DNA from: a virus
Lineage: Duplodnaviria; Caudoviricetes
IMG/VR virus record: IMGVR_UViG_3300042372_000291
Location: 43,732 to 107,731 of that record
Length of the DNA: 64,000 bases
Reading direction: 5' to 3' (one strand)
This document shows, piece by piece, positions 1-64,000 of this stretch. The translations under genes and the position numbers were made by a program. The notes under the pieces were generated by a model. It was not told where the DNA came from. It saw only the letters and a program-made list of their open reading frames with translations, and did not search any database. Position 1 is the stretch's first letter, and the number at the start of each line of letters is the position of its first letter.

Positions 1-195
1 CTTGAGAGATTTCTTATACATCTCCATAAAATAATAAACGTTTTCTTTTGTTGGCAAATCCATGTTAAACTCTTTGCCGTTCATGCTAGTTATCTTTAGT
101 TTCATTTGTTTCTTCTTTCTTGTAATGGTCTCGTGGATAATTGTTTATAGTACCGCCTGACTTTAGCCAAGCCCTGCGCCTTTCTAGTTCCTCAC

Positions 196-297
196 TCATA
201 CACACTTGCAAGGGTCTATTCTTGTTTCGTGTTCATCAAATAAAATAATTCCTGTGTCTCCACATGTCTCGCATGTGTGTGCGTACATTGCGCTCAT
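196..297 (-). CDS. Small Cys-rich protein (CETC...CKC)
   Basis: Manual translation; coupled TAAATG junction. Confidence 0.55.
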   Translation of the reverse strand: MSAMYAHTCETCGDTGIILFDEHETRIDPCKCV

Positions 298-471
298 TTA
301 CTTACCCGCTCTCTTAGCAACGATAGCCTCTATCTGTGCTAGTTGTTCTGGTGTAGCGTTGCGAAACGCTTTCACACTTTCTCTAATCCATGGTGACTTA
401 GCCATAGCCTTCTCATGCTCTATTGCATAGCGAGCCTGTTGTTCTTGACGTATTCTGTTTAGTGTATCCAT
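298..471 (-). CDS. Small hypothetical early protein (MDTLNRIRQEQQARY...)
   Basis: Read manually; AGAAAGGT SD upstream; stop abuts the next minus-strand ATG. Confidence 0.7.
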   Translation of the reverse strand: MDTLNRIRQEQQARYAIEHEKAMAKSPWIRESVKAFRNATPEQLAQIEAIVAKRAGK

Positions 472-556
472 TTAATGGGCTACCTTTCTTTAGTTTGTAT
501 AGGACTATCCTATACTAGGGGACTGACAAATTGGGGTCTTATTTGCTTAGGCTCAC

Positions 557-572
557 TGTGATTTGCATCACA
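557..572. promoter_or_regulatory. CRP/GlxR-type box
   Basis: TGTGA-tttgca-TCACA, perfect consensus. Confidence 0.75.
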
Positions 573-675
573 TTTATTTGCTAAGGCTCATACCTTTTTT
601 GTCACTATTTAATTTTGATAGGAGTATCCTAACACATACCCCGCCAAAAGTCAAGTCCTAACACGGCGTGTCGCA

Positions 676-691
676 TGTGATTTAGACCACA
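676..691. promoter_or_regulatory. CRP/GlxR-type box
   Basis: TGTGA-tttaga-CCACA, 1 mismatch. Confidence 0.6.
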
Positions 692-734
692 TAATCTCCC
701 CCCGCAGTCGGGCGTGTCGTTTTGTCGAAAAAAG

Positions 735-759
735 TTATCCACAGGGGTGATGTGGATAA
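735..759. promoter_or_regulatory. Inverted pair of DnaA boxes
   Basis: TTATCCACA 735-743 and TGTGGATAA 751-759. Confidence 0.6.
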
Positions 760-763
760 GTCA

Positions 764-779
764 TGTGACCCTTATCACA
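764..779. promoter_or_regulatory. CRP/GlxR-type box
   Basis: TGTGA-ccctta-TCACA, perfect. Confidence 0.75.
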
Positions 780-874
780 AAAATAGTTTTGCGACACTCC
801 CGAGAAACGGGCTAATTTGTCAGTGGTCTATGTTAGGATACATAGTATAAAGATAAAAAAGAAAGGAGAACCAA

Positions 875-1099
875 ATGTTCTCACTAAAGTATAAAGTAGA
901 GTATAACTCTAATCCTAACTACCCTCTATCAAAAGAGTTTGGTAATGTATCTATAACAGTACCTAGCGAACAATACGCTAATGACTACTTAGACCTAGTA
1001 TCTCAGAAAGGTACTATCCTAGAAGTTTCTCTAACAGAGTTAGAAAACTACACACCTAGCAAGCGCATGGTGTACGCTACTACTAGAAGTTGGGAGTAA
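875..1099 (+). CDS. Hypothetical early protein
   Basis: ORF with GAAAGGAG SD; upstream TG-n-TAGGAT promoter. Confidence 0.8.
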   Translation: MFSLKYKVEYNSNPNYPLSKEFGNVSITVPSEQYANDYLDLVSQKGTILEVSLTELENYTPSKRMVYATTRSWE

Positions 1100-1359
1100 T
1101 CTAATGGATAAAGTTAGAAACCTAGAATTAGAAAACTATCTTGATGAACCTCAAGATGAATTAGCAACAAGGTTAGATAACCTAATCAAGAAAGGAGTGT
1201 ACACTAAATGAAAAAAAATGTACTAATTAGTTTCGTTACTGATGCAGAAACAGATCTGCAAGCAATCTTTGCACTAAACAGAATAATGGAGAAGCTCCCT
1301 GAATCTGATTTAGAAAAGTTTGAAGCATTTGAAGTTTTAGATGCTGTTCAATAAATAAG

Positions 1360-1387
1360 TTTTTGCGGAAATAAAACACCGCAAAAA
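1360..1387. terminator. Intrinsic terminator-like hairpin
   Basis: TTTTTGCGG-N10-CCGCAAAAA after a stop codon. Confidence 0.65.
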
Positions 1388-1399
1388 TTTTCGACAAAA

Positions 1400-1415
1400 T
1401 GTGGGGCAAATCACA
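1400..1415. promoter_or_regulatory. CRP/GlxR-type box
   Basis: TGTGG-ggcaaa-TCACA, 1 mismatch. Confidence 0.55.
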
Positions 1416-1499
1416 ATATCTCATCGGCGTGTCGCCTTGACTTTTTGGGGTTTCTCGTGTAGTATTCTACCTATACAATTAAATAAATAGCAAAAAAGG

Positions 1500-1515
1500 T
1501 GTGACGCAATTCACA
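1500..1515. promoter_or_regulatory. CRP/GlxR-type box
   Basis: TGTGA-cgcaat-TCACA, perfect. Confidence 0.75.
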
Positions 1516-1546
1516 TTCAAAATGTCCTAAATGTCCGAATTTAGAT

Positions 1547-1575
1547 TTGATTTTGTCAGCCAAAAATGCTAGACT
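1547..1575 (+). promoter_or_regulatory. SigA-type early promoter
   Basis: TTGATT-17 bp-TAGACT with extended -10 TG. Confidence 0.7.
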
Positions 1576-1609
1576 TACAGAGTAACAAACTAAAGAAAGG
1601 TGACAACTA

Positions 1610-1810
1610 ATGTCAGCAAACATCTACACAATAGAAAGCCTACTCGTAGGAAAAACTTATCGCTCAAAAACCTTAACGGGTGAAATTGTTTCAGCAGAAA
1701 AACACCCTTCCCCTGTATGGTATGAGAACGCAGAGGCGTATCTCGTAGAGGTTAGAAATCAAAATGGCGGTTATGCTTATCGCACTCTCGCAGTATCAAC
1801 AGAAAACTAA
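1610..1810 (+). CDS. Small beta-rich (SH3-like) hypothetical protein
   Basis: SD GAAAGGTG; resembles 4994..5158 and 5766..5933. Confidence 0.75.
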   Translation: MSANIYTIESLLVGKTYRSKTLTGEIVSAEKHPSPVWYENAEAYLVEVRNQNGGYAYRTLAVSTEN

Positions 1811-1970
1811 GAAAGGAAAACTAAATGACACTAGAGGAATTTAGACAGTATCAACAAGCCCAATACGCAAAACAGCGTGAGGCTAATAAAGAAAAAATCA
1901 ACGCTATGTTTCATAGTAACTCTCGCCCATTAAATAATTCACACCTACTAAAGAAAGCAGAAAACTAAAA

Positions 1971-2228
1971 ATGACTAACACTACTTACACAGACTTCCCA
2001 TTCACCGCTAAGGGAATCAACTTTGTTTCAAGAGTTTATTCTAACTCTCCATTCCTTTCACGCATTCAGCAATTGCCAGCAGGCGTATTTGAAAGCATGA
2101 ACATTGACGCAGTTTCAGATTTGCTAACTATTGAAAAAGAATACACCCTAGATGAGGTTCAAGCAGAACTAGACCGAGTCAATGCAGGCGGAAGCCATGC
2201 GTTTATTTTGTTAGGAGAAAACAACTAA
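1971..2228 (+). CDS. Hypothetical protein
   Basis: ORF with phage-like codon usage. Confidence 0.75.
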   Translation: MTNTTYTDFPFTAKGINFVSRVYSNSPFLSRIQQLPAGVFESMNIDAVSDLLTIEKEYTLDEVQAELDRVNAGGSHAFILLGENN

Positions 2229-2419
2229 TGATGACACGAAAAGACTATGTAAAAACTTCAAACATTCTAAAGGGTTTTTCTGATGAAATTCATCCAGCAG
2301 TTTTTGAGGATTTGGTTGAGGAGTTTTGTCAATACTTTGCAAGCGATAATGAAAACTTTGATAAAGTAAGATTTGAAAAGGCTTGCGGTGTTGATGAGTT
2401 AGGATTGATGCTAGCATGA
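2228..2419 (+). CDS. Hypothetical phage protein (MTRKDY...F..DN.NFD..RF..AC type)
   Basis: SD AGGAG; motif typical of small phage proteins. Confidence 0.75.
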   Translation: MMTRKDYVKTSNILKGFSDEIHPAVFEDLVEEFCQYFASDNENFDKVRFEKACGVDELGLMLA

Positions 2420-2518
2420 ATAGATTTATAACTTCCCTTGTTCAAATTCTTTTGTGGTTTCCAGTTATTCTTATTTTAGTATTTGCATACAGAGAACGCA
2501 AAAAGCAAAAGTAAAAAA

Positions 2519-2547
2519 AGATCCTAAGCATGATTTAAAACTGCTTG
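2519..2547 (+). ncRNA. Repeated H-type pseudoknot, copy 1
   Basis: AGATC-ctaagcat-GATTT-aaaac-TGCTTG. Confidence 0.7.
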
Positions 2548-2602
2548 AAGCTTCAACTAAAATTTTCGACCCCCGCAGTCGGGCGTGTCGCTTTACGTAC
2601 GA

Positions 2603-2618
2603 TGTGATTTTTACCACA
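2603..2618. promoter_or_regulatory. CRP/GlxR-type box
   Basis: TGTGA-ttttta-CCACA, 1 mismatch. Confidence 0.6.
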
Positions 2619-2914
2619 ATTTTGAGCGGCGTGTCGTTTTGATTTTGTCGGTGATAAATGATAGGATTACAGAGTAATTAAATGAAAGGAAAACTAATGA
2701 GTGAGTTTATTTTAATTAAGTCAGTATGCGGAGAAAAGGGTTCTTTCGTAGATGTCTATGATTTAGACCTTAACCCTCATGGAGTTGTTTGTTGTGATAA
2801 TTGTCGCAGCATTGTGGCTACTCGTGAAAATTGGTTTGCCGAACACGGCGTGTCGGTTTGATTTTGTCAGACCACTATGGTAAGTTTGCAGTATTGAAAG
2901 AAAGGAAATGAAAA

Positions 2915-3115
2915 ATGGATAGAATAGAATACGCAGTAGAAAGAATTCACAATTGTGATGAGTGTGGAGGAACGGGCTCTCAGTTTTGGGCTAATGGTGA
3001 AGACTATGACTTTGAGACTTGTGAGGAGTGTAATCCTCACGAACTAATCTTTGACTATGATGGAAATGTAGTTTGGGATAACGGAACGCTATTTACAACA
3101 CAGGAGGCTAACTAA
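2915..3115 (+). CDS. Small Cys-rich (Zn-ribbon-like) protein
   Basis: CDECGG...CEECNP; SD GAAAGGA. Confidence 0.75.
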   Translation: MDRIEYAVERIHNCDECGGTGSQFWANGEDYDFETCEECNPHELIFDYDGNVVWDNGTLFTTQEAN

Positions 3116-3116
3116 A

Positions 3117-3410
3117 ATGGGAAGTAATTTTGCTAATGATTTAGTTACGCTTGGAGATTTGGGTATTGTCTTAGACATTGAAAGTCAGATAGGTATGCAC
3201 CTTCAGGCTAATCATTATCCACCTGTTCCCAAGTCTATGGTCAAGCCTTGTGTTGAGGCTATTGATGCAGTAAATGATTTAGGACTATGGAATTTGGACA
3301 TTGAGTTGCCTGAAGGTATCTCATGGCGTGGTTTGACTACCGCCCCCGCTTCGGCTATTATTGAAGCACACCACTTAGACGCTTGGATTATTGAACGAGA
3401 GGAATACTAA
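3117..3410 (+). CDS. Hypothetical phage protein (HLQANHYPPVP motif)
   Basis: ORF with SD. Confidence 0.8.
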   Translation: MGSNFANDLVTLGDLGIVLDIESQIGMHLQANHYPPVPKSMVKPCVEAIDAVNDLGLWNLDIELPEGISWRGLTTAPASAIIEAHHLDAWIIEREEY

Positions 3411-3411
3411 A

Positions 3412-3621
3412 ATGGAATACACTTACTCACTTACTACCTCGTATGACGGGGAACTAGTAAACACCTTGCGAGTATCAGACATGATGGAAGCAGTAGACGC
3501 ATGGAATAAATGCGTAGACTATGGAAATGCTAAAGACTATGCTACTTATAACCTATCAGACCCAACAGGTAAAATGTATACAAAAACTTTCTATGCCAAT
3601 GGCGAAGTAGTTATAAAATAG
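3412..3621 (+). CDS. Hypothetical protein
   Basis: Start moved to ATG 3412 after GAGGA SD. Confidence 0.75.
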   Translation: MEYTYSLTTSYDGELVNTLRVSDMMEAVDAWNKCVDYGNAKDYATYNLSDPTGKMYTKTFYANGEVVIK

Positions 3622-3628
3622 GTATACA

Positions 3629-3841
3629 ATGAAAACTATGGATTATCGCATGGTTGATGTTCTCAACGCAGACCAATTAGAAGTAAATGATCTAATTGGT
3701 GTTGCGGATGAGATTGTAAAAGTTATTTCAATTGCCCCGCTTTCTGATGGGTTTTCACTTGTAATTGAAAATGAATTTGGTGAAAAAGATTTAATTGAAA
3801 TTCTTGATGATGAACAATTTGAGTTATTTATTTTAGAATAA
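3629..3841 (+). CDS. Hypothetical protein
   Basis: ORF in operon. Confidence 0.7.
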   Translation: MKTMDYRMVDVLNADQLEVNDLIGVADEIVKVISIAPLSDGFSLVIENEFGEKDLIEILDDEQFELFILE

Positions 3842-4076
3842 AAGCTGCAAAAAATTTCGAGGGGCCCGAAATGTCCGAATTGCCCCTTTACGTCCGATTT
3901 GATTTTTTCCCCTATTTCTGATAAGATTATTCTATGTTTAAGAAATCTAGTGAACAATTACGTCATCTGCAGGAGCTACGCAGATCTAATGCCGCTACCC
4001 CTTTACGTAACAAGAAAAAATACACTAGACAAAGTAACAAAAAAATGTTAGACTTAGAAAGTAAAGAGAGGCCCCA

Positions 4077-4796
4077 ATGAAATTAAAACGCTCTAATGAT
4101 AGGAAAGTTACTAATGCTGTATCACCAAATGGAAAAACACCAACAATCGCCAACACTTTTGGATTACCTAGCGGCAAGGCTTACTCATGTCCTGGTGAGA
4201 CCTCTGTATGCGCTAAAGTATGCTACGCAGGAAAGCTTGAAAAAGTCTACAAAGGTGTAAGAGATACACTATTACACAATTGGAATTTATTAAAAGACGC
4301 AGACCATGACACAATGGAAGCATTACTTACAGACATGATTAATGATTTCAAGAAAGACTGTGAAAAACGAGAAGCCCCAATGTTATTTAGAATTCACTGG
4401 GATGGCGATTTCTTTAGTGACGAGTACGCATTCGCATGGAAGCATGTTATCTTAAATAATCCTGATGTTCAATTCTGGGTTTATACACGAGTAGCCTCTG
4501 CTGCCAATATGTTAAAAGATATAGATAACCTATCTCTCTATTTCTCAACAGATAGTGAGAATAAAGAAGTTGCTATTAGTCTTAATAAAGATAAGGGAAT
4601 TCGTTTAGCATACCTTGCCGATACCTTCGCAATTGGGCAGGCAGATCTAAAGGCAATGATAGGCAAGCCTGGCGCTAAGTGCCCTGAAAATAAAAAAGCA
4701 ATTCCGTTAATTGACAAAGAGGGCTCTGCCTGTGTAAAATGTTCTCTGTGTGTCTATAATAAGGCGGACATAGTATTCTCTGCTAAAAAGCGGTAG
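4077..4796 (+). CDS. GP88-like protein (radical-SAM-related, Cys-rich)
   Basis: CPG..SVCAKVCYA and FRIHWDGDF motifs. Confidence 0.75.
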   Translation: MKLKRSNDRKVTNAVSPNGKTPTIANTFGLPSGKAYSCPGETSVCAKVCYAGKLEKVYKGVRDTLLHNWNLLKDADHDTMEALLTDMINDFKKDCEKREAPMLFRIHWDGDFFSDEYAFAWKHVILNNPDVQFWVYTRVASAANMLKDIDNLSLYFSTDSENKEVAISLNKDKGIRLAYLADTFAIGQADLKAMIGKPGAKCPENKKAIPLIDKEGSACVKCSLCVYNKADIVFSAKKR

Positions 4797-4880
4797 AGAT
4801 AAACAGAAAGGCAAAACTAGTGGAACTAATAATCCTATTAGGCATAGCCCTGCTAGCAACACTAATAATGGCTGGGGGGA

Positions 4881-4896
4881 AGTGATTTACCTCACA
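4881..4896. promoter_or_regulatory. CRP/GlxR-type box
   Basis: AGTGA-tttacc-TCACA upstream of TTGACA at 4931. Confidence 0.55.
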
Positions 4897-4993
4897 AATC
4901 TCAAATAATGAGATTTTTAGGGAAAATAACTTGACAAAGCCAAAAATAAATGAAATAATAAATACCATAACCAACAACAAAGGAGAAATACAA

Positions 4994-5158
4994 ATGACAG
5001 TATCAGTATCAACTTACAAGGTCGGCGACACTTACACTTCACAGAAGTCAAAGGTCACAGGCGTTATCAAGGAAATCGTACCAACAGACAAGAACACAGT
5101 TCGTGTCAAACTTGATGTAGAAGGTCAGACACGCTGGACAACTTGGAAAGCAAACTAA
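4994..5158 (+). CDS. Small SH3-like protein
   Basis: AAGGAG SD before ATG 4994; paralog of 5766..5933. Confidence 0.75.
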   Translation: MTVSVSTYKVGDTYTSQKSKVTGVIKEIVPTDKNTVRVKLDVEGQTRWTTWKAN

Positions 5159-5179
5159 TTCCTAACAAAAAACAGGAAA

Positions 5180-5209
5180 AGTCCTGAGCATGACTACTAA
5201 AACTGCTCA
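5180..5209 (+). ncRNA. Repeated H-type pseudoknot, copy 2
   Basis: AGTC-ctgagcat-GACT-actaaaac-TGCTCA. Confidence 0.75.
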
Positions 5210-5281
5210 ATTTGATTTCTTATCTAATAAATGTTAGACTAGATACCCCCAACAAAACACCAACAGAAAGGTAATACATAA

Positions 5282-5704
5282 ATGGCACGACAGAAAGCAA
5301 TTAGCGTAAAAATCGCAACACCAAAGGTAATCAAGGCACTAGAAACTCGTCTAGCAGAACTAGAAAAGAACTATGCCTCACAAGAAGCCAACGAAGCAAA
5401 GCATGAAAAGGCTATGGAGAAGTGGCGCAAGGAAGTAGCAAAGTTCGCTATGGCTAATTTTGCTAAGGCAGAAAACTTCCGCACAAACTATCGCTCATGG
5501 AACAAGACACTCAATGTTGATTTTGATTTAACAGTTAGTGAAACAGACTTTCCTAAAGAGCCTGAGAAGGACTACGAAGTTCTACACCGCCACTCATACA
5601 ATGAGATGAAAGAGGAGTTATCTAACGCTATCCGTATTCTCAAGATGACAGATGAGGAAGTAGTTTCTACTTCTACTTACAACGCTATCGCCCGATACTT
5701 GTAA
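5282..5704 (+). CDS. Hypothetical coiled-coil protein
   Basis: Strong SD and promoter upstream. Confidence 0.85.
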   Translation: MARQKAISVKIATPKVIKALETRLAELEKNYASQEANEAKHEKAMEKWRKEVAKFAMANFAKAENFRTNYRSWNKTLNVDFDLTVSETDFPKEPEKDYEVLHRHSYNEMKEELSNAIRILKMTDEEVVSTSTYNAIARYL

Positions 5705-5710
5705 AATTAC

Positions 5711-5738
5711 TTTCCTGAGCATGAAATAAAACTGCTCA
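5711..5738 (+). ncRNA. Repeated H-type pseudoknot, copy 3
   Basis: TTTC-ctgagcat-GAAA-taaaac-TGCTCA. Confidence 0.75.
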
Positions 5739-5765
5739 ACACCCCAACTAAGAAAGGAAAATAAA

Positions 5766-5933
5766 ATGACACTAGGCGGATACACTTACCAAATTGGTGA
5801 TTTATTTACAACAAGCAAGACAGGCGTTACAGGACGAATTGAAAAGTTTGTTCCACAAAGTAAAAATGTAACTCGTGTAATGTTGCGCTTAGCAAACGGA
5901 CAACAGCGTTTTGCTATGGTAAAAACCTACTAA
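5766..5933 (+). CDS. Small SH3-like protein (MTLGGYTYQIGDLFTTSKTGVTG...)
   Basis: Manual translation, 55 aa, GAAAGGA SD. Confidence 0.75.
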   Translation: MTLGGYTYQIGDLFTTSKTGVTGRIEKFVPQSKNVTRVMLRLANGQQRFAMVKTY

Positions 5934-5938
5934 TAAAA

Positions 5939-5967
5939 TTATCCTGAGCATGATAAAAAACTGCTCA
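5939..5967 (+). ncRNA. Repeated H-type pseudoknot, copy 4
   Basis: TTATC-ctgagcat-GATAA-aaaac-TGCTCA. Confidence 0.75.
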
Positions 5968-5984
5968 AAAAATTTTCGAGAAAA

Positions 5985-6000
5985 TGTGACCAAGATCACA
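5985..6000. promoter_or_regulatory. CRP/GlxR-type box
   Basis: TGTGA-ccaaga-TCACA, perfect; promoter TTGTAT-17-TAGACT at 6020-6048. Confidence 0.75.
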
Positions 6001-6078
6001 CAGCAGCTTTACGGGGGATTTGTATTTTTTCCATATTTCTGCTAGACTTGGTATATACCCAAAGAAAGGATGCCCCTA

Positions 6079-6342
6079 ATGATATCAACCGCATTAGCAA
6101 TACAAGACGCAACAAAAGAAGCAATTCACGACGAGGATGTTATGGACATGGCTCGCTCTATTTATCTAAGCAGACATGAAGTTTCTGAGGATGAGTTTAT
6201 CAGAATGATGTACATTTATTCTGCTCATTTGTCTGCTATGACTGCTACTCTAGTTACTCATGCTTGCTTGACTGAAAGCCAACTAAATGATATGCTAGAA
6301 ACAATAAAAGAAATGGAAGCCCTAGGAAAGGATATAGAATAA
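6079..6342 (+). CDS. Hypothetical protein
   Basis: SD spacing favours ATG 6079. Confidence 0.75.
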   Translation: MISTALAIQDATKEAIHDEDVMDMARSIYLSRHEVSEDEFIRMMYIYSAHLSAMTATLVTHACLTESQLNDMLETIKEMEALGKDIE

Positions 6343-6752
6343 TGGAAGAAACAAATACACACTACATGACACGAGAGTTTCTTGAAACTACCCTTGTACA
6401 AAACAAGGAGCGCATTCAGCAACTTGAAGAGCACATACAGACAGTAACTCAGCGCTCATATGGTGAGGCTGCAGAGCGTAACCGTATGCGTAATGAAATG
6501 CAAGAATGGACCTTAGAAAACTTAAGCGACGGTACCATTTCAGAAGGTTCTGCAGAAGAGATTGCAAGCATTTGCGGTTTTGAGTTAACAAATGAATTTG
6601 AATTAGAGGTTACAGTTCAATATTCAGTTACAGTTAATGCTCGTGATGAAGAATCAGCAATTAATTTAATTCATGATATTGATTTTGATTCAGTGTCATA
6701 TCCTGAAGGTGTTACATATCTATCATCCACTGTTGACAGAATAGATTTGTGA
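6342..6752 (+). CDS. Hypothetical acidic protein
   Basis: Coupled TAATG junction. Confidence 0.8.
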   Translation: MEETNTHYMTREFLETTLVQNKERIQQLEEHIQTVTQRSYGEAAERNRMRNEMQEWTLENLSDGTISEGSAEEIASICGFELTNEFELEVTVQYSVTVNARDEESAINLIHDIDFDSVSYPEGVTYLSSTVDRIDL

Positions 6753-6765
6753 TAGGGGGCTATCC

Positions 6766-6795
6766 AAGGACCTGAGCACGTCTTTAAACTGCTTT
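6766..6795 (+). ncRNA. Repeated H-type pseudoknot, copy 5
   Basis: AAGGAC-ctgagcac-GTCTTT-aaac-TGCTT. Confidence 0.7.
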
Positions 6796-6865
6796 CGCCA
6801 GGCTGATTAGGGCGATCATAGAAATACTATAGAGCTAGTTCATTGGGGGACTAAAAGAACCCATA

Positions 6866-6893
6866 CTACCTGAGCATGTAGGAAAAAGGCTCA
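6866..6893 (+). ncRNA. Repeated H-type pseudoknot, copy 6
   Basis: CTAC-ctgagcat-GTAG-gaaaaa-gGCTCA. Confidence 0.7.
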
Positions 6894-6910
6894 AAAAATT
6901 TTCGACCCGC

Positions 6911-6926
6911 TGTGATTTTGATCACA
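6911..6926. promoter_or_regulatory. CRP/GlxR-type box
   Basis: TGTGA-ttttga-TCACA, perfect. Confidence 0.75.
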
Positions 6927-7027
6927 TTTACGATGGTGTCCGATTTTTCCCAATTTCTAATAACCCTATTTGACTTTGTCAGTCCTGTCTGCTAAGATTG
7001 ATTCATATCAAGAAAGGATATTAATAA

Positions 7028-8044
7028 ATGGCACATGAACTAGAAACCCAAAATGGCGTTGCCTCATTCGCATCATTCCGTGAACCTGCTTGGCATGGTT
7101 TAGGAACTGTATTCACAGAAGAAAAAACAACAACAGAAATGTTGTCTGCTGCTAATCTATCTAATTGGAATGTTCGTCTTGAAGACGTAAATATTCCATC
7201 TCACTTATCATCAGATAAGAATTACCAATATGTTGTTCGTACTAATCCTACTGACAATTCCCAGACAGACATTTTAGGTGTTGTCGGTGAGCGTTACCAT
7301 GTTTTGCAGAATGAGGATTTATTCTCATTTGGTGATAACATTCTTGACGGTGGAGGTCGTTGGGAAACTGCTGGCTCTATTCGTGGAGGTCGTGTAGTAT
7401 TTGGTTCTCTTGCTCTTGAACGTGAGACAGTACTAGACCCTAGCGGTGTTGCAGATAAGGTAAAAACTTATTTGCTCATTAACACATCACATGATGGCTC
7501 AATCGCTATTCAAGCAAGCATTACACCTGTTCGTGTAGTGTGCGCTAACACTCTCAATCTTGCTTTAGGCTCTAAGCGTGGCAAGAACGCTATCAAGCAA
7601 TCTTTCAAAATCCGTCATACTCAGACGGCTAATGGTAAGGTTCAAATTGCTCGTGAGACTTTAGGTCTTGCTAATAAATACATGGACGCTTTTGATGTTA
7701 TGGCTAAGGCTATGATTGAAAAAGAAATCACCGCTGGTCAATTCAATGACATTATTCTTGCTGCTTACCCTAAGCCTGAAAAAGATGCTAAGGGCGCAAT
7801 CAAGAAGTGGGAAAACAAGGTTGATGTTATCAATGACATTTACACAGGCGAATTCAATGGTATGATTGCTAATACCGCTTGGGGTGCTTTCAATGCTCTA
7901 ACTGAACGCCTTGATTGGCACCGCTCTGCTCGTGGTGGGAATAACGAAAGTATTCTTGCTGCTGCTTCTGGTTTTGATGCTACAATTACAGCAGAAAAAA
8001 ATCGTTTGCTAAAAGTTGTAAAAGATGTTTTAGCGATAGCGTAA
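7028..8044 (+). CDS. DUF932 / TIGR03299 phage-plasmid family protein
   Basis: REPAWHGLG, ETAGS..GGR, LLINTSHDGS, TPVRVVCANTL motifs. Confidence 0.85.
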   Translation: MAHELETQNGVASFASFREPAWHGLGTVFTEEKTTTEMLSAANLSNWNVRLEDVNIPSHLSSDKNYQYVVRTNPTDNSQTDILGVVGERYHVLQNEDLFSFGDNILDGGGRWETAGSIRGGRVVFGSLALERETVLDPSGVADKVKTYLLINTSHDGSIAIQASITPVRVVCANTLNLALGSKRGKNAIKQSFKIRHTQTANGKVQIARETLGLANKYMDAFDVMAKAMIEKEITAGQFNDIILAAYPKPEKDAKGAIKKWENKVDVINDIYTGEFNGMIANTAWGAFNALTERLDWHRSARGGNNESILAAASGFDATITAEKNRLLKVVKDVLAIA

Positions 8045-8055
8045 ATAAATACGCA

Positions 8056-8083
8056 ACTCCTGAGTAAGAGTATAAACTGCTCA
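8056..8083 (+). ncRNA. Repeated H-type pseudoknot, copy 7
   Basis: ACTC-ctgagtaa-GAGT-ataaac-TGCTCA followed by a T-tract. Confidence 0.75.
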
Positions 8084-8215
8084 CTTTTTTATTTAGATCA
8101 AAAGCTGCTAAAAAAATTCGAAACCATGATATTTTTTTATATTGTTTAATTACGAACGACTTGCTTTTTTCCCCAGTTTTTGGTATTCTTTATTTACCAC
8201 AGAAAGGAAAAATAA

Positions 8216-8449
8216 ATGTCTAGTTTTCTAGAAAATGAAAATCAAATGGTTATTGATGCTATCTATCATGAGATTGGAGAAATGCTAGTTGAAGACTGGG
8301 TTAACTCCAATTTAGATGAAGGGCAGATGTTTGCAGATTTTAGATTTGCAGAGATGTCTGATGATAATTACATTAAGGGTAGATTTAATCTATTCTATGA
8401 TTTAAAACCAGGGGACCAATACTATCTAGAATGGGATGAGGAAGCATAA
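8216..8449 (+). CDS. Hypothetical acidic protein
   Basis: GAAAGGA SD. Confidence 0.75.
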   Translation: MSSFLENENQMVIDAIYHEIGEMLVEDWVNSNLDEGQMFADFRFAEMSDDNYIKGRFNLFYDLKPGDQYYLEWDEEA

Positions 8450-8625
8450 TGTTGGGTTATGACTTAGAGGATTTAAACATAATGATGGATTCACTAGCAG
8501 AGGTTATTCAGATTGAAGAATCTTCTCAAACCCCGTCAATTTCTGATAGGAATCTAGGAGGACTTAAAACAAGCTTGTTTTTCTTACAAGGCTTGTGGGC
8601 AGAAGGGTATTTTGACTGAGGGGCA

Positions 8626-8641
8626 TGTGTCCTAAATCACA
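8626..8641. promoter_or_regulatory. CRP/GlxR-type box
   Basis: TGTGT-cctaaa-TCACA, 1 mismatch; TTGACA at 8663. Confidence 0.55.
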
Positions 8642-8721
8642 CCCAAAAGGCTTTACGAACGCTTGACAAAAACCCCCATTTTTTGAGATAATTGCATTAC
8701 GACCAACAGAAAGGACCCTAA

Positions 8722-9474
8722 ATGCCAAATTATTGTTTTAATACCTTGACTATTCAAGGACCGAAAGAACAAGTAGACTCTATTAAGGCTAAGTTAAATG
8801 AGCCTTTTCAAAGACATCATGACCAATGGAATACAGAAACTCAGCAAATGGAAATAAAAGAGTATTTCTATAATAATCCTGTGTTTGCATTTTGGAATAT
8901 TTATAATCCAGTACAAGACGGTATCTCTAACGAGGTCTACCTAGGTCAGCCTGACCATACTATTCCATTTGCAGAACAAATGAAATTTAAGACTAATGAT
9001 TGGTATTCATGGAATGTCCGTAATTGGGGAACCAAATGGGATGTTGCTGTAGGAGATGAAGATAACTATCCTGATACAGAGTTATTAGAACATATGGATA
9101 GAGGAGAAGACCAGTGGGTTATTTATAAGTTCAATACCGCTTGGTCTCCACCTGCTCCTGCTATGGAGAAGTTGTCTGCTCTAGTTCCTAACTGTGTAGT
9201 TACTCTTTCCTTTGAGGAAGAAACAGGTTGGGGTGGCGAGTATGAGTTTGTCAATGGAGAAATGACTGCAGAATCTAATTATGATTCTAAGTGCCGTGAC
9301 TGTGATGCAGAAGACCAAATGGAATACTGCGAAAACGATTGTGGAGAAATCTGCAGTGCTTGTCATTGGTTAGGTGAGGCAGACCTAGAGTGTGTTGCAG
9401 AATGTGATGAGCACAAGATATACTTGGACGAGGAACATGTACCAGATTACAGAAAGGATGAAATCAATGTCTAA
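8722..9474 (+). CDS. DUF1281/YubB-like ferredoxin-fold protein with Cys-rich C-terminus
   Basis: MPNYC.N.L, WN..NWGTKW, F.TAWSPP motifs. Confidence 0.75.
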   Translation: MPNYCFNTLTIQGPKEQVDSIKAKLNEPFQRHHDQWNTETQQMEIKEYFYNNPVFAFWNIYNPVQDGISNEVYLGQPDHTIPFAEQMKFKTNDWYSWNVRNWGTKWDVAVGDEDNYPDTELLEHMDRGEDQWVIYKFNTAWSPPAPAMEKLSALVPNCVVTLSFEEETGWGGEYEFVNGEMTAESNYDSKCRDCDAEDQMEYCENDCGEICSACHWLGEADLECVAECDEHKIYLDEEHVPDYRKDEINV

Positions 9475-9670
9475 TTACTTATTAGAATATATGAAGATAC
9501 ATCTAATTAGTTTAGAACAAGATTTAGAGAATATAGCCCAAGAAATGGAATTGCTTGACCCTGAATCTAAAGCCTGTAAAGAATTAGACTATGAATATAA
9601 TCATATGTCAGGACAGATTCTTTCTACCCGCCATTTTATACAGGTAGGAGAAGAACATGCAGGCAATTAA
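9467..9670 (+). CDS. Hypothetical protein
   Basis: GAAAGGA SD before ATG 9467. Confidence 0.7.
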   Translation: MSNYLLEYMKIHLISLEQDLENIAQEMELLDPESKACKELDYEYNHMSGQILSTRHFIQVGEEHAGN

Positions 9671-9932
9671 TGAGTTAGAACCATATCTGCAGAAGGCTGT
9701 TGACGCTGGCATATCTGGATTGGATATCATGCACGGTCATCTCAAAACATTAATGCTGGAGGCTGAGCGGGAACTAGAAGAGGCAAGCCGCATTGAGATT
9801 GAGAACGACTATTCAGACGCAATAGAATCCATGGAGCGTAAATACTGGGAAGGCCAATGTGACGCTCTTTCACACCTATATGCATTAACATATCAACTAT
9901 CATTTGCCATAGCAGAAAGGGACGGGCAATGA
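9657..9932 (+). CDS. Hypothetical protein
   Basis: Overlapping operon ORF. Confidence 0.75.
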   Translation: MQAINELEPYLQKAVDAGISGLDIMHGHLKTLMLEAERELEEASRIEIENDYSDAIESMERKYWEGQCDALSHLYALTYQLSFAIAERDGQ

Positions 9933-10264
9933 GTTTAGATCTACAAGAACAAACACGTATGCTAGATGTATATCGTGATATTGAAGATATCATTGACAGA
10001 ATTAGTAAACTTCCTATTGGAATGCCGCTAGTCTGGGTATATGTCTGGGATGTTGCTCGTCAACTATGGCATGACATCATGGAAGGTCAGGAAGAAGAAT
10101 TCTGCACAGCCATGGATGAAGAAGAGATGTGGGAACTGTTTTGGACCCAGGCTGATAAGAATGGGTTTACTTTAGAATACGGAACAGAGGACCTATATGA
10201 GTCTATCCGTGATTGGATGTTTGACCAGGGTATTATTGAAGAAGTAGAAGAGGAAGAGGAATGA
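9929..10264 (+). CDS. Hypothetical acidic protein
   Basis: ATGA overlap. Confidence 0.75.
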   Translation: MSLDLQEQTRMLDVYRDIEDIIDRISKLPIGMPLVWVYVWDVARQLWHDIMEGQEEEFCTAMDEEEMWELFWTQADKNGFTLEYGTEDLYESIRDWMFDQGIIEEVEEEEE

Positions 10265-10331
10265 TGTACGAGCAGTTGACATTAAACTTAGATTTTGATA
10301 TCATTGAGCAAACTATAGAAAGGGAAGAGTA

Positions 10332-10679
10332 ATGGGAGCTCGTTGTACATTTGTATTTAAACAGTCAGAGGAGCAAGCTGTAGCACTATACAGTCATTGG
10401 GGTGAAGACTCTATGTATGAGGACCTAGCAGCAGCATTGCGACATGCAGCACCACGGGTAGGAGACCAATCCTACTACGTAAGAATGGCAGTTAGTTATT
10501 TACTGCAGCATAGTATTTTGGATGAGACAGGTTATGGCCTATATGCATGTAATCCTAATGACCTAGGTTTCATGGACCATCCAATTGTAATTAATCTATT
10601 AGATAGTACAATTCAAGATGACACTGGAATTCACACTATTGATGAATTTGTTAATTATCATGCAGGCCTAAAGGTTTAG
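10332..10679 (+). CDS. Hypothetical phage protein (MG.R...LYSHWG type)
   Basis: SD and own promoter; Y.HW motif common in phage early proteins. Confidence 0.8.
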   Translation: MGARCTFVFKQSEEQAVALYSHWGEDSMYEDLAAALRHAAPRVGDQSYYVRMAVSYLLQHSILDETGYGLYACNPNDLGFMDHPIVINLLDSTIQDDTGIHTIDEFVNYHAGLKV

Positions 10680-10685
10680 TTGAGG

Positions 10686-10775
10686 GTCCGTGTGGTGAGC
10701 GGACTGTATACGTGGGACGAGGGGTCCTCCCACGACAATAAGGGTGGAGCGCAGGCTGTGGTGGGCTTGCGCTCC
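10686..10775 (+). ncRNA. GC-rich three-hairpin structured element
   Basis: Stems GTCCG/CGGAC, CGTGGGA/TCCCACG, GGAGCGCAGGC/GCTTGCGCTCC. Confidence 0.5.
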
Positions 10776-10812
10776 CCCAACATCTTTGATACAATAAGAG
10801 AGGGTATAAATA

Positions 10813-11052
10813 ATGACATACAGGATTAGTAAGGGGATTACCCCCGAAGAGCGAGTAGCCAAAAGACTAAAAACAATTGTAGAAGACTTAGATTTAGACC
10901 TAGAACAAACTGGAGTAATGCTTGCTAGAGTATTGCCACATTTGACTTATACAAGATTAGTCACTATGATAGAAGCGGCACAAGAGGAAAAAGAGTTTAT
11001 TCTAAACCCTAAGAAGCGACATGAAAGTTGGATACAAAATGGACTATGGTAA
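10813..11052 (+). CDS. Hypothetical protein
   Basis: ORF with SD. Confidence 0.75.
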   Translation: MTYRISKGITPEERVAKRLKTIVEDLDLDLEQTGVMLARVLPHLTYTRLVTMIEAAQEEKEFILNPKKRHESWIQNGLW

Positions 11053-11347
11053 GGTAGCAGACATACTAGCAGTAATCTATAATGATGGTGTAGATTTAGA
11101 AGCAGTAGAATACCTGCCTTCTGAGTATTGGTTAGAGTGTGAGGACGGGATAACCCTTGCTACATTTATTTCATCTGGTTGGGCAGAGCCTACCGAAATG
11201 GGTAAATCTCAGTTAGAGTATGCCTGGCGTGTTCTTTGTGCTGCCAGAAGTCTTGACCCTGAAATAATGTATGAAACTCCACTTGAGTTTTTTGAGGCAC
11301 AGATAGTAGAAGCTGATGTTATCCCAATTGAGGAGGGTAGAAAGTAA
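11039..11347 (+). CDS. Hypothetical protein, paralog of the next gene
   Basis: Similar DY....IL...Y and G..LA....G....TE.G patterns. Confidence 0.7.
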   Translation: MDYGKVADILAVIYNDGVDLEAVEYLPSEYWLECEDGITLATFISSGWAEPTEMGKSQLEYAWRVLCAARSLDPEIMYETPLEFFEAQIVEADVIPIEEGRK

Positions 11348-11631
11348 TGCTTGACTATAAAACAAAATGCAATATTCTATCAGATCTATGGGAGAACTAT
11401 AGAGATGAAGAATCTTTTATAGATTTTATTGAATATAACGATCTTGGATTACCTATGGCATATATGCTACGGGAAGGTTTAGTCAACGAGGTAACAGAAA
11501 CAGGACAGTTATATATCAATGAGACATTTAATTTATTTATTGCTGCCCTTCAAATTAAAGAAGAAGAAATCAAAGAAGGCACAACATTAGATATCTTATT
11601 AGATATGGCTGAGAAAAAGCAAAACCCATAA
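11347..11631 (+). CDS. Hypothetical protein (FIEYNDLGLPMAY)
   Basis: Coupled ORF. Confidence 0.75.
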   Translation: MLDYKTKCNILSDLWENYRDEESFIDFIEYNDLGLPMAYMLREGLVNEVTETGQLYINETFNLFIAALQIKEEEIKEGTTLDILLDMAEKKQNP

Positions 11632-11662
11632 GATTTTTCGACAAACCTTTTAGGAATTTATT

Positions 11663-12323
11663 AGATTACGAACATCGAATATTTTTCCCATTTTTTTAGA
11701 TTACGAACAAACAATATTTTTCCCCAAACCCTATATCCAAACATATCTATATCCTTATACCAGGTATACTTCTTATAGTAGTAATTGGTATTCTTTATAT
11801 ACCCCGCCATTTTTGAAAAAATAAGATTACGAACGAGCTTTTTTAAGCCCAGCATTTTGACGGGCATCTTACCACACGACGGGCGTTTTGTCAAGGGGCG
11901 CAAAAAACGGGACGGTATAAAAAAGATTACAACCAATACCCTATATACAAACACTATATCCTGGATAAAATAGATTACGAAAGCTATAAATTTTTTCCTG
12001 GATTTTCCAAATATTATCCATATATTTTATAACATTTTGTTATTGTTTTCCACAATTTTGAGCAATTTTTATAACATTTCTATATCAAATATTGAGACAT
12101 GTTTTGCTCATATTGTGGGTAAATGGATACTTGACAAACAATTTGATATGTGGTATATGGGGAAATTCCCTGTTTTAAAATTTGGAAAGGGGGTTTTGCC
12201 GCTGCAGCATTACGAACGCCCCTCTTAAAAGTGGTCCATTCCCCACTATCCTCCACTTTCCTCCATTCATAGAATATAAAATTATCCACAGTAAGATTTA
12301 AATGTGGATAAACCTGTGGATAA
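11663..12323. repeat. Putative replication origin: AGATTACGAAC iteron-like repeats and DnaA boxes
   Basis: Repeats at 11663, 11698, 11824, 11924, 11972, 12208; DnaA boxes 12282-90, 12303-11, 12315-23; no credible ORF. Confidence 0.55.
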
Positions 12324-12330
12324 CTATGAA

Positions 12331-12963
12331 TTATTGCCTATATTTTTGTCTATTTATTTCCCAATTGTCAATATCTCTTGGTAGATCAAAGTCTTCTGTC
12401 CAATCATTTATCTTTACTACATCAAAGCTATGCTTGTTAGTTTTTAACTGTTCGTATAAACACCAACCACCAGGTAGATTAAAATAATCAGAAGACTCTA
12501 TAATAGAGCGTATTGTATTATCTAGTATAGGTATAGACTTTCCATTAAACCCAATTCCCCATATTTCTTTCCAAGGCTTTCCAGTTATCTCTGAAGCCCT
12601 ATCCCTAAGATAAAATGATAGATCAGATTTATCATTCATTATTGTTTCAACTGCTTCATCTGTAAAATATACATCTGCAAAAACGAGAATATTTCTCTCT
12701 GATGACCATATATCCCTGCTAGACCAAAACTTGGCTACATCTTTCCATGCTTTATCAACAGGGGGGACATAGGTTTGAGCCCCATTTACGGTATCTTCTC
12801 CATCATTACACACTATAACAATATTATCTGTATACTTAGAAAACTGCCTATAAGTTCTTTCAATTAATACTTCTTCTTCAATTAATAAACGATGCTTGGG
12901 GGTTCCCCTATAATTTCCCCACCTGGTTCCATTTCCTGCAGCTAATATTAAAACCTTTATCAT
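12331..12963 (-). CDS. Nucleotidyltransferase (NTP_transferase family)
   Basis: LILAAGNGTRW...PKH N-terminal motif. Confidence 0.8.
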   Translation of the reverse strand: MIKVLILAAGNGTRWGNYRGTPKHRLLIEEEVLIERTYRQFSKYTDNIVIVCNDGEDTVNGAQTYVPPVDKAWKDVAKFWSSRDIWSSERNILVFADVYFTDEAVETIMNDKSDLSFYLRDRASEITGKPWKEIWGIGFNGKSIPILDNTIRSIIESSDYFNLPGGWCLYEQLKTNKHSFDVVKINDWTEDFDLPRDIDNWEINRQKYRQ

Positions 12964-13152
12964 AAATCAAGAATACCATATCTGGTATCATAGATATATG
13001 TATTGTCGTCATGTTTATGAGTATGTTTATGCAGATATCTGCCCTCATTGTGGGAAAGATACTCATGAAACTGATTGGAAATTTGAAGCAGAATTACATA
13101 AAGAGTGGATATCATCTGGTAAAGCATCTTCTCAGGGGTGGTGGTCTATCTA

Positions 13153-13377
13153 ATGCCTAGCCAAGAATCAAAATGGTATAAAGATATAAGACTGATTAAG
13201 GCTTTGGACGAAATTCGTCAGAAGAATCTGGCCTTTATGTCTTATTGTTATTATTGTGACGCTAAGTCCATAGATATAAAAGCAGTCAAAGAAAAGCTAT
13301 ATCCTGTATGTGAAAAACATGATCAGGAAAATAACATAAATAAACTATTGGAGTCTCAATCCTCATTTGAGGAATAA
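13153..13377 (+). CDS. Small Cys-containing hypothetical protein
   Basis: CYYC...CEKH. Confidence 0.55.
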   Translation: MPSQESKWYKDIRLIKALDEIRQKNLAFMSYCYYCDAKSIDIKAVKEKLYPVCEKHDQENNINKLLESQSSFEE

Positions 13378-13565
13378 TACGAGGGTAGATCAGTAAAATC
13401 CCCATATGCTTCTTCGCATAATGGGCAATAACTATTAGCAGTATTTGTTTGATCTAGGCTAATCAGCAATAATCCCTTATCCTGCATATCTAATATTTCT
13501 GGATCTACTCGTCCATGGATTATAGGTATTAATTTAGCTTTACATGTTATACAGTTTGTTATCAT
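13356..13565 (-). CDS. Small Zn-ribbon protein
   Basis: CITC...PIIHG...CPLC. Confidence 0.65.
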   Translation of the reverse strand: MITNCITCKAKLIPIIHGRVDPEILDMQDKGLLLISLDQTNTANSYCPLCEEAYGDFTDLPSYYSSNED

Positions 13566-13640
13566 ACTAGGATAAGTTTAGCATACTTCTATATACCGCC
13601 CTGATTTGCATACTGCCCATATATGCGCTATAATTGATAC

Positions 13641-13712
13641 TAGAGACGTTAGCCCTCCCTTTCTGGGGCTATTTCCTCTTCTCCTGAGCATGAGGTTAAA
13701 AGGCTCCCTTTC
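13641..13712 (+). ncRNA. Putative small RNA ending in pseudoknot copy 8
   Basis: TTGCAT-17-TATAAT promoter; hairpin TAGCCC/GGGCTA; TCTC-ctgagcat-GAGG-ttaaaa-gGCTC. Confidence 0.6.
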
Positions 13713-13751
13713 TGTATTGAAATACTGCCCATGTTGTGAGATAATGAATAT

Positions 13752-13940
13752 ATGAGTGATTTAGATGAATTTATGAAAGACCCATGGAAACGATTTAATG
13801 AAATGCGTAAAACCCCACATGAATGTGATTATGACTATAGAATAGACTCATCAGGAACAATGTTTTTTGAAATATGTAAATTATGCTTAGATACAAAAGG
13901 GGTCGTTGAAATGAATAATAATGAGGAATTAAATGATTAA
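13752..13940 (+). CDS. Hypothetical protein, probably leaderless
   Basis: GATAAT 6 nt before ATG. Confidence 0.6.
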   Translation: MSDLDEFMKDPWKRFNEMRKTPHECDYDYRIDSSGTMFFEICKLCLDTKGVVEMNNNEELND

Positions 13941-14604
13941 AAATGAATGTAAAAAATGTGAGATGAGCTTTAAAGATCCTTTATATTGGGATGTTCATCA
14001 AACTATGTCAGATAATAGTATTTGGTGTGTAGTTAGAAAACCTTAACCATACCGCCCTGTTTAGGGCATATGTTGGTTTTAGTTTTCTATTTTCCGCCGA
14101 ACTTAAAAGATTGACTTTGGCCTATTTTTTCGCTATACTTGATATATGGGTAGAGTTGTAATTTGTGACATTTGTAAAAAAGAAATAGAGTTGCGATGGG
14201 GCATTTTTGGACATGATACTTTATACCGTCATAGAAAGGAACATAAGTGAACGAGCAAGAATTACGTGAACAGATAGCAAAAGAGATTGAAACAATTGAA
14301 ATTCAAACAAGTATTACAAACGCACTAGGTATGCGTATTATGGCTGCAAAAGTTGCAAGAGGAGAAAAATGAAAAAACAAAAATATTTTACTAAAAACAT
14401 AAATAATGAGTTGGAAGTCATTGATGAAGATATTGTTAATGATGTTATTAGGCAATACATTGAGAGAAAGTATATAGGGGTAATAGTACTATCTACCTTT
14501 ATTATTAGCTTTCTTCTTGGAGTTATTGCTTCTTGACATACCGCCCCACTTATGCTAAACTATTAAAGCAAGGGAATGCGTAACTATACAGAAAAGAGAG
14601 AGCA

Positions 14605-14982
14605 ATGAATCCTGAAATAACGCTAGTGGGTCGTCTTGGTACAGATCCAGAAAAAATCGGAGACAAGGGTGTACGTCTTCGTATTGTAACAAGTGATCGT
14701 GTAAAAAGTGCATCTGGTGAATGGTCGGACAAGGATACTTCTTGGTGGACTGTTAAGCTTTGGAATAAGCCAGCAGAGCAAGCATTTACAACGATTAAGA
14801 AGGGCCAAGAAGTTATGGTCCGTGGAACAATTTATCAAGACACTTGGACTGATAAAGATGGTTCAAGTCGTAGCACTTACGAAGTAAGAGGAGAGTCTAT
14901 TGGAGTAACATCCTATACTCTTGCAAAGAATGCGTCGCCATCAATGGCAATGACAGTATCCACTGAGGATCCGTGGAAATAA
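14605..14982 (+). CDS. ssb: Single-stranded DNA-binding protein (bacterial type)
   Basis: ITLVGRLGTDPE, KKGQEVMVRG, acidic DPW tail. Confidence 0.9.
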   Translation: MNPEITLVGRLGTDPEKIGDKGVRLRIVTSDRVKSASGEWSDKDTSWWTVKLWNKPAEQAFTTIKKGQEVMVRGTIYQDTWTDKDGSSRSTYEVRGESIGVTSYTLAKNASPSMAMTVSTEDPWK

Positions 14983-15014
14983 AAATGCGTCATTAATATG
15001 ACTTCATTGAAGAT

Positions 15015-15060
15015 TGGAGGGCGGTAAGAATTGATAACTTCCGTCCTCCACTTCGGTGGA
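15015..15060. terminator. Hairpin(s) between convergent genes
   Basis: TGGAGGGCGG/CCGTCCTCCA; overlapping TCCAC-TTCG-GTGGA. Confidence 0.55.
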
Positions 15061-15068
15061 TTGCAAAT

Positions 15069-15872
15069 TTAGCTATTATTATCGTCAATTGCTTTATTTA
15101 ATACTGCAAAATCAACAAATGATCCAGTAAACAACATACTTCCCATATGCTGTAGTTTTACCCAAGGCATTAACCAAGTTTTATATCCAATTTTATTTGC
15201 CCAACGTGTAAAGAAATAGTCCTCTGACAAATATGTATTGTCAATTTCATCAATCTTACAATCAAAATAAGCAAACATAGGTTCTTCAGTTTTTGCATTT
15301 ACATATCTTTGCTCTGGGTATGCTTCGTAAAACTTTTCAAATACTTCTCTTGCAATGAGCATAAATCCAGTACTGCCATCTTTAATTTCTACTGGGTTGG
15401 TTAATGATATTTCTCTTTTTTCACCATAAAAATTAATACCGTATCTACCAGAATATTTCATATAATCAGATTCTTGTTTAATTAGTCCAAGATCTTTTGC
15501 TTTTTGTATTCTGTCCCATACAATTGTTTTATGTGGATATGGTCCAACAATTATCTGCTTGTCATCGTTTGTAGCAGCAAGATATACAGCATGTATAAAA
15601 TCAATATAATCAAAAGAGATATCGCCATCAATAAAAAATAGATAGTCGTAGTCACTATCTAAAAATTGTTTAACAATTTCGTTTCTTCCACGAGCAATCA
15701 GTGACTCTGAAGTTATATATGTCATTCCTAGCTTTATATTTTCTTTAGCACAAAAAATAGAAAGCCTCATCATTGACTCAAAATAATTGGCAAAGCTCAT
15801 ACCGCCATACATTGGAGTACCAACCATGACGGATTTTCCTCTAACTACATTTAAATCTATATTGTTATCCAT
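15069..15872 (-). CDS. GT-A fold glycosyltransferase-like protein
   Basis: TPMYGG, SLIARGRN, FIDGD, TGFMLI, YLSEDY motifs. Confidence 0.75.
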   Translation of the reverse strand: MDNNIDLNVVRGKSVMVGTPMYGGMSFANYFESMMRLSIFCAKENIKLGMTYITSESLIARGRNEIVKQFLDSDYDYLFFIDGDISFDYIDFIHAVYLAATNDDKQIIVGPYPHKTIVWDRIQKAKDLGLIKQESDYMKYSGRYGINFYGEKREISLTNPVEIKDGSTGFMLIAREVFEKFYEAYPEQRYVNAKTEEPMFAYFDCKIDEIDNTYLSEDYFFTRWANKIGYKTWLMPWVKLQHMGSMLFTGSFVDFAVLNKAIDDNNS

Positions 15873-16065
15873 AATTCCCCTTTCCTAAATTATACACCAT
15901 AGTTGCACTATTTGATGTTTTCTGATATCATGTATGTATGGCTGAGGTATCTTTTAATATTACAAAAATAGGTCACGAAGTGGTATTTTGTACCCTTTGT
16001 TTTGCCATGGTACCGTCAGACAAGCAGTCAAATCATGTTCGTTGGCACGATAGGATGAAAGAATA

Positions 16066-16302
16066 ATGGCATACGTTATAACAGATGCATGTAATGATAT
16101 TAAAGATAAATCTTGTATTGATGAATGCCCTGTAAATTGTATTTATGAAGGAGATCAACAGCTTTTCATAAACCCAGATGACTGTATAGATTGCGGTGCT
16201 TGTGAGCCTGTTTGTCCAGTTAATGCAATATATTATCAAGATGATTTACCACAAAACAAAAAAATATTTATAGAAATTAATAAAAATTTCTTTAATAACT
16301 AG
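16066..16302 (+). CDS. fdxA: 7Fe ferredoxin (actinobacterial FdxA-like)
   Basis: YVI..AC.DIKDKSCIDECPV.CIYEG; CIDCGACEPVCP. Confidence 0.85.
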   Translation: MAYVITDACNDIKDKSCIDECPVNCIYEGDQQLFINPDDCIDCGACEPVCPVNAIYYQDDLPQNKKIFIEINKNFFNN

Positions 16303-16312
16303 GGAATTGGTT

Positions 16313-17017
16313 ATGTCAAAAAAAATTATTTTTAAAGCAATGGATGAAGAAGGTTTTAATATTCAGGATAGACCATATCCAGCATCCAAAGCTATTCCAG
16401 AATGGTGGAAAAATCATAGCATATATGATAATGGCTCAAACAAGCTTGAATTGATTAACAGAACTCCAAACTTTTCTTTTAAAAAATGTACTCCAATGCT
16501 AGATGCATTAACGTCTGGCTATATAATACCCTTACACGCAGATGTATTAGTTTCAAGACAAGAAGACAGAGTTTTTCTATCTTGGAAAACAGAAAAAGAT
16601 ATTTTTCAACTACATGGTCAATCATCACATAATGTAGAAGCACCACCTGGATATAGTAATTTAGTTTTTAAATATTTAAATACTTGGATTCCAATTACTC
16701 CAAAGGGTTATTCTGTATTAATTACAAGTCCATTTGGATATAGAAATTTGCCAATGATGGCTATACCAGCTATAATTGACTCAGATAGATCTTTATTAGA
16801 CATGGCAAACCCTATGTGGATTAAAGATGATTTTGAAGGCATTATAGAGAAAGGAACTCCATTGATACAAGTTACTCCATTTAAAAGAGATGATTGGGAA
16901 GCCTCTTTTGAGCACTTTAAAAAAGATGAATGGAAAACTCATACTGAAAAGAACTTTTCAGCAAACATAGTAGGACACTATATTAAGAATATTTGGTCAA
17001 AAAAAAACTATAAGTAG
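16313..17017 (+). CDS. dUTPase-like fold paralog 1 (DUF6065-like)
   Basis: P.WWK, C..GY.IP, TPKGYS, IIDSD, KGTPL.Q..PFKR. Confidence 0.7.
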   Translation: MSKKIIFKAMDEEGFNIQDRPYPASKAIPEWWKNHSIYDNGSNKLELINRTPNFSFKKCTPMLDALTSGYIIPLHADVLVSRQEDRVFLSWKTEKDIFQLHGQSSHNVEAPPGYSNLVFKYLNTWIPITPKGYSVLITSPFGYRNLPMMAIPAIIDSDRSLLDMANPMWIKDDFEGIIEKGTPLIQVTPFKRDDWEASFEHFKKDEWKTHTEKNFSANIVGHYIKNIWSKKNYK

Positions 17018-17196
17018 GGGTAAAAATGAAAACAATTAAGTATATCTTCAAACACCTTAAAATGTTTTTAAAGCAAAAAAGATGTAGTCATGAAAGTGTT
17101 GATATGTCATCATGTCCATTTACTGGAATGACATATAAAACATGCAATGCCTGCTGGAAAAGAATCTCTGCTACAAAAACAAACGATTAAGAACTT

Positions 17197-17273
17197 GCAG
17201 CAATAGCTCAGTTGGTTAGAGCCCCCGACTCATAATCGGGTCGTCGTAGGTTCAAGTCCTACTTGCTGCACCA
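17197..17273 (+). tRNA. tRNA with CAT anticodon (probably Ile2, otherwise Met)
   Basis: Cloverleaf; CCCGA-CTCATAA-TCGGG; encoded CCA. Confidence 0.9.
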
Positions 17274-17274
17274 A

Positions 17275-17345
17275 GGGATTGAAGCATTAAAGTGATGCTC
17301 AGGACTTTTAATCCTGAGAAGAAGGAGCATTACCTTCCAGTCCTA
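17275..17345 (+). tRNA. tRNA-Lys(TTT), atypical T-loop
   Basis: All four stems pair; loop CTTTTAA; T-loop AGCATTA. Confidence 0.7.
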
Positions 17346-17346
17346 C

Positions 17347-17420
17347 GCATCTGTAACTCAGTTGGTTAGAGTACCTGCCTTATATGCAGAGAGCCGTAGG
17401 TTCAAGTCCTACCAGATGTA
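17347..17420 (+). tRNA. tRNA-Ile(TAT)
   Basis: Cloverleaf; anticodon loop CTTATAT. Confidence 0.85.
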
Positions 17421-17424
17421 CGAT

Positions 17425-17496
17425 ACCTCTGTAACTCAGCGGAAGAGTAACGGACTTCTAATCCGTAAGTCGTAGGTTCGATCCCTACCAGGGGTG
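17425..17496 (+). tRNA. tRNA-Arg(TCT)
   Basis: ACGGA-CTTCTAA-TCCGT. Confidence 0.9.
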
Positions 17497-17517
17497 CTAC
17501 AATTAATATTCATTTTA

Positions 17518-17591
17518 GGTCTGTTAGCTCAGTTGGTTAGAGCGCTACCCTGTCACGGTAGAGGTCGTGGGTTCAAGTCCCATACAGATCG
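17518..17591 (+). tRNA. tRNA-Asp(GTC)
   Basis: CTACC-CTGTCAC-GGTAG. Confidence 0.92.
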
Positions 17592-17596
17592 CATAA

Positions 17597-17671
17597 GGCA
17601 CTATCGTCTATCGGTTAGGACATCGCCCTTTCACGGCGGAAAGACGGGTTCGATTCCCGTTAGTGCTGCCA
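17597..17671 (+). tRNA. tRNA-Glu(TTC)
   Basis: TCGCC-CTTTCAC-GGCGG; encoded CCA. Confidence 0.92.
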
Positions 17672-17839
17672 ATGATATAATAAATAAATGTCAATAGAAG
17701 AAGATATTAAAAACGTTTTATTTCAAATTGGTAAAGACATTAAAATACATAAAATAGACTCTCAAAATTCAATCATTGAAATAGACTATGATAAATACGT
17801 TAATGCTATAATTGATCTTATAAACAAAAAGGGGTAATC

Positions 17840-18781
17840 TTGGCAAAAATAGTTTTTCTTGGTAATTTTCGTGTTGACTATACTAGTGAAACGCATCATG
17901 CAAATACCCTGGAGTCTCTGGGTCATAAGGTAATAAGGCTTCAAGAATCTGAAGCAAAAAGTGAAGAAATTTTAAAATATTCAATAGATTCAGACTTGTT
18001 TATTTGGGTTCATACACATGGCTGGAAAACTCCTGGAAAATTTGAAATGGACAAGGTTTTATTGACACTTTCCGATTATAAAATACCCACAATAACATAT
18101 CATTTAGATTTATGGTTTGGTTTACAAAGACAAAAAGATTTAAATAAGCATCCAGTTTATAAAAATATAGGTCATTTTTTTACTGTTGACAAAAAGATGG
18201 CAGATTGGTTTAATTCTAAAACAAATGTACAGGGTCATTACGTACCTGCTGGTGTTTATGATAAAGAATGTTACCTGAAAGATTTTCCTAAAACACATGA
18301 TGTTATTTTTGTTGGAAGTAAAAGATATCACCCTGAGTGGGAATATAGACCTAAGTTGATTGATTGGTTAGAAGAAACATATTCAAATAAATTTGAGCAT
18401 TATGGAAGCGGTGGAAAGCCATCAATTCGTGGAGCACAACTGAATAAGCTGTATGCAACATCAAAAATAGTTGTTGGTGATACTCTTTGTATAGGCTTTA
18501 AATACCCAGACTACTGGTCTGATCGGGTATATGAAACTATGGGTCGTGGTGGTTTTATTATTCATCCATATGTAAGAGGTATGGAAAGAGAATTTGAAGA
18601 TAAAAAACATTTAGTGTTTTATGAATACGGAAACTTTGTTCAATTAAAAGAATTAATAGATTATTACTTAGAGCATGACGAAGAGCGTGAAGAAATTAGA
18701 AGAGCAGGGCACGAATTGGTTAAGTCTAACTATACCTATAAAAATAGATGGCAACAGATACTCAAGGAATTGAATATATGA
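17840..18781 (+). CDS. Glycosyltransferase (CgeB / Glyco_trans_1_2-like)
   Basis: DVIFVGS, SDRVYE..G.G.F, IRRAGHELV...TY..R. Confidence 0.8.
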   Translation: MAKIVFLGNFRVDYTSETHHANTLESLGHKVIRLQESEAKSEEILKYSIDSDLFIWVHTHGWKTPGKFEMDKVLLTLSDYKIPTITYHLDLWFGLQRQKDLNKHPVYKNIGHFFTVDKKMADWFNSKTNVQGHYVPAGVYDKECYLKDFPKTHDVIFVGSKRYHPEWEYRPKLIDWLEETYSNKFEHYGSGGKPSIRGAQLNKLYATSKIVVGDTLCIGFKYPDYWSDRVYETMGRGGFIIHPYVRGMEREFEDKKHLVFYEYGNFVQLKELIDYYLEHDEEREEIRRAGHELVKSNYTYKNRWQQILKELNI

Positions 18782-19434
18782 TTTACACAGTCCCAGAAAC
18801 CAGCACTGTAATTTTTGATGTTAGAGAAAACTACCTAACAGATCAAATTGTAATTAGAGAGATTTGGGAAGAAGATGTTTATGAGGTAAAAAATACACGA
18901 TTTAATAATGGTGGGGTTGTAATTGATATTGGTGCAAATATTGGGGCATTCTCTCTATATGCTTCATATCATGGAGCAATTGTGTATGCAATTGAACCTG
19001 AGCCACATAATCTAGAGGCATTAAAGAAGAATATTGAACTTAATAACAAAGAAGATAGTGTTTATGTATGTCCATATGCAATAAGTGATTATAAAGGAAC
19101 AGCAGTTATATCAGATGAAGGTGGCGGAGCAACAATCGTAGATGATGGTATCTTTGGTGCAGAGGTAGAGGTAATGCCATTAGATATGTTTTTTGATCTA
19201 TATCACATAAAAGAAGTTGATGTTTTAAAGATAGATGTTGAAGGTGCAGAGCCAGAAATAATTCTTGGCGCTTCAAAAGAAACCCTGCAAAAATGTAAAT
19301 ATATTACTATGGAGTTTGATATTCGCACTGGAAATAGGCTTGGGGAAATGACACAAAAACTTTCCGAGACACATCATGTTAGAACTATGGGCTCTTGGGA
19401 ACGTGGAGGAATGGTTTGGGCATGGCTTTACTAG
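18778..19434 (+). CDS. FkbM-family methyltransferase
   Basis: VIDIGANIG, AIEP, LKIDVEGAE. Confidence 0.88.
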   Translation: MIYTVPETSTVIFDVRENYLTDQIVIREIWEEDVYEVKNTRFNNGGVVIDIGANIGAFSLYASYHGAIVYAIEPEPHNLEALKKNIELNNKEDSVYVCPYAISDYKGTAVISDEGGGATIVDDGIFGAEVEVMPLDMFFDLYHIKEVDVLKIDVEGAEPEIILGASKETLQKCKYITMEFDIRTGNRLGEMTQKLSETHHVRTMGSWERGGMVWAWLY

Positions 19435-20117
19435 AGACAGATTATATAATTTGCATACCAGTATATAAAGTAACAGAGCGTGTATATAAATGCATGGAAT
19501 CTATAAAAGATAAAAATGTTTTACTTATAGACAATAGTGGAAACAGAGAGTGTGAAATATTTGAAAAGAAGTATGGATTTCAAGTAGAGTATCAATCAGA
19601 AAATATTGGCTTAGCAAGAGCATGGAACATAGGATTAAAAAAGAATCATGAATGGACATTTGTTGTTTCATCTTCAATGCTATTCAATAAGCCTTTTTCT
19701 CATATCGTTGATATGCTTGATGACTTTAAGGGCTTAATGTTTAGAACACAGCACGGTTGGCATCTTTGTGCAATAAATAAAAAGTTAGTTTTAGAAATTG
19801 GATATTTTGATGAAAATTTTTATCCATATAATTTTGATGATTGTGACTGGGATCAAAGAACAAGAGTATTAAAAATAGCAGAGTATGGAAACCACGAAGT
19901 TGATGTAACATGTCAGATAGACGGCGCTGCAACAATAGACGGACTAAGAATTAAAATTGAACCGCTTCATGATTACTTTAAGGCTAAGTGGGGTGGAGAT
20001 AGAACAAGGGAAGGTTTTGGCGAGTATAAATATCCATTTAACGATCCAACAAAGTCTTTAGACTATTGGGAAGTAAATGATATAGCAACACTAAAGAAAC
20101 GGTATGGGCTAAAATAA
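19422..20117 (+). CDS. GT2-family glycosyltransferase
   Basis: LIDNS, NIGLARAWNIG, GYFDENFY...DD.D. Confidence 0.8.
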   Translation: MALLETDYIICIPVYKVTERVYKCMESIKDKNVLLIDNSGNRECEIFEKKYGFQVEYQSENIGLARAWNIGLKKNHEWTFVVSSSMLFNKPFSHIVDMLDDFKGLMFRTQHGWHLCAINKKLVLEIGYFDENFYPYNFDDCDWDQRTRVLKIAEYGNHEVDVTCQIDGAATIDGLRIKIEPLHDYFKAKWGGDRTREGFGEYKYPFNDPTKSLDYWEVNDIATLKKRYGLK

Positions 20118-20782
20118 TGAGAACAATAGGGGTTTTACCAGCATCTGGAAAAGCATCTAGAATTGGTGGCATACCAAAGTTTTGTTTGCCAATTTCAGAT
20201 GAAAGATCTTTACTTCAATGGCATGTAGAGCAGATGCTAGAAGTGTGTGATGAAGTTCGTGTATCAACTAGGGCTGAGTGGGTTCCTATTATACAAAATA
20301 TGGACATGAATATCAAGTTAATTGTTCGTGAACCAACAACCATGTCTGATGCAGTTAAGTTTATGATTGGTGACTATAATGATACTGTTCTTGTTGGAAT
20401 GCCAGATACTTATATATTAAATGCACCAGTAAATATTTATAAAGAAATGATGAAAGAAACAAATGCTGATTTGGTTTTAGGTGTTTGGGAATGTGGTGAT
20501 GATTTAAAGGGTCGTGTTGGACAGGTACTTTTGTCTGGCGACAAGGTAATTGCTTCTGAAGATAAAACAGAAAGTTGTGATTACCCAGATATGTGGGGGA
20601 CCATGATGTTTAGAAAGAATATGATCAGATATATAGATCCATCATTAGAGCACCCTGGAAAACAATTAAAAGAGTGGCTACTAGAAAGCTCTAACATAAG
20701 AGCAGTAAGACCTGGTGGAAAATATATGGATATTGGAACACTAAAAGGATTAAAACAGTTATACAAAGAAATGGACCTATGA
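20117..20782 (+). CDS. Sugar-phosphate nucleotidyltransferase (RmlA-like)
   Basis: LPASGKASRI...PKF.LP; YMDIGT. Confidence 0.8.
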   Translation: MRTIGVLPASGKASRIGGIPKFCLPISDERSLLQWHVEQMLEVCDEVRVSTRAEWVPIIQNMDMNIKLIVREPTTMSDAVKFMIGDYNDTVLVGMPDTYILNAPVNIYKEMMKETNADLVLGVWECGDDLKGRVGQVLLSGDKVIASEDKTESCDYPDMWGTMMFRKNMIRYIDPSLEHPGKQLKEWLLESSNIRAVRPGGKYMDIGTLKGLKQLYKEMDL

Positions 20783-21810
20783 GACTAGGAATTATTGCAA
20801 GATCAGACAATACTGGTCTTGGTAATCAAACTAAAGAGTTAACTAATATGCTACAACCTGCAAAGGTTATGCTAATTAACTCTACTTCATTTAATAAAAA
20901 TAAACAACATCCTGAATGGTATGAAAAATATGATTGCCAACATATTCGTGGATTTCCAAAACCAAGTGATATAAATATATTTCTTCGTGGGCTAGATGCT
21001 GTACTATCTTGTGAAACATTTTATAATAAAGATTTTATATTTTTAGCCAGAAAAAGAAATGTTAAGACTATTCTTCAATATAACTATGAGTTTTTAGATA
21101 ACCTTCAAAGACCAGAGCTAGACCTTCCAGATGTCCTTCTAGCACCCAGTTTATGGGGTTTTGAAGCTATTACAGAGGCTTTTGGAGCTAAGTCTAATGT
21201 TATTCACCTTCCCCCTCCAACTACGCATGAAGGCTTCTCTAAGGTAAAGGCTAATAACTTAAGTAAAGACTATAAAAGATTATTACATGTTGGCGGAAAA
21301 GCAGCACATTTGGATCGCAATGGAACAAATACAATAGTTGAAATGCTTAAATATTCTAAAACAGATTATGAAATTGTTATAAAATCTCAGTCTGATCTTG
21401 ATATAAATATTAATGATAGTCGTTTATCTATTGACACTTCAAGTCCAGAAAATAGGGAAGATTTGTATTCTGGCTTTGATGGTATGGTCTTGCCAAGACG
21501 GTATGCTGGGTTATGTCTTCCAATGAATGAAGCTTTGTTGTCTGGACTACCAGTTTTTATGACAGACATATCTCCAAATAATACTATTTTGCCAAAAGAA
21601 TGGTTAGTTAAATCTAATAAGATAGATCAATTTAGAGCAAGAACACTGATTGATGTTTATGAAGCTAATCCAAAAATGCTTGCTAAATTAGTTGATGAAT
21701 ATATTGGTAGTTCAGATAAAACAAAACAAAAACAAAAAGCATTTGACATTGGTTACAATAATTTTTCTGTTGATGTTTTAAAAAATAAATATATTGATAT
21801 ATTAAAATAG
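20779..21810 (+). CDS. GT-B (GT4-like) glycosyltransferase
   Basis: GLCLPMNEALLSGLPV..TD. Confidence 0.8.
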   Translation: MRLGIIARSDNTGLGNQTKELTNMLQPAKVMLINSTSFNKNKQHPEWYEKYDCQHIRGFPKPSDINIFLRGLDAVLSCETFYNKDFIFLARKRNVKTILQYNYEFLDNLQRPELDLPDVLLAPSLWGFEAITEAFGAKSNVIHLPPPTTHEGFSKVKANNLSKDYKRLLHVGGKAAHLDRNGTNTIVEMLKYSKTDYEIVIKSQSDLDININDSRLSIDTSSPENREDLYSGFDGMVLPRRYAGLCLPMNEALLSGLPVFMTDISPNNTILPKEWLVKSNKIDQFRARTLIDVYEANPKMLAKLVDEYIGSSDKTKQKQKAFDIGYNNFSVDVLKNKYIDILK

Positions 21811-21835
21811 GGCGAGACCATTTCTGGCCCCGCCC
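21803..21835 (-). terminator. Intrinsic terminator at the convergence point
   Basis: Minus strand GGGCGGGGCCA-GAAA-TGGTCTCGCCC-TATTTT. Confidence 0.75.
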
Positions 21836-21852
21836 CATCTTGAGTAAATAAA

Positions 21853-22104
21853 TTACTCTTCAGACTTCTTCTTTGGTTTTGCAGCCTTTAAAGCTTTTTC
21901 AACCACTGAAGTTCCTGGCATACGACCAAATGCTGGATCGTTAGGATTAACTGCACGTGCTGCTACTGGAATAAGAGCACCAACAAGTGCTGCCCATAGA
22001 TCCTTTGGATCTGTTACTCCAGCTACATATAAAGCTGCTACTGCACCAACAATTGAACGACCATATGATGCGAGCATTGCCTTATGTTTATTGTTTAGTT
22101 CCAT
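21853..22104 (-). CDS. Holin-like membrane protein
   Basis: Two hydrophobic segments, NP.D..FGR, basic tail. Confidence 0.6.
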   Translation of the reverse strand: MELNNKHKAMLASYGRSIVGAVAALYVAGVTDPKDLWAALVGALIPVAARAVNPNDPAFGRMPGTSVVEKALKAAKPKKKSEE

Positions 22105-22114
22105 GTTTTTCCTC

Positions 22115-22273
22115 CTAGGATAGAACCTTAATTAGTATAGCGTAACCAGCCCATAGACCAATAATTCCTGCAACTCCTGCAAAAACTGGTGGTGCTGGAA
22201 CTGGTAATTTGAATGCAGCAAATACTACACCACATCCAAAACCTGTTATCGTTGATAGCAATATATCTTTCAT
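22115..22273 (-). CDS. XapX/DUF1427-like small membrane protein
   Basis: Manual translation: G...G.VF..FKLPVPAPPVFAGVAGIIGLW.GY. Confidence 0.75.
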   Translation of the reverse strand: MKDILLSTITGFGCGVVFAAFKLPVPAPPVFAGVAGIIGLWAGYAILIKVLS

Positions 22274-22987
22274 TTATACCCCCCTATAGAACTTAAAATA
22301 CTTGGTTTTTAAGTTTATATTATGTTTGTTTATTTTTTTTAAATCTTTTTCTGTAGCATCTCTTACCTCAATTAATGGTTTTTCTTTTTTAAATGGTATA
22401 AAATGTGCAATTGGAGTTCCTCTCTCAATAAATATTTCTTTTTTATCTGAATGAATTAAAAACTGTATATTCATTTCATTGTATTTATCAATTTGTCTAA
22501 CTCCAGGTACTATACTGAAATCTTCATTAAAATGAAAATATGTTGGTAATTGATACATTAAGTATTCTTGATCTGAAAAAACCATCCAAGGACATTTCAT
22601 TTTTAAAACCGCATAAGAATTTTTTCCAAAAAATTTATGTTGTGAATAATCTAAATACTGATTATTTGGATGCGTTCCCCATTCAAAAAGTGTGTTAGGA
22701 GTTCTCCATCTCCATTCTCCAGTTGATGAATCCACATAAATAACTGTATCTGTCCACATAGGCATTATGTATCCATTAGAAAAATAATCAGCAAAAGATG
22801 GACATATTTTTGCATTTCCAAAAAATGGTCCATTTTCTATATTTATGTTATTTTTTTCTGTTGGCATATTTTTCCACCAGTCTGGTATATATTTAGATAC
22901 TGGTTTTGGAACACAGCTTTCAATACTTTCTAATCCTGGAATAGTAGAAATGAAACTTATCTCTGGTTTATTTTTTTTGCTAATCAT
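22274..22987 (-). CDS. dUTPase-like fold paralog 2 (DUF6065-like)
   Basis: IPDWWK, CPSF.D...GYIMPMW.D, ERGTP. Confidence 0.7.
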   Translation of the reverse strand: MISKKNKPEISFISTIPGLESIESCVPKPVSKYIPDWWKNMPTEKNNINIENGPFFGNAKICPSFADYFSNGYIMPMWTDTVIYVDSSTGEWRWRTPNTLFEWGTHPNNQYLDYSQHKFFGKNSYAVLKMKCPWMVFSDQEYLMYQLPTYFHFNEDFSIVPGVRQIDKYNEMNIQFLIHSDKKEIFIERGTPIAHFIPFKKEKPLIEVRDATEKDLKKINKHNINLKTKYFKFYRGV

Positions 22988-23177
22988 TTTTTACGTCACT
23001 ATCTGGACTATCTAATGGTGTTGGTGCGGTACAAAAAGTTCCGCATTCGTGACACTCTATATCTAAATGATACATACCTATGGTATATGTTTCTGAATCA
23101 AATGCAACTAATGCTCTAAATAAAGTGCCACCACAATTTGGACACTCACATGTAGGAATTCCCCTAGCGTCTATCAC
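22980..23177 (-). CDS. Zn-ribbon protein
   Basis: CPNCG...CHECG. Confidence 0.7.
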   Translation of the reverse strand: MIDARGIPTCECPNCGGTLFRALVAFDSETYTIGMYHLDIECHECGTFCTAPTPLDSPDSDVKND

Positions 23178-23583
23178 TAGAATCCTCTGGAAGTAATTTT
23201 TTTAATTCTTTTAATTCTAAAGATATTTTTTTAAGGGCATTATCATGCGAAATAATCATTCCTTCTACAGCCTGCCCATATTTATCATAATACTCTATGT
23301 GTGGTTCAACTTCATTGATAAATTTTTCTAGTCCAGATTGAACACTATCTATATAGTCATATGCCCATTCTCTAGAATCAGACAAAAATTTTATAAAATT
23401 TTCTTTATGGATATCTTCTTCTTCTTTGGTTGGCATATCATCAACTAAAGATCTTAATATTTGATTTGCCTCATAAAGCTTTTGAAAACCACTAACAAGA
23501 TTTATTAATCTTTTTCTTATATTAAAATATAGAAGAAAAAAGACAAGAGATGTTGCTCCTAAAACAAAATAAATAATATCCAT
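23164..23583 (-). CDS. Membrane-anchored hypothetical protein
   Basis: N-terminal TM; FIKFLSDSREWAY. Confidence 0.7.
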   Translation of the reverse strand: MDIIYFVLGATSLVFFLLYFNIRKRLINLVSGFQKLYEANQILRSLVDDMPTKEEEDIHKENFIKFLSDSREWAYDYIDSVQSGLEKFINEVEPHIEYYDKYGQAVEGMIISHDNALKKISLELKELKKLLPEDSSDRR

Positions 23584-23622
23584 AAACACCTCTTTCAATA
23601 CTATTGTACTACTATTATGTAT

Positions 23623-24531
23623 CTAAGTCAAGCCATAGATTTTTTTGAAATCTACCCCAGCAAATTTTTCATATGCTTTTAAATGCCTATAATTGCCAGC
23701 ACCAAAAACTCCTTTTTCAGTTCCACATAAAATTAATTGTTGTCTTTCTTTTGATTTTTGTTCTATTTCTTTCCAAGAAAGCTTTCTTATATTTTTATCT
23801 TTCCATATCTTGCTATAGTTTGCACGATTATAAAAATGATATACAATGTTCTTTGATGGAGAATATATGTCCCATCCCCTAGTCCATGCTCTCATAGCAA
23901 AACAAATCTCTTCTCCAAAAAAACTAATATCTGGATCGTATGGAACTTCCTCTACAATATTGCCAGAGGTAAAAATAAAACCAGCAAGGACTGTTGACGA
24001 CTGCTCTGGATTTTCCCTTTCACTATTTATAAAATCTAATCTTTTAGCAGTCCACTCATTTCTTTTATTTAAAGATGGCTCTTGTCTAGTTGGATATGGT
24101 GGCTTAGTTTTATCATTTTTAATAAAATACATTTGTTTGTTTGGTTCTATATGAAACGGCGCTGGAAAATAAGATAAAATTACCTTGTCATTTTTAGCAA
24201 TTAACTTTGCTGAATTATGTTGATCAATACATTCTATATCCCAGTTTTTTTCAAATATGGTGTGTGAATCTATTTGTAAATAATAATCTTCCCCATCGTA
24301 CTGACTCATTGCAATTGATCTAGCATATCCAGCACCTTTTGCATCTCTTGGATGCATTTTAATTAATCGTAAATTTTTAACCCACGATAGGTCTGGAATA
24401 TCTTTTTCTAAATCTTGAATAACTACAGAAAAGAATAATCTATCTGGATTAAAGGCATTATCAATTGCAGATCTAATAGTTCTAGTTAATTCTGGATCTC
24501 TATAGCTAGCAATTGAAATAAATATTGTCAT
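23623..24531 (-). CDS. GlcNAc-transferase (GT60/Skp1-GlcNAcT-like)
   Basis: IFISIASYRDPEL, YYLQIDSH..F...WD, F.GEE....RAWT.G.D. Confidence 0.8.
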   Translation of the reverse strand: MTIFISIASYRDPELTRTIRSAIDNAFNPDRLFFSVVIQDLEKDIPDLSWVKNLRLIKMHPRDAKGAGYARSIAMSQYDGEDYYLQIDSHTIFEKNWDIECIDQHNSAKLIAKNDKVILSYFPAPFHIEPNKQMYFIKNDKTKPPYPTRQEPSLNKRNEWTAKRLDFINSERENPEQSSTVLAGFIFTSGNIVEEVPYDPDISFFGEEICFAMRAWTRGWDIYSPSKNIVYHFYNRANYSKIWKDKNIRKLSWKEIEQKSKERQQLILCGTEKGVFGAGNYRHLKAYEKFAGVDFKKIYGLT

Positions 24532-25229
24532 TATTTAAAACTTTTTTTCGCTCTCTTTGAAGAATAATAACCATAAACTTTAGTAAAAACTTTTTCAGAT
24601 TCATTATAAAATTTATTTTCACCTGGGTTTGTAAACTCTGATTCCCAAGACTCTCTTTTAAAAGGAATAACTTGTGCCATTGGCGTTCCCTTTTCAATTA
24701 CACCCTCAAAACCATCTTTAATAAAAAATGGACAGTTAATTGCTGTAGTCAATATATCTGTATCAACTATTCCAGGTATTGATCTTATGGGAAGGTTTTG
24801 ATACCCTACTGGATGAGTAAATAAGCATGACCATCCTGGAGGAGTTAAAATGTTCCATCCATGATAGTATTTGTATGCAGCCTTTCCAAATCCAGAAGGA
24901 ACTTCAAATGTACTTGATTGTTGAAGACTCCAAACATCTAAAACTCTTTCCTGTGTTGCCCATTTTATTACTGGTATGCCATTTTCTTGTATAACTAATA
25001 TGTCACACCACAATGGAATAATATATCCAGCTGTTATCATATCAATAGTTGGAGCACATTGTTTTACTGTAACATTTGCGTGTGGACCAAGATCAAGCTT
25101 TGTAGATGTAGAATATTTTGGTATTTCTTTCCACCAGTCTGGAACCATTTTTGCTGCAGGGACTGGTTTTTCTCTTACATTAAATACATGATCAGATTGT
25201 GCTTCAAATATAATTTTATTAGTTTTCAT
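24531..25229 (-). CDS. dUTPase-like fold paralog 3 (DUF6065-like)
   Basis: PDWWK, TVKQC, TPPGWS, PGIVDTD, KGTPMAQVIPFKR. Confidence 0.7.
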   Translation of the reverse strand: MKTNKIIFEAQSDHVFNVREKPVPAAKMVPDWWKEIPKYSTSTKLDLGPHANVTVKQCAPTIDMITAGYIIPLWCDILVIQENGIPVIKWATQERVLDVWSLQQSSTFEVPSGFGKAAYKYYHGWNILTPPGWSCLFTHPVGYQNLPIRSIPGIVDTDILTTAINCPFFIKDGFEGVIEKGTPMAQVIPFKRESWESEFTNPGENKFYNESEKVFTKVYGYYSSKRAKKSFK

Positions 25230-25711
25230 TTATTTCTTTCTTCGTGAGTAACCCAGTAATAGTTACATCCAACGCAGCAGGGTTTATTATAAATGCTATG
25301 TTTTGCATAAGCAAAATGTGCATAGTGTATAGGATCTTTTTCAAATAAACGAGCTTTATGAGTAGTTGTAATACGCATCATTTTACTTTTATCTGAAAAC
25401 CATTTTGGCATATCTGTTCCCCATGTACCACTATAGCTTAATTCTAATTCTTGTATATTTGAATTATTTTTATCTGTTTTTATACCACGATTGTTAGCTT
25501 CATTAATCATTATATTTGCGTATGTTCTAAGAGAATACTCATACCCTTTCCACATAAGGACTGCTGGATGATTCCTCCATCCTCCAGTTGGAGATGCATT
25601 AGACAGCACTTTTAAAATTTGATACGCCTCAAGTATTTGCTTATTTAATCTTTTAGAATCAAGAACTTGTGCAGACTCATAAATGTTGCTATGTGGAAAA
25701 AATGTTTGAAT
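25226..25711 (-). CDS. Pyrimidine-dimer DNA glycosylase family (MSMEG_6728-like), probable ATT start
   Basis: xQTFFP...LDSKRLNKQILEAYQI...WRNHPAVLMW. Confidence 0.75.
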   Translation of the reverse strand: MQTFFPHSNIYESAQVLDSKRLNKQILEAYQILKVLSNASPTGGWRNHPAVLMWKGYEYSLRTYANIMINEANNRGIKTDKNNSNIQELELSYSGTWGTDMPKWFSDKSKMMRITTTHKARLFEKDPIHYAHFAYAKHSIYNKPCCVGCNYYWVTHEERNK

Positions 25712-25770
25712 GATATGCCCCCAATATTAGTTACACTACTATTATATCAAATATAGATAATAAGTCAAGA

Positions 25771-27327
25771 TTAACTATGAATCTTTTTTAAGATTTCATA
25801 ATGAGTTTCAGCGTTGTTAACTATATTTCTCCAATGTATTGACATTTTTTCTCTTTCTGCAAAAATTGGATCTAGCTCTTCTTTAACATTTATTTTGTAT
25901 AAATGGTTTAGTGTGTCAATACTCCATTTATTTAATGGATAATAGTCAAAACCTTGAGTAGCTATAACCATATACAAAATATTATCCATTTTTTGCTCAA
26001 TGTATGACTTTACATTTAGATCAATGATAGAGTTGTTAAACTCACGTGACGATATTCTATTCCAATATTGACTATCATCTCTCTGTGTAAGCTGAAAATG
26101 CATAGTAACAAAATCAAATGTATTTTGTATTCTTGTAATTGTACTTCTATTAAATGTTTCAATATCCCACGAAGTAATTGCGCCCCGATTAGAAAGAATT
26201 CCACAAAAGTCTAGAAGTGCACCGTGAACAAATAATAATCCAGTGCTTTCTAGTGGCTCTAAAAATGCAGCAGACAAGCCTATTGCTAATACGTTTCCAA
26301 CAAAACATTTTTCGTAATATCCATTTTTTACAGTTATATGTTTAAAGTTTAATTCTTTTGATCTGTTTGGATTATATACAGCCATTTTATCGGAATCTAG
26401 ATAATCTTTAAATTCTTGTAAAGCATCTTCATCACTGATAAATTCATCACTATATATATAGCCTGTTCCAATACGTGACCAAAGTGGTGTATTCCAAGCC
26501 CACCCATTTTTTAATGCTGTTGCATTAGTAAAAGTTTGCATCTCTTTATCTTTATCTGTATATTGAACAGGTGCAAAATAAGCTTTATTATTTGGTAAGT
26601 TGTCTTTAGTGCTAATGAATGGAACATCAAGATGCTGTCCTAAAAGCAAACTTTTAAATCCAGTGCAATCAACAAATAAGTCTCCATGTATTTCAGTTCC
26701 ATCTTCTAAAACAATAGACTCTATTGTTCCATCTTTTTTATCTATAATTTTATTAACAGTTCCTAAAATTCTTTTTACACCTTTAGGTGTACAATATTTT
26801 TCATAAAGCCAAATAGCAAATTTATTTGCATCAATTTGAAATGCCAAATCTCTTTCTGGACGATATGATACTCCGAATGATTCATCGTGTTCCATTACAA
26901 TTTTATTAGTATAAAAAGAAGAATCCGCTGGCCAATAATATCTAGCAAAATCACGATTATCTGTTTCTGGATAAAGATATTTTTTTAATGGCCAATCATT
27001 TAATTCTAGTACGTGTGGTTGTCTTGCTGCATGTCCAAATGGGAAAAAAAATGTTGGAGATGTTTCAGTTTTAAAATTAGTAAAACCAAGACCAAGTTTA
27101 AAAGCTGCATCAGTCTCACGCATAAACTCATCTCTATCTATGTCAAGAAACTTTAACCAAGTTACAAACTCAGAAGTTGTACTTTCGCCAACACCAATTC
27201 TTGGTATTTCTGCACTTTCTACTACCAATATTTCTTTTTCAGGGAAAGCTTTAATAAATGTAGCAGCACTCATCCAGCCAGCGGATCCTCCACCAACAAT
27301 TACTATTTTATTTATATTTAACGTCAT
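25771..27327 (-). CDS. Flavin-dependent tryptophan halogenase family
   Basis: GGGSAGW, IGVGEST, DCTGF, WAWNTPL, FLEPLESTG. Confidence 0.9.
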   Translation of the reverse strand: MTLNINKIVIVGGGSAGWMSAATFIKAFPEKEILVVESAEIPRIGVGESTTSEFVTWLKFLDIDRDEFMRETDAAFKLGLGFTNFKTETSPTFFFPFGHAARQPHVLELNDWPLKKYLYPETDNRDFARYYWPADSSFYTNKIVMEHDESFGVSYRPERDLAFQIDANKFAIWLYEKYCTPKGVKRILGTVNKIIDKKDGTIESIVLEDGTEIHGDLFVDCTGFKSLLLGQHLDVPFISTKDNLPNNKAYFAPVQYTDKDKEMQTFTNATALKNGWAWNTPLWSRIGTGYIYSDEFISDEDALQEFKDYLDSDKMAVYNPNRSKELNFKHITVKNGYYEKCFVGNVLAIGLSAAFLEPLESTGLLFVHGALLDFCGILSNRGAITSWDIETFNRSTITRIQNTFDFVTMHFQLTQRDDSQYWNRISSREFNNSIIDLNVKSYIEQKMDNILYMVIATQGFDYYPLNKWSIDTLNHLYKINVKEELDPIFAEREKMSIHWRNIVNNAETHYEILKKIHS

Positions 27328-27557
27328 TTATTTAAAGGCTCCCTAGTTACCAATATTATAGCACCTTCCATTTCAAGTGCTTTTTTAACCATAGAAACAT
27401 ACTTTATTGCTTCTATTTTTTCATCGTGTGTCATATTAATAAATGATTTTTCATCCAGTTTTATAGTAATAAAGCTAGTATTATCAATAACGTTTACACC
27501 AAAATTTTTTGGAGGAATAATAGAATGAAATGCTCTACGCATAGAATCTGTATACAT
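27324..27557 (-). CDS. Hypothetical protein
   Basis: Coupled ORF. Confidence 0.7.
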   Translation of the reverse strand: MYTDSMRRAFHSIIPPKNFGVNVIDNTSFITIKLDEKSFINMTHDEKIEAIKYVSMVKKALEMEGAIILVTREPLNK

Positions 27558-27760
27558 TATTTTCTACCCCACTGTATGTAATTCCATCCACGCTCATGTA
27601 TGTAATAAATAAATACTTTAACTACCGTTTCCCAGAACGCAATTGTTGCAGAAAGGGCAGCGTTCCTTGTTATAACATAAGCAACTGCAACAGATGAAAG
27701 AGTTCCCCATATGCGATAACTAAGTGCTTTTGCAAATGACCTAGCCCTGGTTACTTTCAT
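27557..27760 (-). CDS. DUF2061-like membrane protein
   Basis: RS.AKALSYR...YY.HER.W..I.WG. Confidence 0.75.
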   Translation of the reverse strand: MKVTRARSFAKALSYRIWGTLSSVAVAYVITRNAALSATIAFWETVVKVFIYYIHERGWNYIQWGRK

Positions 27761-27848
27761 CAGTGCCTCCCCATTTTTTATCAACAATGTAAACCATAAC
27801 CCCAGCAATTATAAAAGAAACAACAACTGCAATAGCATTCTCTACCAT

Positions 27849-28610
27849 TTATATGCCCATCTCTTTGCGCTTTTGTGTTGCAGAAATTGCATGAATATCT
27901 GCACCTAAATCTACTTGCTCAATCTTATATCCTACATCACGACCATATACAATGTTGGTAATGTTAGGTAATCTAAGAACCATTGCGCCATCCATAAATT
28001 CATCCTTGGCAATATATTCTTTTACCTGATCAAACTTAAGTGGATCTTTCTCGCTTGTATTGTAGGTATTGCGTACTCCAAGAAGAACTTGGTCTGTTCT
28101 CTTACCAGCCTCCTTATAAAGTGCGTGGTGGCCTTCGTGCCAAGGTTGATATCTTCCTAGCATTAGCGTTGTAGGTGCAGACCAATCATGTAATCCAAAA
28201 GTATTTATAACCATTGTAGACTTTTCATTTTGATCTAAATCGTGATTGCTAAATTTAAAGTCGTATGTTTCTGGTTTCTCAAACATCTTATTAGTGTCTT
28301 CAAACCTACCCTCAGCAATCGTATCCATGAACACTAGAATATCTGGCTTTCCAAATGCTGCACGAGCTAAATCTGTTGGACATACAAAATCTACTACTAC
28401 TGGAGCAACTCCTTGCTTAGCTATAAGTCTAGCCATCTCTCCCATACGACGTGCCTGCTCAATTCTATCTTCAGCACTGAAACCAAGATCAGAATTTACA
28501 GTTGCACGAACTTCATCTGCGTTTAGATGAATGGCATTAATGCGTTCTTTTAGCGCTTTTGCTAATTCTGTTTTTCCAGATCCAGGTAAACCTATAATTT
28601 GTATAATCAT
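27849..28610 (-). CDS. Adenylylsulfate kinase-like P-loop domain fused to an HxGH nucleotidyltransferase domain
   Basis: GLPGSGKT, DLGFS.EDR.EQARR; GRYQPWHEGH. Confidence 0.8.
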   Translation of the reverse strand: MIIQIIGLPGSGKTELAKALKERINAIHLNADEVRATVNSDLGFSAEDRIEQARRMGEMARLIAKQGVAPVVVDFVCPTDLARAAFGKPDILVFMDTIAEGRFEDTNKMFEKPETYDFKFSNHDLDQNEKSTMVINTFGLHDWSAPTTLMLGRYQPWHEGHHALYKEAGKRTDQVLLGVRNTYNTSEKDPLKFDQVKEYIAKDEFMDGAMVLRLPNITNIVYGRDVGYKIEQVDLGADIHAISATQKRKEMGI

Positions 28611-28895
28611 TTATTGCTCCATTGTCAGTGCTTGCCATGTATAAGACCATTCTTTTTTAGTCTTATGACTATTAAATTCTCTAGAGATTTCTCCATTTTC
28701 TAAATAGATACCTCCCCAAACTCCCCACTCTTTTCCAGATACGCCAACGGCAAAACAGGTTTTAGATACAGGACATGTTCTACATAAAGAATCTACAAAC
28801 TCTCTTGTTTCTATTTGTTCTTCGTAGGTATCAAAAAATACATTAGTCTCAGAACCTAAACATAATGCATCATCTTTCCATAGATGCTGTTTCAT
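28611..28895 (-). CDS. whiB: WhiB-family Fe-S transcription factor
   Basis: W...ALC...FF...C..CPV...C...GVWGG. Confidence 0.88.
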   Translation of the reverse strand: MKQHLWKDDALCLGSETNVFFDTYEEQIETREFVDSLCRTCPVSKTCFAVGVSGKEWGVWGGIYLENGEISREFNSHKTKKEWSYTWQALTMEQ

Positions 28896-28897
28896 AT

Positions 28898-29107
28898 TTA
28901 GCCTCTATACTTGTTTGGTATATCCCATCCATTACGTGTAACTGAATAGATGCGCTGTAGATACCAGACTCCATCAACCCTAACACCGTTAACGGCAGTA
29001 CGACCTGACTCAGATCTTTTAAGATCTCTTACATCCCAGCCAAGCCAAGATAGCTCTTTATTTTTTGCTACAATTTTTTCCATTTTTTCTAAATTTGTTA
29101 CAATCAT
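28898..29107 (-). CDS. Hypothetical protein
   Basis: Operon ORF. Confidence 0.7.
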   Translation of the reverse strand: MIVTNLEKMEKIVAKNKELSWLGWDVRDLKRSESGRTAVNGVRVDGVWYLQRIYSVTRNGWDIPNKYRG

Positions 29108-29115
29108 TATTACTC

Positions 29116-29466
29116 CTAATATCTAAAAATTCCAACTTCAATATTTTTTAATTCTGCTTCTGCAACTAACTTAGAAACAGACTGCTTAGGCTTACTTAAA
29201 AATGCAAAATAGTTTATATACTCCATATTTTCAATTACCCATGAAGGTGGAACCTTGTAGTTTTTAATTTTCATTCCACGTGCCTTCATTCCACGTTCAG
29301 ACAAATTACAAAATTCTATAACCATAGAATTAACTTTAGATGGACCTACAGAGTATATGTGTAGTTCGGTATCTTCATTTTTCATTTCAGACATAGCAAC
29401 TCCCATTGCTCGCAAAAAAGTATTGTAGTCGTTAAACTCGTTACTACCCTGAACCACTAAATTCAT
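29116..29466 (-). CDS. SLOG/YspA-like protein
   Basis: VVQGS.EFNDY N-terminal pattern. Confidence 0.5.
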   Translation of the reverse strand: MNLVVQGSNEFNDYNTFLRAMGVAMSEMKNEDTELHIYSVGPSKVNSMVIEFCNLSERGMKARGMKIKNYKVPPSWVIENMEYINYFAFLSKPKQSVSKLVAEAELKNIEVGIFRY

Positions 29467-29834
29467 CTGTCATCCTCCTTTACTATATTATCCAGTATAA
29501 AAAGCATTTTGTCAAGCTCTTGTTTAGACATTTCGGATATGTTTACTGGTTGTGCATTTACCATGTTAGGAATATTATCAATAACATTAGTATAATAAAA
29601 TATGTTATCTTGAACCCAATATGCGGTCTCGTCAAAAACTAAAACTTTTACAGCATCCTTTTGTCTACTATTCATTTGTGTTTTTTTTTGTTTTTTAACT
29701 GTTTGATTGTTTAAATATTTTTTTATTAATATGTGATTGTCTAATTGAGATGGCACATAGTCTTTTTTATTATAAAAAAAATATCTATAAACAAAAAAAA
29801 ATAATATAAAAATTATTGCATATGTTTCTAACAT
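29463..29834 (-). CDS. Membrane-anchored hypothetical protein
   Basis: N-terminal TM. Confidence 0.65.
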   Translation of the reverse strand: MLETYAIIFILFFFVYRYFFYNKKDYVPSQLDNHILIKKYLNNQTVKKQKKTQMNSRQKDAVKVLVFDETAYWVQDNIFYYTNVIDNIPNMVNAQPVNISEMSKQELDKMLFILDNIVKEDDR

Positions 29835-29840
29835 AGGCTA

Positions 29841-30164
29841 CTATTTCTTATTGTTTTTTCTTTTTTTTACAAAAACAGTTTCCCCATCATGATTTGTAGT
29901 TTTTACCCTATCTGTTTCATTTTCAATAATACCCTCAAAATGTGCTAATCTTCTTTGATATGACTCAATTAAATTTTTTTGTGACTCTTTAAAAGAGTCT
30001 TGTCTTTTATTAATTTCTTCTTCCATAGATTTATTTTTATCTACTAAAATTCTTTGCACATCTACCTGAAGCAGAACATACTTATATTCCAGATCAACGC
30101 ATTTTGCCTTATAATAATCTACAATTTTTTTGTAGTCTTCAAAGGTTAAATTATTTTCAGACAT
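29841..30164 (-). CDS. Coiled-coil hypothetical protein
   Basis: ORF with SD. Confidence 0.65.
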   Translation of the reverse strand: MSENNLTFEDYKKIVDYYKAKCVDLEYKYVLLQVDVQRILVDKNKSMEEEINKRQDSFKESQKNLIESYQRRLAHFEGIIENETDRVKTTNHDGETVFVKKRKNNKK

Positions 30165-30176
30165 TACCCAAACCCC

Positions 30177-30644
30177 TTATTTTAAACTAAAATTAGAACC
30201 TTGCCAAAGCTTTTCTGTTTTTTTCTTTTCACGTTCAACAATTGAGCGTGACCAAGAAAATCCTGCATCCCCACCCCAAGCATCCCACATAATTCTTCCA
30301 TTAGATGGGTTACTAGTATTATAGAAGTCTTTTCCCTTTTTGTCAACCTCATGACGAGAAAAGAAAGAATACATTCTTTTAACTGTATCTAATGAAAGTC
30401 CACGTCCAGCAACTATATCTGTTGCTCTTCCCCATCCGACTGGAGTTCCAGCACCTGTTGCTTTACCTTCTTCTTTCCAACGCAAGGCACGTCTAGCTGC
30501 TGCCTTCATTCCAGAAGTAGGAGTATATGTGTCAGCTTTATGAAAATCTGATGGATTTACTATATTACTTCTTGTCATCTTTTTTATACTCCCCATACTT
30601 ACCAAGAACTGATTTAATTGTTCCGTTTTTATTAAGACGCACAA
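30177..30644 (-). CDS. Conserved phage protein (TVKRMYSFFSRHE...WGGDAG)
   Basis: Motif seen in phage head-associated proteins; start uncertain. Confidence 0.7.
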   Translation of the reverse strand: MCVLIKTEQLNQFLVSMGSIKKMTRSNIVNPSDFHKADTYTPTSGMKAAARRALRWKEEGKATGAGTPVGWGRATDIVAGRGLSLDTVKRMYSFFSRHEVDKKGKDFYNTSNPSNGRIMWDAWGGDAGFSWSRSIVEREKKKTEKLWQGSNFSLK

Positions 30645-30707
30645 TCATTCCATCTTTTATTTGAATGGCATTAAAAGGATGCTTAGTTTTATATTTTCCA
30701 GATGACA

Positions 30708-31547
30708 TTATTTTATAAATGGGTTAAGATCAAAAATTGATCCAGACCATTCCCCCATACTTTTTGAAGTTTCTGACTTGTATGTTCCTCCACGACGCTT
30801 ATACTCTTGTACCACCCAACCATTTGCAACTGCAGATGGATATACATCAAACTTATCTTTTGCTTCTTGAACTATTCTTGCATATAAACGTGGATTTGAT
30901 GGAGTTGACCCACCTCTACGTGGCTTAATCATTTCTCCATAGTTTGGCTTCTTAGCCTTATTCATATCTGAACAACACATGCTCTTCATTCCAGATGCTA
31001 AACATACTGGACATTGATCACAGCTAACGTTCAATTCTTTACATGTTGGACATCCGCACCCCTCATATTGCTTGTCCATTTCATCATCTTCCATATCGTC
31101 TTCTTCAGTAATAGACCCGTCTACTGACTTATCTATTCCAACATTTGATTCAAGAGATGGCATTGCCATTACTTCTGATGCTTTCTTTCCAACAAAGTAT
31201 TCTGTTTCTTCTAATCCGCCCTCTTCCATTTCAAAGAGTTGAATTAATACCGCTGGTTCTTCTGGTGATGCCATGAGAGCATACTCTGATCCAGGCATTC
31301 CAAGCATACCCTCTGTCATTACATGAACTACACGACCAACATAAACTTCGTCGTCATTTGGTGCCATCACCATGTCGCCCTCTTTAATCATAGACTTACC
31401 TATATTTCCTTCGCTAATATTAATAGCATAAATTTGACGAGCAGCAGCTCCTCTTGTTTTATGGCAGCCCATAACAGTACCGTCGTCTTTCAGGGCAGGG
31501 TATCCTGCACAACCGTACGAACCTTTAGAACCTACATGATATGGCAC
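30708..31547 (-). CDS. Multidomain phage protein with DUF5872-like C-terminus
   Basis: LY......AK.KF..YPSA.AN...V.EYK.RGG.Y. Confidence 0.65.
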   Translation of the reverse strand: MPYHVGSKGSYGCAGYPALKDDGTVMGCHKTRGAAARQIYAINISEGNIGKSMIKEGDMVMAPNDDEVYVGRVVHVMTEGMLGMPGSEYALMASPEEPAVLIQLFEMEEGGLEETEYFVGKKASEVMAMPSLESNVGIDKSVDGSITEEDDMEDDEMDKQYEGCGCPTCKELNVSCDQCPVCLASGMKSMCCSDMNKAKKPNYGEMIKPRRGGSTPSNPRLYARIVQEAKDKFDVYPSAVANGWVVQEYKRRGGTYKSETSKSMGEWSGSIFDLNPFIK

Positions 31548-31549
31548 AC

Positions 31550-31897
31550 TTACATTATATCAGAGTTCTTAGACCTTAAGATTCTCTTTATTTCTTCTAT
31601 TCCCCATCTATCTTCTTTAGATAATTTGGAGATTTCTACCTCATCAAATGCCTTTGACGTAAGGCGAACTATAGGATTATTTTCTGTCATATTAATATTT
31701 AAAAATCCATTTTCCCATAGCCTCATAAGTTCTCCATTGACATGGGCAACATGCTCTTGGTATAGCATTGGAGATACCTCTTTTAATTTAGGGGTAAAGT
31801 TGTATAATAACTCTCCAGTTTCCATATCTATTCCAGCTGGCTCCAGTGCTCCAGAAAGAATTAGCTGGTCCATCATTTCTTCATGCTCATTATCCAT
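31550..31897 (-). CDS. Hypothetical protein, paralog of 45036..45269
   Basis: LIL..A....G.D.ETGE..Y..T.KLKEVSP shared. Confidence 0.75.
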   Translation of the reverse strand: MDNEHEEMMDQLILSGALEPAGIDMETGELLYNFTPKLKEVSPMLYQEHVAHVNGELMRLWENGFLNINMTENNPIVRLTSKAFDEVEISKLSKEDRWGIEEIKRILRSKNSDIM

Positions 31898-32144
31898 TTA
31901 TAAATTCTACCAATTGCTCTCTTGTTTGTCCACCAATAATTCTATTTTTTTCTATTCCCTCATCAAATAAAATAAAAGTTGGTATAGATTGAATACCAAA
32001 ATTCTTAACTAATTCGTAGTTATCATCAACATCAATAATCTGAAACGCAGCAGTGCTTTGCTCACGATTTAATTGTTCAACAATTGGTCTTGTCTTCTTG
32101 CATGGTTGACACCAGTCAGCAGTAAAATAATAAACAGTTTTCAT
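31890..32144 (-). CDS. Thioredoxin
   Basis: FTADWCQPCK; IQSIPTF. Confidence 0.9.
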   Translation of the reverse strand: MKTVYYFTADWCQPCKKTRPIVEQLNREQSTAAFQIIDVDDNYELVKNFGIQSIPTFILFDEGIEKNRIIGGQTREQLVEFING

Positions 32145-32146
32145 TA

Positions 32147-32410
32147 TTAGTTAGAACTTCCAACTAATCTATTTTCAATTAGTTTTTCTCGTTCATCAAT
32201 AATCTCAAGCATAAAAGACATCATTTTTGTATAAGAGTTTGGATCATTCATGATTTTATCGTAATGATGACCACAAAACATTAAATCTCCAGTTACACCT
32301 TTCACCTGCACATAGGCCTGTGCTCCACATTTATCGCATCTATCTATTGCTTTTAATTGCCATTCTTTTTCTTGTATAGTTGGATGATCTTTAATAACTG
32401 GTCTAGCCAT
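32147..32410 (-). CDS. Actinobacterial Zn-binding protein (DRCD.CGAQAY...FCGHH)
   Basis: Cys/His motif. Confidence 0.7.
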   Translation of the reverse strand: MARPVIKDHPTIQEKEWQLKAIDRCDKCGAQAYVQVKGVTGDLMFCGHHYDKIMNDPNSYTKMMSFMLEIIDEREKLIENRLVGSSN

Positions 32411-32424
32411 AATATTATTATACT

Positions 32425-32601
32425 CTACTTTCTGTTATCCGTTGAATAAAATCCTGAACCATTAAAAAGAACTCCAGGTGGGCTTGTCCACATTCTTGTC
32501 ATTATTGTTTGACAACAGGATGGCTCTCTATCTTCACCAAACCCACGCTGGAATTCTATTACAGAAGAACAAACATTACATTTATAGTCATATACTGGCA
32601 T
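32425..32601 (-). CDS. FmdB-family zinc-ribbon protein
   Basis: Manual translation: MPVYDYKC..C...F.GSGFYSTD. Confidence 0.8.
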   Translation of the reverse strand: MPVYDYKCNVCSSVIEFQRGFGEDREPSCCQTIMTRMWTSPPGVLFNGSGFYSTDNRK

Positions 32602-32640
32602 AAACTTAGTATATCACTGCATAATCAATGTTGTCAACTG

Positions 32641-33060
32641 TTACTTGATTTTGATTGTTTTTGGTTTTTTTTCTTCTGGAATGTTTCTTTCCACGAAGAC
32701 GCTAAGAATACCGTCTGCCATTTCAGCACGATCAACCTCCATATACTCTCCAAGAGCAAAGGTGCGTGTGAATTTCCTGGTTGCAATACCCTTATGCAAT
32801 ACCTCGTTTGAAGCATCTTCGGTTTTCTCACCCTTGATAATTAAACTTCCATTATCTACAGAAACCTCTACCTCACTCTTACTAAAGCCAGCAAGTGCTA
32901 AAGATAGCTTATAAGTGTCTTCATCAAGCTTTACCACATCATACGGTGGATAAGACTGACGAGTTGCTTCACGATGTATGTTTGAAAGACGGTCCAACTC
33001 TCTGTTGAAACCAATAAAAAAAGGATCTTTAAAAAGATCCAATGCAAATGAACTTACCAT
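32641..33060 (-). CDS. Small heat-shock protein Hsp20
   Basis: YPPYDV, ALAGF, LHKGIA.R.F.R.F.L, DGIL; AGGAG SD before ATG 33060. Confidence 0.92.
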   Translation of the reverse strand: MVSSFALDLFKDPFFIGFNRELDRLSNIHREATRQSYPPYDVVKLDEDTYKLSLALAGFSKSEVEVSVDNGSLIIKGEKTEDASNEVLHKGIATRKFTRTFALGEYMEVDRAEMADGILSVFVERNIPEEKKPKTIKIK

Positions 33061-33112
33061 TTTATTCTCCTTTTCAGCGAGTTTCATTTATGTACCCCCT
33101 TTTGGCAGGCAC
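33061..33112 (-). promoter_or_regulatory. ROSE-like RNA thermometer in the hsp20 5' UTR
   Basis: CTCGCT-GAAA-AGGAG hairpin with a bulged G sequestering the SD. Confidence 0.6.
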
Positions 33113-33133
33113 AGCAATAATTATATCACATAT

Positions 33134-33835
33134 TTATATTAAGTTTTGCTTAATTTCCTTTAATATGTGTTTTTTATGATTAAATTTTTCATAAAATAAA
33201 TCTAAGCTATGATATCTTTTAGACTTATAATTTTGAATACTAACTGAAGATTTAAGATAAGACTCAATTTTATCATTAACAATGAATTGTTTAAAAACTA
33301 TTTTTTTATCTGTATGAAATCTTATGTAATAAAGAACATCTTCGTATCCAACATTAAATTCATCAAAATTGTCTTTTAAAATAAATGGAAATTCTAATGG
33401 CCTAAACCACTTTCCTATATCATATTGTCCAGGAATTGGTATGCATCTTTTTGATATTTCGTTTTGTTCTAAGAATGGAAATTCATAAGCTGTTATTGGC
33501 AAGCTTTCTTCGTCTGTAAAAAATATGTATCTATTATTAAAACTAAAAAACTTATTTTCTATAGATCTTACAACTACATGCTCATCAAAAAAGTTTTGAT
33601 CGTACATATCTGTTTTTAATTCATTATCTATAATTGTAAAGTTATAATCATATAATGAGTTTACAGAATAAAGATTTTTTAAATTTTTATTAAAAGCTGG
33701 ACAATAGTTTAGGGACGTTCCTCCATAATTACTATTGCTTATATCGGATGAATAAAAAGTTTTTGATACGCTAAAGGGTTCTTTAGCTCTCATCCATTCA
33801 CTTTCAAAACAAGCCCAATAAACATTTATACTCAT
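33134..33835 (-). CDS. Paralog family B (distantly related to the dUTPase-like family)
   Basis: INVYWA, CPA, PGQYDIGKWFR; paralog of 43933..44703. Confidence 0.7.
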   Translation of the reverse strand: MSINVYWACFESEWMRAKEPFSVSKTFYSSDISNSNYGGTSLNYCPAFNKNLKNLYSVNSLYDYNFTIIDNELKTDMYDQNFFDEHVVVRSIENKFFSFNNRYIFFTDEESLPITAYEFPFLEQNEISKRCIPIPGQYDIGKWFRPLEFPFILKDNFDEFNVGYEDVLYYIRFHTDKKIVFKQFIVNDKIESYLKSSVSIQNYKSKRYHSLDLFYEKFNHKKHILKEIKQNLI

Positions 33836-34221
33836 ATTTTTGTTTCCTCACTTATTGTATCAAAACTTTTTGTCAAATAAGTAATTGCTCTATTTAGTCT
33901 ATCTGTATTGTCTTGAAATATTCCAAGTCCCCTGTTACAGTTATGGCATAAATGTCCTCTAAATGTATCTGTATTATGATCGTGATCTACTACCCAAATA
34001 CTTGCATTTCCACCAGTACCTTTTAATTCTTCTTCATTTTTTAAACAAATAGGACATATGTAATCTATTGGAGGATATCCATATAATTTTCTAAGAACAT
34101 CTCTTTCTTTTGAAAGTTTTTTTGCACAAGACTTACACTCAGGTCTTAAATATTTACCACCGCTTGATGGTGAAAATTGAGAAACTGATAATTCTTGTTT
34201 ACATTTGCTACAAGTTTTCAC
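33832..34221 (-). CDS. Endonuclease VII-like HNH (homing-type) endonuclease
   Basis: VVDHDH....RG.LC..CN.GLG.F.D. Confidence 0.85.
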   Translation of the reverse strand: MKTCSKCKQELSVSQFSPSSGGKYLRPECKSCAKKLSKERDVLRKLYGYPPIDYICPICLKNEEELKGTGGNASIWVVDHDHNTDTFRGHLCHNCNRGLGIFQDNTDRLNRAITYLTKSFDTISEETKI

Positions 34222-34222
34222 G

Positions 34223-34294
34223 AGCCCCCCGTCAGGATTGAACTGACGACCTTCCGCTTACAAGGCGGATGCTCTACCACTGAGCTAGAGAGGC
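34223..34294 (-). tRNA. tRNA-Thr(TGT)
   Basis: Cloverleaf; loop CTTGTAA. Confidence 0.92.
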
Positions 34295-34297
34295 GTG

Positions 34298-34368
34298 AGC
34301 GGATGACCAGAATCGAACTGGCACCGTCTGCTTGGAAGGCAGAGGCACTACCATTATGCAACATCCGC
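34298..34368 (-). tRNA. tRNA-Gly(TCC)
   Basis: Cloverleaf; loop CTTCCAA. Confidence 0.92.
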
Positions 34369-34372
34369 AGTG

Positions 34373-34445
34373 CTGGACTGGTAGGATTCGAACCTACGAC
34401 CTAGGAGTTAACAGCTCCCCGCTCTGCCTACTGAGCTACAGTCCA
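34373..34445 (-). tRNA. tRNA-Asn(GTT)
   Basis: Cloverleaf; loop CTGTTAA. Confidence 0.92.
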
Positions 34446-34452
34446 AAACCAA

Positions 34453-35352
34453 TTAACCTAAAACATCAACAAATGAATTGGTTGATGTGAATTGATTGCT
34501 GGTTGCCTTACCAATAGATTTTAAATAATCAAATGTTGCTTGATAAGTTCCCTTATAATTCTTTGCCCAGTATGCAGACAAAGCAACAGTAGATGCTGAT
34601 GTGCCTACAGAATTCTTTACTGGAGTCATAAATGTTCCAAGAGCATAAAAATCTACCTCTGGAGCAGTATTAAAGAAAATAGAAAGTGTTGGTAATTCTC
34701 CAGCCTTATGAGCATTGGATCCGCCAACTGCTACTGCTTGTGGAATACATGCAGGGAAGTTAATTCGTGAACGATCACGACCATTTCCTGCTGCAAACAT
34801 TGTAGCAACACCATTTGACATAAGTGTTTCAATATTAGAAACCAACTTTGTATGTGGTGCTTTAATTGGACAATAGCTACCAGTTCTATTATATGATGCG
34901 TGTCCAGCAGATGCTGAAACAGACACGATATTATACTTAGACTTGTTTGCAATAGTCCAATCAAGTGCTCGTGTTACTGAAACATCTGAGAATGAATACA
35001 TTTTTTGTGTTCGTGGATTCATTCCTGCAACACGAATAAAAATAATATTGACATTTGGATTAACTTGTAATGCAATAAGAGACATCAAAGTTCCATGTTC
35101 AAATCCATTACTGTATGCCTGTGTTACTGGAAGGCTTGCAGCCCCAGAACCTTCTTGAAACATTGTTCCGTTAGGACATACACCAGATTCTACCAAGCAT
35201 ACTTCCTGAATAATTTTGCCCTTAAATTCTGAGCGTGTAGAATCAATTGCTGTATCAATAATAACAATAGATTCATTTGCTGCTTGTGCACTTACTGGTT
35301 GCAATAGTGTAAAACCAAAAACTATTGCAATCCCCACTGCGATTTTCTTCAT
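34453..35352 (-). CDS. Secreted S8 subtilase-family peptidase
   Basis: Signal peptide; IIDT, HGT, AAGN, GTS triad motifs. Confidence 0.82.
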   Translation of the reverse strand: MKKIAVGIAIVFGFTLLQPVSAQAANESIVIIDTAIDSTRSEFKGKIIQEVCLVESGVCPNGTMFQEGSGAASLPVTQAYSNGFEHGTLMSLIALQVNPNVNIIFIRVAGMNPRTQKMYSFSDVSVTRALDWTIANKSKYNIVSVSASAGHASYNRTGSYCPIKAPHTKLVSNIETLMSNGVATMFAAGNGRDRSRINFPACIPQAVAVGGSNAHKAGELPTLSIFFNTAPEVDFYALGTFMTPVKNSVGTSASTVALSAYWAKNYKGTYQATFDYLKSIGKATSNQFTSTNSFVDVLG

Positions 35353-35362
35353 TTTTCTCCCT

Positions 35363-35566
35363 TTATATCATTATTCTAATTACGTGTTGACATGGGTCGC
35401 CCCCTGCTTCCCATTCTTCCAACTCTTCTTCACTCATATATTGATAACCACCATCATGTGTTGAACAAAATGGCTCTGTTACCCAACCTTTTTCAATGCC
35501 AGAACTTAACCAGACACCGAAATCTTTATCTTCTTGAGACAAATCTTCTTGAGCTATATGATTCAT
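35363..35566 (-). CDS. Hypothetical protein (C.THDG...GGDPC)
   Basis: ORF with leaderless-type promoter. Confidence 0.7.
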   Translation of the reverse strand: MNHIAQEDLSQEDKDFGVWLSSGIEKGWVTEPFCSTHDGGYQYMSEEELEEWEAGGDPCQHVIRIMI

Positions 35567-35597
35567 ATATATATATTATCATAGGTGGGCAGATAAG

Positions 35598-36341
35598 TCA
35601 AGATGACTTATTTCTTCTATTTTTTATATACCAATTTTTAAATATTGTTTGTCTTGTTACTCTATCTTTTTCTTTTCTAACTTTATCTTCATCATTCATA
35701 TCTCTAACAATTAAATCAAACTCATCTCTTTTATATGGAAACATTTGAACAAGCGGAGTACCACGCTTAATAAAAATTTCTTTACCATCACCATGATATG
35801 CAATTTCTATTTTATGTTGAAAGCTTATATCGGAATCTACTATTCCTGGAAGCGCACTAAAGTCTTTATTAAAGTGATAGAAAAGCGGTAATTGCATAAT
35901 AGAGTATCCAGGATCTGTAAACATATGCCAAGGAGAATCAAATTGAAATATTGCTGTAGCATTAGTACCCTGAAATTTATGTTCAACATGATTAAGATAT
36001 TGTGAAGGATGAAATATAATCATATTAAAATCAGAGTTGTGCCCTCCACATTTCCAACTCCATTCTAGTGTTTCTTTATCAAAAGATATAACTGTGTCTG
36101 CCCACATTGGTATAATATATCCTGCAGAAAAAACGTCTGGAAAAGATGGGCACTGTCTAACAGACATACTTTCTGGTCTGTATTTTGCCTCTTCCATATT
36201 TTTATCATATGGAACTTTTTTCCACCAGTCTGGCACAAATCTGCTAGCTGGAACAGGCTGAATTTCTTTTATTTCTGATAAATATGGAATATTAGAAACA
36301 AATTCAATTTTTGGATTTTTACTCATGTACTCACTATCCAT
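35598..36341 (-). CDS. dUTPase-like fold paralog 4 (DUF6065-like)
   Basis: PDWWK, CPSF, PGIVDSD, KRGTPLVQ.FPYKR. Confidence 0.7.
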   Translation of the reverse strand: MDSEYMSKNPKIEFVSNIPYLSEIKEIQPVPASRFVPDWWKKVPYDKNMEEAKYRPESMSVRQCPSFPDVFSAGYIIPMWADTVISFDKETLEWSWKCGGHNSDFNMIIFHPSQYLNHVEHKFQGTNATAIFQFDSPWHMFTDPGYSIMQLPLFYHFNKDFSALPGIVDSDISFQHKIEIAYHGDGKEIFIKRGTPLVQMFPYKRDEFDLIVRDMNDEDKVRKEKDRVTRQTIFKNWYIKNRRNKSS

Positions 36342-36852
36342 TTACAAAGTCAACTGGACCAATACAGGATGTGCTTAAATAACATGCAGCATCAACTGCT
36401 AGAGCAAGCCTACGCTTTGGATCTTTGTGATTGCGGGTGGCATGTAAAGAACCCATAGCGTAGTCTGCCCCTGATCCTATGGCAATATAATCTCTGTCAT
36501 AGGAAATTAATGTAAGGTCTTCTGCATCATGTTCATATAGTCTACCCTTAATACCAACAATAAGAGATACTTCGGAATCTTTTCCACCAATGTCCCACTC
36601 TGCGTAAAATGTTTTTAAAGCTTTTAAAAATTTAGTATGCATAAATTTATCTAAATTGCCTTCTGGGGTTGGAGGATTAAAATTATATTGAATAATTTGA
36701 CTATTAAATGTTCCAGCATACCCAAAAACATATGGACCATTTTTCCATATTTTTGGTCTATCTATAGGGACTATATAGGTTCCCTCTGAAGCCCCTCGTT
36801 CACCAGCAAGATAAACCTTGCCATCTTTCATTATTCCTGCAATACAAGTCAT
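36334..36852 (-). CDS. Ntn-hydrolase / HslV-proteasome-like protease
   Basis: N-terminal Thr (MTCIAG); AIGSG..YA.G. Confidence 0.8.
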   Translation of the reverse strand: MTCIAGIMKDGKVYLAGERGASEGTYIVPIDRPKIWKNGPYVFGYAGTFNSQIIQYNFNPPTPEGNLDKFMHTKFLKALKTFYAEWDIGGKDSEVSLIVGIKGRLYEHDAEDLTLISYDRDYIAIGSGADYAMGSLHATRNHKDPKRRLALAVDAACYLSTSCIGPVDFVNG

Positions 36853-36918
36853 GCCTACCCCTAGATTTTCTTGTTTTATCTAGTATATCACTAAGATTTT
36901 AATGTGTCAAATATGATA

Positions 36919-37539
36919 TTATTTTACGGTTTGACCGCAGGTTGGGCATGTCTTTGCTTCAGAACCAGCCTCAGCAGGCTTATCAATAGCTTTTCCAGCA
37001 CCTTTAAATTTTGGACGACCAAATCCTACAATAGAGACCATTACTCCTGCTTTATTTTTCTTATAAGCCCGAAGTTGCTTGCAGGCTTCTCCACCATTTC
37101 TTTGGCTTCCCTTTTTATTTGAAGAAGTATTTCCTTCAATACACCATACGGTCCCGTCTTCATTATCCTCAATAACAATTCCGACGTGAGAAATGCGATC
37201 AACGCCATCTGAGGGGAAATCAAAATAGGCAATATCTCCTGGCTCAGGATCAGCAATGTCTCCGTCAATCCAAGCGTTTGCTTTCTTAAATGCTGCTGCT
37301 CCTCCAGGCGTATACACCGTATTTGGGATTTTGACTCCTGCTTCGTTTGCACACCAATTTACAAAACTTCCACACCAAGGTTGAAAATTTGCCTTGGTGT
37401 ACGCTCCGTATTTTGTTTCGTTGTCTTTAGGTCCTTCTATATATCCCACTTGAGATTTAGCAACCTGAATTAATCTAGCAACTGTTCCTTTCGGAGCCTT
37501 TGCTGTTTCTGCTGGAACTGGAAATTTATCTATTGTCAT
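36919..37539 (-). CDS. CHAP-domain endolysin
   Basis: QPWCGSFV.W, SHVGIV, IEGNT. Confidence 0.85.
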   Translation of the reverse strand: MTIDKFPVPAETAKAPKGTVARLIQVAKSQVGYIEGPKDNETKYGAYTKANFQPWCGSFVNWCANEAGVKIPNTVYTPGGAAAFKKANAWIDGDIADPEPGDIAYFDFPSDGVDRISHVGIVIEDNEDGTVWCIEGNTSSNKKGSQRNGGEACKQLRAYKKNKAGVMVSIVGFGRPKFKGAGKAIDKPAEAGSEAKTCPTCGQTVK

Positions 37540-37982
37540 TACTCTTTATCCCAATCTGTATCAACTGGTTGTTCTGCTGGCATTGCACCATCTGGTTTAG
37601 CTGCTAAACGTGCTTTAACTGCATCAAGTTCTGCATCTACTTTCTTTTCTGCAATTTCTAATTCTGACTCAAGCTTTTTGTCTGCCTGAGTATTTTTAGC
37701 ATCCATTTCTTTATTATCAAGTTGTGCCTTCATAACATCTCTTGCACCACTCTGACCAATTAAAAGACCAGCAAGTGTTCCTGTAATAAATGTTGCTACT
37801 GATCCAAGAACGTTGAAAAACATCTTGTCATTTTCTGACTGTGCACCAACGGGCTGTGTAACAAAAAGCAACCCATAAAGAATTCCAATTGCTGTTAAAA
37901 ATAAAATTGATCCAAGAGTTATTCCTAAAATAAACTTTAATCTTGCATCTAGGTCTTGTGGACTTAATCTTTCTTTACTCAT
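37539..37982 (-). CDS. Two-TM membrane protein with coiled-coil tail (holin-like)
   Basis: Two hydrophobic helices; adjacent to the endolysin. Confidence 0.6.
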   Translation of the reverse strand: MSKERLSPQDLDARLKFILGITLGSILFLTAIGILYGLLFVTQPVGAQSENDKMFFNVLGSVATFITGTLAGLLIGQSGARDVMKAQLDNKEMDAKNTQADKKLESELEIAEKKVDAELDAVKARLAAKPDGAMPAEQPVDTDWDKE

Positions 37983-38190
37983 TCTCTACCCCTTTTGTCT
38001 TTTGATATTCATCCCATGTTTCTTGTCCAACTAAATCTCTTGAGCACAAACCAACAGGCTCACAAATAGGTGGGTTGCATTCTGCTTTATCCCAATTTGC
38101 TGGATCTTGGCAAGGATATCTGTATTGTCCATCATAGCCACACCCAGATAGGGCTAAACCAAGTAGAGCAATTCCGATTATCCTTAGCAT
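37975..38190 (-). CDS. Small lipoprotein
   Basis: Lipobox LSGC; 4 further Cys. Confidence 0.7.
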   Translation of the reverse strand: MLRIIGIALLGLALSGCGYDGQYRYPCQDPANWDKAECNPPICEPVGLCSRDLVGQETWDEYQKTKGVENE

Positions 38191-38209
38191 ACCCACCATT
38201 ATACCAAGT

Positions 38210-38533
38210 TTATTCTTCTTTTTCTTCTCTCAAAGGTATAGTAACAAGCCATAAAATAGTAGCAAAAACAGTAGCAATTCCTACTATTTGTTGGGCGGTA
38301 CCAGTCAGGGTAAGCCAGGCAATAAAAAATCCTAGAAGGGTCCATACTTGTGCAATGCTTTCCTTAATAGCCTTTCCAAGCCATACTAGGAAGCCTTTAA
38401 GGGCCTTTAGAGCTAGCATAGGTGTTTTACCTACCATATTCAATACCTTTGGCAATACCGCTTTAAAATTAGGCAGTTTGATTTTGCCAATAAGGTCTTT
38501 TGCTTGACTAATTAACTTATCCATCATTATCAT
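38210..38533 (-). CDS. Membrane protein
   Basis: Two C-terminal TM segments. Confidence 0.65.
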   Translation of the reverse strand: MIMMDKLISQAKDLIGKIKLPNFKAVLPKVLNMVGKTPMLALKALKGFLVWLGKAIKESIAQVWTLLGFFIAWLTLTGTAQQIVGIATVFATILWLVTIPLREEKEE

Positions 38534-38534
38534 A

Positions 38535-40139
38535 TTATAACCTCCTTAATGACATAACAGAACTAACTATGTTAGAAACCAGAATTACTGGAATAATAAC
38601 TTCTTGAACTTTTTCTCTTTGATCATCTGTCATATCCTTACCCCATTCCGATGGGCTAAGAATCTTATCCAAGTCTATATTTGTTAAAACTGCCAGTGGA
38701 TCTTCTAAAAATTTTTCTGCTTGTATTTCAGTAACCGCATCTGCTAGAGTATAAGGCATAGGGGCATCAGCATTATTTTCTGCCATATCTGCAAATTGAA
38801 CAACAGCTACTGCTAGGGCTGGATTTTCTTTTGCTGCTTCTGCAATTAATGCAATTTCATCTGCCTTAATGCCAAGATCTGAAGCAAAAGATTTTTTGGC
38901 TTCTGGTGACAATTCAGTTAGAAGATCTGATACTGCTGACATCAATTTAACATCATTAACACTAATTAGTTTATTTAAATTTTTAAGTTCTTCTTCAGAA
39001 ATGGCATTGTCATCATTTGTGTTATTATCATCTGGTGTTGGTAATACAAGATCTTCGTCAACAGGTTGCTCAGGTTCAGGCTCTGGCGATAAATCTATAT
39101 CCGTTGGCTGAGGTGAAGGCTCTTCTGAAGGCTCTGGAGAAGGATCACTTTCTTCATTCTCCCCATCTGTGGTTTCTGGGTTTGGAGAAGGATTGGAATC
39201 TTCTGGTTCAGTTTGCTCTTGATCATCAGGGAATCTAGGATCCTCTGGAGTAATAACTTCTGGCTCAACTTCAACATCTGGTTCTGGTAAATTTGGCTCT
39301 TCTATTGGTTCAGGTGTTAGATCTTCAGTTGGTTCTGTTATTGGTTCTTCAACTTCTTCATTATTTATTGCAGCAATAAGATTGTTAATATCAGCAATTT
39401 CATTTGCTAATGTTACTGCCTCAACAACTTCAGCCTGTACTTCTTCTGGAGTTAGTGGTTCTTCAGTTGGTGTAGGAGTAGGTTCTGAAATTGGCTCTGG
39501 AGCTAATGTTGGAATAGGATCTCCTGCTTGTATTTGTGTAGCACCCCATGCCTCTAAAGAAACAATATCACCATTATGGAGTCTAACTCCAGTTCTTAAA
39601 TTTGGATATTCAGGTCCTTGATAGCTGTAGGCAACAGAAATACCGCCAGTATTTGTAATTGCAACAATGATATTAATATTGCTTGGAGTTGAAGCATTCC
39701 ATTGTCCAAATGGAATTACTTCTAAATCTAATTGAAATCCACCTTCAGAATAAGATATATTTAAAGTATCTGGTGCGTTATAGTATCCTGAAACCCAGTC
39801 CATAGAGTATAAAGAAATAGATGGAGTATTTGGATATTGCCAATATGTATTATCTGGTTGTCCAAATGTGATTACTGAATTTGTTGTAGCATAAATATTT
39901 GAATATTGAACACCATCAAATGTAATTGTTGTTGCTATTGGTATCTGATAAGAAGTATCATCTCCGCCACAAGTATCCATTGTGTGTACCGTTGGAACTT
40001 CGTCACCCTCGTAGGCTGCTGCTATAGTTTGAGACTGTATATAGTTAACACAAGTAGCATATGCATTCTCTGGAAAACCAAAAAGACTTGTAAAAAGAAT
40101 TCCCGCCACTGCTGTTATGCGTAGGAATTTTTTGTTTAT
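38535..40139 (-). CDS. Surface protein: signal peptide, beta domain, Pro/Glu-rich stalk, C-terminal anchor; probable ATA start
   Basis: AGGAG 7 nt before ATA-NKKFLR; acidic Pro-rich low-complexity segment. Confidence 0.72.
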   Translation of the reverse strand: MNKKFLRITAVAGILFTSLFGFPENAYATCVNYIQSQTIAAAYEGDEVPTVHTMDTCGGDDTSYQIPIATTITFDGVQYSNIYATTNSVITFGQPDNTYWQYPNTPSISLYSMDWVSGYYNAPDTLNISYSEGGFQLDLEVIPFGQWNASTPSNINIIVAITNTGGISVAYSYQGPEYPNLRTGVRLHNGDIVSLEAWGATQIQAGDPIPTLAPEPISEPTPTPTEEPLTPEEVQAEVVEAVTLANEIADINNLIAAINNEEVEEPITEPTEDLTPEPIEEPNLPEPDVEVEPEVITPEDPRFPDDQEQTEPEDSNPSPNPETTDGENEESDPSPEPSEEPSPQPTDIDLSPEPEPEQPVDEDLVLPTPDDNNTNDDNAISEEELKNLNKLISVNDVKLMSAVSDLLTELSPEAKKSFASDLGIKADEIALIAEAAKENPALAVAVVQFADMAENNADAPMPYTLADAVTEIQAEKFLEDPLAVLTNIDLDKILSPSEWGKDMTDDQREKVQEVIIPVILVSNIVSSVMSLRRL

Positions 40140-40182
40140 GGGGCTACTCCTAATTAATTAATTAATCATATTATATCATGAT

Positions 40183-40213
40183 AAAAGAAAAAGGCGCAGA
40201 TTGCTCTGCGCCC
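40183..40213 (-). terminator. Intrinsic terminator
   Basis: GGCGCAGA-GCAA-TCTGCGCC-TTTTTCTTTT. Confidence 0.85.
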
Positions 40214-40231
40214 TAATCTTTTATTTGTTAA

Positions 40232-41380
40232 TTACTTAACAAGTGTGACCTTTGCCTTTGGGTTCTTTGCGTTCCACTTCTTAGCAAGATCATTGAATGC
40301 CTTTTTCATATCAGCGATTGCCTTAGCATTTGCAGCCTTGACTGCATCTAGCTCTGTCTTAGCAGCAGCCTGTGCATCAGCAAGAGCCTTATCTGCAGCA
40401 ACCTTAGCAGTTACGGCATCAGCCTTCAACTTAGCAATTTCAGCAGCAGCAGTAATAGCAGCAGCATCAGCAGTAGCCTTTGCAGCAGCTGCATCAGAAG
40501 CAGCCTTTGCAATAGCAGCAGCAAGTGCAGCATCTGCAGTTACCTTATCAGCAGCACGAGCAGCCTTTTCTGCAGCGAGTGCAGCATTAGCGGTAGCAAG
40601 TGCACCAGCAAGATCAGATACTGTTACGATTGCAGTCTGAGAAGTTGTTGCCAACTTGATTGTTGGAACAGATGTTGGAGCAGTAATAGATGCTCCGACA
40701 GCAACAGTTCCAGCAGTTGCAGGAAGTGAAATCTCTGATGTGTAACGACCTGTTACAAGAGCATCAGCAGTTACTGTTCCAGCAGTTGCGCCACCAAGGG
40801 TAGTAACAGTTACTGTATCAGCAACAGCGTTGCCGAAAATATCTGCTACATCAAGAGTTGCAGTTACCTTTCCAGAAATATTTCCTGAAGCAGGGATTGA
40901 CATCTTAAGATCATATGCAGGACCTGCAACACCCTTAAGATAAATTGTTGTTGCTGCACCAGTTACAGAAACTGTAACAGCAGAAGCAGCAGTGCTTGTT
41001 GTGTATGCATATACAGTCGCTGTTGTTGAAGCAGGCGTTACTGTAATTGAAGATGATCCAGCAGATGCATTAACTGTTGAACCAACTGCAGATACTAGGC
41101 GTGTATTAGCACCAACTGCAGTAAATGTTACTGGTGTTCCAGCAACTACTGTAGCAGTGATAAGAAGTGCTTCGTTGTTTGTTGCAGTTGTGGTATCTGC
41201 AACGCTAACTACGTTGTCAGAAGGAACCTTAACTGTGAATGGTGAGGCTGCTGTACCAGAACCAGATACTTCAGTTGTTACGTCTACTGAAACGGTATTG
41301 GCACTTGCAGGTGTCACTACGAGTGTGCCCAGTGTCATGGCTGCAACCACGGCAAGAGCGATTTTCTTAAATGAATTCAT
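40232..41380 (-). CDS. Secreted Ala/Thr/Val-rich protein (Ig-like/S-layer-like) with Ala-Lys coiled coil
   Basis: MNSFKKIALAVVAA...PASA signal peptide; AAGGAG SD. Confidence 0.8.
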   Translation of the reverse strand: MNSFKKIALAVVAAMTLGTLVVTPASANTVSVDVTTEVSGSGTAASPFTVKVPSDNVVSVADTTTATNNEALLITATVVAGTPVTFTAVGANTRLVSAVGSTVNASAGSSSITVTPASTTATVYAYTTSTAASAVTVSVTGAATTIYLKGVAGPAYDLKMSIPASGNISGKVTATLDVADIFGNAVADTVTVTTLGGATAGTVTADALVTGRYTSEISLPATAGTVAVGASITAPTSVPTIKLATTSQTAIVTVSDLAGALATANAALAAEKAARAADKVTADAALAAAIAKAASDAAAAKATADAAAITAAAEIAKLKADAVTAKVAADKALADAQAAAKTELDAVKAANAKAIADMKKAFNDLAKKWNAKNPKAKVTLVK

Positions 41381-41406
41381 TTTTCTCCTTGTTTGATTCA
41401 TCGTAT

Positions 41407-43188
41407 TTAAATTAACTTATATTCTCCAAGGTATTCTTGAACATCGTCAGGAATTGCCTTGGTATCCAATTCTACCATAGCCTTCTTCTTTTCTGCAAGT
41501 CGGCTAGCAGAACTCCATGTATGAACCTCAATCTCTAGATTAGAGTCCCTACTTGTGTGAGATATTGCTCCAAATACCGCCCCACAAACGGCATCCGCCA
41601 AGTCTTTAGATTTCTTGCGTGGGTGATCTACACGATTATTTTTCATAATCTTTAGCTCACTCATTTCTTCAAGAAGTAAAGGAATCATTGGCATTGCAAT
41701 TCTTTCTTCATAAATCATCATAGCTAGGTCTTCATAATGTTTCTTAGCAACAGAAACAGTATCAGTTCTCATTCCTACCGCTTTTAATTCCTGTTGAATA
41801 TCAAAGGACTGCCAACGGTCAAATGTAACCATACCTATGTTAAAACCCTCTCTACGAAGATTCATAATCCATTTTTTTACCTCTGAGAGGTCTACTGGCC
41901 CCTCTATTTTAGGCTCCCACCACGCAACAGCATCCACAATAACAATTGGAGCAACCTGTTCGTAATCTTTGATTACTTGAACATTTACCCAACGTTCAAC
42001 ATGTGCAATAGCAACTGCACACTTATCGTGAACCTGTGCAAGATCGGCATGAATATAATATACTTTATCAGGGTCTGGCTTAAAAGTCAAATCAAATCTT
42101 TTATGATTGTCTATTGGATTTCTTAATGTCATGCATTTTTCTAACTTATCTTTTTGTTTAAAAAATGCGTCAGACGAGTATGTTGGTGTGCAAAGGAAAC
42201 GCATCATGGCATCTCCTAAGTCTGTTAAAAATGCAATTTTAAAATCATCAATTTTTCTTGTTGGGTTTACTTCCCATGTTGGTCTTTTTAAAGCAAACAT
42301 TCTAGGGTATTTATAAGAAGTAATATGATCTTCTTCCCAGACTATTTCAAATTCATTGTCTGGTCCTTCTGGTAGCTCTTCATTAATAACAAACTTGTAT
42401 CGTCTTTCTATTACATCTTTTTCCATGATTACATCTTCATACCGTTTTGAAATAAAGTCACCGTTGTATCGGGGAAATGATAGAAGAACCACCTTGCCTA
42501 AATCTGGGAAACGAGAATCTACTGTGCCTCTAAATGCTTTATATATATTATCAGCAGTTTTGCCCTGATCATTTCCTGTTCCTACTTCTGTAGCAAAACC
42601 TGAAATCTCATCAAGAACAGCCATGAACAAGTTCAAACCCTCATGTGATTCACGCTCTGAGTGACCAGAGTAAACGGTGATTGATTTATCAAAACCAATA
42701 GAGTTTACTTTTGGGTCATACTTTCCAGCAAACCATGGAGATCTTTCAATTTTTGATTTAAAACCTTTAAAGAAAACATTTTTAGCTTGTTCTGCGTTAA
42801 TAGCAACGTTAATAATATCTATTGCATCTCCTGCAGGTTTGCCATAATATCTTGCTGGATCTTTTAAGCAAAGTAGTTTATAGACAACATAGGCGCAGGC
42901 AACAGTAGAAACAAAGTCTTTACCACTACCTTTTCCTAATTGTAGAATAATTTCATTTTTGGTATATTTAGCAAAATGTTTGTCGCCCTGTTCTGTACCC
43001 ATTAACATTTGTAAATCTTCTTTGCGATAAATTTGGCTCATCGCCTCAACAATGTCATATTGAATAGTAGAAAGAGGTGGTTGCCCAAGAAAGTCTGGAG
43101 ACTCAACAAAAGTCTTTACGTCTACAGGAGTTTCTTCAAATTGACTATCTTGAAGTGCTTCAAAAAAATCATTGAACTTGGTGGACAA
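41407..43188 (-). CDS. Terminase large subunit
   Basis: GKGSGKD Walker A, AVLDE Walker B, HADLA and DH....SKD.ADA nuclease motifs. Confidence 0.9.
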   Translation of the reverse strand: MSTKFNDFFEALQDSQFEETPVDVKTFVESPDFLGQPPLSTIQYDIVEAMSQIYRKEDLQMLMGTEQGDKHFAKYTKNEIILQLGKGSGKDFVSTVACAYVVYKLLCLKDPARYYGKPAGDAIDIINVAINAEQAKNVFFKGFKSKIERSPWFAGKYDPKVNSIGFDKSITVYSGHSERESHEGLNLFMAVLDEISGFATEVGTGNDQGKTADNIYKAFRGTVDSRFPDLGKVVLLSFPRYNGDFISKRYEDVIMEKDVIERRYKFVINEELPEGPDNEFEIVWEEDHITSYKYPRMFALKRPTWEVNPTRKIDDFKIAFLTDLGDAMMRFLCTPTYSSDAFFKQKDKLEKCMTLRNPIDNHKRFDLTFKPDPDKVYYIHADLAQVHDKCAVAIAHVERWVNVQVIKDYEQVAPIVIVDAVAWWEPKIEGPVDLSEVKKWIMNLRREGFNIGMVTFDRWQSFDIQQELKAVGMRTDTVSVAKKHYEDLAMMIYEERIAMPMIPLLLEEMSELKIMKNNRVDHPRKKSKDLADAVCGAVFGAISHTSRDSNLEIEVHTWSSASRLAEKKKAMVELDTKAIPDDVQEYLGEYKLI

Positions 43189-43708
43189 CAGTAATCACTT
43201 CTCCTTCTTTTGCAATTGCAGATAGTCTTTGCATAATAAGATCACGTATTTCTGGGTGTTCGGATGCTATATCACGAAGAATGCCAACAAGAACTTCTTG
43301 TCTCTTTTCAATTTCAACCATTTCTTCTGCCAACTCTTTATTTTCTAATAATCCTGCTTTTTGTAACATGTCAATACGACGTGCCTCAATATCCATAACG
43401 AGCTTGATAGCAGCAGTCTTAGCATTTAAATTTGCAGTTGTTGTTGCATCATCAATAACCTCATATGCTTGCTGAATTAGTTTTGTATAGTGTGCATCAG
43501 CGCTAACCAAAGCATCTTTAGCACGAGCACGGATAGCATCATTAGCAGATGCCATCGTCTTCCACTCATTAAGGTGTGCTACGACACGTGTTCTTGGAAG
43601 CGATAATGTCTTAGAAATCTTAGTAGGATCGTTACCTTTTAGATATTCTTCAACAACCTTATTTACTTCATCAAGATGTTTTACGATTTCTATTTCTGCG
43701 TCTATCAT
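43169..43708 (-). CDS. Putative terminase small subunit (HTH plus helical)
   Basis: Directly upstream of TerL; N-terminal HTH-like segment. Confidence 0.55.
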   Translation of the reverse strand: MIDAEIEIVKHLDEVNKVVEEYLKGNDPTKISKTLSLPRTRVVAHLNEWKTMASANDAIRARAKDALVSADAHYTKLIQQAYEVIDDATTTANLNAKTAAIKLVMDIEARRIDMLQKAGLLENKELAEEMVEIEKRQEVLVGILRDIASEHPEIRDLIMQRLSAIAKEGEVITVVHQVQ

Positions 43709-43940
43709 ATTTACCTTCTAGTCTATTGATTTCATCTTGAATATAAAAGATTGCCTTTTTCAAGTCTTCAATATGTTTAGATTCATCTTTTATACCAGCT
43801 CTCCAGAGATACTTTATTGCATTACCAATATTAAAGTTTCTGTGTCTAGTAATTTCAATTGCCTCTACCCCACTTGGATCATTTGTATAATGATAAGGAT
43901 GGTTAACCTGATCAACCTTTATTATAAATTTTTCACTCAT
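43671..43940 (-). CDS. DUF3310 (T7 gp1.7-like nucleotide kinase family)
   Basis: VNHP.HY...GNAIKYLWRAG.K....EDLKKA.FY. Confidence 0.85.
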   Translation of the reverse strand: MSEKFIIKVDQVNHPYHYTNDPSGVEAIEITRHRNFNIGNAIKYLWRAGIKDESKHIEDLKKAIFYIQDEINRLEGKYDRRRNRNRKTS

Positions 43941-44703
43941 TATGTTCTCCTGTTAAATTTTTTTTAATTTCTGTTAAAATTGTTTCATTAAATCTAGACT
44001 CCATAAACTTTTTATATCTTGTAACCAATGGTAAATTTTCTCCCATAAATGATGGAGAATTTACACAATGATTCATATATTTGTCAAGCGCCCTACTGTG
44101 TTTAAACCTATGTAATTTTATTTTTTTATCGGTATTAAAGTGAACATAAAATAATGGCTCATCTTCTTCAAATTTAAAAAATCCACTTTGATTCCACATC
44201 TGCACTTCAACATTGTATGACCTAAACCATCTTCCTATATCAAAGTTGCCTGGAAAGATAGTTCCATATTGTGTATATTGAGATTTATGAAAAATAGGTT
44301 GATAGAAAAATGCTTGTAATGGTTGGTCTGCAAAAAATCCATAGGATAGTTCAAAAGTTATAGATGGACCAACATTTAAACCAAAATCAGATCTTACATT
44401 AAAATCTATATAGCTTTTAGATAGTGGCTCTATTTCTGCAGGGGTTTTTGAAAAATCAAACCTATATTCTGATTGAACTACATTTTTAAAAACAAAAGTA
44501 TTTTTAAATTGATTTTTTACTGCAGGACATGAAAAAAATGTTTTTGATTTTCCCTTACCTCCAATATTATTGCTTTTATTTTCTAATAGTGATAAATATA
44601 AATTGGTTGGTTCTGGATATAACATCTCCCACTCATTATGTCCATTAGCACTATATCCAATTGCTGGAGCCCAGTAAACGTTTATGACATCTTTATTGCT
44701 CAT
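43933..44703 (-). CDS. Paralog family B, copy 2
   Basis: INVYWA, CPA, PG.FDIGRWFR. Confidence 0.7.
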   Translation of the reverse strand: MSNKDVINVYWAPAIGYSANGHNEWEMLYPEPTNLYLSLLENKSNNIGGKGKSKTFFSCPAVKNQFKNTFVFKNVVQSEYRFDFSKTPAEIEPLSKSYIDFNVRSDFGLNVGPSITFELSYGFFADQPLQAFFYQPIFHKSQYTQYGTIFPGNFDIGRWFRSYNVEVQMWNQSGFFKFEEDEPLFYVHFNTDKKIKLHRFKHSRALDKYMNHCVNSPSFMGENLPLVTRYKKFMESRFNETILTEIKKNLTGEHNE

Positions 44704-44855
44704 CTTTTTGATTTCCTCAATCCAAACTTAGCAAGGTATACGTAAATAGTTTCCAAGCTTACTCCACATTCCTTTGCTATATCCTCTGGACTTTTTTTAT
44801 CCACATGGTATCTTTTTTTAAGCCATAGTTCATTTGTATATAGTTTACCAGACAT
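44700..44855 (-). CDS. Small HTH protein
   Basis: Manual translation: WLKKRY...SPEDIAKECGVSLETIY.YL.KFG. Confidence 0.75.
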   Translation of the reverse strand: MSGKLYTNELWLKKRYHVDKKSPEDIAKECGVSLETIYVYLAKFGLRKSKR

Positions 44856-44856
44856 G

Positions 44857-45054
44857 TTATTTTTTGTCAACCCTAACTACTGGATCTAGCCTATCCCAAT
44901 ACCCTTTAGAATTACCCTGGTAAACTTGTCCAGTTTCTCTATCAATCAATAACCATTTTGTTGGAACTAAAGTTTTAACAGATAAGACAACATCTTGACT
45001 TTCTTCCACAAAATTAAAAGAATTTCTTTCCATAATCAAACTCTCATTTTCCAT
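44857..45054 (-). CDS. Hypothetical protein
   Basis: P.KW.L.D.ETG.VY pattern. Confidence 0.65.
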   Translation of the reverse strand: MENESLIMERNSFNFVEESQDVVLSVKTLVPTKWLLIDRETGQVYQGNSKGYWDRLDPVVRVDKK

Positions 45055-45269
45055 TGCATTGAAATTGGACCTTTATCTATAAGCTTGAACATATGGTCTT
45101 CAAATTCCATTTTCATCTGATAGTAAATGTCAGGGCTTACTTCCTTTAGTTTGTCTGTAACACTATAAATAGTTTCTCCAGTTTCAGTATCGAATCCCTC
45201 TATAACAACCGCATTTTGTAAAATCAAATGCTCCAGCATTGCCTGTGTTTTAATAATATTTTTATTCAT
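45036..45269 (-). CDS. Hypothetical protein, paralog of 31550..31897
   Basis: Shared motif. Confidence 0.7.
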   Translation of the reverse strand: MNKNIIKTQAMLEHLILQNAVVIEGFDTETGETIYSVTDKLKEVSPDIYYQMKMEFEDHMFKLIDKGPISMQWKMRV

Positions 45270-45846
45270 AAGAAACTGCTTTTTCCCAATTATTTATAGC
45301 CCAATGTCCAATACCGCAGGCATCTGCAACATCGTTATCTGTAATAGTTCTATCATAGTTAATATTGACAAACTTAATGGTTCTTTCTTTTCTTAAGTTT
45401 CTTTCGTATGCTTTGTACCATGAAATCGACTTACCTGGATTTTTAGATCTAATCAGAAGCTGTTCATCCTTAGATATTTTTTTATTACCAATATAGTTTT
45501 GCCATGTAATTGGAGATACCCTACCTATTATTTTTGTTCCAGACTGCCCAGCTGACCCAAGAATTGCTCCTTGTACTAAAGCTAGGTCTGCTGCAGTTTT
45601 AGGACTATTCATAAAAACGGTATGCTCAATAACAATTGCTTCAAAACCACCATATATATCAAAAAATACTTTTACTTTCTTACCAGCATCGATGACCTTC
45701 TGATAAATATCACTACCTTCAAAAGTAATTTTACCTATAGTGATTAATGTTTTTTCTTGGGTATCAAAAATAGCAAAAGCAAGGCTATTAGTGCTAGCAT
45801 CAATTGCACAAATATTTCTTGATTGATTAATCTTGTTCATAATCAA
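45262..45846 (-). CDS. RuvC-like Holliday junction resolvase
   Basis: AIDAS, IVIE, D.DVADA.GIG. Confidence 0.8.
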   Translation of the reverse strand: MIMNKINQSRNICAIDASTNSLAFAIFDTQEKTLITIGKITFEGSDIYQKVIDAGKKVKVFFDIYGGFEAIVIEHTVFMNSPKTAADLALVQGAILGSAGQSGTKIIGRVSPITWQNYIGNKKISKDEQLLIRSKNPGKSISWYKAYERNLRKERTIKFVNINYDRTITDNDVADACGIGHWAINNWEKAVSYE

Positions 45847-46117
45847 AATATCCTTTTATTTGCTTCAACATTTTATCTACTGCTTTCTTGCTAACATTAC
45901 AGTTAGCACAAAATCCATCATCATTATATATAGAAAGAGTTTGTCCGCATCCTCCAAGACACATTCTTTTCTTTCCTTTTCTTTTTTGTCTTTTTGTTAC
46001 TTGATAACGCTCTGCTATTTTGTCTTTAGTCGCTTCGGTTCTGCAATCTGCACTGCAATAAATTTGATAAGTAACTTTTGCTTTAAAGTAAGACTCACAT
46101 CTACTGCACTGTTTCAC
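45827..46117 (-). CDS. Cys-rich Zn-finger protein
   Basis: CSRC, YCSADC, CLGGC, CANC. Confidence 0.7.
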   Translation of the reverse strand: MKQCSRCESYFKAKVTYQIYCSADCRTEATKDKIAERYQVTKRQKRKGKKRMCLGGCGQTLSIYNDDGFCANCNVSKKAVDKMLKQIKGYFDYEQD

Positions 46118-46916
46118 TGAATCCCTCCAGAGATTTTATCTTTACTACCCCTGGCTCTGAAGTTGCACAAACTGCCTTTACTGGGCAATTCTTACATATT
46201 TTTGAGTTTACACGATAGTTTTTTTGCGGTAACTGCTGATCTTTCCAAGACTTGTGAACAGTACGCATCCAGTCAAATGTATTGTCAATCCATTCTTTAT
46301 ATTTTGGAGTTACTTCAATTGGAAATACCAACAGGTCGTGATTGTTTTTATTTTCATAAATTAGAACACCTTTTGATTTTTTTAAAACCTTCATATAAAT
46401 AATTAATTGTTTTACATGATACTCTGCTGGCTCATTTTTAATTTTATAATTTTCAAATGCTTCGGATTTCATTGTTTTTATTTCGCCAATAATATCTTCA
46501 TCGTTCATAGCTATCATAGCATCGCCCCAGCCAAAAATTGGTGGGTCATCATTTACCACTTTGAATTCTGTAGTTGGGTTATTATCATCATCTAGATATT
46601 CTTTTGCTACTCCAGAATCTAACATAGCCTGCTGAATTCTGTCATGTGATTTAGTTCCAGCAGTCATATTTGCTATGTCATATGGAGTATTATTACTTTC
46701 AAATATATTTCCTTCAAATGCAAGATACCAATATCTTGGACATTCTCCGTGCCCGTAGACTAGACTTGATGGAGCAAAAGTCTTTTTCTTAGTATACTTA
46801 GGCTCTTGCTTTGCTATATACCCATTATTAATTTTTTGTATAAGGGCAGCAGAATCAAGTATGTGAGATGTATCCTCAGCTTTTTTCATCATTTGCTTTA
46901 TCAAATTTTTAGTCAT
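46101..46916 (-). CDS. Cas4-like PD-(D/E)XK exonuclease
   Basis: CPR, GT..H, G.GD...EIKT, Q..IY, C..CP....C. Confidence 0.82.
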   Translation of the reverse strand: MTKNLIKQMMKKAEDTSHILDSAALIQKINNGYIAKQEPKYTKKKTFAPSSLVYGHGECPRYWYLAFEGNIFESNNTPYDIANMTAGTKSHDRIQQAMLDSGVAKEYLDDDNNPTTEFKVVNDDPPIFGWGDAMIAMNDEDIIGEIKTMKSEAFENYKIKNEPAEYHVKQLIIYMKVLKKSKGVLIYENKNNHDLLVFPIEVTPKYKEWIDNTFDWMRTVHKSWKDQQLPQKNYRVNSKICKNCPVKAVCATSEPGVVKIKSLEGFSETVQ

Positions 46917-46944
46917 CGTAATCCTTTTTTATCTATTATATCAG

Positions 46945-47268
46945 TTATCGGATTATGTATTTAAGAGCAGATACAAGATCGTTTATGGCTTCCGCTGCCG
47001 TATAGTATATATTTTTTTTGCTTCTGTCTGACTTATCCACATTAGTCATCCACGTTGCTTTAAATGCCATCTTAGCTGCTATAGCCTGAAGTCTAACTAT
47101 TTCCAAAGTTGCAACATTAAGCGGTATATCTGGCTTAATAATAATTTTAGCAATAAATGTTAGTGCAGCAGTCAGTTCTTCATCCTGCATATAATCTGCT
47201 ATTTCGGATAAGCCATTAACCATCTCTATAGTTGTTTTATTTTGTTCTTTCTGTTCCATGTTCACCAC
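46945..47268 (-). CDS. Hypothetical protein
   Basis: Operon ORF. Confidence 0.7.
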   Translation of the reverse strand: MVNMEQKEQNKTTIEMVNGLSEIADYMQDEELTAALTFIAKIIIKPDIPLNVATLEIVRLQAIAAKMAFKATWMTNVDKSDRSKKNIYYTAAEAINDLVSALKYIIR

Positions 47269-47551
47269 CCAATGTTAGTTGATCTAATAAATCAAACTCT
47301 ATTATAGCAAGACGAGTTTTTTTGTTTCCTTCCCCAAGTATTACAACTATGGCTGGAGATTTATCTGTACCAGCTTTTATGGAGTCAGTAACAGCCTTTG
47401 CCCAAACATCTTGATTTATAGTAAAAGATTTTGATGTTTCTTTAAAGTCAACAATAAAATTTCTCCAAGTAGCATCACCCTTTTTATTATTACGTCCAGA
47501 GTTTTTATGTTGTTGAGCATTGATTCTTTTGGATTCATTTTTTTCAGACAT
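47237..47551 (-). CDS. Small PD-(D/E)XK nuclease / resolvase-like protein
   Basis: SE..E...NSG...KGD....F..D.K. Confidence 0.6.
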   Translation of the reverse strand: MSEKNESKRINAQQHKNSGRNNKKGDATWRNFIVDFKETSKSFTINQDVWAKAVTDSIKAGTDKSPAIVVILGEGNKKTRLAIIEFDLLDQLTLGGEHGTERTK

Positions 47552-48114
47552 TATTTTATCCAAGCCCATACTTGATCATGAACTGTTATCTTAGAATTAT
47601 CATTTATATCTTGTTTAAAGAATAAAATAATATCTTTAATCATATCCCAGTCATGTCCACACATAATTCCACCAGTTTTTAGTTTTCTATACCATGCTGC
47701 CATATCTTGTAAAACTGCACTGTATGTAGTTGGGCAGTCCCAAAAAATAAAGTTTAAAGAATTATCTTCAAATTTATGTGATGCATTAATACTTGTATCC
47801 TCTATAATTTCTATTTTATCTGATACCCCTGAAAATTTTATATTATGCATAGCAAGATTTCTTGCATAGTCAGACTCTTTTTCTCCATATGAAATATTTT
47901 CTATTTCATTTACGCCAGGTGTGTACGGATCTATTCCGTAAATCTTAGACACATTGTCACATTTTTGAGCTATCATACAAGATGTTTGTGCATAAAAAAG
48001 TCCTAACTCAACACCAACAGAATTCTCTGGCAAATAGAGTCCAAAAAGATGTATTAGGCTTTGACCATTAATATCTTTACTATTAAAATTATATATACTA
48101 TCTAATTTGTTCAT
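47551..48114 (-). CDS. Class I SAM methyltransferase (Methyltransf_24-like)
   Basis: GVELG, GIDPY, LKTGG..CGHDW. Confidence 0.8.
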   Translation of the reverse strand: MNKLDSIYNFNSKDINGQSLIHLFGLYLPENSVGVELGLFYAQTSCMIAQKCDNVSKIYGIDPYTPGVNEIENISYGEKESDYARNLAMHNIKFSGVSDKIEIIEDTSINASHKFEDNSLNFIFWDCPTTYSAVLQDMAAWYRKLKTGGIMCGHDWDMIKDIILFFKQDINDNSKITVHDQVWAWIK

Positions 48115-48283
48115 TTATAAAATCCTTTTTTCTTTTTATTATTAGAGCCTTTGATAAATGTTTTTTACTACACATCCATGTAAGCTCAAAACTTTCTTTC
48201 CATAATCTTAAAGATGACACCTCTTCTTTACACGTATGGCAAATAAATTTACCTGAGTATATAGAAAATCTTGAATCAGCCAT
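48098..48283 (-). CDS. Small Zn-binding protein
   Basis: CHTC...CSKKH. Confidence 0.6.
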   Translation of the reverse strand: MADSRFSIYSGKFICHTCKEEVSSLRLWKESFELTWMCSKKHLSKALIIKRKKDFINEQIR

Positions 48284-49292
48284 TTGCAAGTTTGGTCTTT
48301 AACATGTCCTGTAAATCCAAATCCTCTCGCACTCTATTAATAAGACCTTCACGGCCTTGTACTTTTGTACCATCTTCTAGTTGATACCAAGCTCCAGTTC
48401 TACTTATATACCCAGCTAATTCTGCTGTATCAACAAGATCGCCAACAGTGTCAATCCCAAGATTGTCCCCTCTAAAATAAAAATCATATTCGCCATTTTG
48501 AAAAGCAGGCGATGTTTTAGAAAATTGCAACTCCCAACGAACCTTTCTACCAATCTTTTCTTCAATAAGTTTGTCTCCAACATGTATTTTTCCTTTAATT
48601 GCTTGATTATCTGATTCTGAAGAAAACAACTTAATAACGGTTGAAGAATAAAATTTAGTAGCTTGTCCACCTGTTGGTTGTTGACTTGTATACATTGCAC
48701 TAATATTATTACGAGATTGACTAATCAATACAAATAATGTTGGCTTTACCTTATTGTTTGCATAATTAATCATCTTCCATGCATTGCTAAAGTCACGTGA
48801 CTCTGCACCAATTTGCTTAGTATTCTCCAATTGCTTTAATTCTTCAGAATCTTTTTCAAAATAAATAGCGGGCAATAATGAAGTAATTGAATCAACTACA
48901 ATTAAATCTACACCAGCCTCCATTAAATTAATTCCTACATCAACCATCTCATTAATAGTTCTTGCTTGAGAAACAATCAACTTTGATGTATCTACTCCAA
49001 GTTTTTCTGCCCAATTTTTGTCATATGACATTTCTGCATCAATCCATGCACATACCTTTCCCTCTTTTTGTGCAAGACCAATCATTTGTAAACATAAAGA
49101 TGATTTAGCGCTTGACTTACTTCCCCAAATAAGGACCTGTCTGCCATATGGAAGACCACCGTTTAAAGCACGATTAAGTCCAAAACTAGGGGTTGCTGCA
49201 TACTCAGTCTTGGGAACTGAATCTCCTACTAAAATACTTTTTCGTAACTTTGGATTTAACTGAGCTAATACTTGTTCAACAGTAACTGTCAT
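48276..49292 (-). CDS. recA: RecA-family recombinase
   Basis: GGLPYGR, WIDAE, IVVDSI, TGG.A.KFYSS. Confidence 0.92.
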   Translation of the reverse strand: MTVTVEQVLAQLNPKLRKSILVGDSVPKTEYAATPSFGLNRALNGGLPYGRQVLIWGSKSSAKSSLCLQMIGLAQKEGKVCAWIDAEMSYDKNWAEKLGVDTSKLIVSQARTINEMVDVGINLMEAGVDLIVVDSITSLLPAIYFEKDSEELKQLENTKQIGAESRDFSNAWKMINYANNKVKPTLFVLISQSRNNISAMYTSQQPTGGQATKFYSSTVIKLFSSESDNQAIKGKIHVGDKLIEEKIGRKVRWELQFSKTSPAFQNGEYDFYFRGDNLGIDTVGDLVDTAELAGYISRTGAWYQLEDGTKVQGREGLINRVREDLDLQDMLKTKLANG

Positions 49293-49609
49293 TAAAATCT
49301 TACCCCATGCTTTTCTGGTCTAGTTAAATTAAACTTTGTTTTTTCCTCAAATGCATGGTCTAAAGAAATCTTGGTATATCCTGCTTCAACCATTCCTGCA
49401 TAAAGATCAAGTGTACGAATCATAATGTCTGCAAACTCTTTTGCAATTTCTTCTTCGCCTTTATCTTTACGAACTGCTTCAAGAACCTCAACAACTTCTG
49501 AAACAATCATCATTAGTTGCTTTGATACAAAAATATCATCAACATCTTGATCCCAAAATCCTTTTTCAACTGCAACCTTATGTAGTTCTTCTGCTAATTC
49601 ATCAAACAT
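49292..49609 (-). CDS. MazG-like NTP pyrophosphohydrolase
   Basis: SEV.E..EA.RK...EFAD..IR.LD. Confidence 0.8.
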   Translation of the reverse strand: MFDELAEELHKVAVEKGFWDQDVDDIFVSKQLMMIVSEVVEVLEAVRKDKGEEEIAKEFADIMIRTLDLYAGMVEAGYTKISLDHAFEEKTKFNLTRPEKHGVRF

Positions 49610-52600
49610 TTATTACATCCTCCATTATTACTGTGCCATCTTTTGTTTTGCCAAACTCAAATTTATAAATATTGCCAGCCTCTACACTCATGTATGCTTT
49701 GGGGAAAGCAGTTGGAAATACTGTTACTGCATGTAACTCTCTTCCAGCATCTGCTAAAGTTAAAGAGGCCATCTTTTTGCCAGCCTTTGTTATTCTTGGC
49801 TTAAATGAAACTACAAACATTTCATCATCTTTATATGGAAGCATCTTATAGTTTAAGAACTTAATAAGTGGATCCTTAGATTCTTTTATTTCATCTACAG
49901 GTATTGAACTAACAACACGATTATCATTAGCCAAAATGATATACGTGCGACCAGCCTCGATAACGGTATTCTCTTCATCAAATATGCCCACACTTCCAGT
50001 TTTATCTAACAACTCTACCCTTGACCATCCTTTAGACCTTTTAATTGATTTTACCATACCCATTAAAATGAATGCACCTTTTTCTTCATACTCTTCAATA
50101 TCATTAATATATGCATGATAATGTTGTGGCACAGATATATTAAATTCAGGTAGGTTCAGGTACTCATAAAGATTTTCTTTTACCTTTTCTGAATCTGCTG
50201 TATTGTCTTGAAACGTTAAAGCTCCAATTGCATTCATTGCCTGTAATGCACGAGAGTTTACTCCATTTCCTTTTGTAAATGTAAACTCTTCAACTTCTGC
50301 AAAAGACTTAAAAGGTCTTGCCGATATATATCGTTCTGCAATTTTATCAGAGATAAACTTAATTGCGGAGAGTCCAAATCTGATACCTTTGCCCTCAATT
50401 TTAAAATCAATATCCGAATCATTAATGTGAGGTAGCTTAATGCTAATCCCCATTCTTTTCGCTTCAATAAGATATTCAGTTCGTGCATCTTTATCCTTTT
50501 CATTTTTTAAAAGCGCAAACATAAACTCAATTGGATAGTGGTATTTTAGCCATGCCGTCCAATACGAGAGCGTAGAATAAGCAACCGCATGAGACTTGTT
50601 GAACGAATATCCCGCATGTGCTTCAAAGTCATGCCATAAATCCAAAGCATCGTTAGGAGCAATATACTTAGAAGCACCCTTAATAAACTTGTCTTTAAAC
50701 TGATCAAATTCTTTTGCATCTTTCTTCTTTCCAATAATCTTGCGAACCTTATCAGCTTCGGCCATGGTCATTCCACCAAGCTCAACGCAAGCCTGCATAA
50801 CCTGCTCCTGATAAAGAATACATCCATAAGTTTCTTGTGTAAACGGCTTAATAACCTGATGCGTATAAGAAATATTTTGACGACCATGCTTACGAGCAAT
50901 ATAGTCTTTTCCAATAGTATTCATAGCACCTGGTCGAACAAGAGCATTTGATGCAGCAAGCTCTGATAAATTTTTAACACCCATCTTAATTAATAGATTT
51001 GTATATGGGGTTGCTTCACATTGGAATACACCTTTTGTATACCCATCAGAAAGCATTTGATAAACATTCTTATCTTCCATATCGATTTTAAGCAAGTCTA
51101 TTTTCTTGCCGTGCCTATTTTCAATAATATCAATAGTATCTTTAAGAACACTTAAAGTTTTTAAACCAAGTGCATCTATCTTGATTAATCCAATTCTTTC
51201 AGCTTCTTCCATATCTACGGCTACAACTGGAATACGTTCATCAGCTCCAGTTACATTTCTAGTTTCTAGTGGAGCATACTTAAATATTGGTTCTTTACTT
51301 GTTACAACACCCGCTGCGTGAATTCCTGTTCCACGAATACGACCACGTAGTTGGTCTCCAAGTGCAACAACTTCTGGATATTTTTCACGAAACCAGTCTG
51401 CATTCTTTGATGTACAAAAATCATCCCAAGTATCTACAGTTTTTAATACTTTGTTTACATCTGACAAAGGAATATTAAGTGAGCGAGCAACATCTCGTAC
51501 AACACCTTTATCTTTAAATTGTAAAAAAGTAGCAATAGATGCAACATGACGATATTGCTTAACTAAATAATCTTTTACTTCATCACGACGTGAATCCTGA
51601 ATATCTGAATCAATATCTGGAAAATCATTACGCTCAGGGTTAATAAAACGGAAAAACAATAATCCGTGCTTGATTGGATCAATGTCTGTAATGCCAATTG
51701 CATAACATAATAAAGAGCCAGCCGAGGATCCACGGCCTGGACCGACCATAATTCCTTCTTTTTTTGCCCAATTCAACATGTTACGAACAACCAAGAAGTA
51801 AGGTTCAAAATTCTTTTCTGAAATAATTTTTAATTCTTCGTCAAGTCGATTTAGATATTCTTCATTTGTATCTAGTCCACGCTCTTTTAATCCATCTAGA
51901 GCAAGCTTCTTTAGCTCATTACCTGGATTTCTATATTGAACTGGTAGTAGATTTAGACCAGACTTAATGTCATAATCTTCTATTTTGTTATATATATCCA
52001 TAGTACTTTCAAACATTTCTTCATTATCTATACCCTGCTTTGCCATGGCAGCCTTCATCTCTTCATATGAAAGAAGATGAATATCAAATGAACGGAAAGA
52101 CATTTGACGATCTGACCCATACAAATAATCTAGACGATCCATCATATCTTTGTACTTTTTTGATTTATCATACGTAACATCTTTTTGCAATTTTGCATGG
52201 GTATTTAGAATAAGCATTAGTTCTTGTATTTCTTTTTGACTTGTATCAGAATGATGGCAGTCTGGAGTAACTACAATTTTTACACCCATAGACTTAGCCA
52301 AATCAATTAACCCTTTATTAACTTTCTCAGGGTTATGTGGCATTACTTCAATATAATAATCATCTTTAAAAGTGTCTTTAAACCATTGAATATGTTTCTT
52401 GGCAGTAGCAAGTTCATCTAGCTCTACCGCCTTCGCAATCCAGCCACTGAGGCAGGCAGAAGTTACAATAAGTCCTTCTTTGTATTTTTCTAATGTTGAA
52501 AAATCAAACCTTGGCTTACTAAAAAATCCATCTGTCCAAGCAATTTCATTAATTTTATTAAGATTTTCTAGACCTTGTTGGCTCTTAGCAAGAAGAACTA

Positions 52601-52877
52601 TATGATGATAATTTTGATCAAGAGGATCAGTGCGATCTGCCTTTGCTCTCTTATCAGCCATATCTGTTGTCATATATCCTTCTATGCCAAGGATAGGCTT
52701 AATGCCAGCATCCTTAGCAGCACGATACATTTCACGATGCCCAGACAAGGTTCCGTGATCTGTTATAGCAATTCCTGGCATACCAAGCTCAACTGCCCTA
52801 CTTACATATTCTTGTGGGGTAGCTACGCCATCCATCAAAGAATAATGTGTGTGAACATGCAATCCAATATAGTTCAT
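49602..52877 (-). CDS. dnaE: DNA polymerase III alpha subunit
   Basis: PHP H.HT.YS..DG, GPGRGSSAGS, PDIDSD, YSFNKSH. Confidence 0.95.
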   Translation of the reverse strand: MNYIGLHVHTHYSLMDGVATPQEYVSRAVELGMPGIAITDHGTLSGHREMYRAAKDAGIKPILGIEGYMTTDMADKRAKADRTDPLDQNYHHIVLLAKSQQGLENLNKINEIAWTDGFFSKPRFDFSTLEKYKEGLIVTSACLSGWIAKAVELDELATAKKHIQWFKDTFKDDYYIEVMPHNPEKVNKGLIDLAKSMGVKIVVTPDCHHSDTSQKEIQELMLILNTHAKLQKDVTYDKSKKYKDMMDRLDYLYGSDRQMSFRSFDIHLLSYEEMKAAMAKQGIDNEEMFESTMDIYNKIEDYDIKSGLNLLPVQYRNPGNELKKLALDGLKERGLDTNEEYLNRLDEELKIISEKNFEPYFLVVRNMLNWAKKEGIMVGPGRGSSAGSLLCYAIGITDIDPIKHGLLFFRFINPERNDFPDIDSDIQDSRRDEVKDYLVKQYRHVASIATFLQFKDKGVVRDVARSLNIPLSDVNKVLKTVDTWDDFCTSKNADWFREKYPEVVALGDQLRGRIRGTGIHAAGVVTSKEPIFKYAPLETRNVTGADERIPVVAVDMEEAERIGLIKIDALGLKTLSVLKDTIDIIENRHGKKIDLLKIDMEDKNVYQMLSDGYTKGVFQCEATPYTNLLIKMGVKNLSELAASNALVRPGAMNTIGKDYIARKHGRQNISYTHQVIKPFTQETYGCILYQEQVMQACVELGGMTMAEADKVRKIIGKKKDAKEFDQFKDKFIKGASKYIAPNDALDLWHDFEAHAGYSFNKSHAVAYSTLSYWTAWLKYHYPIEFMFALLKNEKDKDARTEYLIEAKRMGISIKLPHINDSDIDFKIEGKGIRFGLSAIKFISDKIAERYISARPFKSFAEVEEFTFTKGNGVNSRALQAMNAIGALTFQDNTADSEKVKENLYEYLNLPEFNISVPQHYHAYINDIEEYEEKGAFILMGMVKSIKRSKGWSRVELLDKTGSVGIFDEENTVIEAGRTYIILANDNRVVSSIPVDEIKESKDPLIKFLNYKMLPYKDDEMFVVSFKPRITKAGKKMASLTLADAGRELHAVTVFPTAFPKAYMSVEAGNIYKFEFGKTKDGTVIMEDVINV

Positions 52878-53611
52878 TAATCAAACTTCTTTCTATGCCA
52901 AAAAAATTTTTTATATCCATTTGTAAAAGCAGACGTTAACTTATTAATAATTTTTACATATGCATAATGGTCATTTTCAATAATGTGAGAAGAAAAATCC
53001 TCTCTCTTAAATGGAATAATCTGAACTAATGGGGTTCCAGCTTTTATTGTTCCAGTAAATCCATCTTTCACCCAAAAATTATATGCCTCTCTTGCTGGGA
53101 ATGTATCTGTATCAATAACTCCAGAAATTGCTAGTAGTGGTAAATCGTATCTATGAGATGGCTGAGTTACAAAAATACTATAGTCTGGATCTGTTTTTAT
53201 TCCCCAAAGAAGATTAATTCTAATAACTGTTTTACAGTATCCTTCTGGAACATAAAAATTAGAAATAGCATTATTATTTGTTAAACCAACATACTCAGTG
53301 GCATTATTGTTGGTATCGTTATACATTGCAGTTTTATGATAAAACTTAACAATGTCTTTGCTTGATGTATCTATATGTATGTCATATGGCAAATATAATG
53401 TATAACCAAAATTCATACTGTCACTAATCGCTGGACAGTTTCTAACAGTAGAAAAATCTCTTAAATTTTGATTAGATAATTCTTCTGCTATTGTATGATA
53501 TCTTGGCATATCTTTCCACCACGAAGGTTTTGGAACTTGATGAGAGGCTGTGGGCTGTGTATCGGAAGTACACAAGCTATCCTCTAGCCTTTCAAAATAT
53601 ATATTTGCCAT
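52877..53611 (-). CDS. dUTPase-like fold paralog 5 (DUF6065-like)
   Basis: PSWWK, TVRNCP, GVIDTD, KAGTPLVQIIPFKR. Confidence 0.7.
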   Translation of the reverse strand: MANIYFERLEDSLCTSDTQPTASHQVPKPSWWKDMPRYHTIAEELSNQNLRDFSTVRNCPAISDSMNFGYTLYLPYDIHIDTSSKDIVKFYHKTAMYNDTNNNATEYVGLTNNNAISNFYVPEGYCKTVIRINLLWGIKTDPDYSIFVTQPSHRYDLPLLAISGVIDTDTFPAREAYNFWVKDGFTGTIKAGTPLVQIIPFKREDFSSHIIENDHYAYVKIINKLTSAFTNGYKKFFWHRKKFD

Positions 53612-53622
53612 ATGACTACTTA

Positions 53623-54276
53623 TTACCAGTCTATGTTTGTTGCTGTTGTAGATGGAGTATCAAATCCAAAATAAAATGCTTCTTGTTCTGGATATGGAAC
53701 TTCACGAACTACCTTTTCTAAGTTAAAGAATTCTTCATTCTGCCACTTAAATGGTTCTGAATCTGGACTAGATGGAATCAATGTATAGTTTGTTTCAGTT
53801 CCCTGTCCATTTCTTTTTAGCTTCCAAACTAAATTAGATATGCTTCCTGTTTCAAGGGCATATTCACGAATTGTATTAAATGCTGATTGCTTACTGATAC
53901 CCTGTGACCATACTGCAACATATGGATCTTCTGTACCATCGTCAACAAGTACATTTGTATAAAAACGAAGACGTGCTCTCCAGCCACTCTTTGGTTCTTT
54001 ACGAGCCATCTCGCAACCAAAGCAACGACCTTCGGATTCTTGAGTACATGCTGCTTTGCGCTTATAATCTTTTGGATTTGTATGTTCTGAAACCACAACT
54101 GCTAGACCACGATCTTCGTTATAATTAGCAGAATCAGAGTCCAGTTCATTAACAAAACGAATCTTTGCTGCTTGTCCGTCAGCTAGTTTTACCCAACGAA
54201 CCTTTGTTCCTGTGCTTTCGTATTTTGGTTTTTCGACTAGGGCGTTAATATTTTTTAGTCCCTTTACAATAGTCAT
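53623..54276 (-). CDS. Phage (gp32-like) ssDNA-binding protein
   Basis: KL.DG....IRF, Zn Cys/His, R.G.G..T.Y, acidic-aromatic tail. Confidence 0.7.
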   Translation of the reverse strand: MTIVKGLKNINALVEKPKYESTGTKVRWVKLADGQAAKIRFVNELDSDSANYNEDRGLAVVVSEHTNPKDYKRKAACTQESEGRCFGCEMARKEPKSGWRARLRFYTNVLVDDGTEDPYVAVWSQGISKQSAFNTIREYALETGSISNLVWKLKRNGQGTETNYTLIPSSPDSEPFKWQNEEFFNLEKVVREVPYPEQEAFYFGFDTPSTTATNIDW

Positions 54277-54297
54277 TTTTTCTCCTTATTTTTTATA

Positions 54298-54600
54298 CTA
54301 TAGTATTATATTAAAGTGCTTTAGTATTGTTAGTGATGCAAGAATTGTCCATAAGATATTAAACCAAATAATGGTTGGCAAAGTTTTTACTGTTGATGAC
54401 CAAATTAGCGCTAAGCTTGATATCAAAGCAAATATAAATAACCACCACCATTGCTTATTAAATAATAAGCCTGGAAAAATAATAGAAATCTTTGTCATAA
54501 ATGCAAAAAACTCAACTGTGTTAGCCTTATTCCAATATTCCCTATGAAACATTGTCTTTAAGGCCTGTATCCATTGTGTTTGAAACTTCATCTTTATCAC
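54298..54600 (-). CDS. Small membrane protein
   Basis: Three hydrophobic segments. Confidence 0.6.
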   Translation of the reverse strand: MIKMKFQTQWIQALKTMFHREYWNKANTVEFFAFMTKISIIFPGLLFNKQWWWLFIFALISSLALIWSSTVKTLPTIIWFNILWTILASLTILKHFNIIL

Positions 54601-54605
54601 CTTTT

Positions 54606-55526
54606 CTATTCTAGCATAGCAATGATGGAGTTGTCAAACTGATATTCCAAGTTTTTAATCGCATCATTATCCATGTCTCCTATATCTTTATATTGTTTAT
54701 CTAATTTCATTATTGTTATTAATGAGCCTAATTTTTCAGTTAGGCGGTCTGCCATGATTGAACCAGCCCCATCATTATCTGCTACAAGCACAACATTATT
54801 GAAGTACTTTTCTAATAGCTTCATCTGGCTTGATGAAACATTAGCCCCCAGTGTAGCAACTGCAGGGAAGCCTACTTGGTCCAATCTGATAGCATCGAAA
54901 GATGACTCAACAACATATACAAATTTTGATGTTTTAACTCTATGAAGATTAAATAGTATTTTGCTTTTTGGCAAACCTGGTGTATTTTTAAATTCTTTAC
55001 CCTCTATTGTTCTTGCAACAAATCCAATACACATACCCTCTGGAGAATGCATAGGAACAATAACTGAGTCTTGTTTTTCAGAATATCCTAGATCAAATTT
55101 TGCCATAGAATCTTTTGTTATTTTACGACCTTCAAAATAAGAAATAGGTCTTGGGCTTTCTAATGCTTGCTTATTTAGTCTTCTGATTAGCAGTTCATCA
55201 TACTGAACAAAATCGGGTGCAGCATATAAAGCCTTATTTACTACATCCTCTAAATCAACATTAGTTTCTTTACTTTTTATATATCTAACAGATTCAAAAT
55301 ATGATCTGCCAGTCATATGCATAATTAGCTCTGTTAAATTTTTAGTAGTTTGACATCCAAAACAGAAGAATAGACCAGACTCTTTTGATACTTCTCCAGC
55401 AGGGGTTCTGTTGTTATTATGATATGGGCAGAAGATAATATAATCAGTTCCGTACTCAGCTTCTATGTCTATGCCAGCACCAGTCAGAACTCTGTGTATC
55501 TGCTGTGAAGTATATATATTTTTCAT
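54606..55526 (-). CDS. DNA primase (CHC2 Zn finger plus TOPRIM)
   Basis: CPYH...CFGC; VVES.FD; ADND.AG; KD..D. Confidence 0.88.
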   Translation of the reverse strand: MKNIYTSQQIHRVLTGAGIDIEAEYGTDYIIFCPYHNNNRTPAGEVSKESGLFFCFGCQTTKNLTELIMHMTGRSYFESVRYIKSKETNVDLEDVVNKALYAAPDFVQYDELLIRRLNKQALESPRPISYFEGRKITKDSMAKFDLGYSEKQDSVIVPMHSPEGMCIGFVARTIEGKEFKNTPGLPKSKILFNLHRVKTSKFVYVVESSFDAIRLDQVGFPAVATLGANVSSSQMKLLEKYFNNVVLVADNDGAGSIMADRLTEKLGSLITIMKLDKQYKDIGDMDNDAIKNLEYQFDNSIIAMLE

Positions 55527-56254
55527 ATGTATGTTTTTTTACTCCACCATCTATTTTTATAAGTTCTAATAAAATCTATTTTAGATGCACTTTGTTCGTT
55601 ATGTTCATATTTTGGATCAAAGTCAACGCTTTCAGATTTCCAATCATCTCTTTTAAAAGGAAGTATTTGAGCTATTGGTGTTCCTTCTTCTATAATTCCT
55701 TCAAAACCTTCTTTAAGAAAAAATGGAAACTGTAGTGCGTTTGGATGTTTATCAGTATCAACTACTCCACCAATAGTTGTAAATGGTAAATCGTGTCTTT
55801 GATGTGGATGAGTAATTAATGTGCTATATCCTTTTGGTGTTCTTATTCCCCAATATGTAATCCACCTAAAAAAATCTGGACAATGGCCAAATGGAATTGG
55901 ATAATTAGATAACCCCTCATACCCTTTATGCTCTAATGGTTTCCAGTGAACTGCCCAAGATATTCTTGGCATGTATGAAGACTCTGACACATTTTCAACC
56001 ATTATGGCAGATGATAAAGTTACTGTATACCCAGATGTTAATGAATCAACTATTGGAACACATAGTTTATACGTGCCAATCCCACCCTTTTTTATTAGAG
56101 AAAAATCATCACCGTTGCCAGTTGTAAATAATGTATCATTTTTATACCAGTTTGGAACACACTGAGTTGATGGTTTTGGTGGCTGCATTAACGTTGGAAC
56201 AAAATCATGTAATGGCTCAAACTGAATAATTTTTGTTTTATTATTTTTCTTCAT
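55523..56254 (-). CDS. dUTPase-like fold paralog 6 (DUF6065-like)
   Basis: PNWYK, TPKGYS, GVVDTD, EGTPIAQILPFKR. Confidence 0.7.
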   Translation of the reverse strand: MKKNNKTKIIQFEPLHDFVPTLMQPPKPSTQCVPNWYKNDTLFTTGNGDDFSLIKKGGIGTYKLCVPIVDSLTSGYTVTLSSAIMVENVSESSYMPRISWAVHWKPLEHKGYEGLSNYPIPFGHCPDFFRWITYWGIRTPKGYSTLITHPHQRHDLPFTTIGGVVDTDKHPNALQFPFFLKEGFEGIIEEGTPIAQILPFKRDDWKSESVDFDPKYEHNEQSASKIDFIRTYKNRWWSKKTYI

Positions 56255-57461
56255 AGTCTTTGTACCTATAATATCCTTTATCAAAATCTGCTTGTACTAA
56301 AAAATCTCCCATAAATCCATTACGATTTTTTCTAAATGCACATTCAATTATATCGCTATTGGCCCCACGACCTAATGCTAGAACCCAGTCAGCATCATAT
56401 GCAATTTGTCTTGACCAAGATGTTTGCCCTAAAGTTGGAACAGTACTCATATTAGTAACATCGTCTGGTGTAGCAGAAGAAATAGCAATAATAGGAATTT
56501 CTTCACTAATAGACATAAGCTTTAATTCACGAGAAAGATTTTTCATACGAACAGTTTCATTATCTGATTTTTGGTTTGGTGCCATAAGTTGTAGGTAATC
56601 TACAATAATAAAATCTGGTTTATATTGATCAATCTTTCCACGAATAACAGATGGATTAATTTCTCCACCGCTATCATTAGAAATAATATGGAATGGTGGC
56701 TTACCTTCAATCTTATTTTCATGCCACTTTTTCAGCATATCTATCTCAATGTCTCCATTTGAAATCTTGCGATGTGACCAAAGACCTTCACCCATAATCG
56801 CAAATACACGATTACGAACTTCTGTCTCAGACATTTCAAGACTTATAATCATTGGAGTTTTGCCCTGTTTCCATGCCTGTACGGCAAAGTAAAGAGCAAG
56901 CCAGGATTTGCCAATACCTGGATACGCCAAGAAAATACCTAATTGCCCTGGCATAATTCCTGAAGGGAGATAATTGTCAAACCCTGGCAAGCCTGTTTTT
57001 ATTCCAATTTTGCCAAGTTCTTGCTGCTTCTTTACATTTTCAAAATAAGCTATTGCAGACTGAATATCAGTTGCATCGATATCACGAATAGCAGATGTAT
57101 TCTTTTTTAGTTCTGATGTTTTTGTGATTAATCCTTCTAACGCCTTTACACCTTGACCACCCTGCACATCAGTTGCAGCATTACGAATAATATCTTTAAG
57201 GCTATCGTTTAAATAATCTGCCTGAAGCTCTTCCAAATGATGTTTAGTAGTTCCTACTCCAGACACTGGCGAAAAGTCTCTAAATTTTTCAACTACTAAT
57301 GATGAAGGTGGAACTGTTCCATTAGTCTCAGCATACCTTTTAATAAAATTCCATACATCATTATGAGTTCGCAAAAGTCCATCTATATTGGCTTGTAGGA
57401 GTACGTGAACCTGCTTATCTTCTAATACTGCACTTATTACTTTTGCTTCCGAGTTACTCAC
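56241..57461 (-). CDS. dnaB: Replicative DnaB-like helicase
   Basis: AYPGIGKS, SLEMS, IVDYLQL, DAD, KNRNG. Confidence 0.92.
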   Translation of the reverse strand: MSNSEAKVISAVLEDKQVHVLLQANIDGLLRTHNDVWNFIKRYAETNGTVPPSSLVVEKFRDFSPVSGVGTTKHHLEELQADYLNDSLKDIIRNAATDVQGGQGVKALEGLITKTSELKKNTSAIRDIDATDIQSAIAYFENVKKQQELGKIGIKTGLPGFDNYLPSGIMPGQLGIFLAYPGIGKSWLALYFAVQAWKQGKTPMIISLEMSETEVRNRVFAIMGEGLWSHRKISNGDIEIDMLKKWHENKIEGKPPFHIISNDSGGEINPSVIRGKIDQYKPDFIIVDYLQLMAPNQKSDNETVRMKNLSRELKLMSISEEIPIIAISSATPDDVTNMSTVPTLGQTSWSRQIAYDADWVLALGRGANSDIIECAFRKNRNGFMGDFLVQADFDKGYYRYKDYEEK

Positions 57462-57762
57462 TTAACCACTTCCTAGCTAATTCTCTACGCTCTTTGCGTT
57501 CTTTAATATCTTGCTCTGTAGCACTTCTACCACTAAGAATTTCTTGTGCATTGTATGCAAAAAAGTTCCAGCTTGGATTTTGAGCTATACTAAAATAATA
57601 TTCTAATAAGTCATAGCAAACGCCAATGCCATAAGACTCTACTAAGGCATCTGCAGCCCATTGCTCAACGTTAAGATTGAGATTAGACTTTTGCTCATAT
57701 CTCTGCAAATGAAACTTATTGTAGCGACTGAGCAAAGCCATTCGGTCTTTGCGGTCTGCCAC
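57454..57762 (-). CDS. Hypothetical protein (possible helicase-loader partner)
   Basis: Coupled upstream of dnaB. Confidence 0.7.
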   Translation of the reverse strand: MADRKDRMALLSRYNKFHLQRYEQKSNLNLNVEQWAADALVESYGIGVCYDLLEYYFSIAQNPSWNFFAYNAQEILSGRSATEQDIKERKERRELARKWLSE

Positions 57763-57764
57763 AA

Positions 57765-57992
57765 TTATTCTTCTGTAATCTCTGTTTTTGCTTCTTGAAC
57801 TTTTTCAATAACCTTTGCTTCTACAAAATCATAAACACGATTCATAGCATCATTGGTTGTTTCTCCATCACGAACGTGATCAACAACACCAAGATCAACT
57901 CGCAAAGATTGGAAATTACCTAGATTAAGCGTATATCCAAGTGTTACATTTACTTTTGTTTCATTTCTTTCTTCCACCACTGCCTCCTTCAT
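57765..57992 (-). CDS. Conserved phage protein (LGYTLNLGNFQSLR)
   Basis: Recognisable motif. Confidence 0.75.
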   Translation of the reverse strand: MKEAVVEERNETKVNVTLGYTLNLGNFQSLRVDLGVVDHVRDGETTNDAMNRVYDFVEAKVIEKVQEAKTEITEE

Positions 57993-57995
57993 AGG

Positions 57996-58541
57996 CTAAT
58001 TAATGCTCTCTCCCCAAACAGGGATAAATCTGCCATCTTCAGTCTTTGTATAAACCAGTATACCATCGCCCATTTTTCTTGTCAATTCTTGCGAAGTAGG
58101 TATAGAATTATTTGTTATTAAATTGTCTTTTCTTGGTCTACCATTATGTATAGTTGCCAGTATATCACGAATGTTTTTTATTTGTGATTCAGAGTAGTAG
58201 GATCTTATTTGCCATCCACGCTCTCCATTAACTTTAGCTCCAACTGGTGCAGGAATAATTCCTTTTTTAATTAAATAAGGAAAATACTTACGATGCCTAT
58301 TGACAAGACGTGCAGTTTCTGCTACAGTATATGCTCTTTGTCTATTTTTTCTAAAATCAGTACGCATACATGTTTCTAGTCTGTCTTTTGTAATATTATA
58401 AACAGTAACCATTCCAGTAGAACGAGAGCTATGATGAAGCCTTACTAAATCATTATTTAAAAACCAGAGTGTTTTATTACCAGGGATTACAGGCTGGCTA
58501 TTGTACGATTCGCTCTTGTCTGCTCTATTTTTAGAAGCCAT
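57996..58541 (-). CDS. MerR-like HTH DNA-binding protein
   Basis: YTV.ETA..V.RH......G.IP.P....R.YY.E. Confidence 0.65.
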   Translation of the reverse strand: MASKNRADKSESYNSQPVIPGNKTLWFLNNDLVRLHHSSRSTGMVTVYNITKDRLETCMRTDFRKNRQRAYTVAETARLVNRHRKYFPYLIKKGIIPAPVGAKVNGERGWQIRSYYSESQIKNIRDILATIHNGRPRKDNLITNNSIPTSQELTRKMGDGILVYTKTEDGRFIPVWGESIN

Positions 58542-58696
58542 GAGCCCTCCTGAGATTGTGAAGGCGGATGAAAAAATTTTCTAAAACCACAAGAAATGCA
58601 ATACGTTTCAAGGTGCATTTCGCTAGAAAACAATCTATCAACAAACATTCTCCCACTACACTTTTTGCAATAAATCATATTAGTTTGGAACACCAA
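58487..58696 (-). CDS. Zn-ribbon protein
   Basis: CKKC.GRMF.D...C..CG. Confidence 0.7.
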   Translation of the reverse strand: MVFQTNMIYCKKCSGRMFVDRLFSSEMHLETYCISCGFRKFFHPPSQSQEGSWLLKIEQTRANRTIASL

Positions 58697-59123
58697 CTGC
58701 TATTAAATGTACAGAAACTGAAAGATCTCCCGATGCATTAAATCTAACTATTCCATTTACACCAGATGTTGTAATGCTTGTTAACACAACTGTTACATTT
58801 TGTCCTGCCTGTGTACCGCCTATGTTTACTGGCGATGCTGTTGCTACTGGAGCATACTTAAAACCAGTATCAAATGTAATAGAAAATGATTTTTCATTTC
58901 CAGCGTTTACAATTGAGTTATTGGCAACATTAACAATTTTTGCAACTACTCTTGCTTGAGATGTTGGAATGTTTTGTGTTCCTGCAGAAATTGTATCTAT
59001 AGTTGTATAGTTATAAACGCTACTAGAAATGCTATCCGACATATCATTAAAAGCGTCGGCAAGCTGATAGATGTACGAAACATCCAAAGGCTGCCCTCGT
59101 TCTGGTAGTGGTATTTTTGCCAT
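58680..59123 (-). CDS. Putative virion/tail protein (H-type lectin-like C-terminus)
   Basis: F...F...P.......V.L..IT.SG pattern. Confidence 0.6.
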   Translation of the reverse strand: MAKIPLPERGQPLDVSYIYQLADAFNDMSDSISSSVYNYTTIDTISAGTQNIPTSQARVVAKIVNVANNSIVNAGNEKSFSITFDTGFKYAPVATASPVNIGGTQAGQNVTVVLTSITTSGVNGIVRFNASGDLSVSVHLIAVGVPN

Positions 59124-59141
59124 TATCTCTCCATTATATCA

Positions 59142-59675
59142 CTAAACTGTTTCATTTAAAAGTCTATATACTTTTAAAAACGGTGTTCCAGGAGCTCCGT
59201 CTGCTCTTTCTACTGGATCTCCTTTTAAATATATCTCAACGCTTACTCTATTTGGACTTGTTGGCTGAACAACACCGTTGATTGTCCAACTTGATGCAAT
59301 TGGGATTAATAAAGATGTTGTGTCTATTCTTTCTTTATACAGCCAATCTCCGTCACCATCTCCACGATCCCATCTAACCCAAATATCATATTCATGAGAT
59401 TTAGATATTGAATATGTTTTACCATTAGATATTTTTGTTATTTCTACAGAATCCCAAACAATAGAAGCGGCATCTCCTGTTTTATTAAAAACTATATCTC
59501 CAGAAACAAAAGTATAATCTGGTTGTATTAGTTGAATGGGAGACCAGTGAGATGTTCTGTTTCTATCTTCTGAAACAACTCTATATCTAACATCGTAACC
59601 CTCATATATACTGCTTATAGCAGGCATGTCAGATATTGTGACCCTAAATTGTTTAATTCCGCTATCTGCCATCAC
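59142..59675 (-). CDS. Putative virion structural protein
   Basis: RYRVVSEDRNRTSHWSP; in structural operon. Confidence 0.6.
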   Translation of the reverse strand: MMADSGIKQFRVTISDMPAISSIYEGYDVRYRVVSEDRNRTSHWSPIQLIQPDYTFVSGDIVFNKTGDAASIVWDSVEITKISNGKTYSISKSHEYDIWVRWDRGDGDGDWLYKERIDTTSLLIPIASSWTINGVVQPTSPNRVSVEIYLKGDPVERADGAPGTPFLKVYRLLNETV

Positions 59676-60826
59676 GTTACTCCAACAGAAAATCTAAACT
59701 CTATGTAATTACTTGTATTTGATGCTTTAGTGATTGTAGTAGCATCTGAATTTTTTACAACTGTATATCCAGTCATACCGTAAATAGGATTGACTGTAGA
59801 AACATTTTCAAGTCTAAGAGCGTCTAGTGCAATATAATATTGATCTGATGGAACATTGTCTACCATTGCACAAGCATATATTTTTACAACAGTTACAGCA
59901 TTCCAAGTAAAGTTTGGTGTTATATATAAATCCTGTAGTTGTGTTGAAACTACATAATATCTATTATCGTCTAGATTGTATTCTCCACCACCAGTACCGC
60001 CACTATTTTCTAACTCTATTTCAAATCTAGCAAAGTTGTCTGATGATGGATCGTCTGTAGAAGCAAAATCTATTAAAATTCTTACAATGTCTGGTGCAGA
60101 TGTAGAATCTCCGTCTTTATTTATAACAGAAAAAGCAAATCTTAATTCATCTGTTGGTGAATTTCTAGTAAAATCAACATCTGGGCTTGTTAGATGTATG
60201 TGATTAGATCCAGGCTCTACATAAAAATGTCCAGCAGGCGATCCTGTTGACATATCTATTGTTATATCAGAATCATCTCCACGCATAACAATCATATTAT
60301 TTAAAAATCTACAACGCTCATATCTTTCTGGTCTTGGAGATTTAAAAAATATTGCATTGTCAGCATTAGTTTGAAATACTAAATCATTAGTTGCAATTAT
60401 ATTATCATCATCTGGATCGTCAAGTGGCTCTGATATTGTGGGAATTGCTGTAGCTGCTGTTGATGTATGGTGCTGCCAATTTTCTCCTTGTGTAAAAGCA
60501 AATACAGTTTTACTATCATATGCTCCAGCTGAGGGGTTAGATCCTGCAGAATATAATCCTATTTCTGTTATTTCATATCTTTCTTCTGTTGGTAGCTCTG
60601 CTGTTAATACTATTTTTTCAGTGCCATCATCATTTATAAAACCTCGTGAAGAAATTGGAACACGGAACATTTCAAAATCTAAGTTTTCTTTTTCTGAATA
60701 ATCCCCGTAAGGTGTAGCAGTTAATAATGGCTGGGCACCGCAGCCTACAGCTATATATGAAGCATAAGCTGGTGCTTGACCAATTAAATATTTTCCAATT
60801 ATGGATTTGCCTTTATCAGTTATCAT
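59672..60826 (-). CDS. Putative tail/baseplate protein
   Basis: MIT..G...I, YIAVG.G, ITEIGLY tail-collar-like N-terminus. Confidence 0.65.
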   Translation of the reverse strand: MITDKGKSIIGKYLIGQAPAYASYIAVGCGAQPLLTATPYGDYSEKENLDFEMFRVPISSRGFINDDGTEKIVLTAELPTEERYEITEIGLYSAGSNPSAGAYDSKTVFAFTQGENWQHHTSTAATAIPTISEPLDDPDDDNIIATNDLVFQTNADNAIFFKSPRPERYERCRFLNNMIVMRGDDSDITIDMSTGSPAGHFYVEPGSNHIHLTSPDVDFTRNSPTDELRFAFSVINKDGDSTSAPDIVRILIDFASTDDPSSDNFARFEIELENSGGTGGGEYNLDDNRYYVVSTQLQDLYITPNFTWNAVTVVKIYACAMVDNVPSDQYYIALDALRLENVSTVNPIYGMTGYTVVKNSDATTITKASNTSNYIEFRFSVGVT

Positions 60827-61620
60827 AATTCCGCCTCATATATTGTACCACTAGTCGTTATCTGTACCTCTACCTGCTCGTCTTCTTCTAGGTTTACAGC
60901 TTCTACAACTAAGTCTCCAGTCTCTGGATCTATATAAACATTTGCTCCTGCAGGCCCATTTCCAATATTTGGTATTTTATTATTTAATTTAATTGCAAAA
61001 TTTTGAAAGTATTTATCTGATGTTGATTGAAGAGCAATAATATTATTGGGATTATACTCTTGCTGTATTCTGGCTAAATTTTTAATAGGTTGATAAATAA
61101 TATTTTGACCATTAACAGTATCGCTTCTAGCAATATTGATTAACTCTTGACCCCCAATATTTTCAAATATTAAGTCTGTCATTAACTCTATTGGTATTGA
61201 TCCTTCATTTAACAATATTGTATCTATTGGTGCAGTCTTAACTGGTTCTGGTGCAGCCTGAGTTACTACTGGAGATGAAACAAGAGACGTAGATAAAGGT
61301 ACTGGTGGAGTTGGTGCTACTGGAGTTGTGTCTGGCTGTACTGATCCAGTATTTGTATTGCTTGCAACCTCAGTTGTTGATACATTTGGAACATTAAGAT
61401 ATGGTCTATGCCCAGCATTAGAAACTACGCCAGCATTAGACCTTACGGTTCCCCAGCCCCAATGAATACCCTTTTGCGATCCAACACCTATTAACTGATT
61501 GTCTTCATTAAAATATGGAACAGTATATTCTGGATTACCTGTCCACTGTTTTTGTCTTTCTGTTCCAAGAGAGTCCCATAAATGTTGTGGTATCTCAATC
61601 CCATTTAACTGTGGCATCAT
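60823..61620 (-). CDS. Putative virion structural protein
   Basis: Coupled in structural operon. Confidence 0.6.
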   Translation of the reverse strand: MMPQLNGIEIPQHLWDSLGTERQKQWTGNPEYTVPYFNEDNQLIGVGSQKGIHWGWGTVRSNAGVVSNAGHRPYLNVPNVSTTEVASNTNTGSVQPDTTPVAPTPPVPLSTSLVSSPVVTQAAPEPVKTAPIDTILLNEGSIPIELMTDLIFENIGGQELINIARSDTVNGQNIIYQPIKNLARIQQEYNPNNIIALQSTSDKYFQNFAIKLNNKIPNIGNGPAGANVYIDPETGDLVVEAVNLEEDEQVEVQITTSGTIYEAEL

Positions 61621-64000
61621 ACCTCACTCAAATAAACTATCATTGAAGGCCCTGTATTATTTCTAGAATATTCAATATTATACACCACAAATCTTTCTCC
61701 AGAATCAGCAACTAAGTCTAGTCCGTCACTATTTTGATATGACACTGTAACTATATCTCCAAGTTGTAGAGTTGGAATAGAGAATAGATTTATACCTATA
61801 GACTTTCTTGGATTCATTACTTTTTCAATAATCCAACCCATTAACTTATTAGCATCGTCCTGTGTTTGAATGTATGGGCTATCTATAGTAAATTCATTAT
61901 TTCCATAAATTAAACGACTAAGTTTAATTTTGTCATATTTTTGCTGCTCTACCGTTGGAGAAACAACAAGAACACTTCCACTGAGTTGTGGAGTAGAAAA
62001 ATTAGATCTCTTAGCAAAATATTCATCTACTGTTAATTCATGAGATGTGTCTTGTGTAAATGTAATACCCTGGATTCTTAAATAGTTTCCTGTAGTTTCA
62101 TCTAATGATAATGCTTTATCGGTATTATTAAATATTAAAAACTCTGCCCCATAAGAATCTGCCTGAAAACCAGAAACTGTGTATCCCTTTATTCTATTAA
62201 ATGTTGGAGATAACTTAGCATATAAAGCTGGGTAAGCACGATCATACTTAATATCAAAATATGCACATTCACGCATAATGGTGCCAAATTCTTCATAATA
62301 CATTTTATAAGATGGCGGTTGCTGAGAGCTTAACCCAGATAGATATGTTGAATTTACTATACCACTCATAGCATATTTTCTAAATGACTCATCGGCGTCA
62401 ATTACTCCATCTCCAAATGCAGAGGCATTGGATGCAATAGTGCCTGCGGGTGATCGTAAATCTACTGCTGAAAAAACTGAATTCTGTGCATAGTTTTCTG
62501 ACAAAGCATACAGGTTTTCAAACATCACTCTTGCTGAACCACGAACAAATGGTGCCATATTATTATAAATTGGAAGTGGATCTGTGTCATCTATAACTTT
62601 TATTAATGTGTTATTAATATATAAGTAAAATCTTCTTGTGCCGCCAATATCCTGGTACTCAACTGCTAGGTCGTATACAGTAGGAATTTCTTCTGCAGAC
62701 ATTCTATATTGCCCAGTGAATCTACCGTCATCTACTACCACGCTTGTAATACCTCCCCAAAGTTTAATTGGTATAGCATTACTGTTTGAGGAATCCTTTT
62801 TAATTTTATAAAAAACAACGTTATTAAGAGATATCTCTGATTCTCCAACATCATTTAATTTTAAATATGAATCAATGTTGGCCTCATTCATTGCTATGAT
62901 TTCAAAATAATATCCAACATTAGTTTCTGGATTTAATAATACTGAAATACCTCCAGAGCCACCACCAAGAGTGATACTCTTGCTTGGATCTATTCCAGGT
63001 ACTTGGTAGTATGGGATTGAACCTACTGGAGTTTGACCTCTAACCTCACTACTTTCAATCTTGCCAATAATTCTCATTCTAGCACCAAAATGTTTATAGG
63101 CATTATCTAGTTGTTTATATTGATAAGAAACAAAGTTTAGAGGATTTTCATTTGTTTTAAAAGATGGACCATTCATTACTAAAGCAGATGACTGTATGGT
63201 TCCAGACTGAACTGTTTTTAAAGTATTAGCTTCTGTTTCAGATAGGTAGCTTGTAGCCATAAAATTTTTAATAATGCTATTTCTTGTTGTTGATCTTGCT
63301 ATAGACAAATCCACACCCGCTGCTCCTATGGTTGTAGAAGGTAATGTTGGATCTACTTCTGTTGTAAACAAATATTGTGATTGCATGTTACATCCACGAA
63401 CATAGTTATTATCTGACCAGTAACTATTTAGTCCTGCGTAATGATCTGTAACAGTTGTTCCAAACTGTCCACGCCCATGTTCATAAACAGGTCCAGGCTT
63501 TAATCTTTCAACTCCATTTACTGTTTCATAGTAAGGAACAGAATATATTCTAACGAGTCCAGTCGGATATATTTTTCCATTGAATGGCAAATTTGCAAAA
63601 TATCTTTGGTATTCCTGATTGCTTGTAATCCATACATTACCAGTACCAGTTATATTAAATTGTGCAGCATCATATTTAATTATTTCTCCATTAGCATAAA
63701 AATATCCTTGATACCTTGTTAGCCAATAAATATTTTCACCAAGATCCATTATGTTGTTAACAATATTATTATTTACTACGGTTGGTAATGCGCTAGACAA
63801 ATTTGCATTAAGTGGCATTGCTCCAAGAACATAATTACTTTGTTTTTGTACAGATGAATTAACTGTTTTGGTAAAATCATCACCTGCTACCTCCCATAAA
63901 AGAACTGGAAGATATGTCCAATTTTTTTCACGATCAATCATTGATGCTAGCTTTATTGATGGATAAGTTCTTTGAATATATCTAGTTGTATAATTTATCT
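61617..64000 (-). CDS. Large tail/structural protein, 5' partial
   Basis: Reading frame stays open to the window edge. Confidence 0.7.
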   Translation of the reverse strand, partial: INYTTRYIQRTYPSIKLASMIDREKNWTYLPVLLWEVAGDDFTKTVNSSVQKQSNYVLGAMPLNANLSSALPTVVNNNIVNNIMDLGENIYWLTRYQGYFYANGEIIKYDAAQFNITGTGNVWITSNQEYQRYFANLPFNGKIYPTGLVRIYSVPYYETVNGVERLKPGPVYEHGRGQFGTTVTDHYAGLNSYWSDNNYVRGCNMQSQYLFTTEVDPTLPSTTIGAAGVDLSIARSTTRNSIIKNFMATSYLSETEANTLKTVQSGTIQSSALVMNGPSFKTNENPLNFVSYQYKQLDNAYKHFGARMRIIGKIESSEVRGQTPVGSIPYYQVPGIDPSKSITLGGGSGGISVLLNPETNVGYYFEIIAMNEANIDSYLKLNDVGESEISLNNVVFYKIKKDSSNSNAIPIKLWGGITSVVVDDGRFTGQYRMSAEEIPTVYDLAVEYQDIGGTRRFYLYINNTLIKVIDDTDPLPIYNNMAPFVRGSARVMFENLYALSENYAQNSVFSAVDLRSPAGTIASNASAFGDGVIDADESFRKYAMSGIVNSTYLSGLSSQQPPSYKMYYEEFGTIMRECAYFDIKYDRAYPALYAKLSPTFNRIKGYTVSGFQADSYGAEFLIFNNTDKALSLDETTGNYLRIQGITFTQDTSHELTVDEYFAKRSNFSTPQLSGSVLVVSPTVEQQKYDKIKLSRLIYGNNEFTIDSPYIQTQDDANKLMGWIIEKVMNPRKSIGINLFSIPTLQLGDIVTVSYQNSDGLDLVADSGERFVVYNIEYSRNNTGPSMIVYLSEV

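Follow-up and report, generated by a model that had tools for sequence, protein, structure and literature searches.

The coremin motif (xrRNA-C) and its Watson-Crick variant, found in plant and other RNA viruses, are very small elements that act as a mechanical block and combine a short first hairpin with a conserved A-rich spacer of about 10 nt and a proposed pairing between loop and spacer (PMC6546385, PMC10321173). Known compact pseudoknot roadblocks stop 5'-to-3' enzymes or ribosomes. Luteovirus-type -1 frameshifting pseudoknots are compact H-type folds of about 28 nt with an A-rich loop in the minor groove, and the preQ1-I riboswitch aptamer is an H-type fold of about 30 nt with a variable P1, a conserved loop and an A-rich tail. 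In bacterial mRNAs, intrinsic terminator hairpins and REP-type intercistronic stabilisers sit after stop codons or between cistrons and are thought to stop 3' exonucleases or end transcription. A small H-type pseudoknot with a 3' RCCA is cut by bacterial RNase P in loop 1, with U preferred at position -1 (PMC12710915). Here we analyzed a 64,000-nt window of the 107,731-bp Caudoviricetes record IMGVR_UViG_3300042372_000291, in which a preliminary description had identified eight copies of a covarying H-type RNA pseudoknot of about 28 nt. The observation holds: all eight copies are real and lie on the + strand at the positions first given. Recomputed copy by copy, with stem 1 (S1), loop, 3' strand of stem 2 (S2') and the E-value in the covariance model search described below, the features are:

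2519-2546 (+), copy 1: S1 AGATC/GATTT, loop CTAAGCAT, linker AAAAC, S2' TGCTT, 5 of 5 stem 2 pairs, with a compensatory A-U in pair 1; begins 4 nt after the TAA that ends at 2514; E 7.3e-5.
5180-5208 (+), copy 2: S1 AGTC/GACT, loop CTGAGCAT, long linker ACTAAAAC, S2' TGCTC, 5 of 5 pairs; begins 21 nt after the TAA that ends at 5158 and is followed directly by a promoter-like TTGATT-17-TAGACT; E 1.3e-8.
5711-5737 (+), copy 3: S1 TTTC/GAAA, loop CTGAGCAT, S2' TGCTC, 5 of 5 pairs; begins 6 nt after the TAA that ends at 5704 and lies about 28 nt before the ATG at 5766, inside an operon; E 2.2e-11.
5939-5966 (+), copy 4: S1 TTATC/GATAA, loop CTGAGCAT, S2' TGCTC, 5 of 5 pairs; begins 5 nt after the TAA that ends at 5933 and is followed by AAAAATTTTCGAG; E 3.1e-11.
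6766-6794 (+), copy 5: S1 AAGGAC/GTCTTT, loop CTGAGCAC, S2' TGCTT, 5 of 5 pairs, one of them G-U; begins 13 nt after the TGA that ends at 6752; E 1.6e-6.
6866-6892 (+), copy 6: S1 CTAC/GTAG, loop CTGAGCAT, S2' GGCTC, 4 of 5 pairs (the AAAAGGCTC subtype, shared by 11 of 277 family members); follows no ORF and is followed by AAAAAATTTTCGAC; E 7.3e-5.
8056-8082 (+), copy 7: S1 ACTC/GAGT, loop CTGAGTAA with a U-G wobble in stem 2, S2' TGCTC, 5 of 5 pairs; begins 11 nt after the TAA of the DUF932 gene and is followed by the U-tract CTTTTTTATTT; E 1.8e-8.
13680-13706 (+), copy 8: S1 TCTC/GAGG, loop CTGAGCAT, S2' GGCTC, 4 of 5 pairs; lies between two promoter-like sites (13605-13634 and 13717-13745), after the hairpin at 13650-13671, and follows no ORF; E 2.8e-4.
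1357-1390 (+), ordinary hairpin in the same cassette slot: stop codon, then structure, then TTTCGAC; -12.3 kcal/mol, z -4.18, and 0 of 200 shuffles fold as well.

To determine whether the copies exceed chance expectation, we built a covariance model from 86 sequences of other contigs and searched both strands of the window, which returned 19 matches at E<=10. The best eight are exactly the copies listed above, all on the + strand, whereas the ninth has an E-value of 0.15, and the whole virus record adds nothing better than E 0.26. By contrast, a loose descriptor of any H-type pseudoknot is common by chance, with 77 hits on the + strand and 73 on the - strand, which shows that the signal is carried by the shared sequence together with the covarying stem and not by topology alone. 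The details of the preliminary description are largely borne out. The distance from the S1' start to the S2' start is 10 nt in seven of the eight copies and 12 nt in copy 2, the compensatory change in copy 1 (A-U in place of G-C) is real, and the hairpin does fill the same slot in the cassette. The placement mostly just after a stop codon holds for copies 1-5 and 7, and the placement before the next promoter holds by eye for copies 1, 2, 4, 6, 7 and 8, while copy 3 is followed directly by the ribosome-binding site of the next gene. The claim that the copies lie at the 3' ends of early transcripts, however, is not shown; copy 3 sits inside an operon.

The copies belong to a large family, with at least 119 IMG/VR stretches and 102 credible hits in prokaryotic assemblies of many phyla, including ordinary chromosomal sites, and with occurrences in cultured Mycobacterium, Synechococcus and Paracoccus phages. 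No Rfam family matches even at E<=10, and literature searches found no description of the fold. We found 277 unique family members in 2,011,250 bases, against 1 in reversed-sequence controls. Stem 1 covaries freely with all four Watson-Crick pair types: pairs 5-18 and 6-17 are paired in 86 of 86 seed sequences, with 4 and 3 pair types, respectively, and the covariation score of 0.330 compares with 0.077 +/- 0.010 in shuffles (0 of 500 reach it) and at most 0.076 in slid controls. Stem 2 (GAGCA/UGCUC) changes only by compensatory or G-U changes on the sense strand. Every variant cell in its pairs 1-4 keeps pairing, with 9 compensatory changes, 20 sense-strand G-U changes and 0 mismatches, and the 20 G-U wobbles would be A-C mismatches on the other strand; overall, stem 2 is 98.8% paired in the alignment. 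C8, U9, A22-A24 and stem 2 are conserved in 277 of 277 members or close to it. These patterns indicate a conserved RNA-level structure, as the preliminary description proposed, and do not support a DNA operator.

The fold is tied to gene ends on the sense strand. Of the 277 members, 165 lie within 30 nt after the stop of an ORF of at least 60 codons, whereas the mirrored orientation gives 42 of 277; 57 of 277 have no long ORF ending within 120 nt upstream. Among the 220 hits with such an ORF, the spacer from the stop codon to the first S1 pair peaks sharply at 5-6 nt (52 hits), only 2 have spacers of 0-3 nt, and no stop codon overlaps the 5' strand of S1. Annotated cultured phages show the same placement. 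Downstream, 18 of 183 instances have a same-strand tRNA gene starting at most 14 nt away, and none has one on the opposite strand or just upstream. A U-tract follows 39 of 277, against 3.5% of random positions, and in 5 loci an Rfam DUF2800 RNA starts at the base after the fold. The 28 nt after the fold are unstructured, and G makes up 3-10% at positions +2 to +7, against a background of 21%. Of the 277 members, 62 are followed by a ribosome-binding site and start codon within 50 nt and so lie inside operons, and a conserved Saccharibacteria copy lies inside a possible 14-codon leader ORF ahead of a chromosomal gene. Within the window, canonical terminator-like sites are not enriched in the early region (8 found, 7.6 expected), and none follows the early genes except one beside copy 8, which ends a short inferred transcript with no ORF.

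In our preferred reading, each copy is transcribed as part of the sense-strand mRNA and folds into a compact H-type pseudoknot with a 3-5 bp stem 1 of free sequence closed by an invariant C-G pair, a 2-nt loop 1 (C, U), a 5-bp stem 2, one unpaired junction base and an A-rich loop 3 (AAAC) that probably lies in the minor groove of stem 1. The fold would act as a gene-end roadblock that protects or defines the 3' end of the upstream message. Given the footprint of a ribosome terminating on the stop codon, the 5-6 nt spacing puts the fold at the mRNA entry site, just outside the footprint, where it would stay folded. There it would stop 3'-to-5' exoribonucleases entering from a downstream transcript end or from a processing cut, such as RNase P cleavage at an abutting tRNA, and the upstream message would keep its stop codon and live longer. 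Where a U-tract follows, the same fold may also serve as the structured half of an intrinsic terminator. The analysis itself establishes the fold (by covariation), its strand, the placement statistics and the breadth of the family, whereas the tertiary contacts, the nuclease block and any effect on RNA half-life or termination are inferred. The preliminary interpretation is thus partly supported: its suggestion of an exonuclease block or terminator substitute fits the context best, but rests on placement only, as no RNA run holds this phage, and we consider the roadblock about as likely as not. Nested folding gives only -3.3 to -6.5 kcal/mol for the copies; a strong block would depend on the inferred tertiary contacts, and a block of 3'-to-5' exonucleases by such a fold has not been shown. 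The near-invariant sequence across phyla is also more than a simple roadblock needs, and hints at a specific partner.

The alternatives are each less likely, but differ in weight. The protein-binding site also raised in the preliminary description is not excluded, and the very high sequence conservation gives it some weight. As a ribosome- or protein-partner element, the fold would be recognized by a conserved cellular machine, such as the terminating or post-termination ribosome or a universal RNA-binding protein, and would control termination, recycling, re-initiation or scanning at gene ends rather than nuclease access. This agrees with the sharp lower bound of the spacer, the loop and linker bases that are invariant across phyla and the start codon with a ribosome-binding site found 20-39 nt downstream in 56 of 277 members, and in eukaryotic viruses the coremin motif blocks scanning ribosomes (PMC10321173). 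However, 136 of 277 have no plausible start within 200 nt downstream, copies 6 and 8 follow no ORF, many copies directly precede tRNA genes, and the spacing is equally explained by a fold that must merely stay clear of the ribosome; we regard this reading as unlikely, though the foremost of the rivals. Slightly less likely is a terminator substitute, in which the pseudoknot itself would make RNA polymerase terminate in place of the usual GC-rich hairpin. The U-tracts, including that of copy 7, the slot shared with a hairpin-plus-T-run in the cassette and the lack of canonical terminators in the early region speak for it, but 238 of 277 members and seven of the eight window copies have no U-tract, copy 3 and 62 of 277 members are followed directly by a next gene, many copies lie 4-14 nt before tRNA genes that must be transcribed through, and the family occurs with bacterial, archaeal and T7-type polymerases.

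More doubtful is a tRNA acceptor-arm mimic, whose stacked S2 and S1 helices and 3' tail would imitate a tRNA minihelix, so that RNase P or another tRNA-processing enzyme would cut in loop 1 and punctuate phage operons. U at position -1 and G at +1 of stem 2 are invariant in 277 of 277, NCCA follows stem 2 in 25 of 277 against 1.6% of random positions, and the fold takes the first place in front of tRNA genes; yet 252 of 277 lack CCA, which follows 0 of 8 copies in the window, there is no T-loop mimic, and a cut in loop 1 would destroy the fold and leave the upstream RNA unprotected, which fits poorly with its fixed place after stop codons. A 5'-to-3' roadblock against RNase J-type exonucleases, protecting the downstream RNA as xrRNAs do against Xrn1, is comparably doubtful: it draws on the resemblance to coremin-type RNAs and on the 62 of 277 members that sit shortly before a gene start, but the placement is locked to the upstream stop codon, while the distance to the next start is broad or no start is found, and the second hairpin that coremin needs is not enriched downstream. 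A DNA-level or single-stranded-DNA element, for example a recombination site that shuffles early-gene cassettes, appears very unlikely. In related phages the alignments do break or jump at the folds, one joint (5209 to 5764) removes exactly one promoter-gene-fold unit, and homology between phages Labelle and Patience ends at the stop codon just before the fold, but dispersed repeats cause such joints whatever their function, the nearly empty zone of 0-3 nt after stop codons and the same-strand tRNAs point to RNA, and no shared recombinase is apparent across this range of hosts. Least likely are the decoy antitoxin RNAs of the preliminary description, imitating type III (ToxI-like) antitoxins. 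Size and H-type topology are similar, but this reading finds no support: the copies are dispersed and not in tandem arrays, S1 differs in every copy, Rfam gives no match, and the family spans many phyla and ordinary chromosomal sites.

Compared with the coremin motif, the fold shares the very small size, a first hairpin whose stem may vary while its structure is needed, a pyrimidine-purine closing pair, a loop holding a YGAD-type word (UGAG here), the conserved A-rich spacer of about 10 nt and the proposed pairing of loop with spacer. Its loop, however, has 8 nt and is not a tetraloop, stem 2 is a full 5-bp Watson-Crick helix, and the second hairpin that coremin requires is not enriched downstream (18 of 276 against 26 of 269 controls at -6 kcal/mol or below); its hosts are prokaryotes, which lack Xrn1, and its place is just after stop codons in DNA phages and bacteria. 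With the luteovirus-type pseudoknots it shares size, two short stacked stems, a 2-nt loop 1 that begins with C, one junction base, an A-rich loop 3 and a spacing of 5-6 nt from the ribosomal A-site codon. Frameshifting is nevertheless not supported: there is no slippery heptamer (0 of 106 cases), downstream frames close after a median of 6.5 (-1) and 5 (+1) codons, and the A-site codon here is a stop codon. Intrinsic terminator hairpins and REP-type stabilisers occupy similar positions, and an ordinary hairpin replaces the fold in one cassette of this window, but the fold is a pseudoknot, is far shorter, is conserved in sequence across phyla and is followed by a U-tract in only 39 of 277 members. 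Pseudoknotted tRNA-like acceptor arms and model RNase P substrates likewise have an H-type fold with the 3' strand of stem 2 at the end, and U before and G at the start of stem 2, whereas most copies here lack CCA and have no elbow mimic. The preQ1-I aptamer resembles the fold in size and general architecture, but lies in 5' leaders of queuosine genes and not after genes; stem 2 of the fold is fully formed without any ligand, and there is no expression platform.

Reading the sequence and recomputing each element confirms all eight copies of the pseudoknot named in the preliminary description at the coordinates stated there, all of them on the + strand; the observation therefore holds. We number the copies 1 to 8 in their order along the window. 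In its true register, the element consists of a first stem (S1) of 3-5 bp of free sequence closed by an invariant C-G pair, an 8-nt loop (C-U-GAGCA-W), the return strand of S1, an A-rich linker ending in AAAC (AAAA in copies 6 and 8), and UGCUC, which pairs with GAGCA of the loop to form the second stem (S2). S2 forms 5 of 5 pairs in six copies and 4 of 5 in copies 6 and 8. The distance from the start of the S1 return strand to the start of the 3' strand of S2 is 10 nt in 7 of 8 copies, and copy 1 carries a compensatory A-U pair. A covariance model built only from 86 sequences of other contigs returns 19 matches at E<=10 in the window. The eight best matches (E 2.2e-11 to 2.8e-4) are exactly these copies, and the next has E 0.15. 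The rest of the 107,731-bp virus record, whose last 64 kb form the window, adds nothing better than E 0.26. By contrast, a loose descriptor of any pseudoknot is common by chance, as common on the minus strand as on the plus strand, and was dropped as a test; the evidence lies in the shared sequence together with covariation. A near copy of the loop word (E 0.15 with the model) lies on the minus strand of a weak tRNA at 17275-17345, which Rfam calls at 42.3 bits but ARAGORN does not, within the tRNA cluster at 17197-17671.

To determine how widely the element occurs, we searched for the exact pattern of loop, linker and 3' strand of S2 in IMG/VR. The pattern hits at least 119 stretches, yielding 135 matches, 127 of them unique. 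A slightly stricter pattern hits at least 118 stretches of prokaryotic assemblies; of its 119 matches, 102 have at least two further S1 pairs and 17 look like chance. The named records include Saccharibacteria, Actinomycetes, Anaerolineae, Bacteroidota, Firmicutes, Alpha-, Beta-, Gamma- and Deltaproteobacteria, a cyanobacterium and two Methanobrevibacter bins. Cultured phages also carry the fold: Mycobacterium phage Labelle (after gene 85), Synechococcus phage S-EIVl (four model matches at E<=0.01, the weakest at E 0.008), Synechococcus phages S-RIM4 and S-H35, and the T7-like Paracoccus phage ParMal1. The copies in E. coli phages are weak, since phage flopper has only a 2-bp S1 and the copy in its relative SKA49 rests on its match to the model. 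BLAST hits to 39 Staphylococcus phage records cover only the first 25 query bases inside genes and lack the 3' strand of S2, and are treated as chance. At least one Saccharibacteria locus is ordinary chromosome, with a D-Ala-D-Ala carboxypeptidase, a HIT protein and valyl-tRNA synthetase as neighbours. In a Saccharibacteria bin (locus L147, 3755-3835), a chromosomal copy is overlapped by a possible 14-codon ORF whose stop codon lies in loop 3. It sits 17 nt before the ribosome-binding site of a 137-aa gene with no Pfam match. The same context occurs in loci L123, L155, L181 and L234, and the flanks are conserved in five bins.

S1 covaries freely. Among the 86 seed sequences of the model, S1 pairs 5-18 and 6-17 are paired in 86 of 86, with 4 and 3 pair types, respectively, and pair 4-19 is paired in 68 of 86. 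The covariation score is 0.330 against 0.077 in shuffles (0 of 500 reach it), and all slid controls give at most 0.076. The pair next to the closing C-G (alignment columns 6 and 17) is G-C in 0 of 86 seeds (UA 46, AU 30, CG 10) and in 1 of 90 sequences of a model-made alignment, an unexplained asymmetry that may reflect a tertiary contact. As the seeds fix S2 by construction, we rescanned 2.0 Mb of sequence allowing two mismatches, which gave 277 unique hits against 1 in reversed-sequence controls. Every variant cell in S2 pairs 1-4 still pairs: there are 9 compensatory changes, 20 G-U wobbles and no mismatch. Pair 5 is broken in 12 hits, eleven of which belong to the AAAAGGCUC subtype that window copies 6 and 8 also have. 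A count on the model-made alignment agrees: S2 is 98.8% paired, and two pairs change on both sides. The G-U wobbles would be A-C mismatches on the other strand, so the selected molecule is the sense strand. Only S2 makes this distinction, as S1 pair 4-19 does not tell the strands apart (9 G-U against 6 A-C). C8, U9 and A22-A24 are invariant in 277 of 277 hits although mismatches were allowed, whereas the base after UGCUC is not fixed. Nested folding alone gives only -3.3 to -6.5 kcal/mol; if the fold is stable, it must lean on stacking and tertiary contacts. By analogy with compact pseudoknots, these would be loop 1 in the deep groove of S2 and the A-run in the minor groove of S1, which would also explain why S2 is conserved in sequence while S1 is free.

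The fold is tied to the ends of upstream genes. Of the 277 hits, 220 have an ORF of at least 60 codons ending within 120 nt upstream, and 165 lie within 30 nt of such a stop, against 42 of 277 in the mirrored orientation. The spacer between the stop codon and the first S1 pair peaks at 5-6 nt.

Distribution of the spacer from stop codon to the first S1 pair
4 nt: 6 hits
5 nt: 22 hits
6 nt: 30 hits
7 nt: 11 hits
8 nt: 12 hits
9 nt: 15 hits
10 nt: 10 hits

Only 2 hits have a spacer of 0-3 nt, none has the stop inside the 5' strand of S1, and eight use the UGA of the loop itself as the stop. Given the footprint of the ribosome, a spacer of 5-6 nt puts the first pair at the mRNA entry of a ribosome with the stop codon in its A site. 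Downstream contexts are mixed. A same-strand tRNA gene starts within 14 nt in 18 of 183 instances, and never on the other strand. A U-tract follows 39 of 277 hits, against 3.5% of random positions, and NCCA follows 25 of 277, against 1.6% of random positions. A ribosome-binding site with a start codon lies within 50 nt in 62 of 277. The 28 nt after the fold are G-poor and no more structured than controls. In five loci the Rfam DUF2800 RNA (RF02960) starts at the first base after the pseudoknot, and the two motifs may form one unit there:

Locus L024, 285-445
Locus L220, 912-1071
Locus L153, 5432-5592
Locus L174, 5051-5208
Locus L223, 1598-1754

In the window, the spacers are 4, 21, 6, 5, 13 and 11 nt for copies 1-5 and 7, while copies 6 and 8 follow no ORF. 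A U-tract follows one of the eight copies (copy 7), and NCCA follows none. The early region has no excess of classic terminators (8 found, 7.6 expected), and a plain hairpin fills the same slot once, at 1357-1390. The neighbouring genes are small unknowns plus DUF932 and GP88 family proteins. A module AAAA(T)TTTCGA recurs at 1385, 2561, 3852, 5967, 6894, 8112 and 11632, right after the hairpin or pseudoknot and ahead of TGTGA-type boxes and early promoters. At 3841 and 8100 it is preceded by AAAAGCTGC, which looks like the 3' half of the pseudoknot without a stem 1. Two copies can stand close together on one strand: they are 48 nt apart in a Sneathiella bin (locus L184, 4174-4256) and 100 nt apart in the window (6766-6892), where they bracket a structured spacer with no ORF. 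Between the early genes and a minus-strand nucleotidyltransferase-like gene lies a non-coding stretch (11657-11724 and 11640-12320) with AGATTACGAAC-type repeats of 35-nt period, which looks like a replication origin.

We searched for sequencing runs that contain this phage. The 24 runs found are all DNA from freshwater or lake metagenomes, and none is RNA. Contigs from four DNA runs gave no usable variants inside the folds, only joints at repeat copies. In related lake phages one contig joins 5209 to 5764, which removes exactly one promoter-gene-pseudoknot unit, and other joints jump between pseudoknot copies (noted at window 5209-5764 and in locus L242 around position 593). Homology between phages Labelle and Patience stops at the stop codon just before the pseudoknot; Patience lacks the fold at the Labelle locus, so its published RNA-seq is uninformative here. 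The folds therefore mark mosaic boundaries, perhaps only because they are dispersed repeats.

The fold stays just clear of the terminating ribosome and often lies right before places where the RNA will be cut or ended. The reading that fits best is a gene-end roadblock, which would stop 3'-to-5' exonucleases so that the upstream message keeps its stop codon; where a U-tract follows, the fold may double as the structured part of a terminator. What the analysis demonstrates is a real, widespread and uncatalogued RNA fold and its placement at gene ends, whereas the nuclease block, any part in termination and the tertiary contacts are inferred from anatomy, placement and analogy alone, which constrain the proposed role well. 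The interpretation in the preliminary description, which favoured a conserved RNA structure over a DNA operator and offered a nuclease block or terminator substitute, a decoy antitoxin or a protein-binding site, is supported in part. If the roadblock reading holds, phages and many bacteria share a tiny, portable RNA module that fixes or protects message ends. This would be a missing piece in how compact phage operons without classic terminators control RNA stability, as well as a ready-made 28-nt part for stabilizing synthetic mRNAs in bacteria. Even with its function left aside, this is a large structured-RNA family with strong covariation that Rfam lacks, and its occurrence in cultured phages of Mycobacterium smegmatis, Synechococcus and Paracoccus makes it directly accessible to experiment. 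A more far-reaching view, which the evidence does not rule out but which we consider unlikely, is that the pseudoknot is the first prokaryotic counterpart of the viral exoribonuclease-resistant RNAs. In this view, it would be used from phages to Saccharibacteria and methanogen-associated elements as a universal gene-end cap, positioned by the ribosome footprint so that trimmed messages always keep their stop codon, and its invariant loop bases would form a sequence-specific triplex that gives direction-dependent mechanical strength.

The near-invariant sequence across phyla leaves room for a specific partner, and a ribosome- or protein-centred function is the main rival. A tRNA-like acceptor mimic or RNase P substrate, which RNase P would cut 5' of the helix, has real sequence support: U at position -1 and G at +1 of the helix are invariant in 277 of 277, NCCA is enriched after the fold, and there is an in vitro precedent (PMC12710915). 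The idea nevertheless fails for most copies, as the 3' RCCA expected directly after the acceptor-like helix is absent from all eight window copies, and NCCA remains a minority feature of the family. The fold also does not qualify as an intrinsic terminator, which requires a U-tract at once after a stable structure, given how few copies have one. A decoy of type III (ToxI-like) antitoxins has no support. Such antitoxins are tandem direct repeats of one unit of about 34-36 nt, but Tandem Repeats Finder on 2000-14500 finds no array at any copy, and the copies lie 100 to about 5,600 nt apart, each with its own S1. A search for the ToxN toxin family (PF13958) found nothing in the virus record, but also nothing in any of the 14 control genomes, so it says little; a decoy would target a toxin of the host. 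A DNA-level role is unlikely in view of the same-strand tRNA genes, the sense-strand wobbles and the spacing from stop codons. Frameshifting is rejected: of 106 folds with a 4-10 nt spacer, none has an in-frame slippery heptamer, such as would be expected 5-9 nt upstream, and the median open length is 6.5 codons in the -1 frame and 5 in the +1 frame.

No Rfam 15 family matches the element. At gathering score the window contains only 9 tRNA matches, a search of positions 2400-8200 at E<=10 returns one unrelated sR30 match, and in 54 further loci totalling 408,953 bases no family lies over any fold. Literature searches found no description of the motif, although large lists of candidate RNAs, such as a catalogue of about 10,000 candidate viral RNAs (PMC10690425), could contain it. 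The closest described systems are the coremin-type Xrn1-resistant RNAs of eukaryotic RNA viruses (PMC6546385, PMC10321173), luteovirus-type frameshift pseudoknots, terminator or REP-type stabilizer hairpins, pseudoknotted RNase P substrates and the preQ1-I aptamer. The preQ1-I riboswitch (RF00522) gives no match at E<=10, and the placement of the fold is tied to upstream stop codons rather than to a 5' leader controlling a ribosome-binding site or terminator. The coremin motif has a first hairpin of 3-5 bp with a YGAD tetraloop (PMC6546385); the stem length fits, but the loop here is 8 nt (CUGAGCAW) and only contains the word UGAG. The second hairpin that coremin needs directly downstream for resistance is not enriched: the 28 nt after the fold have a mean MFE of -1.95 kcal/mol against -2.48 in controls, with 18 of 276 at -6 kcal/mol or below against 26 of 269. 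The fold shares architecture with the coremin-type RNAs and the luteovirus-type pseudoknots, but fails their defining features where these could be examined.

Follow-up and report, generated by a model that had tools for sequence, protein, structure and literature searches.

A predicted phage small RNA with hairpin loops that match the 16S rRNA tail and complement early Shine-Dalgarno sites

The 107.7-kb genome of a freshwater phage, of which a stretch of 64,000 nucleotides (hereafter the window) was analysed here, carries on its plus strand a putative RNA gene that covariation places, as a shortened member, in a new, previously uncurated family of structured RNAs. The family is well supported, with more than 20 distinct members: 22 two-hairpin and 3 one-hairpin forms, the window included, were collected from phage contigs of IMG/VR. 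The logic of the sequence is clear, as the hairpin loops display the heptamer CCUUUCU, identical to the 3'-terminal heptamer of 16S rRNA in the sampled actinobacterial rRNA genes, and complement the Shine-Dalgarno (SD) sequence used by one class of genes of this phage. As a tentative explanation, which we prefer, the element would be a stand-alone anti-SD small RNA acting without a chaperone and selective for this early SD class.

Architecture and covariation of the RNA

The region 13606-13716 (+) starts with a sigma-70-like promoter, which is followed by a hairpin (loop CCCUUUCU), a linker rich in C and U, an H-type pseudoknot and a tail reading CCCUUUCUGU; all features described by a first-pass annotation of the sequence were found, which confirms that observation. 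The promoter P1 has its -35 hexamer TTGCAT at 13606-13611 and, after a 17-nt spacer, its -10 hexamer TATAAT at 13629-13634. The small RNA is predicted to be about 74-76 nt long and to extend over 13641-13716 (+), its 5' end being placed from the position of the -10 hexamer and its 3' end from the pseudoknot and the U/C-rich tail. The hairpin hp1 (13650-13671, +) pairs UAGCCC(U) with (G)GGGCUA around the loop CCCUUUCU (13657-13664), the 10-nt form of which, UCCCUUUCUG, contains four C; the same stem reads UGGCCC/GGGCCA in the relative L173. In the MFE fold, hp1 is enclosed by an outer helix (13642-13679, +), AGAG (13642-13645) with CUCU (13676-13679), which replaces the variable 5'-terminal hairpin hp0 of longer relatives and shows no covariation, because L172 and L173 have its sequence unchanged. 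The linker UUUCCUCUUCU (13672-13682, +), which includes TTTCCTCTT at 13672-13680, is also conserved in these two relatives. It leads into the pseudoknot (13680-13706, +), with helix S1 at 13680-13683/13692-13695, helix S2 at 13686-13689/13703-13706 and an A-rich loop 3 at 13696-13701. The U/C-rich tail CCUUUCUGUA (13707-13716, +) reads CCCUUUCUGU together with C13706, and a second CTCCCTTTCT lies at 13704-13713 (+). This further CTCCCTTTCT had been taken for another anti-SD copy, a proposal that comparison did not support: the tail of the relatives is U/C-rich and variable, reading CCUUUCU, ACUUUCU, AUCUUUUU or, in L059, UUUUUUU. On the plus strand of the 107.7-kb genome TCCCTTTCT occurs only at the hp1 loop and tail sites, and AGAAAGGA is found 12 times on the plus strand and never on the minus strand.

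Homologues were reached in three ways, by homology to SSB, by a pseudoknot-plus-tail pattern (7 loci) and by a two-loop pattern, which returned 75 stretches, 26 loci and 22 distinct sequences among them being true members. The covariance model R1 recognises the window at 13648-13717 with 52.8 bits (E 7.7e-11) and otherwise gives a single strong match per phage, of 94-109 bits. The MFE of single sequences is no better than that of shuffles (window, z 0.30; L004, z -1.16). In alignment A1 (21 sequences), 96.3% of the cells are paired, a value reached by 0 of 500 shuffles and to be compared with 40-50% in slid controls, and 12 of the 21 pairs show compensatory changes; for the helix homologous to hp1 the figures are 99.2% and 4 of 6 pairs. 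The one-hairpin form shared by the window, L172 and L173 also contains compensatory changes. In A1 the loop sequence stays invariant over stems with changes at 9 of 12 pairs, an invariance partly imposed by the two-loop search pattern. A lack of conservation of the CU-rich loops in related phages had been named earlier as grounds for rejecting the sRNA; in six distinct loci retrieved without the loop motif, they are conserved in 12 of 12 loops while the stems covary, and in all of these CCUUUCUG forms a conserved unpaired seed, as in an sRNA. One loop displays CCUUUCUG in the window and two in the longer relatives, and the motif recurs two to four times within an RNA, in hairpin loops that are identical.

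The search for known counterparts was negative throughout. With Rfam, only tRNAs were found at the gathering score; no match was obtained at E<=1 with 17.4 kb from six loci, and at E<=10 the regions 13560-13760 and 5100-7000 gave only matches far below threshold. No match was found in GenBank phages by blastn with either 4 kb or the 112-nt element of L004. A loop-plus-pseudoknot pattern run on cellular genome contigs returned 41 stretches. All of them lack the hairpins and look like chance matches within genes, and the scan yielded no copy from a host or prophage. A limited literature search retrieved no phage-encoded small RNA linked to Shine-Dalgarno and leaderless starts, no report of an actinophage pseudoknot and no C-rich bacteriophage sRNA with an anti-SD role.

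The earlier statement that the region contains no ORF was correct only as regards conservation. Mechanical ORFs of 49 aa (+, starting within the -35 hexamer), 37 aa (-) and 27 aa (-) do overlap it, yet the frame of the 37-aa ORF, compared by eye with the L004 element, is not kept, and the AUG within the pseudoknot reads ACG or AAG in other copies. The absence of a conserved ORF is what a gene for a base-pairing sRNA should display. That the relevant product lies on the minus strand, or that the element is a DNA-level protein-binding site, is very improbable. The minus-strand candidates would be the 37-aa ORF (13578-13691), which has a AGAAAGGGAG motif 12 nt before its ATG, or an RNA with loops reading CAGAAAGGGA and resembling a GGA-loop CsrA sponge, and the location, a divergent intergenic space adjoining a minus-strand gene, would suit either. 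However, A1 has 0 A.C cells but 22 G.U/U.G cells, each of which the opposite strand would show as an A.C mismatch, indicating that the plus strand is the functional one. The conserved promoter also points rightwards, and CsrA is not known from Actinobacteria. As for a DNA site, the stems covary and the half-site sequences are unconserved, unlike those of protein operators.

The terminal pseudoknot proposed earlier proved to be real, since both of its helices covary. In alignment A2 (36 distinct copies), S1, which had been left unconstrained when the copies were chosen, is 98.6% paired with compensatory changes in 3 of 4 pairs, and S2 is 96.1% paired with compensatory changes in 2 of 5 pairs; 0 of 500 shuffles reach the score of the alignment, and slid controls give 30-41%. 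Two interleaved, covarying helices define an H-type fold. The motif CCTGAGCATG..GCTC has five exact matches, compared with none in 100 shuffles, and with two mismatches allowed eight copies are found, all on the plus strand within 2520-13706. Besides the copy ending the RNA, they lie at 2520-2546 (S1 GAUC/GAUU), 5180-5208 (AGUC/GACU), 5711-5737 (UUUC/GAAA), 5940-5966 (UAUC/GAUA), 6768-6794 (GGAC/GUCU), 6866-6892 (CUAC/GUAG) and 8056-8082 (ACUC/GAGU), all (+). There are five to eight co-oriented pseudoknots per phage, located 3-14 nt past stop codons or at the 3' end of the sRNA. This new and heavily covarying pseudoknot would form the sRNA 3' end and mark the ends of early genes. The preQ1-I aptamer and the luteovirus frameshift knots are compact pseudoknots of the H type whose third loop is rich in A, and the phage element resembles them in its size (27-30 nt), its 4-bp S1, its 4-5-bp S2 and its A-rich loop 3. 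It differs from PreQ1 by the lack of an Rfam match at E<=10 on 13560-13760 or 5100-7000, and from both in that its copies are placed neither in 5' leaders nor at slippery sites.

Transcription unit and distribution

A TTGNNN-16..18-TANANT promoter precedes 22 of the 23 family copies, the 23rd having a truncated flank, so that the gene has a promoter of its own, TTGCAT-17-TATAAT in the window. Promoter-like sites are no commoner than chance (8 versus 8.6 in shuffles); despite this chance-level match the position of P1, a promoter of sigma-70/sigmaA type, is conserved among relatives. Nothing about P1, which belongs to the sigma-70 type used by the host, suggests delayed expression. Downstream lies a second putative promoter, P2 (13717-13745, +; TTGAAA-17-GATAAT, with TG upstream of the -10), whose -10 ends 6 nt before the ATG of a 62-aa ORF (13752-13940, +) that is predicted to be leaderless from P2 and has no family match. 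Most copies appear to precede such a second promoter positioned for a leaderless gene, a -10-like hexamer being detected by regular expression 5-9 nt before an ATG or GTG in 19 of 23 copies. The neighbourhood of the module in L005 differs from that in L004, L009 and the window. With a promoter in 22 of 23 copies, a next gene that has its own and a variable module position, the element looks, as had been suggested, like a stand-alone non-coding unit.

Alternatively, P1 could drive a 5' leader acting in cis on the downstream operon, P2 merely adding a leaderless isoform, and this leader could modify RNA polymerase, insulate transcription or provide a stabilising 5' structure. HK022 put and lambda nut are RNAs that act in this manner on RNA polymerase and transcription. 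We regard a leader as unlikely. It would fit the lack, in the family copies, of a canonical intrinsic terminator (GC hairpin and U run) after the pseudoknot, and the overlap of the next promoter with the tail; several relatives have their next -10 beginning 8 nt past the pseudoknot, which leaves read-through possible. The element is also always found just 3' of a strong promoter and 5' of plus-strand genes, and the five to eight co-oriented pseudoknots along the early units are structures that an antiterminator might need to read through. However, on a P1 read-through transcript the AUG of the next ORF would be internal and without SD, which makes a leader useless for its translation. Moreover, the downstream gene varies among relatives while the RNA is constant, the element is present in a single copy per genome, at the end of the early block rather than at its start, and identical loops on freely covarying stems point to a sequence-specific contact in trans.

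It is also quite improbable that the CU motif is incidental. In that case hp1 and its UUUCCUCUU run would act as a terminator or attenuator and end P1 transcripts at about 35-40 nt, the pseudoknot would serve the early region as a generic element of 3' ends or processing, and the anti-SD likeness would be functionless. A simple terminator scan does flag 13650-13671 plus tail (hp1 with UUUCCUCUUC) in the window only, and L187 and L189-L191, which have no sRNA, carry after a gene a GC-rich, terminator-like hairpin with loop UCCCCUUUCU(G/U), from which it follows that CU loops occur on plain terminators too. In the two-hairpin relatives, however, hp1 is followed by AAGUCG or AAAU and not by a U run. 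A loop kept invariant over stems that differ at 9 of 12 pairs is more than a mere terminator would need, its recurrence on unrelated hairpins speaks for selection acting on the loop itself, and a promoter driving only a terminator would have no evident use.

The distribution of the RNA is patchy. R1 matches at E<=1e-6 were obtained in 13 of 80 relatives retrieved by a protein, and among the 53 loci with 9 kb or more downstream about 13 carry the RNA. All six sRNA-bearing loci that are at least 19 kb long contain 11-16 AGAAAGG SDs, and 13 of 21 loci without it contain 2-6. No sRNA was found in the whole records of five AGAAAGG-rich relatives, two of which are 92-100% complete. Of the temporal switch first imagined, an essential version was rejected on the ground that the RNA is absent from most close relatives, including these two near-complete genomes with their AGAAAGG-rich early blocks; it would rather be an accessory modulator than a core early-to-late switch. 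In the single RNA run retrieved, a lake metatranscriptome (6% of words), the region 12000-16000 was represented by one 262-nt contig, at 14634-14895, inside the SSB gene.

Complementarity to early Shine-Dalgarno sites

A WhiB ORF of the phage (45.4 bits, cut-off 23.6) was detected, and Actinobacteria are the likely host phylum. In 30 of 30 rRNA loci the 16S 3' end reads CACCTCCTTTCT, these loci coming from a single actinobacterial class that was reached through an unrelated locus and may not be that of the host.

The loops had been proposed to complement the early-gene SD, and they are indeed complementary to AGAAAGG. The early block (860-16854, +) contains 16 start-proximal AGAAAGG SDs, at 860, 1189, 1594, 1810, 2899, 5265, 5751, 6063, 7011, 8201, 8708, 9451, 9914, 10317, 14233 and 16848; all 16 such sites fall in this plus-strand block and none at late genes. 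Start-proximal GGAGG is found at 22 sites on the late strand, at 2 on the plus strand of the early block and at 1 on the minus strand within 1-17100. The later genes are mostly GGAGG-led instead of mainly leaderless, contrary to the first proposal. The same split of SD types was observed in the five relatives examined (5/5), each with 7-15 AGAAAGG sites, every one of which precedes the sRNA gene.

The best candidate target by complementarity is CAGAAAGGGA at 9913-9922 (+), the SD region of ORF 9929-10264, which complements the entire 10-nt loop UCCCUUUCUG. The sequence AGAAAGGGA, complement of TCCCTTTCT, occurs at 9914 and 10317, each time 6 nt before an ATG, the second occurrence (10317-10325, +) being the SD of ORF 10332-10679; only these two SDs of the window have a 9-10-nt match to the loop. 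The computed duplex at 9913-9922 has -15.6 kcal/mol with the loop versus -9.4 with the 16S tail, and another early SD has -11.7 versus -10.3 kcal/mol, the balance being reversed for a canonical GGAGG example (-5.1 versus -13.6 kcal/mol). Of the 16 early start regions, 9 gave a loop dG of -8 or lower, compared with 8 of the 97 late regions. It is to 16S, rather than to the sRNA, that the early SDs seem adjusted, since position +1 favours the 16S-like base A (48 of 73 sites) over G (8 of 73). Co-adaptation through a C at -1 (31 of 73 pooled) was also considered and discarded, as the sites are homologous across phages and the leaders are A/C-rich; in the window alone the count is 5 of 16 (p 0.12).

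From these data we propose that the RNA (13641-13716, +), ending at the pseudoknot and tail, pairs in trans and without a chaperone with AGAAAGG-type ribosome-binding sites. Pairing would compete with the 16S tail and reduce the translation, the stability, or both, of the target mRNAs. The targets would be phage early mRNAs, best those of ORFs 9929-10264 and 10332-10679, and possibly also host or rival-phage mRNAs with an AGAAAGG SD, whereas GGAGG-led and leaderless mRNAs would be spared. A broader version, in which a phage-borne mimic of the 16S tail, carried as a mobile moron-like module, sorts mRNAs by initiation mode and shuts off the AGAAAGG class, is possible but doubtful. The class shut off could be the early genes of the phage itself, host genes with this SD, or the early genes of related superinfecting phages, and the RNA would then switch the translational programme or serve as an exclusion weapon. 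If the RNA does compete with ribosomes for one SD class, it would illustrate how translation can be divided by a phage between distal-SD, core-SD and leaderless mRNAs.

The identity of the loops with the 16S tail could also have another meaning, namely that the RNA is a decoy for a protein, its copies of the 16S heptamer titrating some factor specific for the anti-SD tail. This could be a ribosome-targeting defence nuclease or toxin, a 16S maturation or assembly factor, or ribosomal protein S1 or bS21, in a design resembling that of CsrB/RsmZ. These sponges have several hairpins with GGA loops that bind CsrA; the phage RNA shares with them the repetition of one short loop motif over several hairpins and differs in that GGA is here on the untranscribed strand and not, as in the sponges, on the transcribed one. 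In line with a decoy, all 30 sampled loci have a 16S end identical to the loop core CCUUUCU, the layout with two to four motifs per RNA is sponge-like, the patchy, moron-like spread and variable position fit an accessory gene for counter-defence or host takeover, and the early SDs are apparently unadapted to the sRNA. On the other hand, a candidate for the protein partner is neither known nor encoded next to the RNA, the neighbouring ORFs being variable and without family match. The mimicry covers only 7 nt, the CCUCC core being missing in many members (stems CAUCGC, CGCAGC), and base pairing is a simpler solution given 16 complementary SDs in the same genome. We consider a decoy improbable on balance; it would, if directed at a factor recognising the anti-SD, represent a new counter-defence principle.

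Relation to known RNAs

Phage-encoded regulatory RNAs are poorly known beyond enterobacterial prophages, and knowledge of actinobacterial sRNA biology is thin. In Firmicutes, the sRNAs with UCCC motifs (the hairpins of RNAIII, RsaE/RoxS) use repeated C-rich loops to pair with the SDs of many mRNAs. The phage RNA is comparable in having the same C-rich motif in several loops and in its predicted SD pairing; unlike the phage RNA, which has no Rfam match, these sRNAs are chromosomal and belong to another phylum and sequence family.

The likeness to 6C (Rfam; B11 of M. tuberculosis and M. smegmatis) extends to the actinobacterial setting and to pyrimidine-rich hairpin loops as binding sites. The 6C family is described as having loops with six or more cytosines, a number that the phage loops CCCUUUCU/UCCCUUUCUG, with four, do not reach. 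The phage RNA further differs in that it does not match the 6C covariance model (at the gathering score, E<=1 or E<=10), is carried by a phage and not found among the 41 cellular pattern matches, ends in a pseudoknot instead of a plain terminator and has a loop equal to the 16S 3' heptamer. The 6C sRNA provides a precedent for the pairing proposed here, as it represses panD and dnaB through C-rich hairpin loops that pair with G-rich ribosome-binding sites, and these loops act chaperone-free, without Hfq or ProQ (PMC6486639).

On the target side, Cluster K mycobacteriophages possess start-associated sequences (SAS), conserved SD-containing motifs located just upstream of the starts of non-structural genes in one orientation, and the authors left open whether the binder is a host- or phage-encoded RNA or protein (PMC3203893). 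In the account of the motif given in that article, SAS is the 13-bp GGGATAGGAGCCC with conserved flanks unable to pair with 16S, whereas AGAAAGG pairs fully with the 16S tail. That account describes no partner RNA, whereas the phage studied here has a candidate complementary RNA, which, if the proposed pairing is true, would offer a concrete candidate for the phage-encoded RNA partner left open for the start-associated motifs of actinophages.

The RNA element and its family

Every element that the first-pass annotation had listed for the predicted sRNA was found where it had been placed. On the + strand these are a promoter (-35 TTGCAT at 13606-11, a 17-nt spacer and -10 TATAAT at 13629-34), the hairpin hp1 (13650-13671, loop UCCCUUUCUG), a CU-rich linker between hp1 and the pseudoknot, the pseudoknot motif CCTGAGCATG..GCTC (13680-13706) and a second CTCCCTTTCT (13704-13713). 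On the + strand of the whole genome, TCCCTTTCT occurs only at the hairpin-loop and tail sites of this element, and its complement AGAAAGGGA occurs genome-wide only at 9914 and 10317, each time 6 nt 5' of an ATG.

A longer homologous element was identified in L003/L004 and L005, relatives retrieved via SSB. A pseudoknot plus tail pattern then gave seven loci, and a two-loop pattern gave 75 stretches; true members account for 26 loci (22 distinct sequences), and the remaining 49 stretches are coding repeats or chance matches. The nine stretches from a third pattern included two further short-form copies like that of the window, in L172 and L173. From 5' to 3', the family consists of a near-consensus promoter, a variable 5'-terminal hairpin hp0 (by eye, with stems including AGAAGGG/CCCUUCU, AGUCAA/UUGACU, AAGAGC/GCUCUU and AGAGGGAA/UUCCCUCU), the hairpins hp1 and hp2, both with the loop (U/A)(C/A/U)CCUUUCUG, an H-type pseudoknot, a U/C-rich tail and then the next gene's promoter. 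The window element is without hp0 and hp2, and its predicted fold has a short AGAG/CUCU helix around hp1 instead. Since L172 and L173 have the same layout and differ from the window by compensatory changes (hp1 UAGCCC/GGGCUA versus UGGCCC/GGGCCA; pseudoknot GAGC/GCUC versus GGGC/GCCC), the short form is a subfamily that has been maintained rather than a relic.

An alignment of 21 two-hairpin members (L021 being omitted because it is the same as L020 over the aligned range) has 96.3% of its 438 cells paired, with both-side changes in 12 of 21 pairs; none of 500 shuffles scored as high, and shifting the 3' partners lowered pairing to 40-50%. Pairing reaches 99.2% in hp1 and 100% in hp2. The cells include 22 G.U/U.G and no A.C combinations, which fixes the RNA on the + strand, in agreement with the promoter direction; a function of the minus strand or of the DNA itself is contradicted by this pattern and is hardly credible. 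Single-sequence folding energies were no better than those of shuffles; it is covariation that supports the structure. Loop invariance in this alignment is partly a matter of ascertainment, as the two-loop search pattern itself demanded the loops; six distinct loci whose retrieval made no use of this motif have CCUUUCUG in 12 of 12 loops, so that conservation of the CU-rich loops in relatives was borne out.

The covariance model built from this alignment found one strong copy per phage (94-109 bits) and scored the window element (13648-13717) at 52.8 bits (E 7.7e-11). No Rfam family matched the element at any threshold tried, nor did any GenBank phage. A pattern search of 185,579 representative prokaryote genomes gave 41 matches, none of them a family member, and no description of such an RNA was found in the literature searched.

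A probable separate transcription unit ending in a pseudoknot

A TTGNNN-16..18-TANANT promoter lies at a fixed distance 5' of 22 of 23 family copies, the flank of the 23rd being cut. Downstream, within 90 nt, 19 of the 23 have a -10-like hexamer 5-9 nt before an ATG or GTG (by a loose regular expression), the layout expected of a leaderless mRNA; it speaks against a separate unit that in some relatives this next -10 starts 8 nt past the pseudoknot. In the window, the left neighbour is a 69-aa ORF (13356-13565, - strand) and the right neighbour a 62-aa ORF (13752-13940, + strand) that has a separate promoter (TTGAAA-17-GATAAT) with 6 nt between the end of the -10 and the ATG. The genes next to the unit differ between L005, L004 and the window, and L009/L010. 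A cis-acting leader, the alternative on which these flanks bear, seems unlikely. The copies compared have no conserved ORF in the element, and where the window pseudoknot has an AUG, other copies read ACG or AAG. Comparative evidence thus gives good support to the proposal of a stand-alone structured sRNA with conserved anti-SD (Shine-Dalgarno)-like loops and a terminal pseudoknot.

The motif TAC(C/T)GCCC lies directly 3' of the -35 in several local promoters (window 13594, 13611, 13723, 14050 and 14539), including that of the sRNA and those of leaderless genes, and is present in relatives too. At the start of the early block (1425-2891), a 46-nt promoter-like repeat, CGGCGTGTCG..TTGATTTTGTC..N..TAGACT/TAGGAT (family D6), occurs four times; its promoter class differs from that of the TTGNNA-TACCGCCC promoters, which cluster at 13594-14561.

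The pseudoknot is a finding in its own right. Eight co-oriented copies occupy 2520-13706 of the window, and five relatives have 5-8 each; in all six genomes the copy of the sRNA is the last. The seven others lie on the + strand of the early block at 2520-2546, 5180-5208, 5711-5737, 5940-5966, 6768-6794, 6866-6892 and 8056-8082. Among 36 distinct copies, eight from the window and the others from relatives, collected with an anchor that left helix S1 unconstrained, S1 reaches 98.6% pairing, two of its positions showing all four Watson-Crick types, and S2 is 96.1% paired. The consensus, of 27-29 nt, is NNNC-CU-GAGCA-N-GNNN-A-rich-UGCUC, in which S1 covaries freely; Rfam had no match for these copies. 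By eye, most of them stand 3-14 nt past a stop codon, and promoter-like sequence comes next in several cases. They may serve in the formation or protection of RNA 3' ends. Some copies have AAAAATTTTCGA on their 3' side and then a TGTGA-N6-TCACA palindrome (1358-1415, 5943-6000 and 6869-6926; repeat family D4), which we take to be CRP/GlxR-like.

No canonical terminator was found at the sRNA element, which also speaks against a separate unit. That the element is itself a plain terminator with an incidental loop is quite improbable. This alternative draws on L187 and L189-L191, which are without the sRNA and have a terminator-like hairpin, GC-rich and with a U run (at about 13560-13680 in L189), about 2.6 kb past the DUF932 gene at an apparent mRNA 3' end; its loop, UCCCCUUUCU(G/U), shows the same CU motif. 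These hairpins can be read as support for the terminator explanation or as another place, in a 3' UTR, where the same seed is displayed.

Loop complementarity and the proposed anti-SD function

Of the 22 AGAAAGG copies on the + strand of the genome, 18 fall within window 860-16848, and 16 of these 18 lie 7-12 nt 5' of a start codon. By a uniform rule, the 16 start-proximal AGAAAGG sites are all in the early + strand block, whereas start-proximal GGAGG is found 22 times on the minus (late) strand, twice on the + strand of the early block and once on the minus strand within window 1-17100. Early-block AGAAAGG usage recurs in all five relatives whose early regions were fetched (7-15 sites each), and these SDs lie upstream of the sRNA gene at every site in the five relatives and at 14 of 16 in the window.

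The rRNA 3' end reads CACCTCCTTTCT in 30 of 30 loci; of 151 genomes sampled in one actinobacterial class, 68 were pattern-positive, and these supplied the loci. With such a 16S 3' end, AGAAAGG(A) is an SD that pairs with the distal part of the tail, and the heptamer of this tail recurs in the sRNA loops. Nearest-neighbour duplex energies, which ignore loop constraints, were -11.7 versus -10.3 and -15.6 versus -9.4 kcal/mol for loop versus tail at early-type SDs, where the loop is favoured, and -5.1 versus -13.6 kcal/mol at a canonical GGAGG example, where the loop is strongly disfavoured. Loop energies of -8 kcal/mol or below were obtained at 9 of 16 early start regions versus 8 of 97 late ones. 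Of 73 early SD sites, 48 have A and 8 have G at position +1, and the sites appear adapted to 16S rather than to the sRNA; an apparent preference for C at position -1 is inseparable from leader composition. The tail motif, previously counted as another anti-SD copy, did not hold up as a third one: in relatives it is unconserved (CCUUUCU, ACUUUCU, AUCUUUUU, UUUUUUU) and behaves as a U/C tract, not a seed.

In the simplest reading, the RNA would be a trans-acting, chaperone-independent anti-SD sRNA whose loops pair with early SDs. Sharing the heptamer of the 16S tail, it might instead be a decoy for a factor that recognises this tail, which we consider improbable. The proposed anti-SD function is plausible and has a close mechanistic precedent in 6C, an sRNA of Actinobacteria and the closest worked-out analogue: its hairpin loops, rich in C, pair with the G-rich ribosome-binding sites of panD and dnaB (PMC6486639). 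What is novel in the phage sRNA is that it is phage-borne, copies the 16S 3' heptamer, ends in a pseudoknot and would select one SD class of its own genome. The early AGAAAGG SDs together with the sRNA also recall the start-associated sequences of Cluster K mycobacteriophages, for which the question of a phage-encoded RNA or protein as binder was left open by the authors (PMC3203893).

Distribution and source genome

Among 80 relatives retrieved by the DUF932 protein (86-96% identity), just 13 have a covariance model match at E<=1e-6. Where at least 9 kb of downstream sequence was available, 13 of 53 loci have the sRNA, including L198, detected by hairpin scan only. Five relatives rich in AGAAAGG, of which two are 92-100% complete, gave model matches of pseudoknot level only (22-29 bits) over their whole records. 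AGAAAGG SDs number 11-16 in all six sRNA-bearing loci of at least 19 kb and only 2-6 in 13 of 21 loci without the sRNA, a loose association among loci that are phylogenetically non-independent, two pairs being identical. The sRNA is accessory. Its patchy distribution excludes an essential early-to-late switch and weakens the temporal-switch form of the function first put forward; the RNA could be a modulator that is optional, could take part in host takeover or could act as an exclusion device.

The IMG/VR virus record, of which the window covers bases 43732-107731, is 107,731 bases long, with a G+C content of 35.5% and a CheckV completeness of 100%. Its DnaE-like polymerase, terminase and early DUF932 protein each share about 53-55% identity with counterparts in 120-135-kb Streptomyces phages. 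A WhiB-family ORF (28707-28880, - strand; 97-aa open frame) matches Pfam Whib at 45.4 bits (cut-off 23.6); of 14 genomes used as controls, Corynebacterium glutamicum was the only one with a match. The host is thus probably actinobacterial, the WhiB ORF being one pointer. The sole RNA run sharing words with the window, a small share, is labelled lake water.

Three further features were observed. In the tRNA cluster, 17275-17345 matches the Rfam tRNA family (42.3 bits) and is uncalled by ARAGORN, and the other strand carries a pseudoknot-like motif at 17282-17306. In the gap between the minus-strand NTP-transferase gene and the early block, a direct repeat of about 28 nt that ends in TTAGATTACGAAC occurs three times (11646-11834, family D15). 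Finally, diverged gene segments with 61-76% identity recur at 24637-24774, 52986-53123 and 55632-55769, and also at 22380 and 35722 (families D3, D5, D9 and D10); these segments suggest a paralogous gene family dispersed across the minus-strand block.
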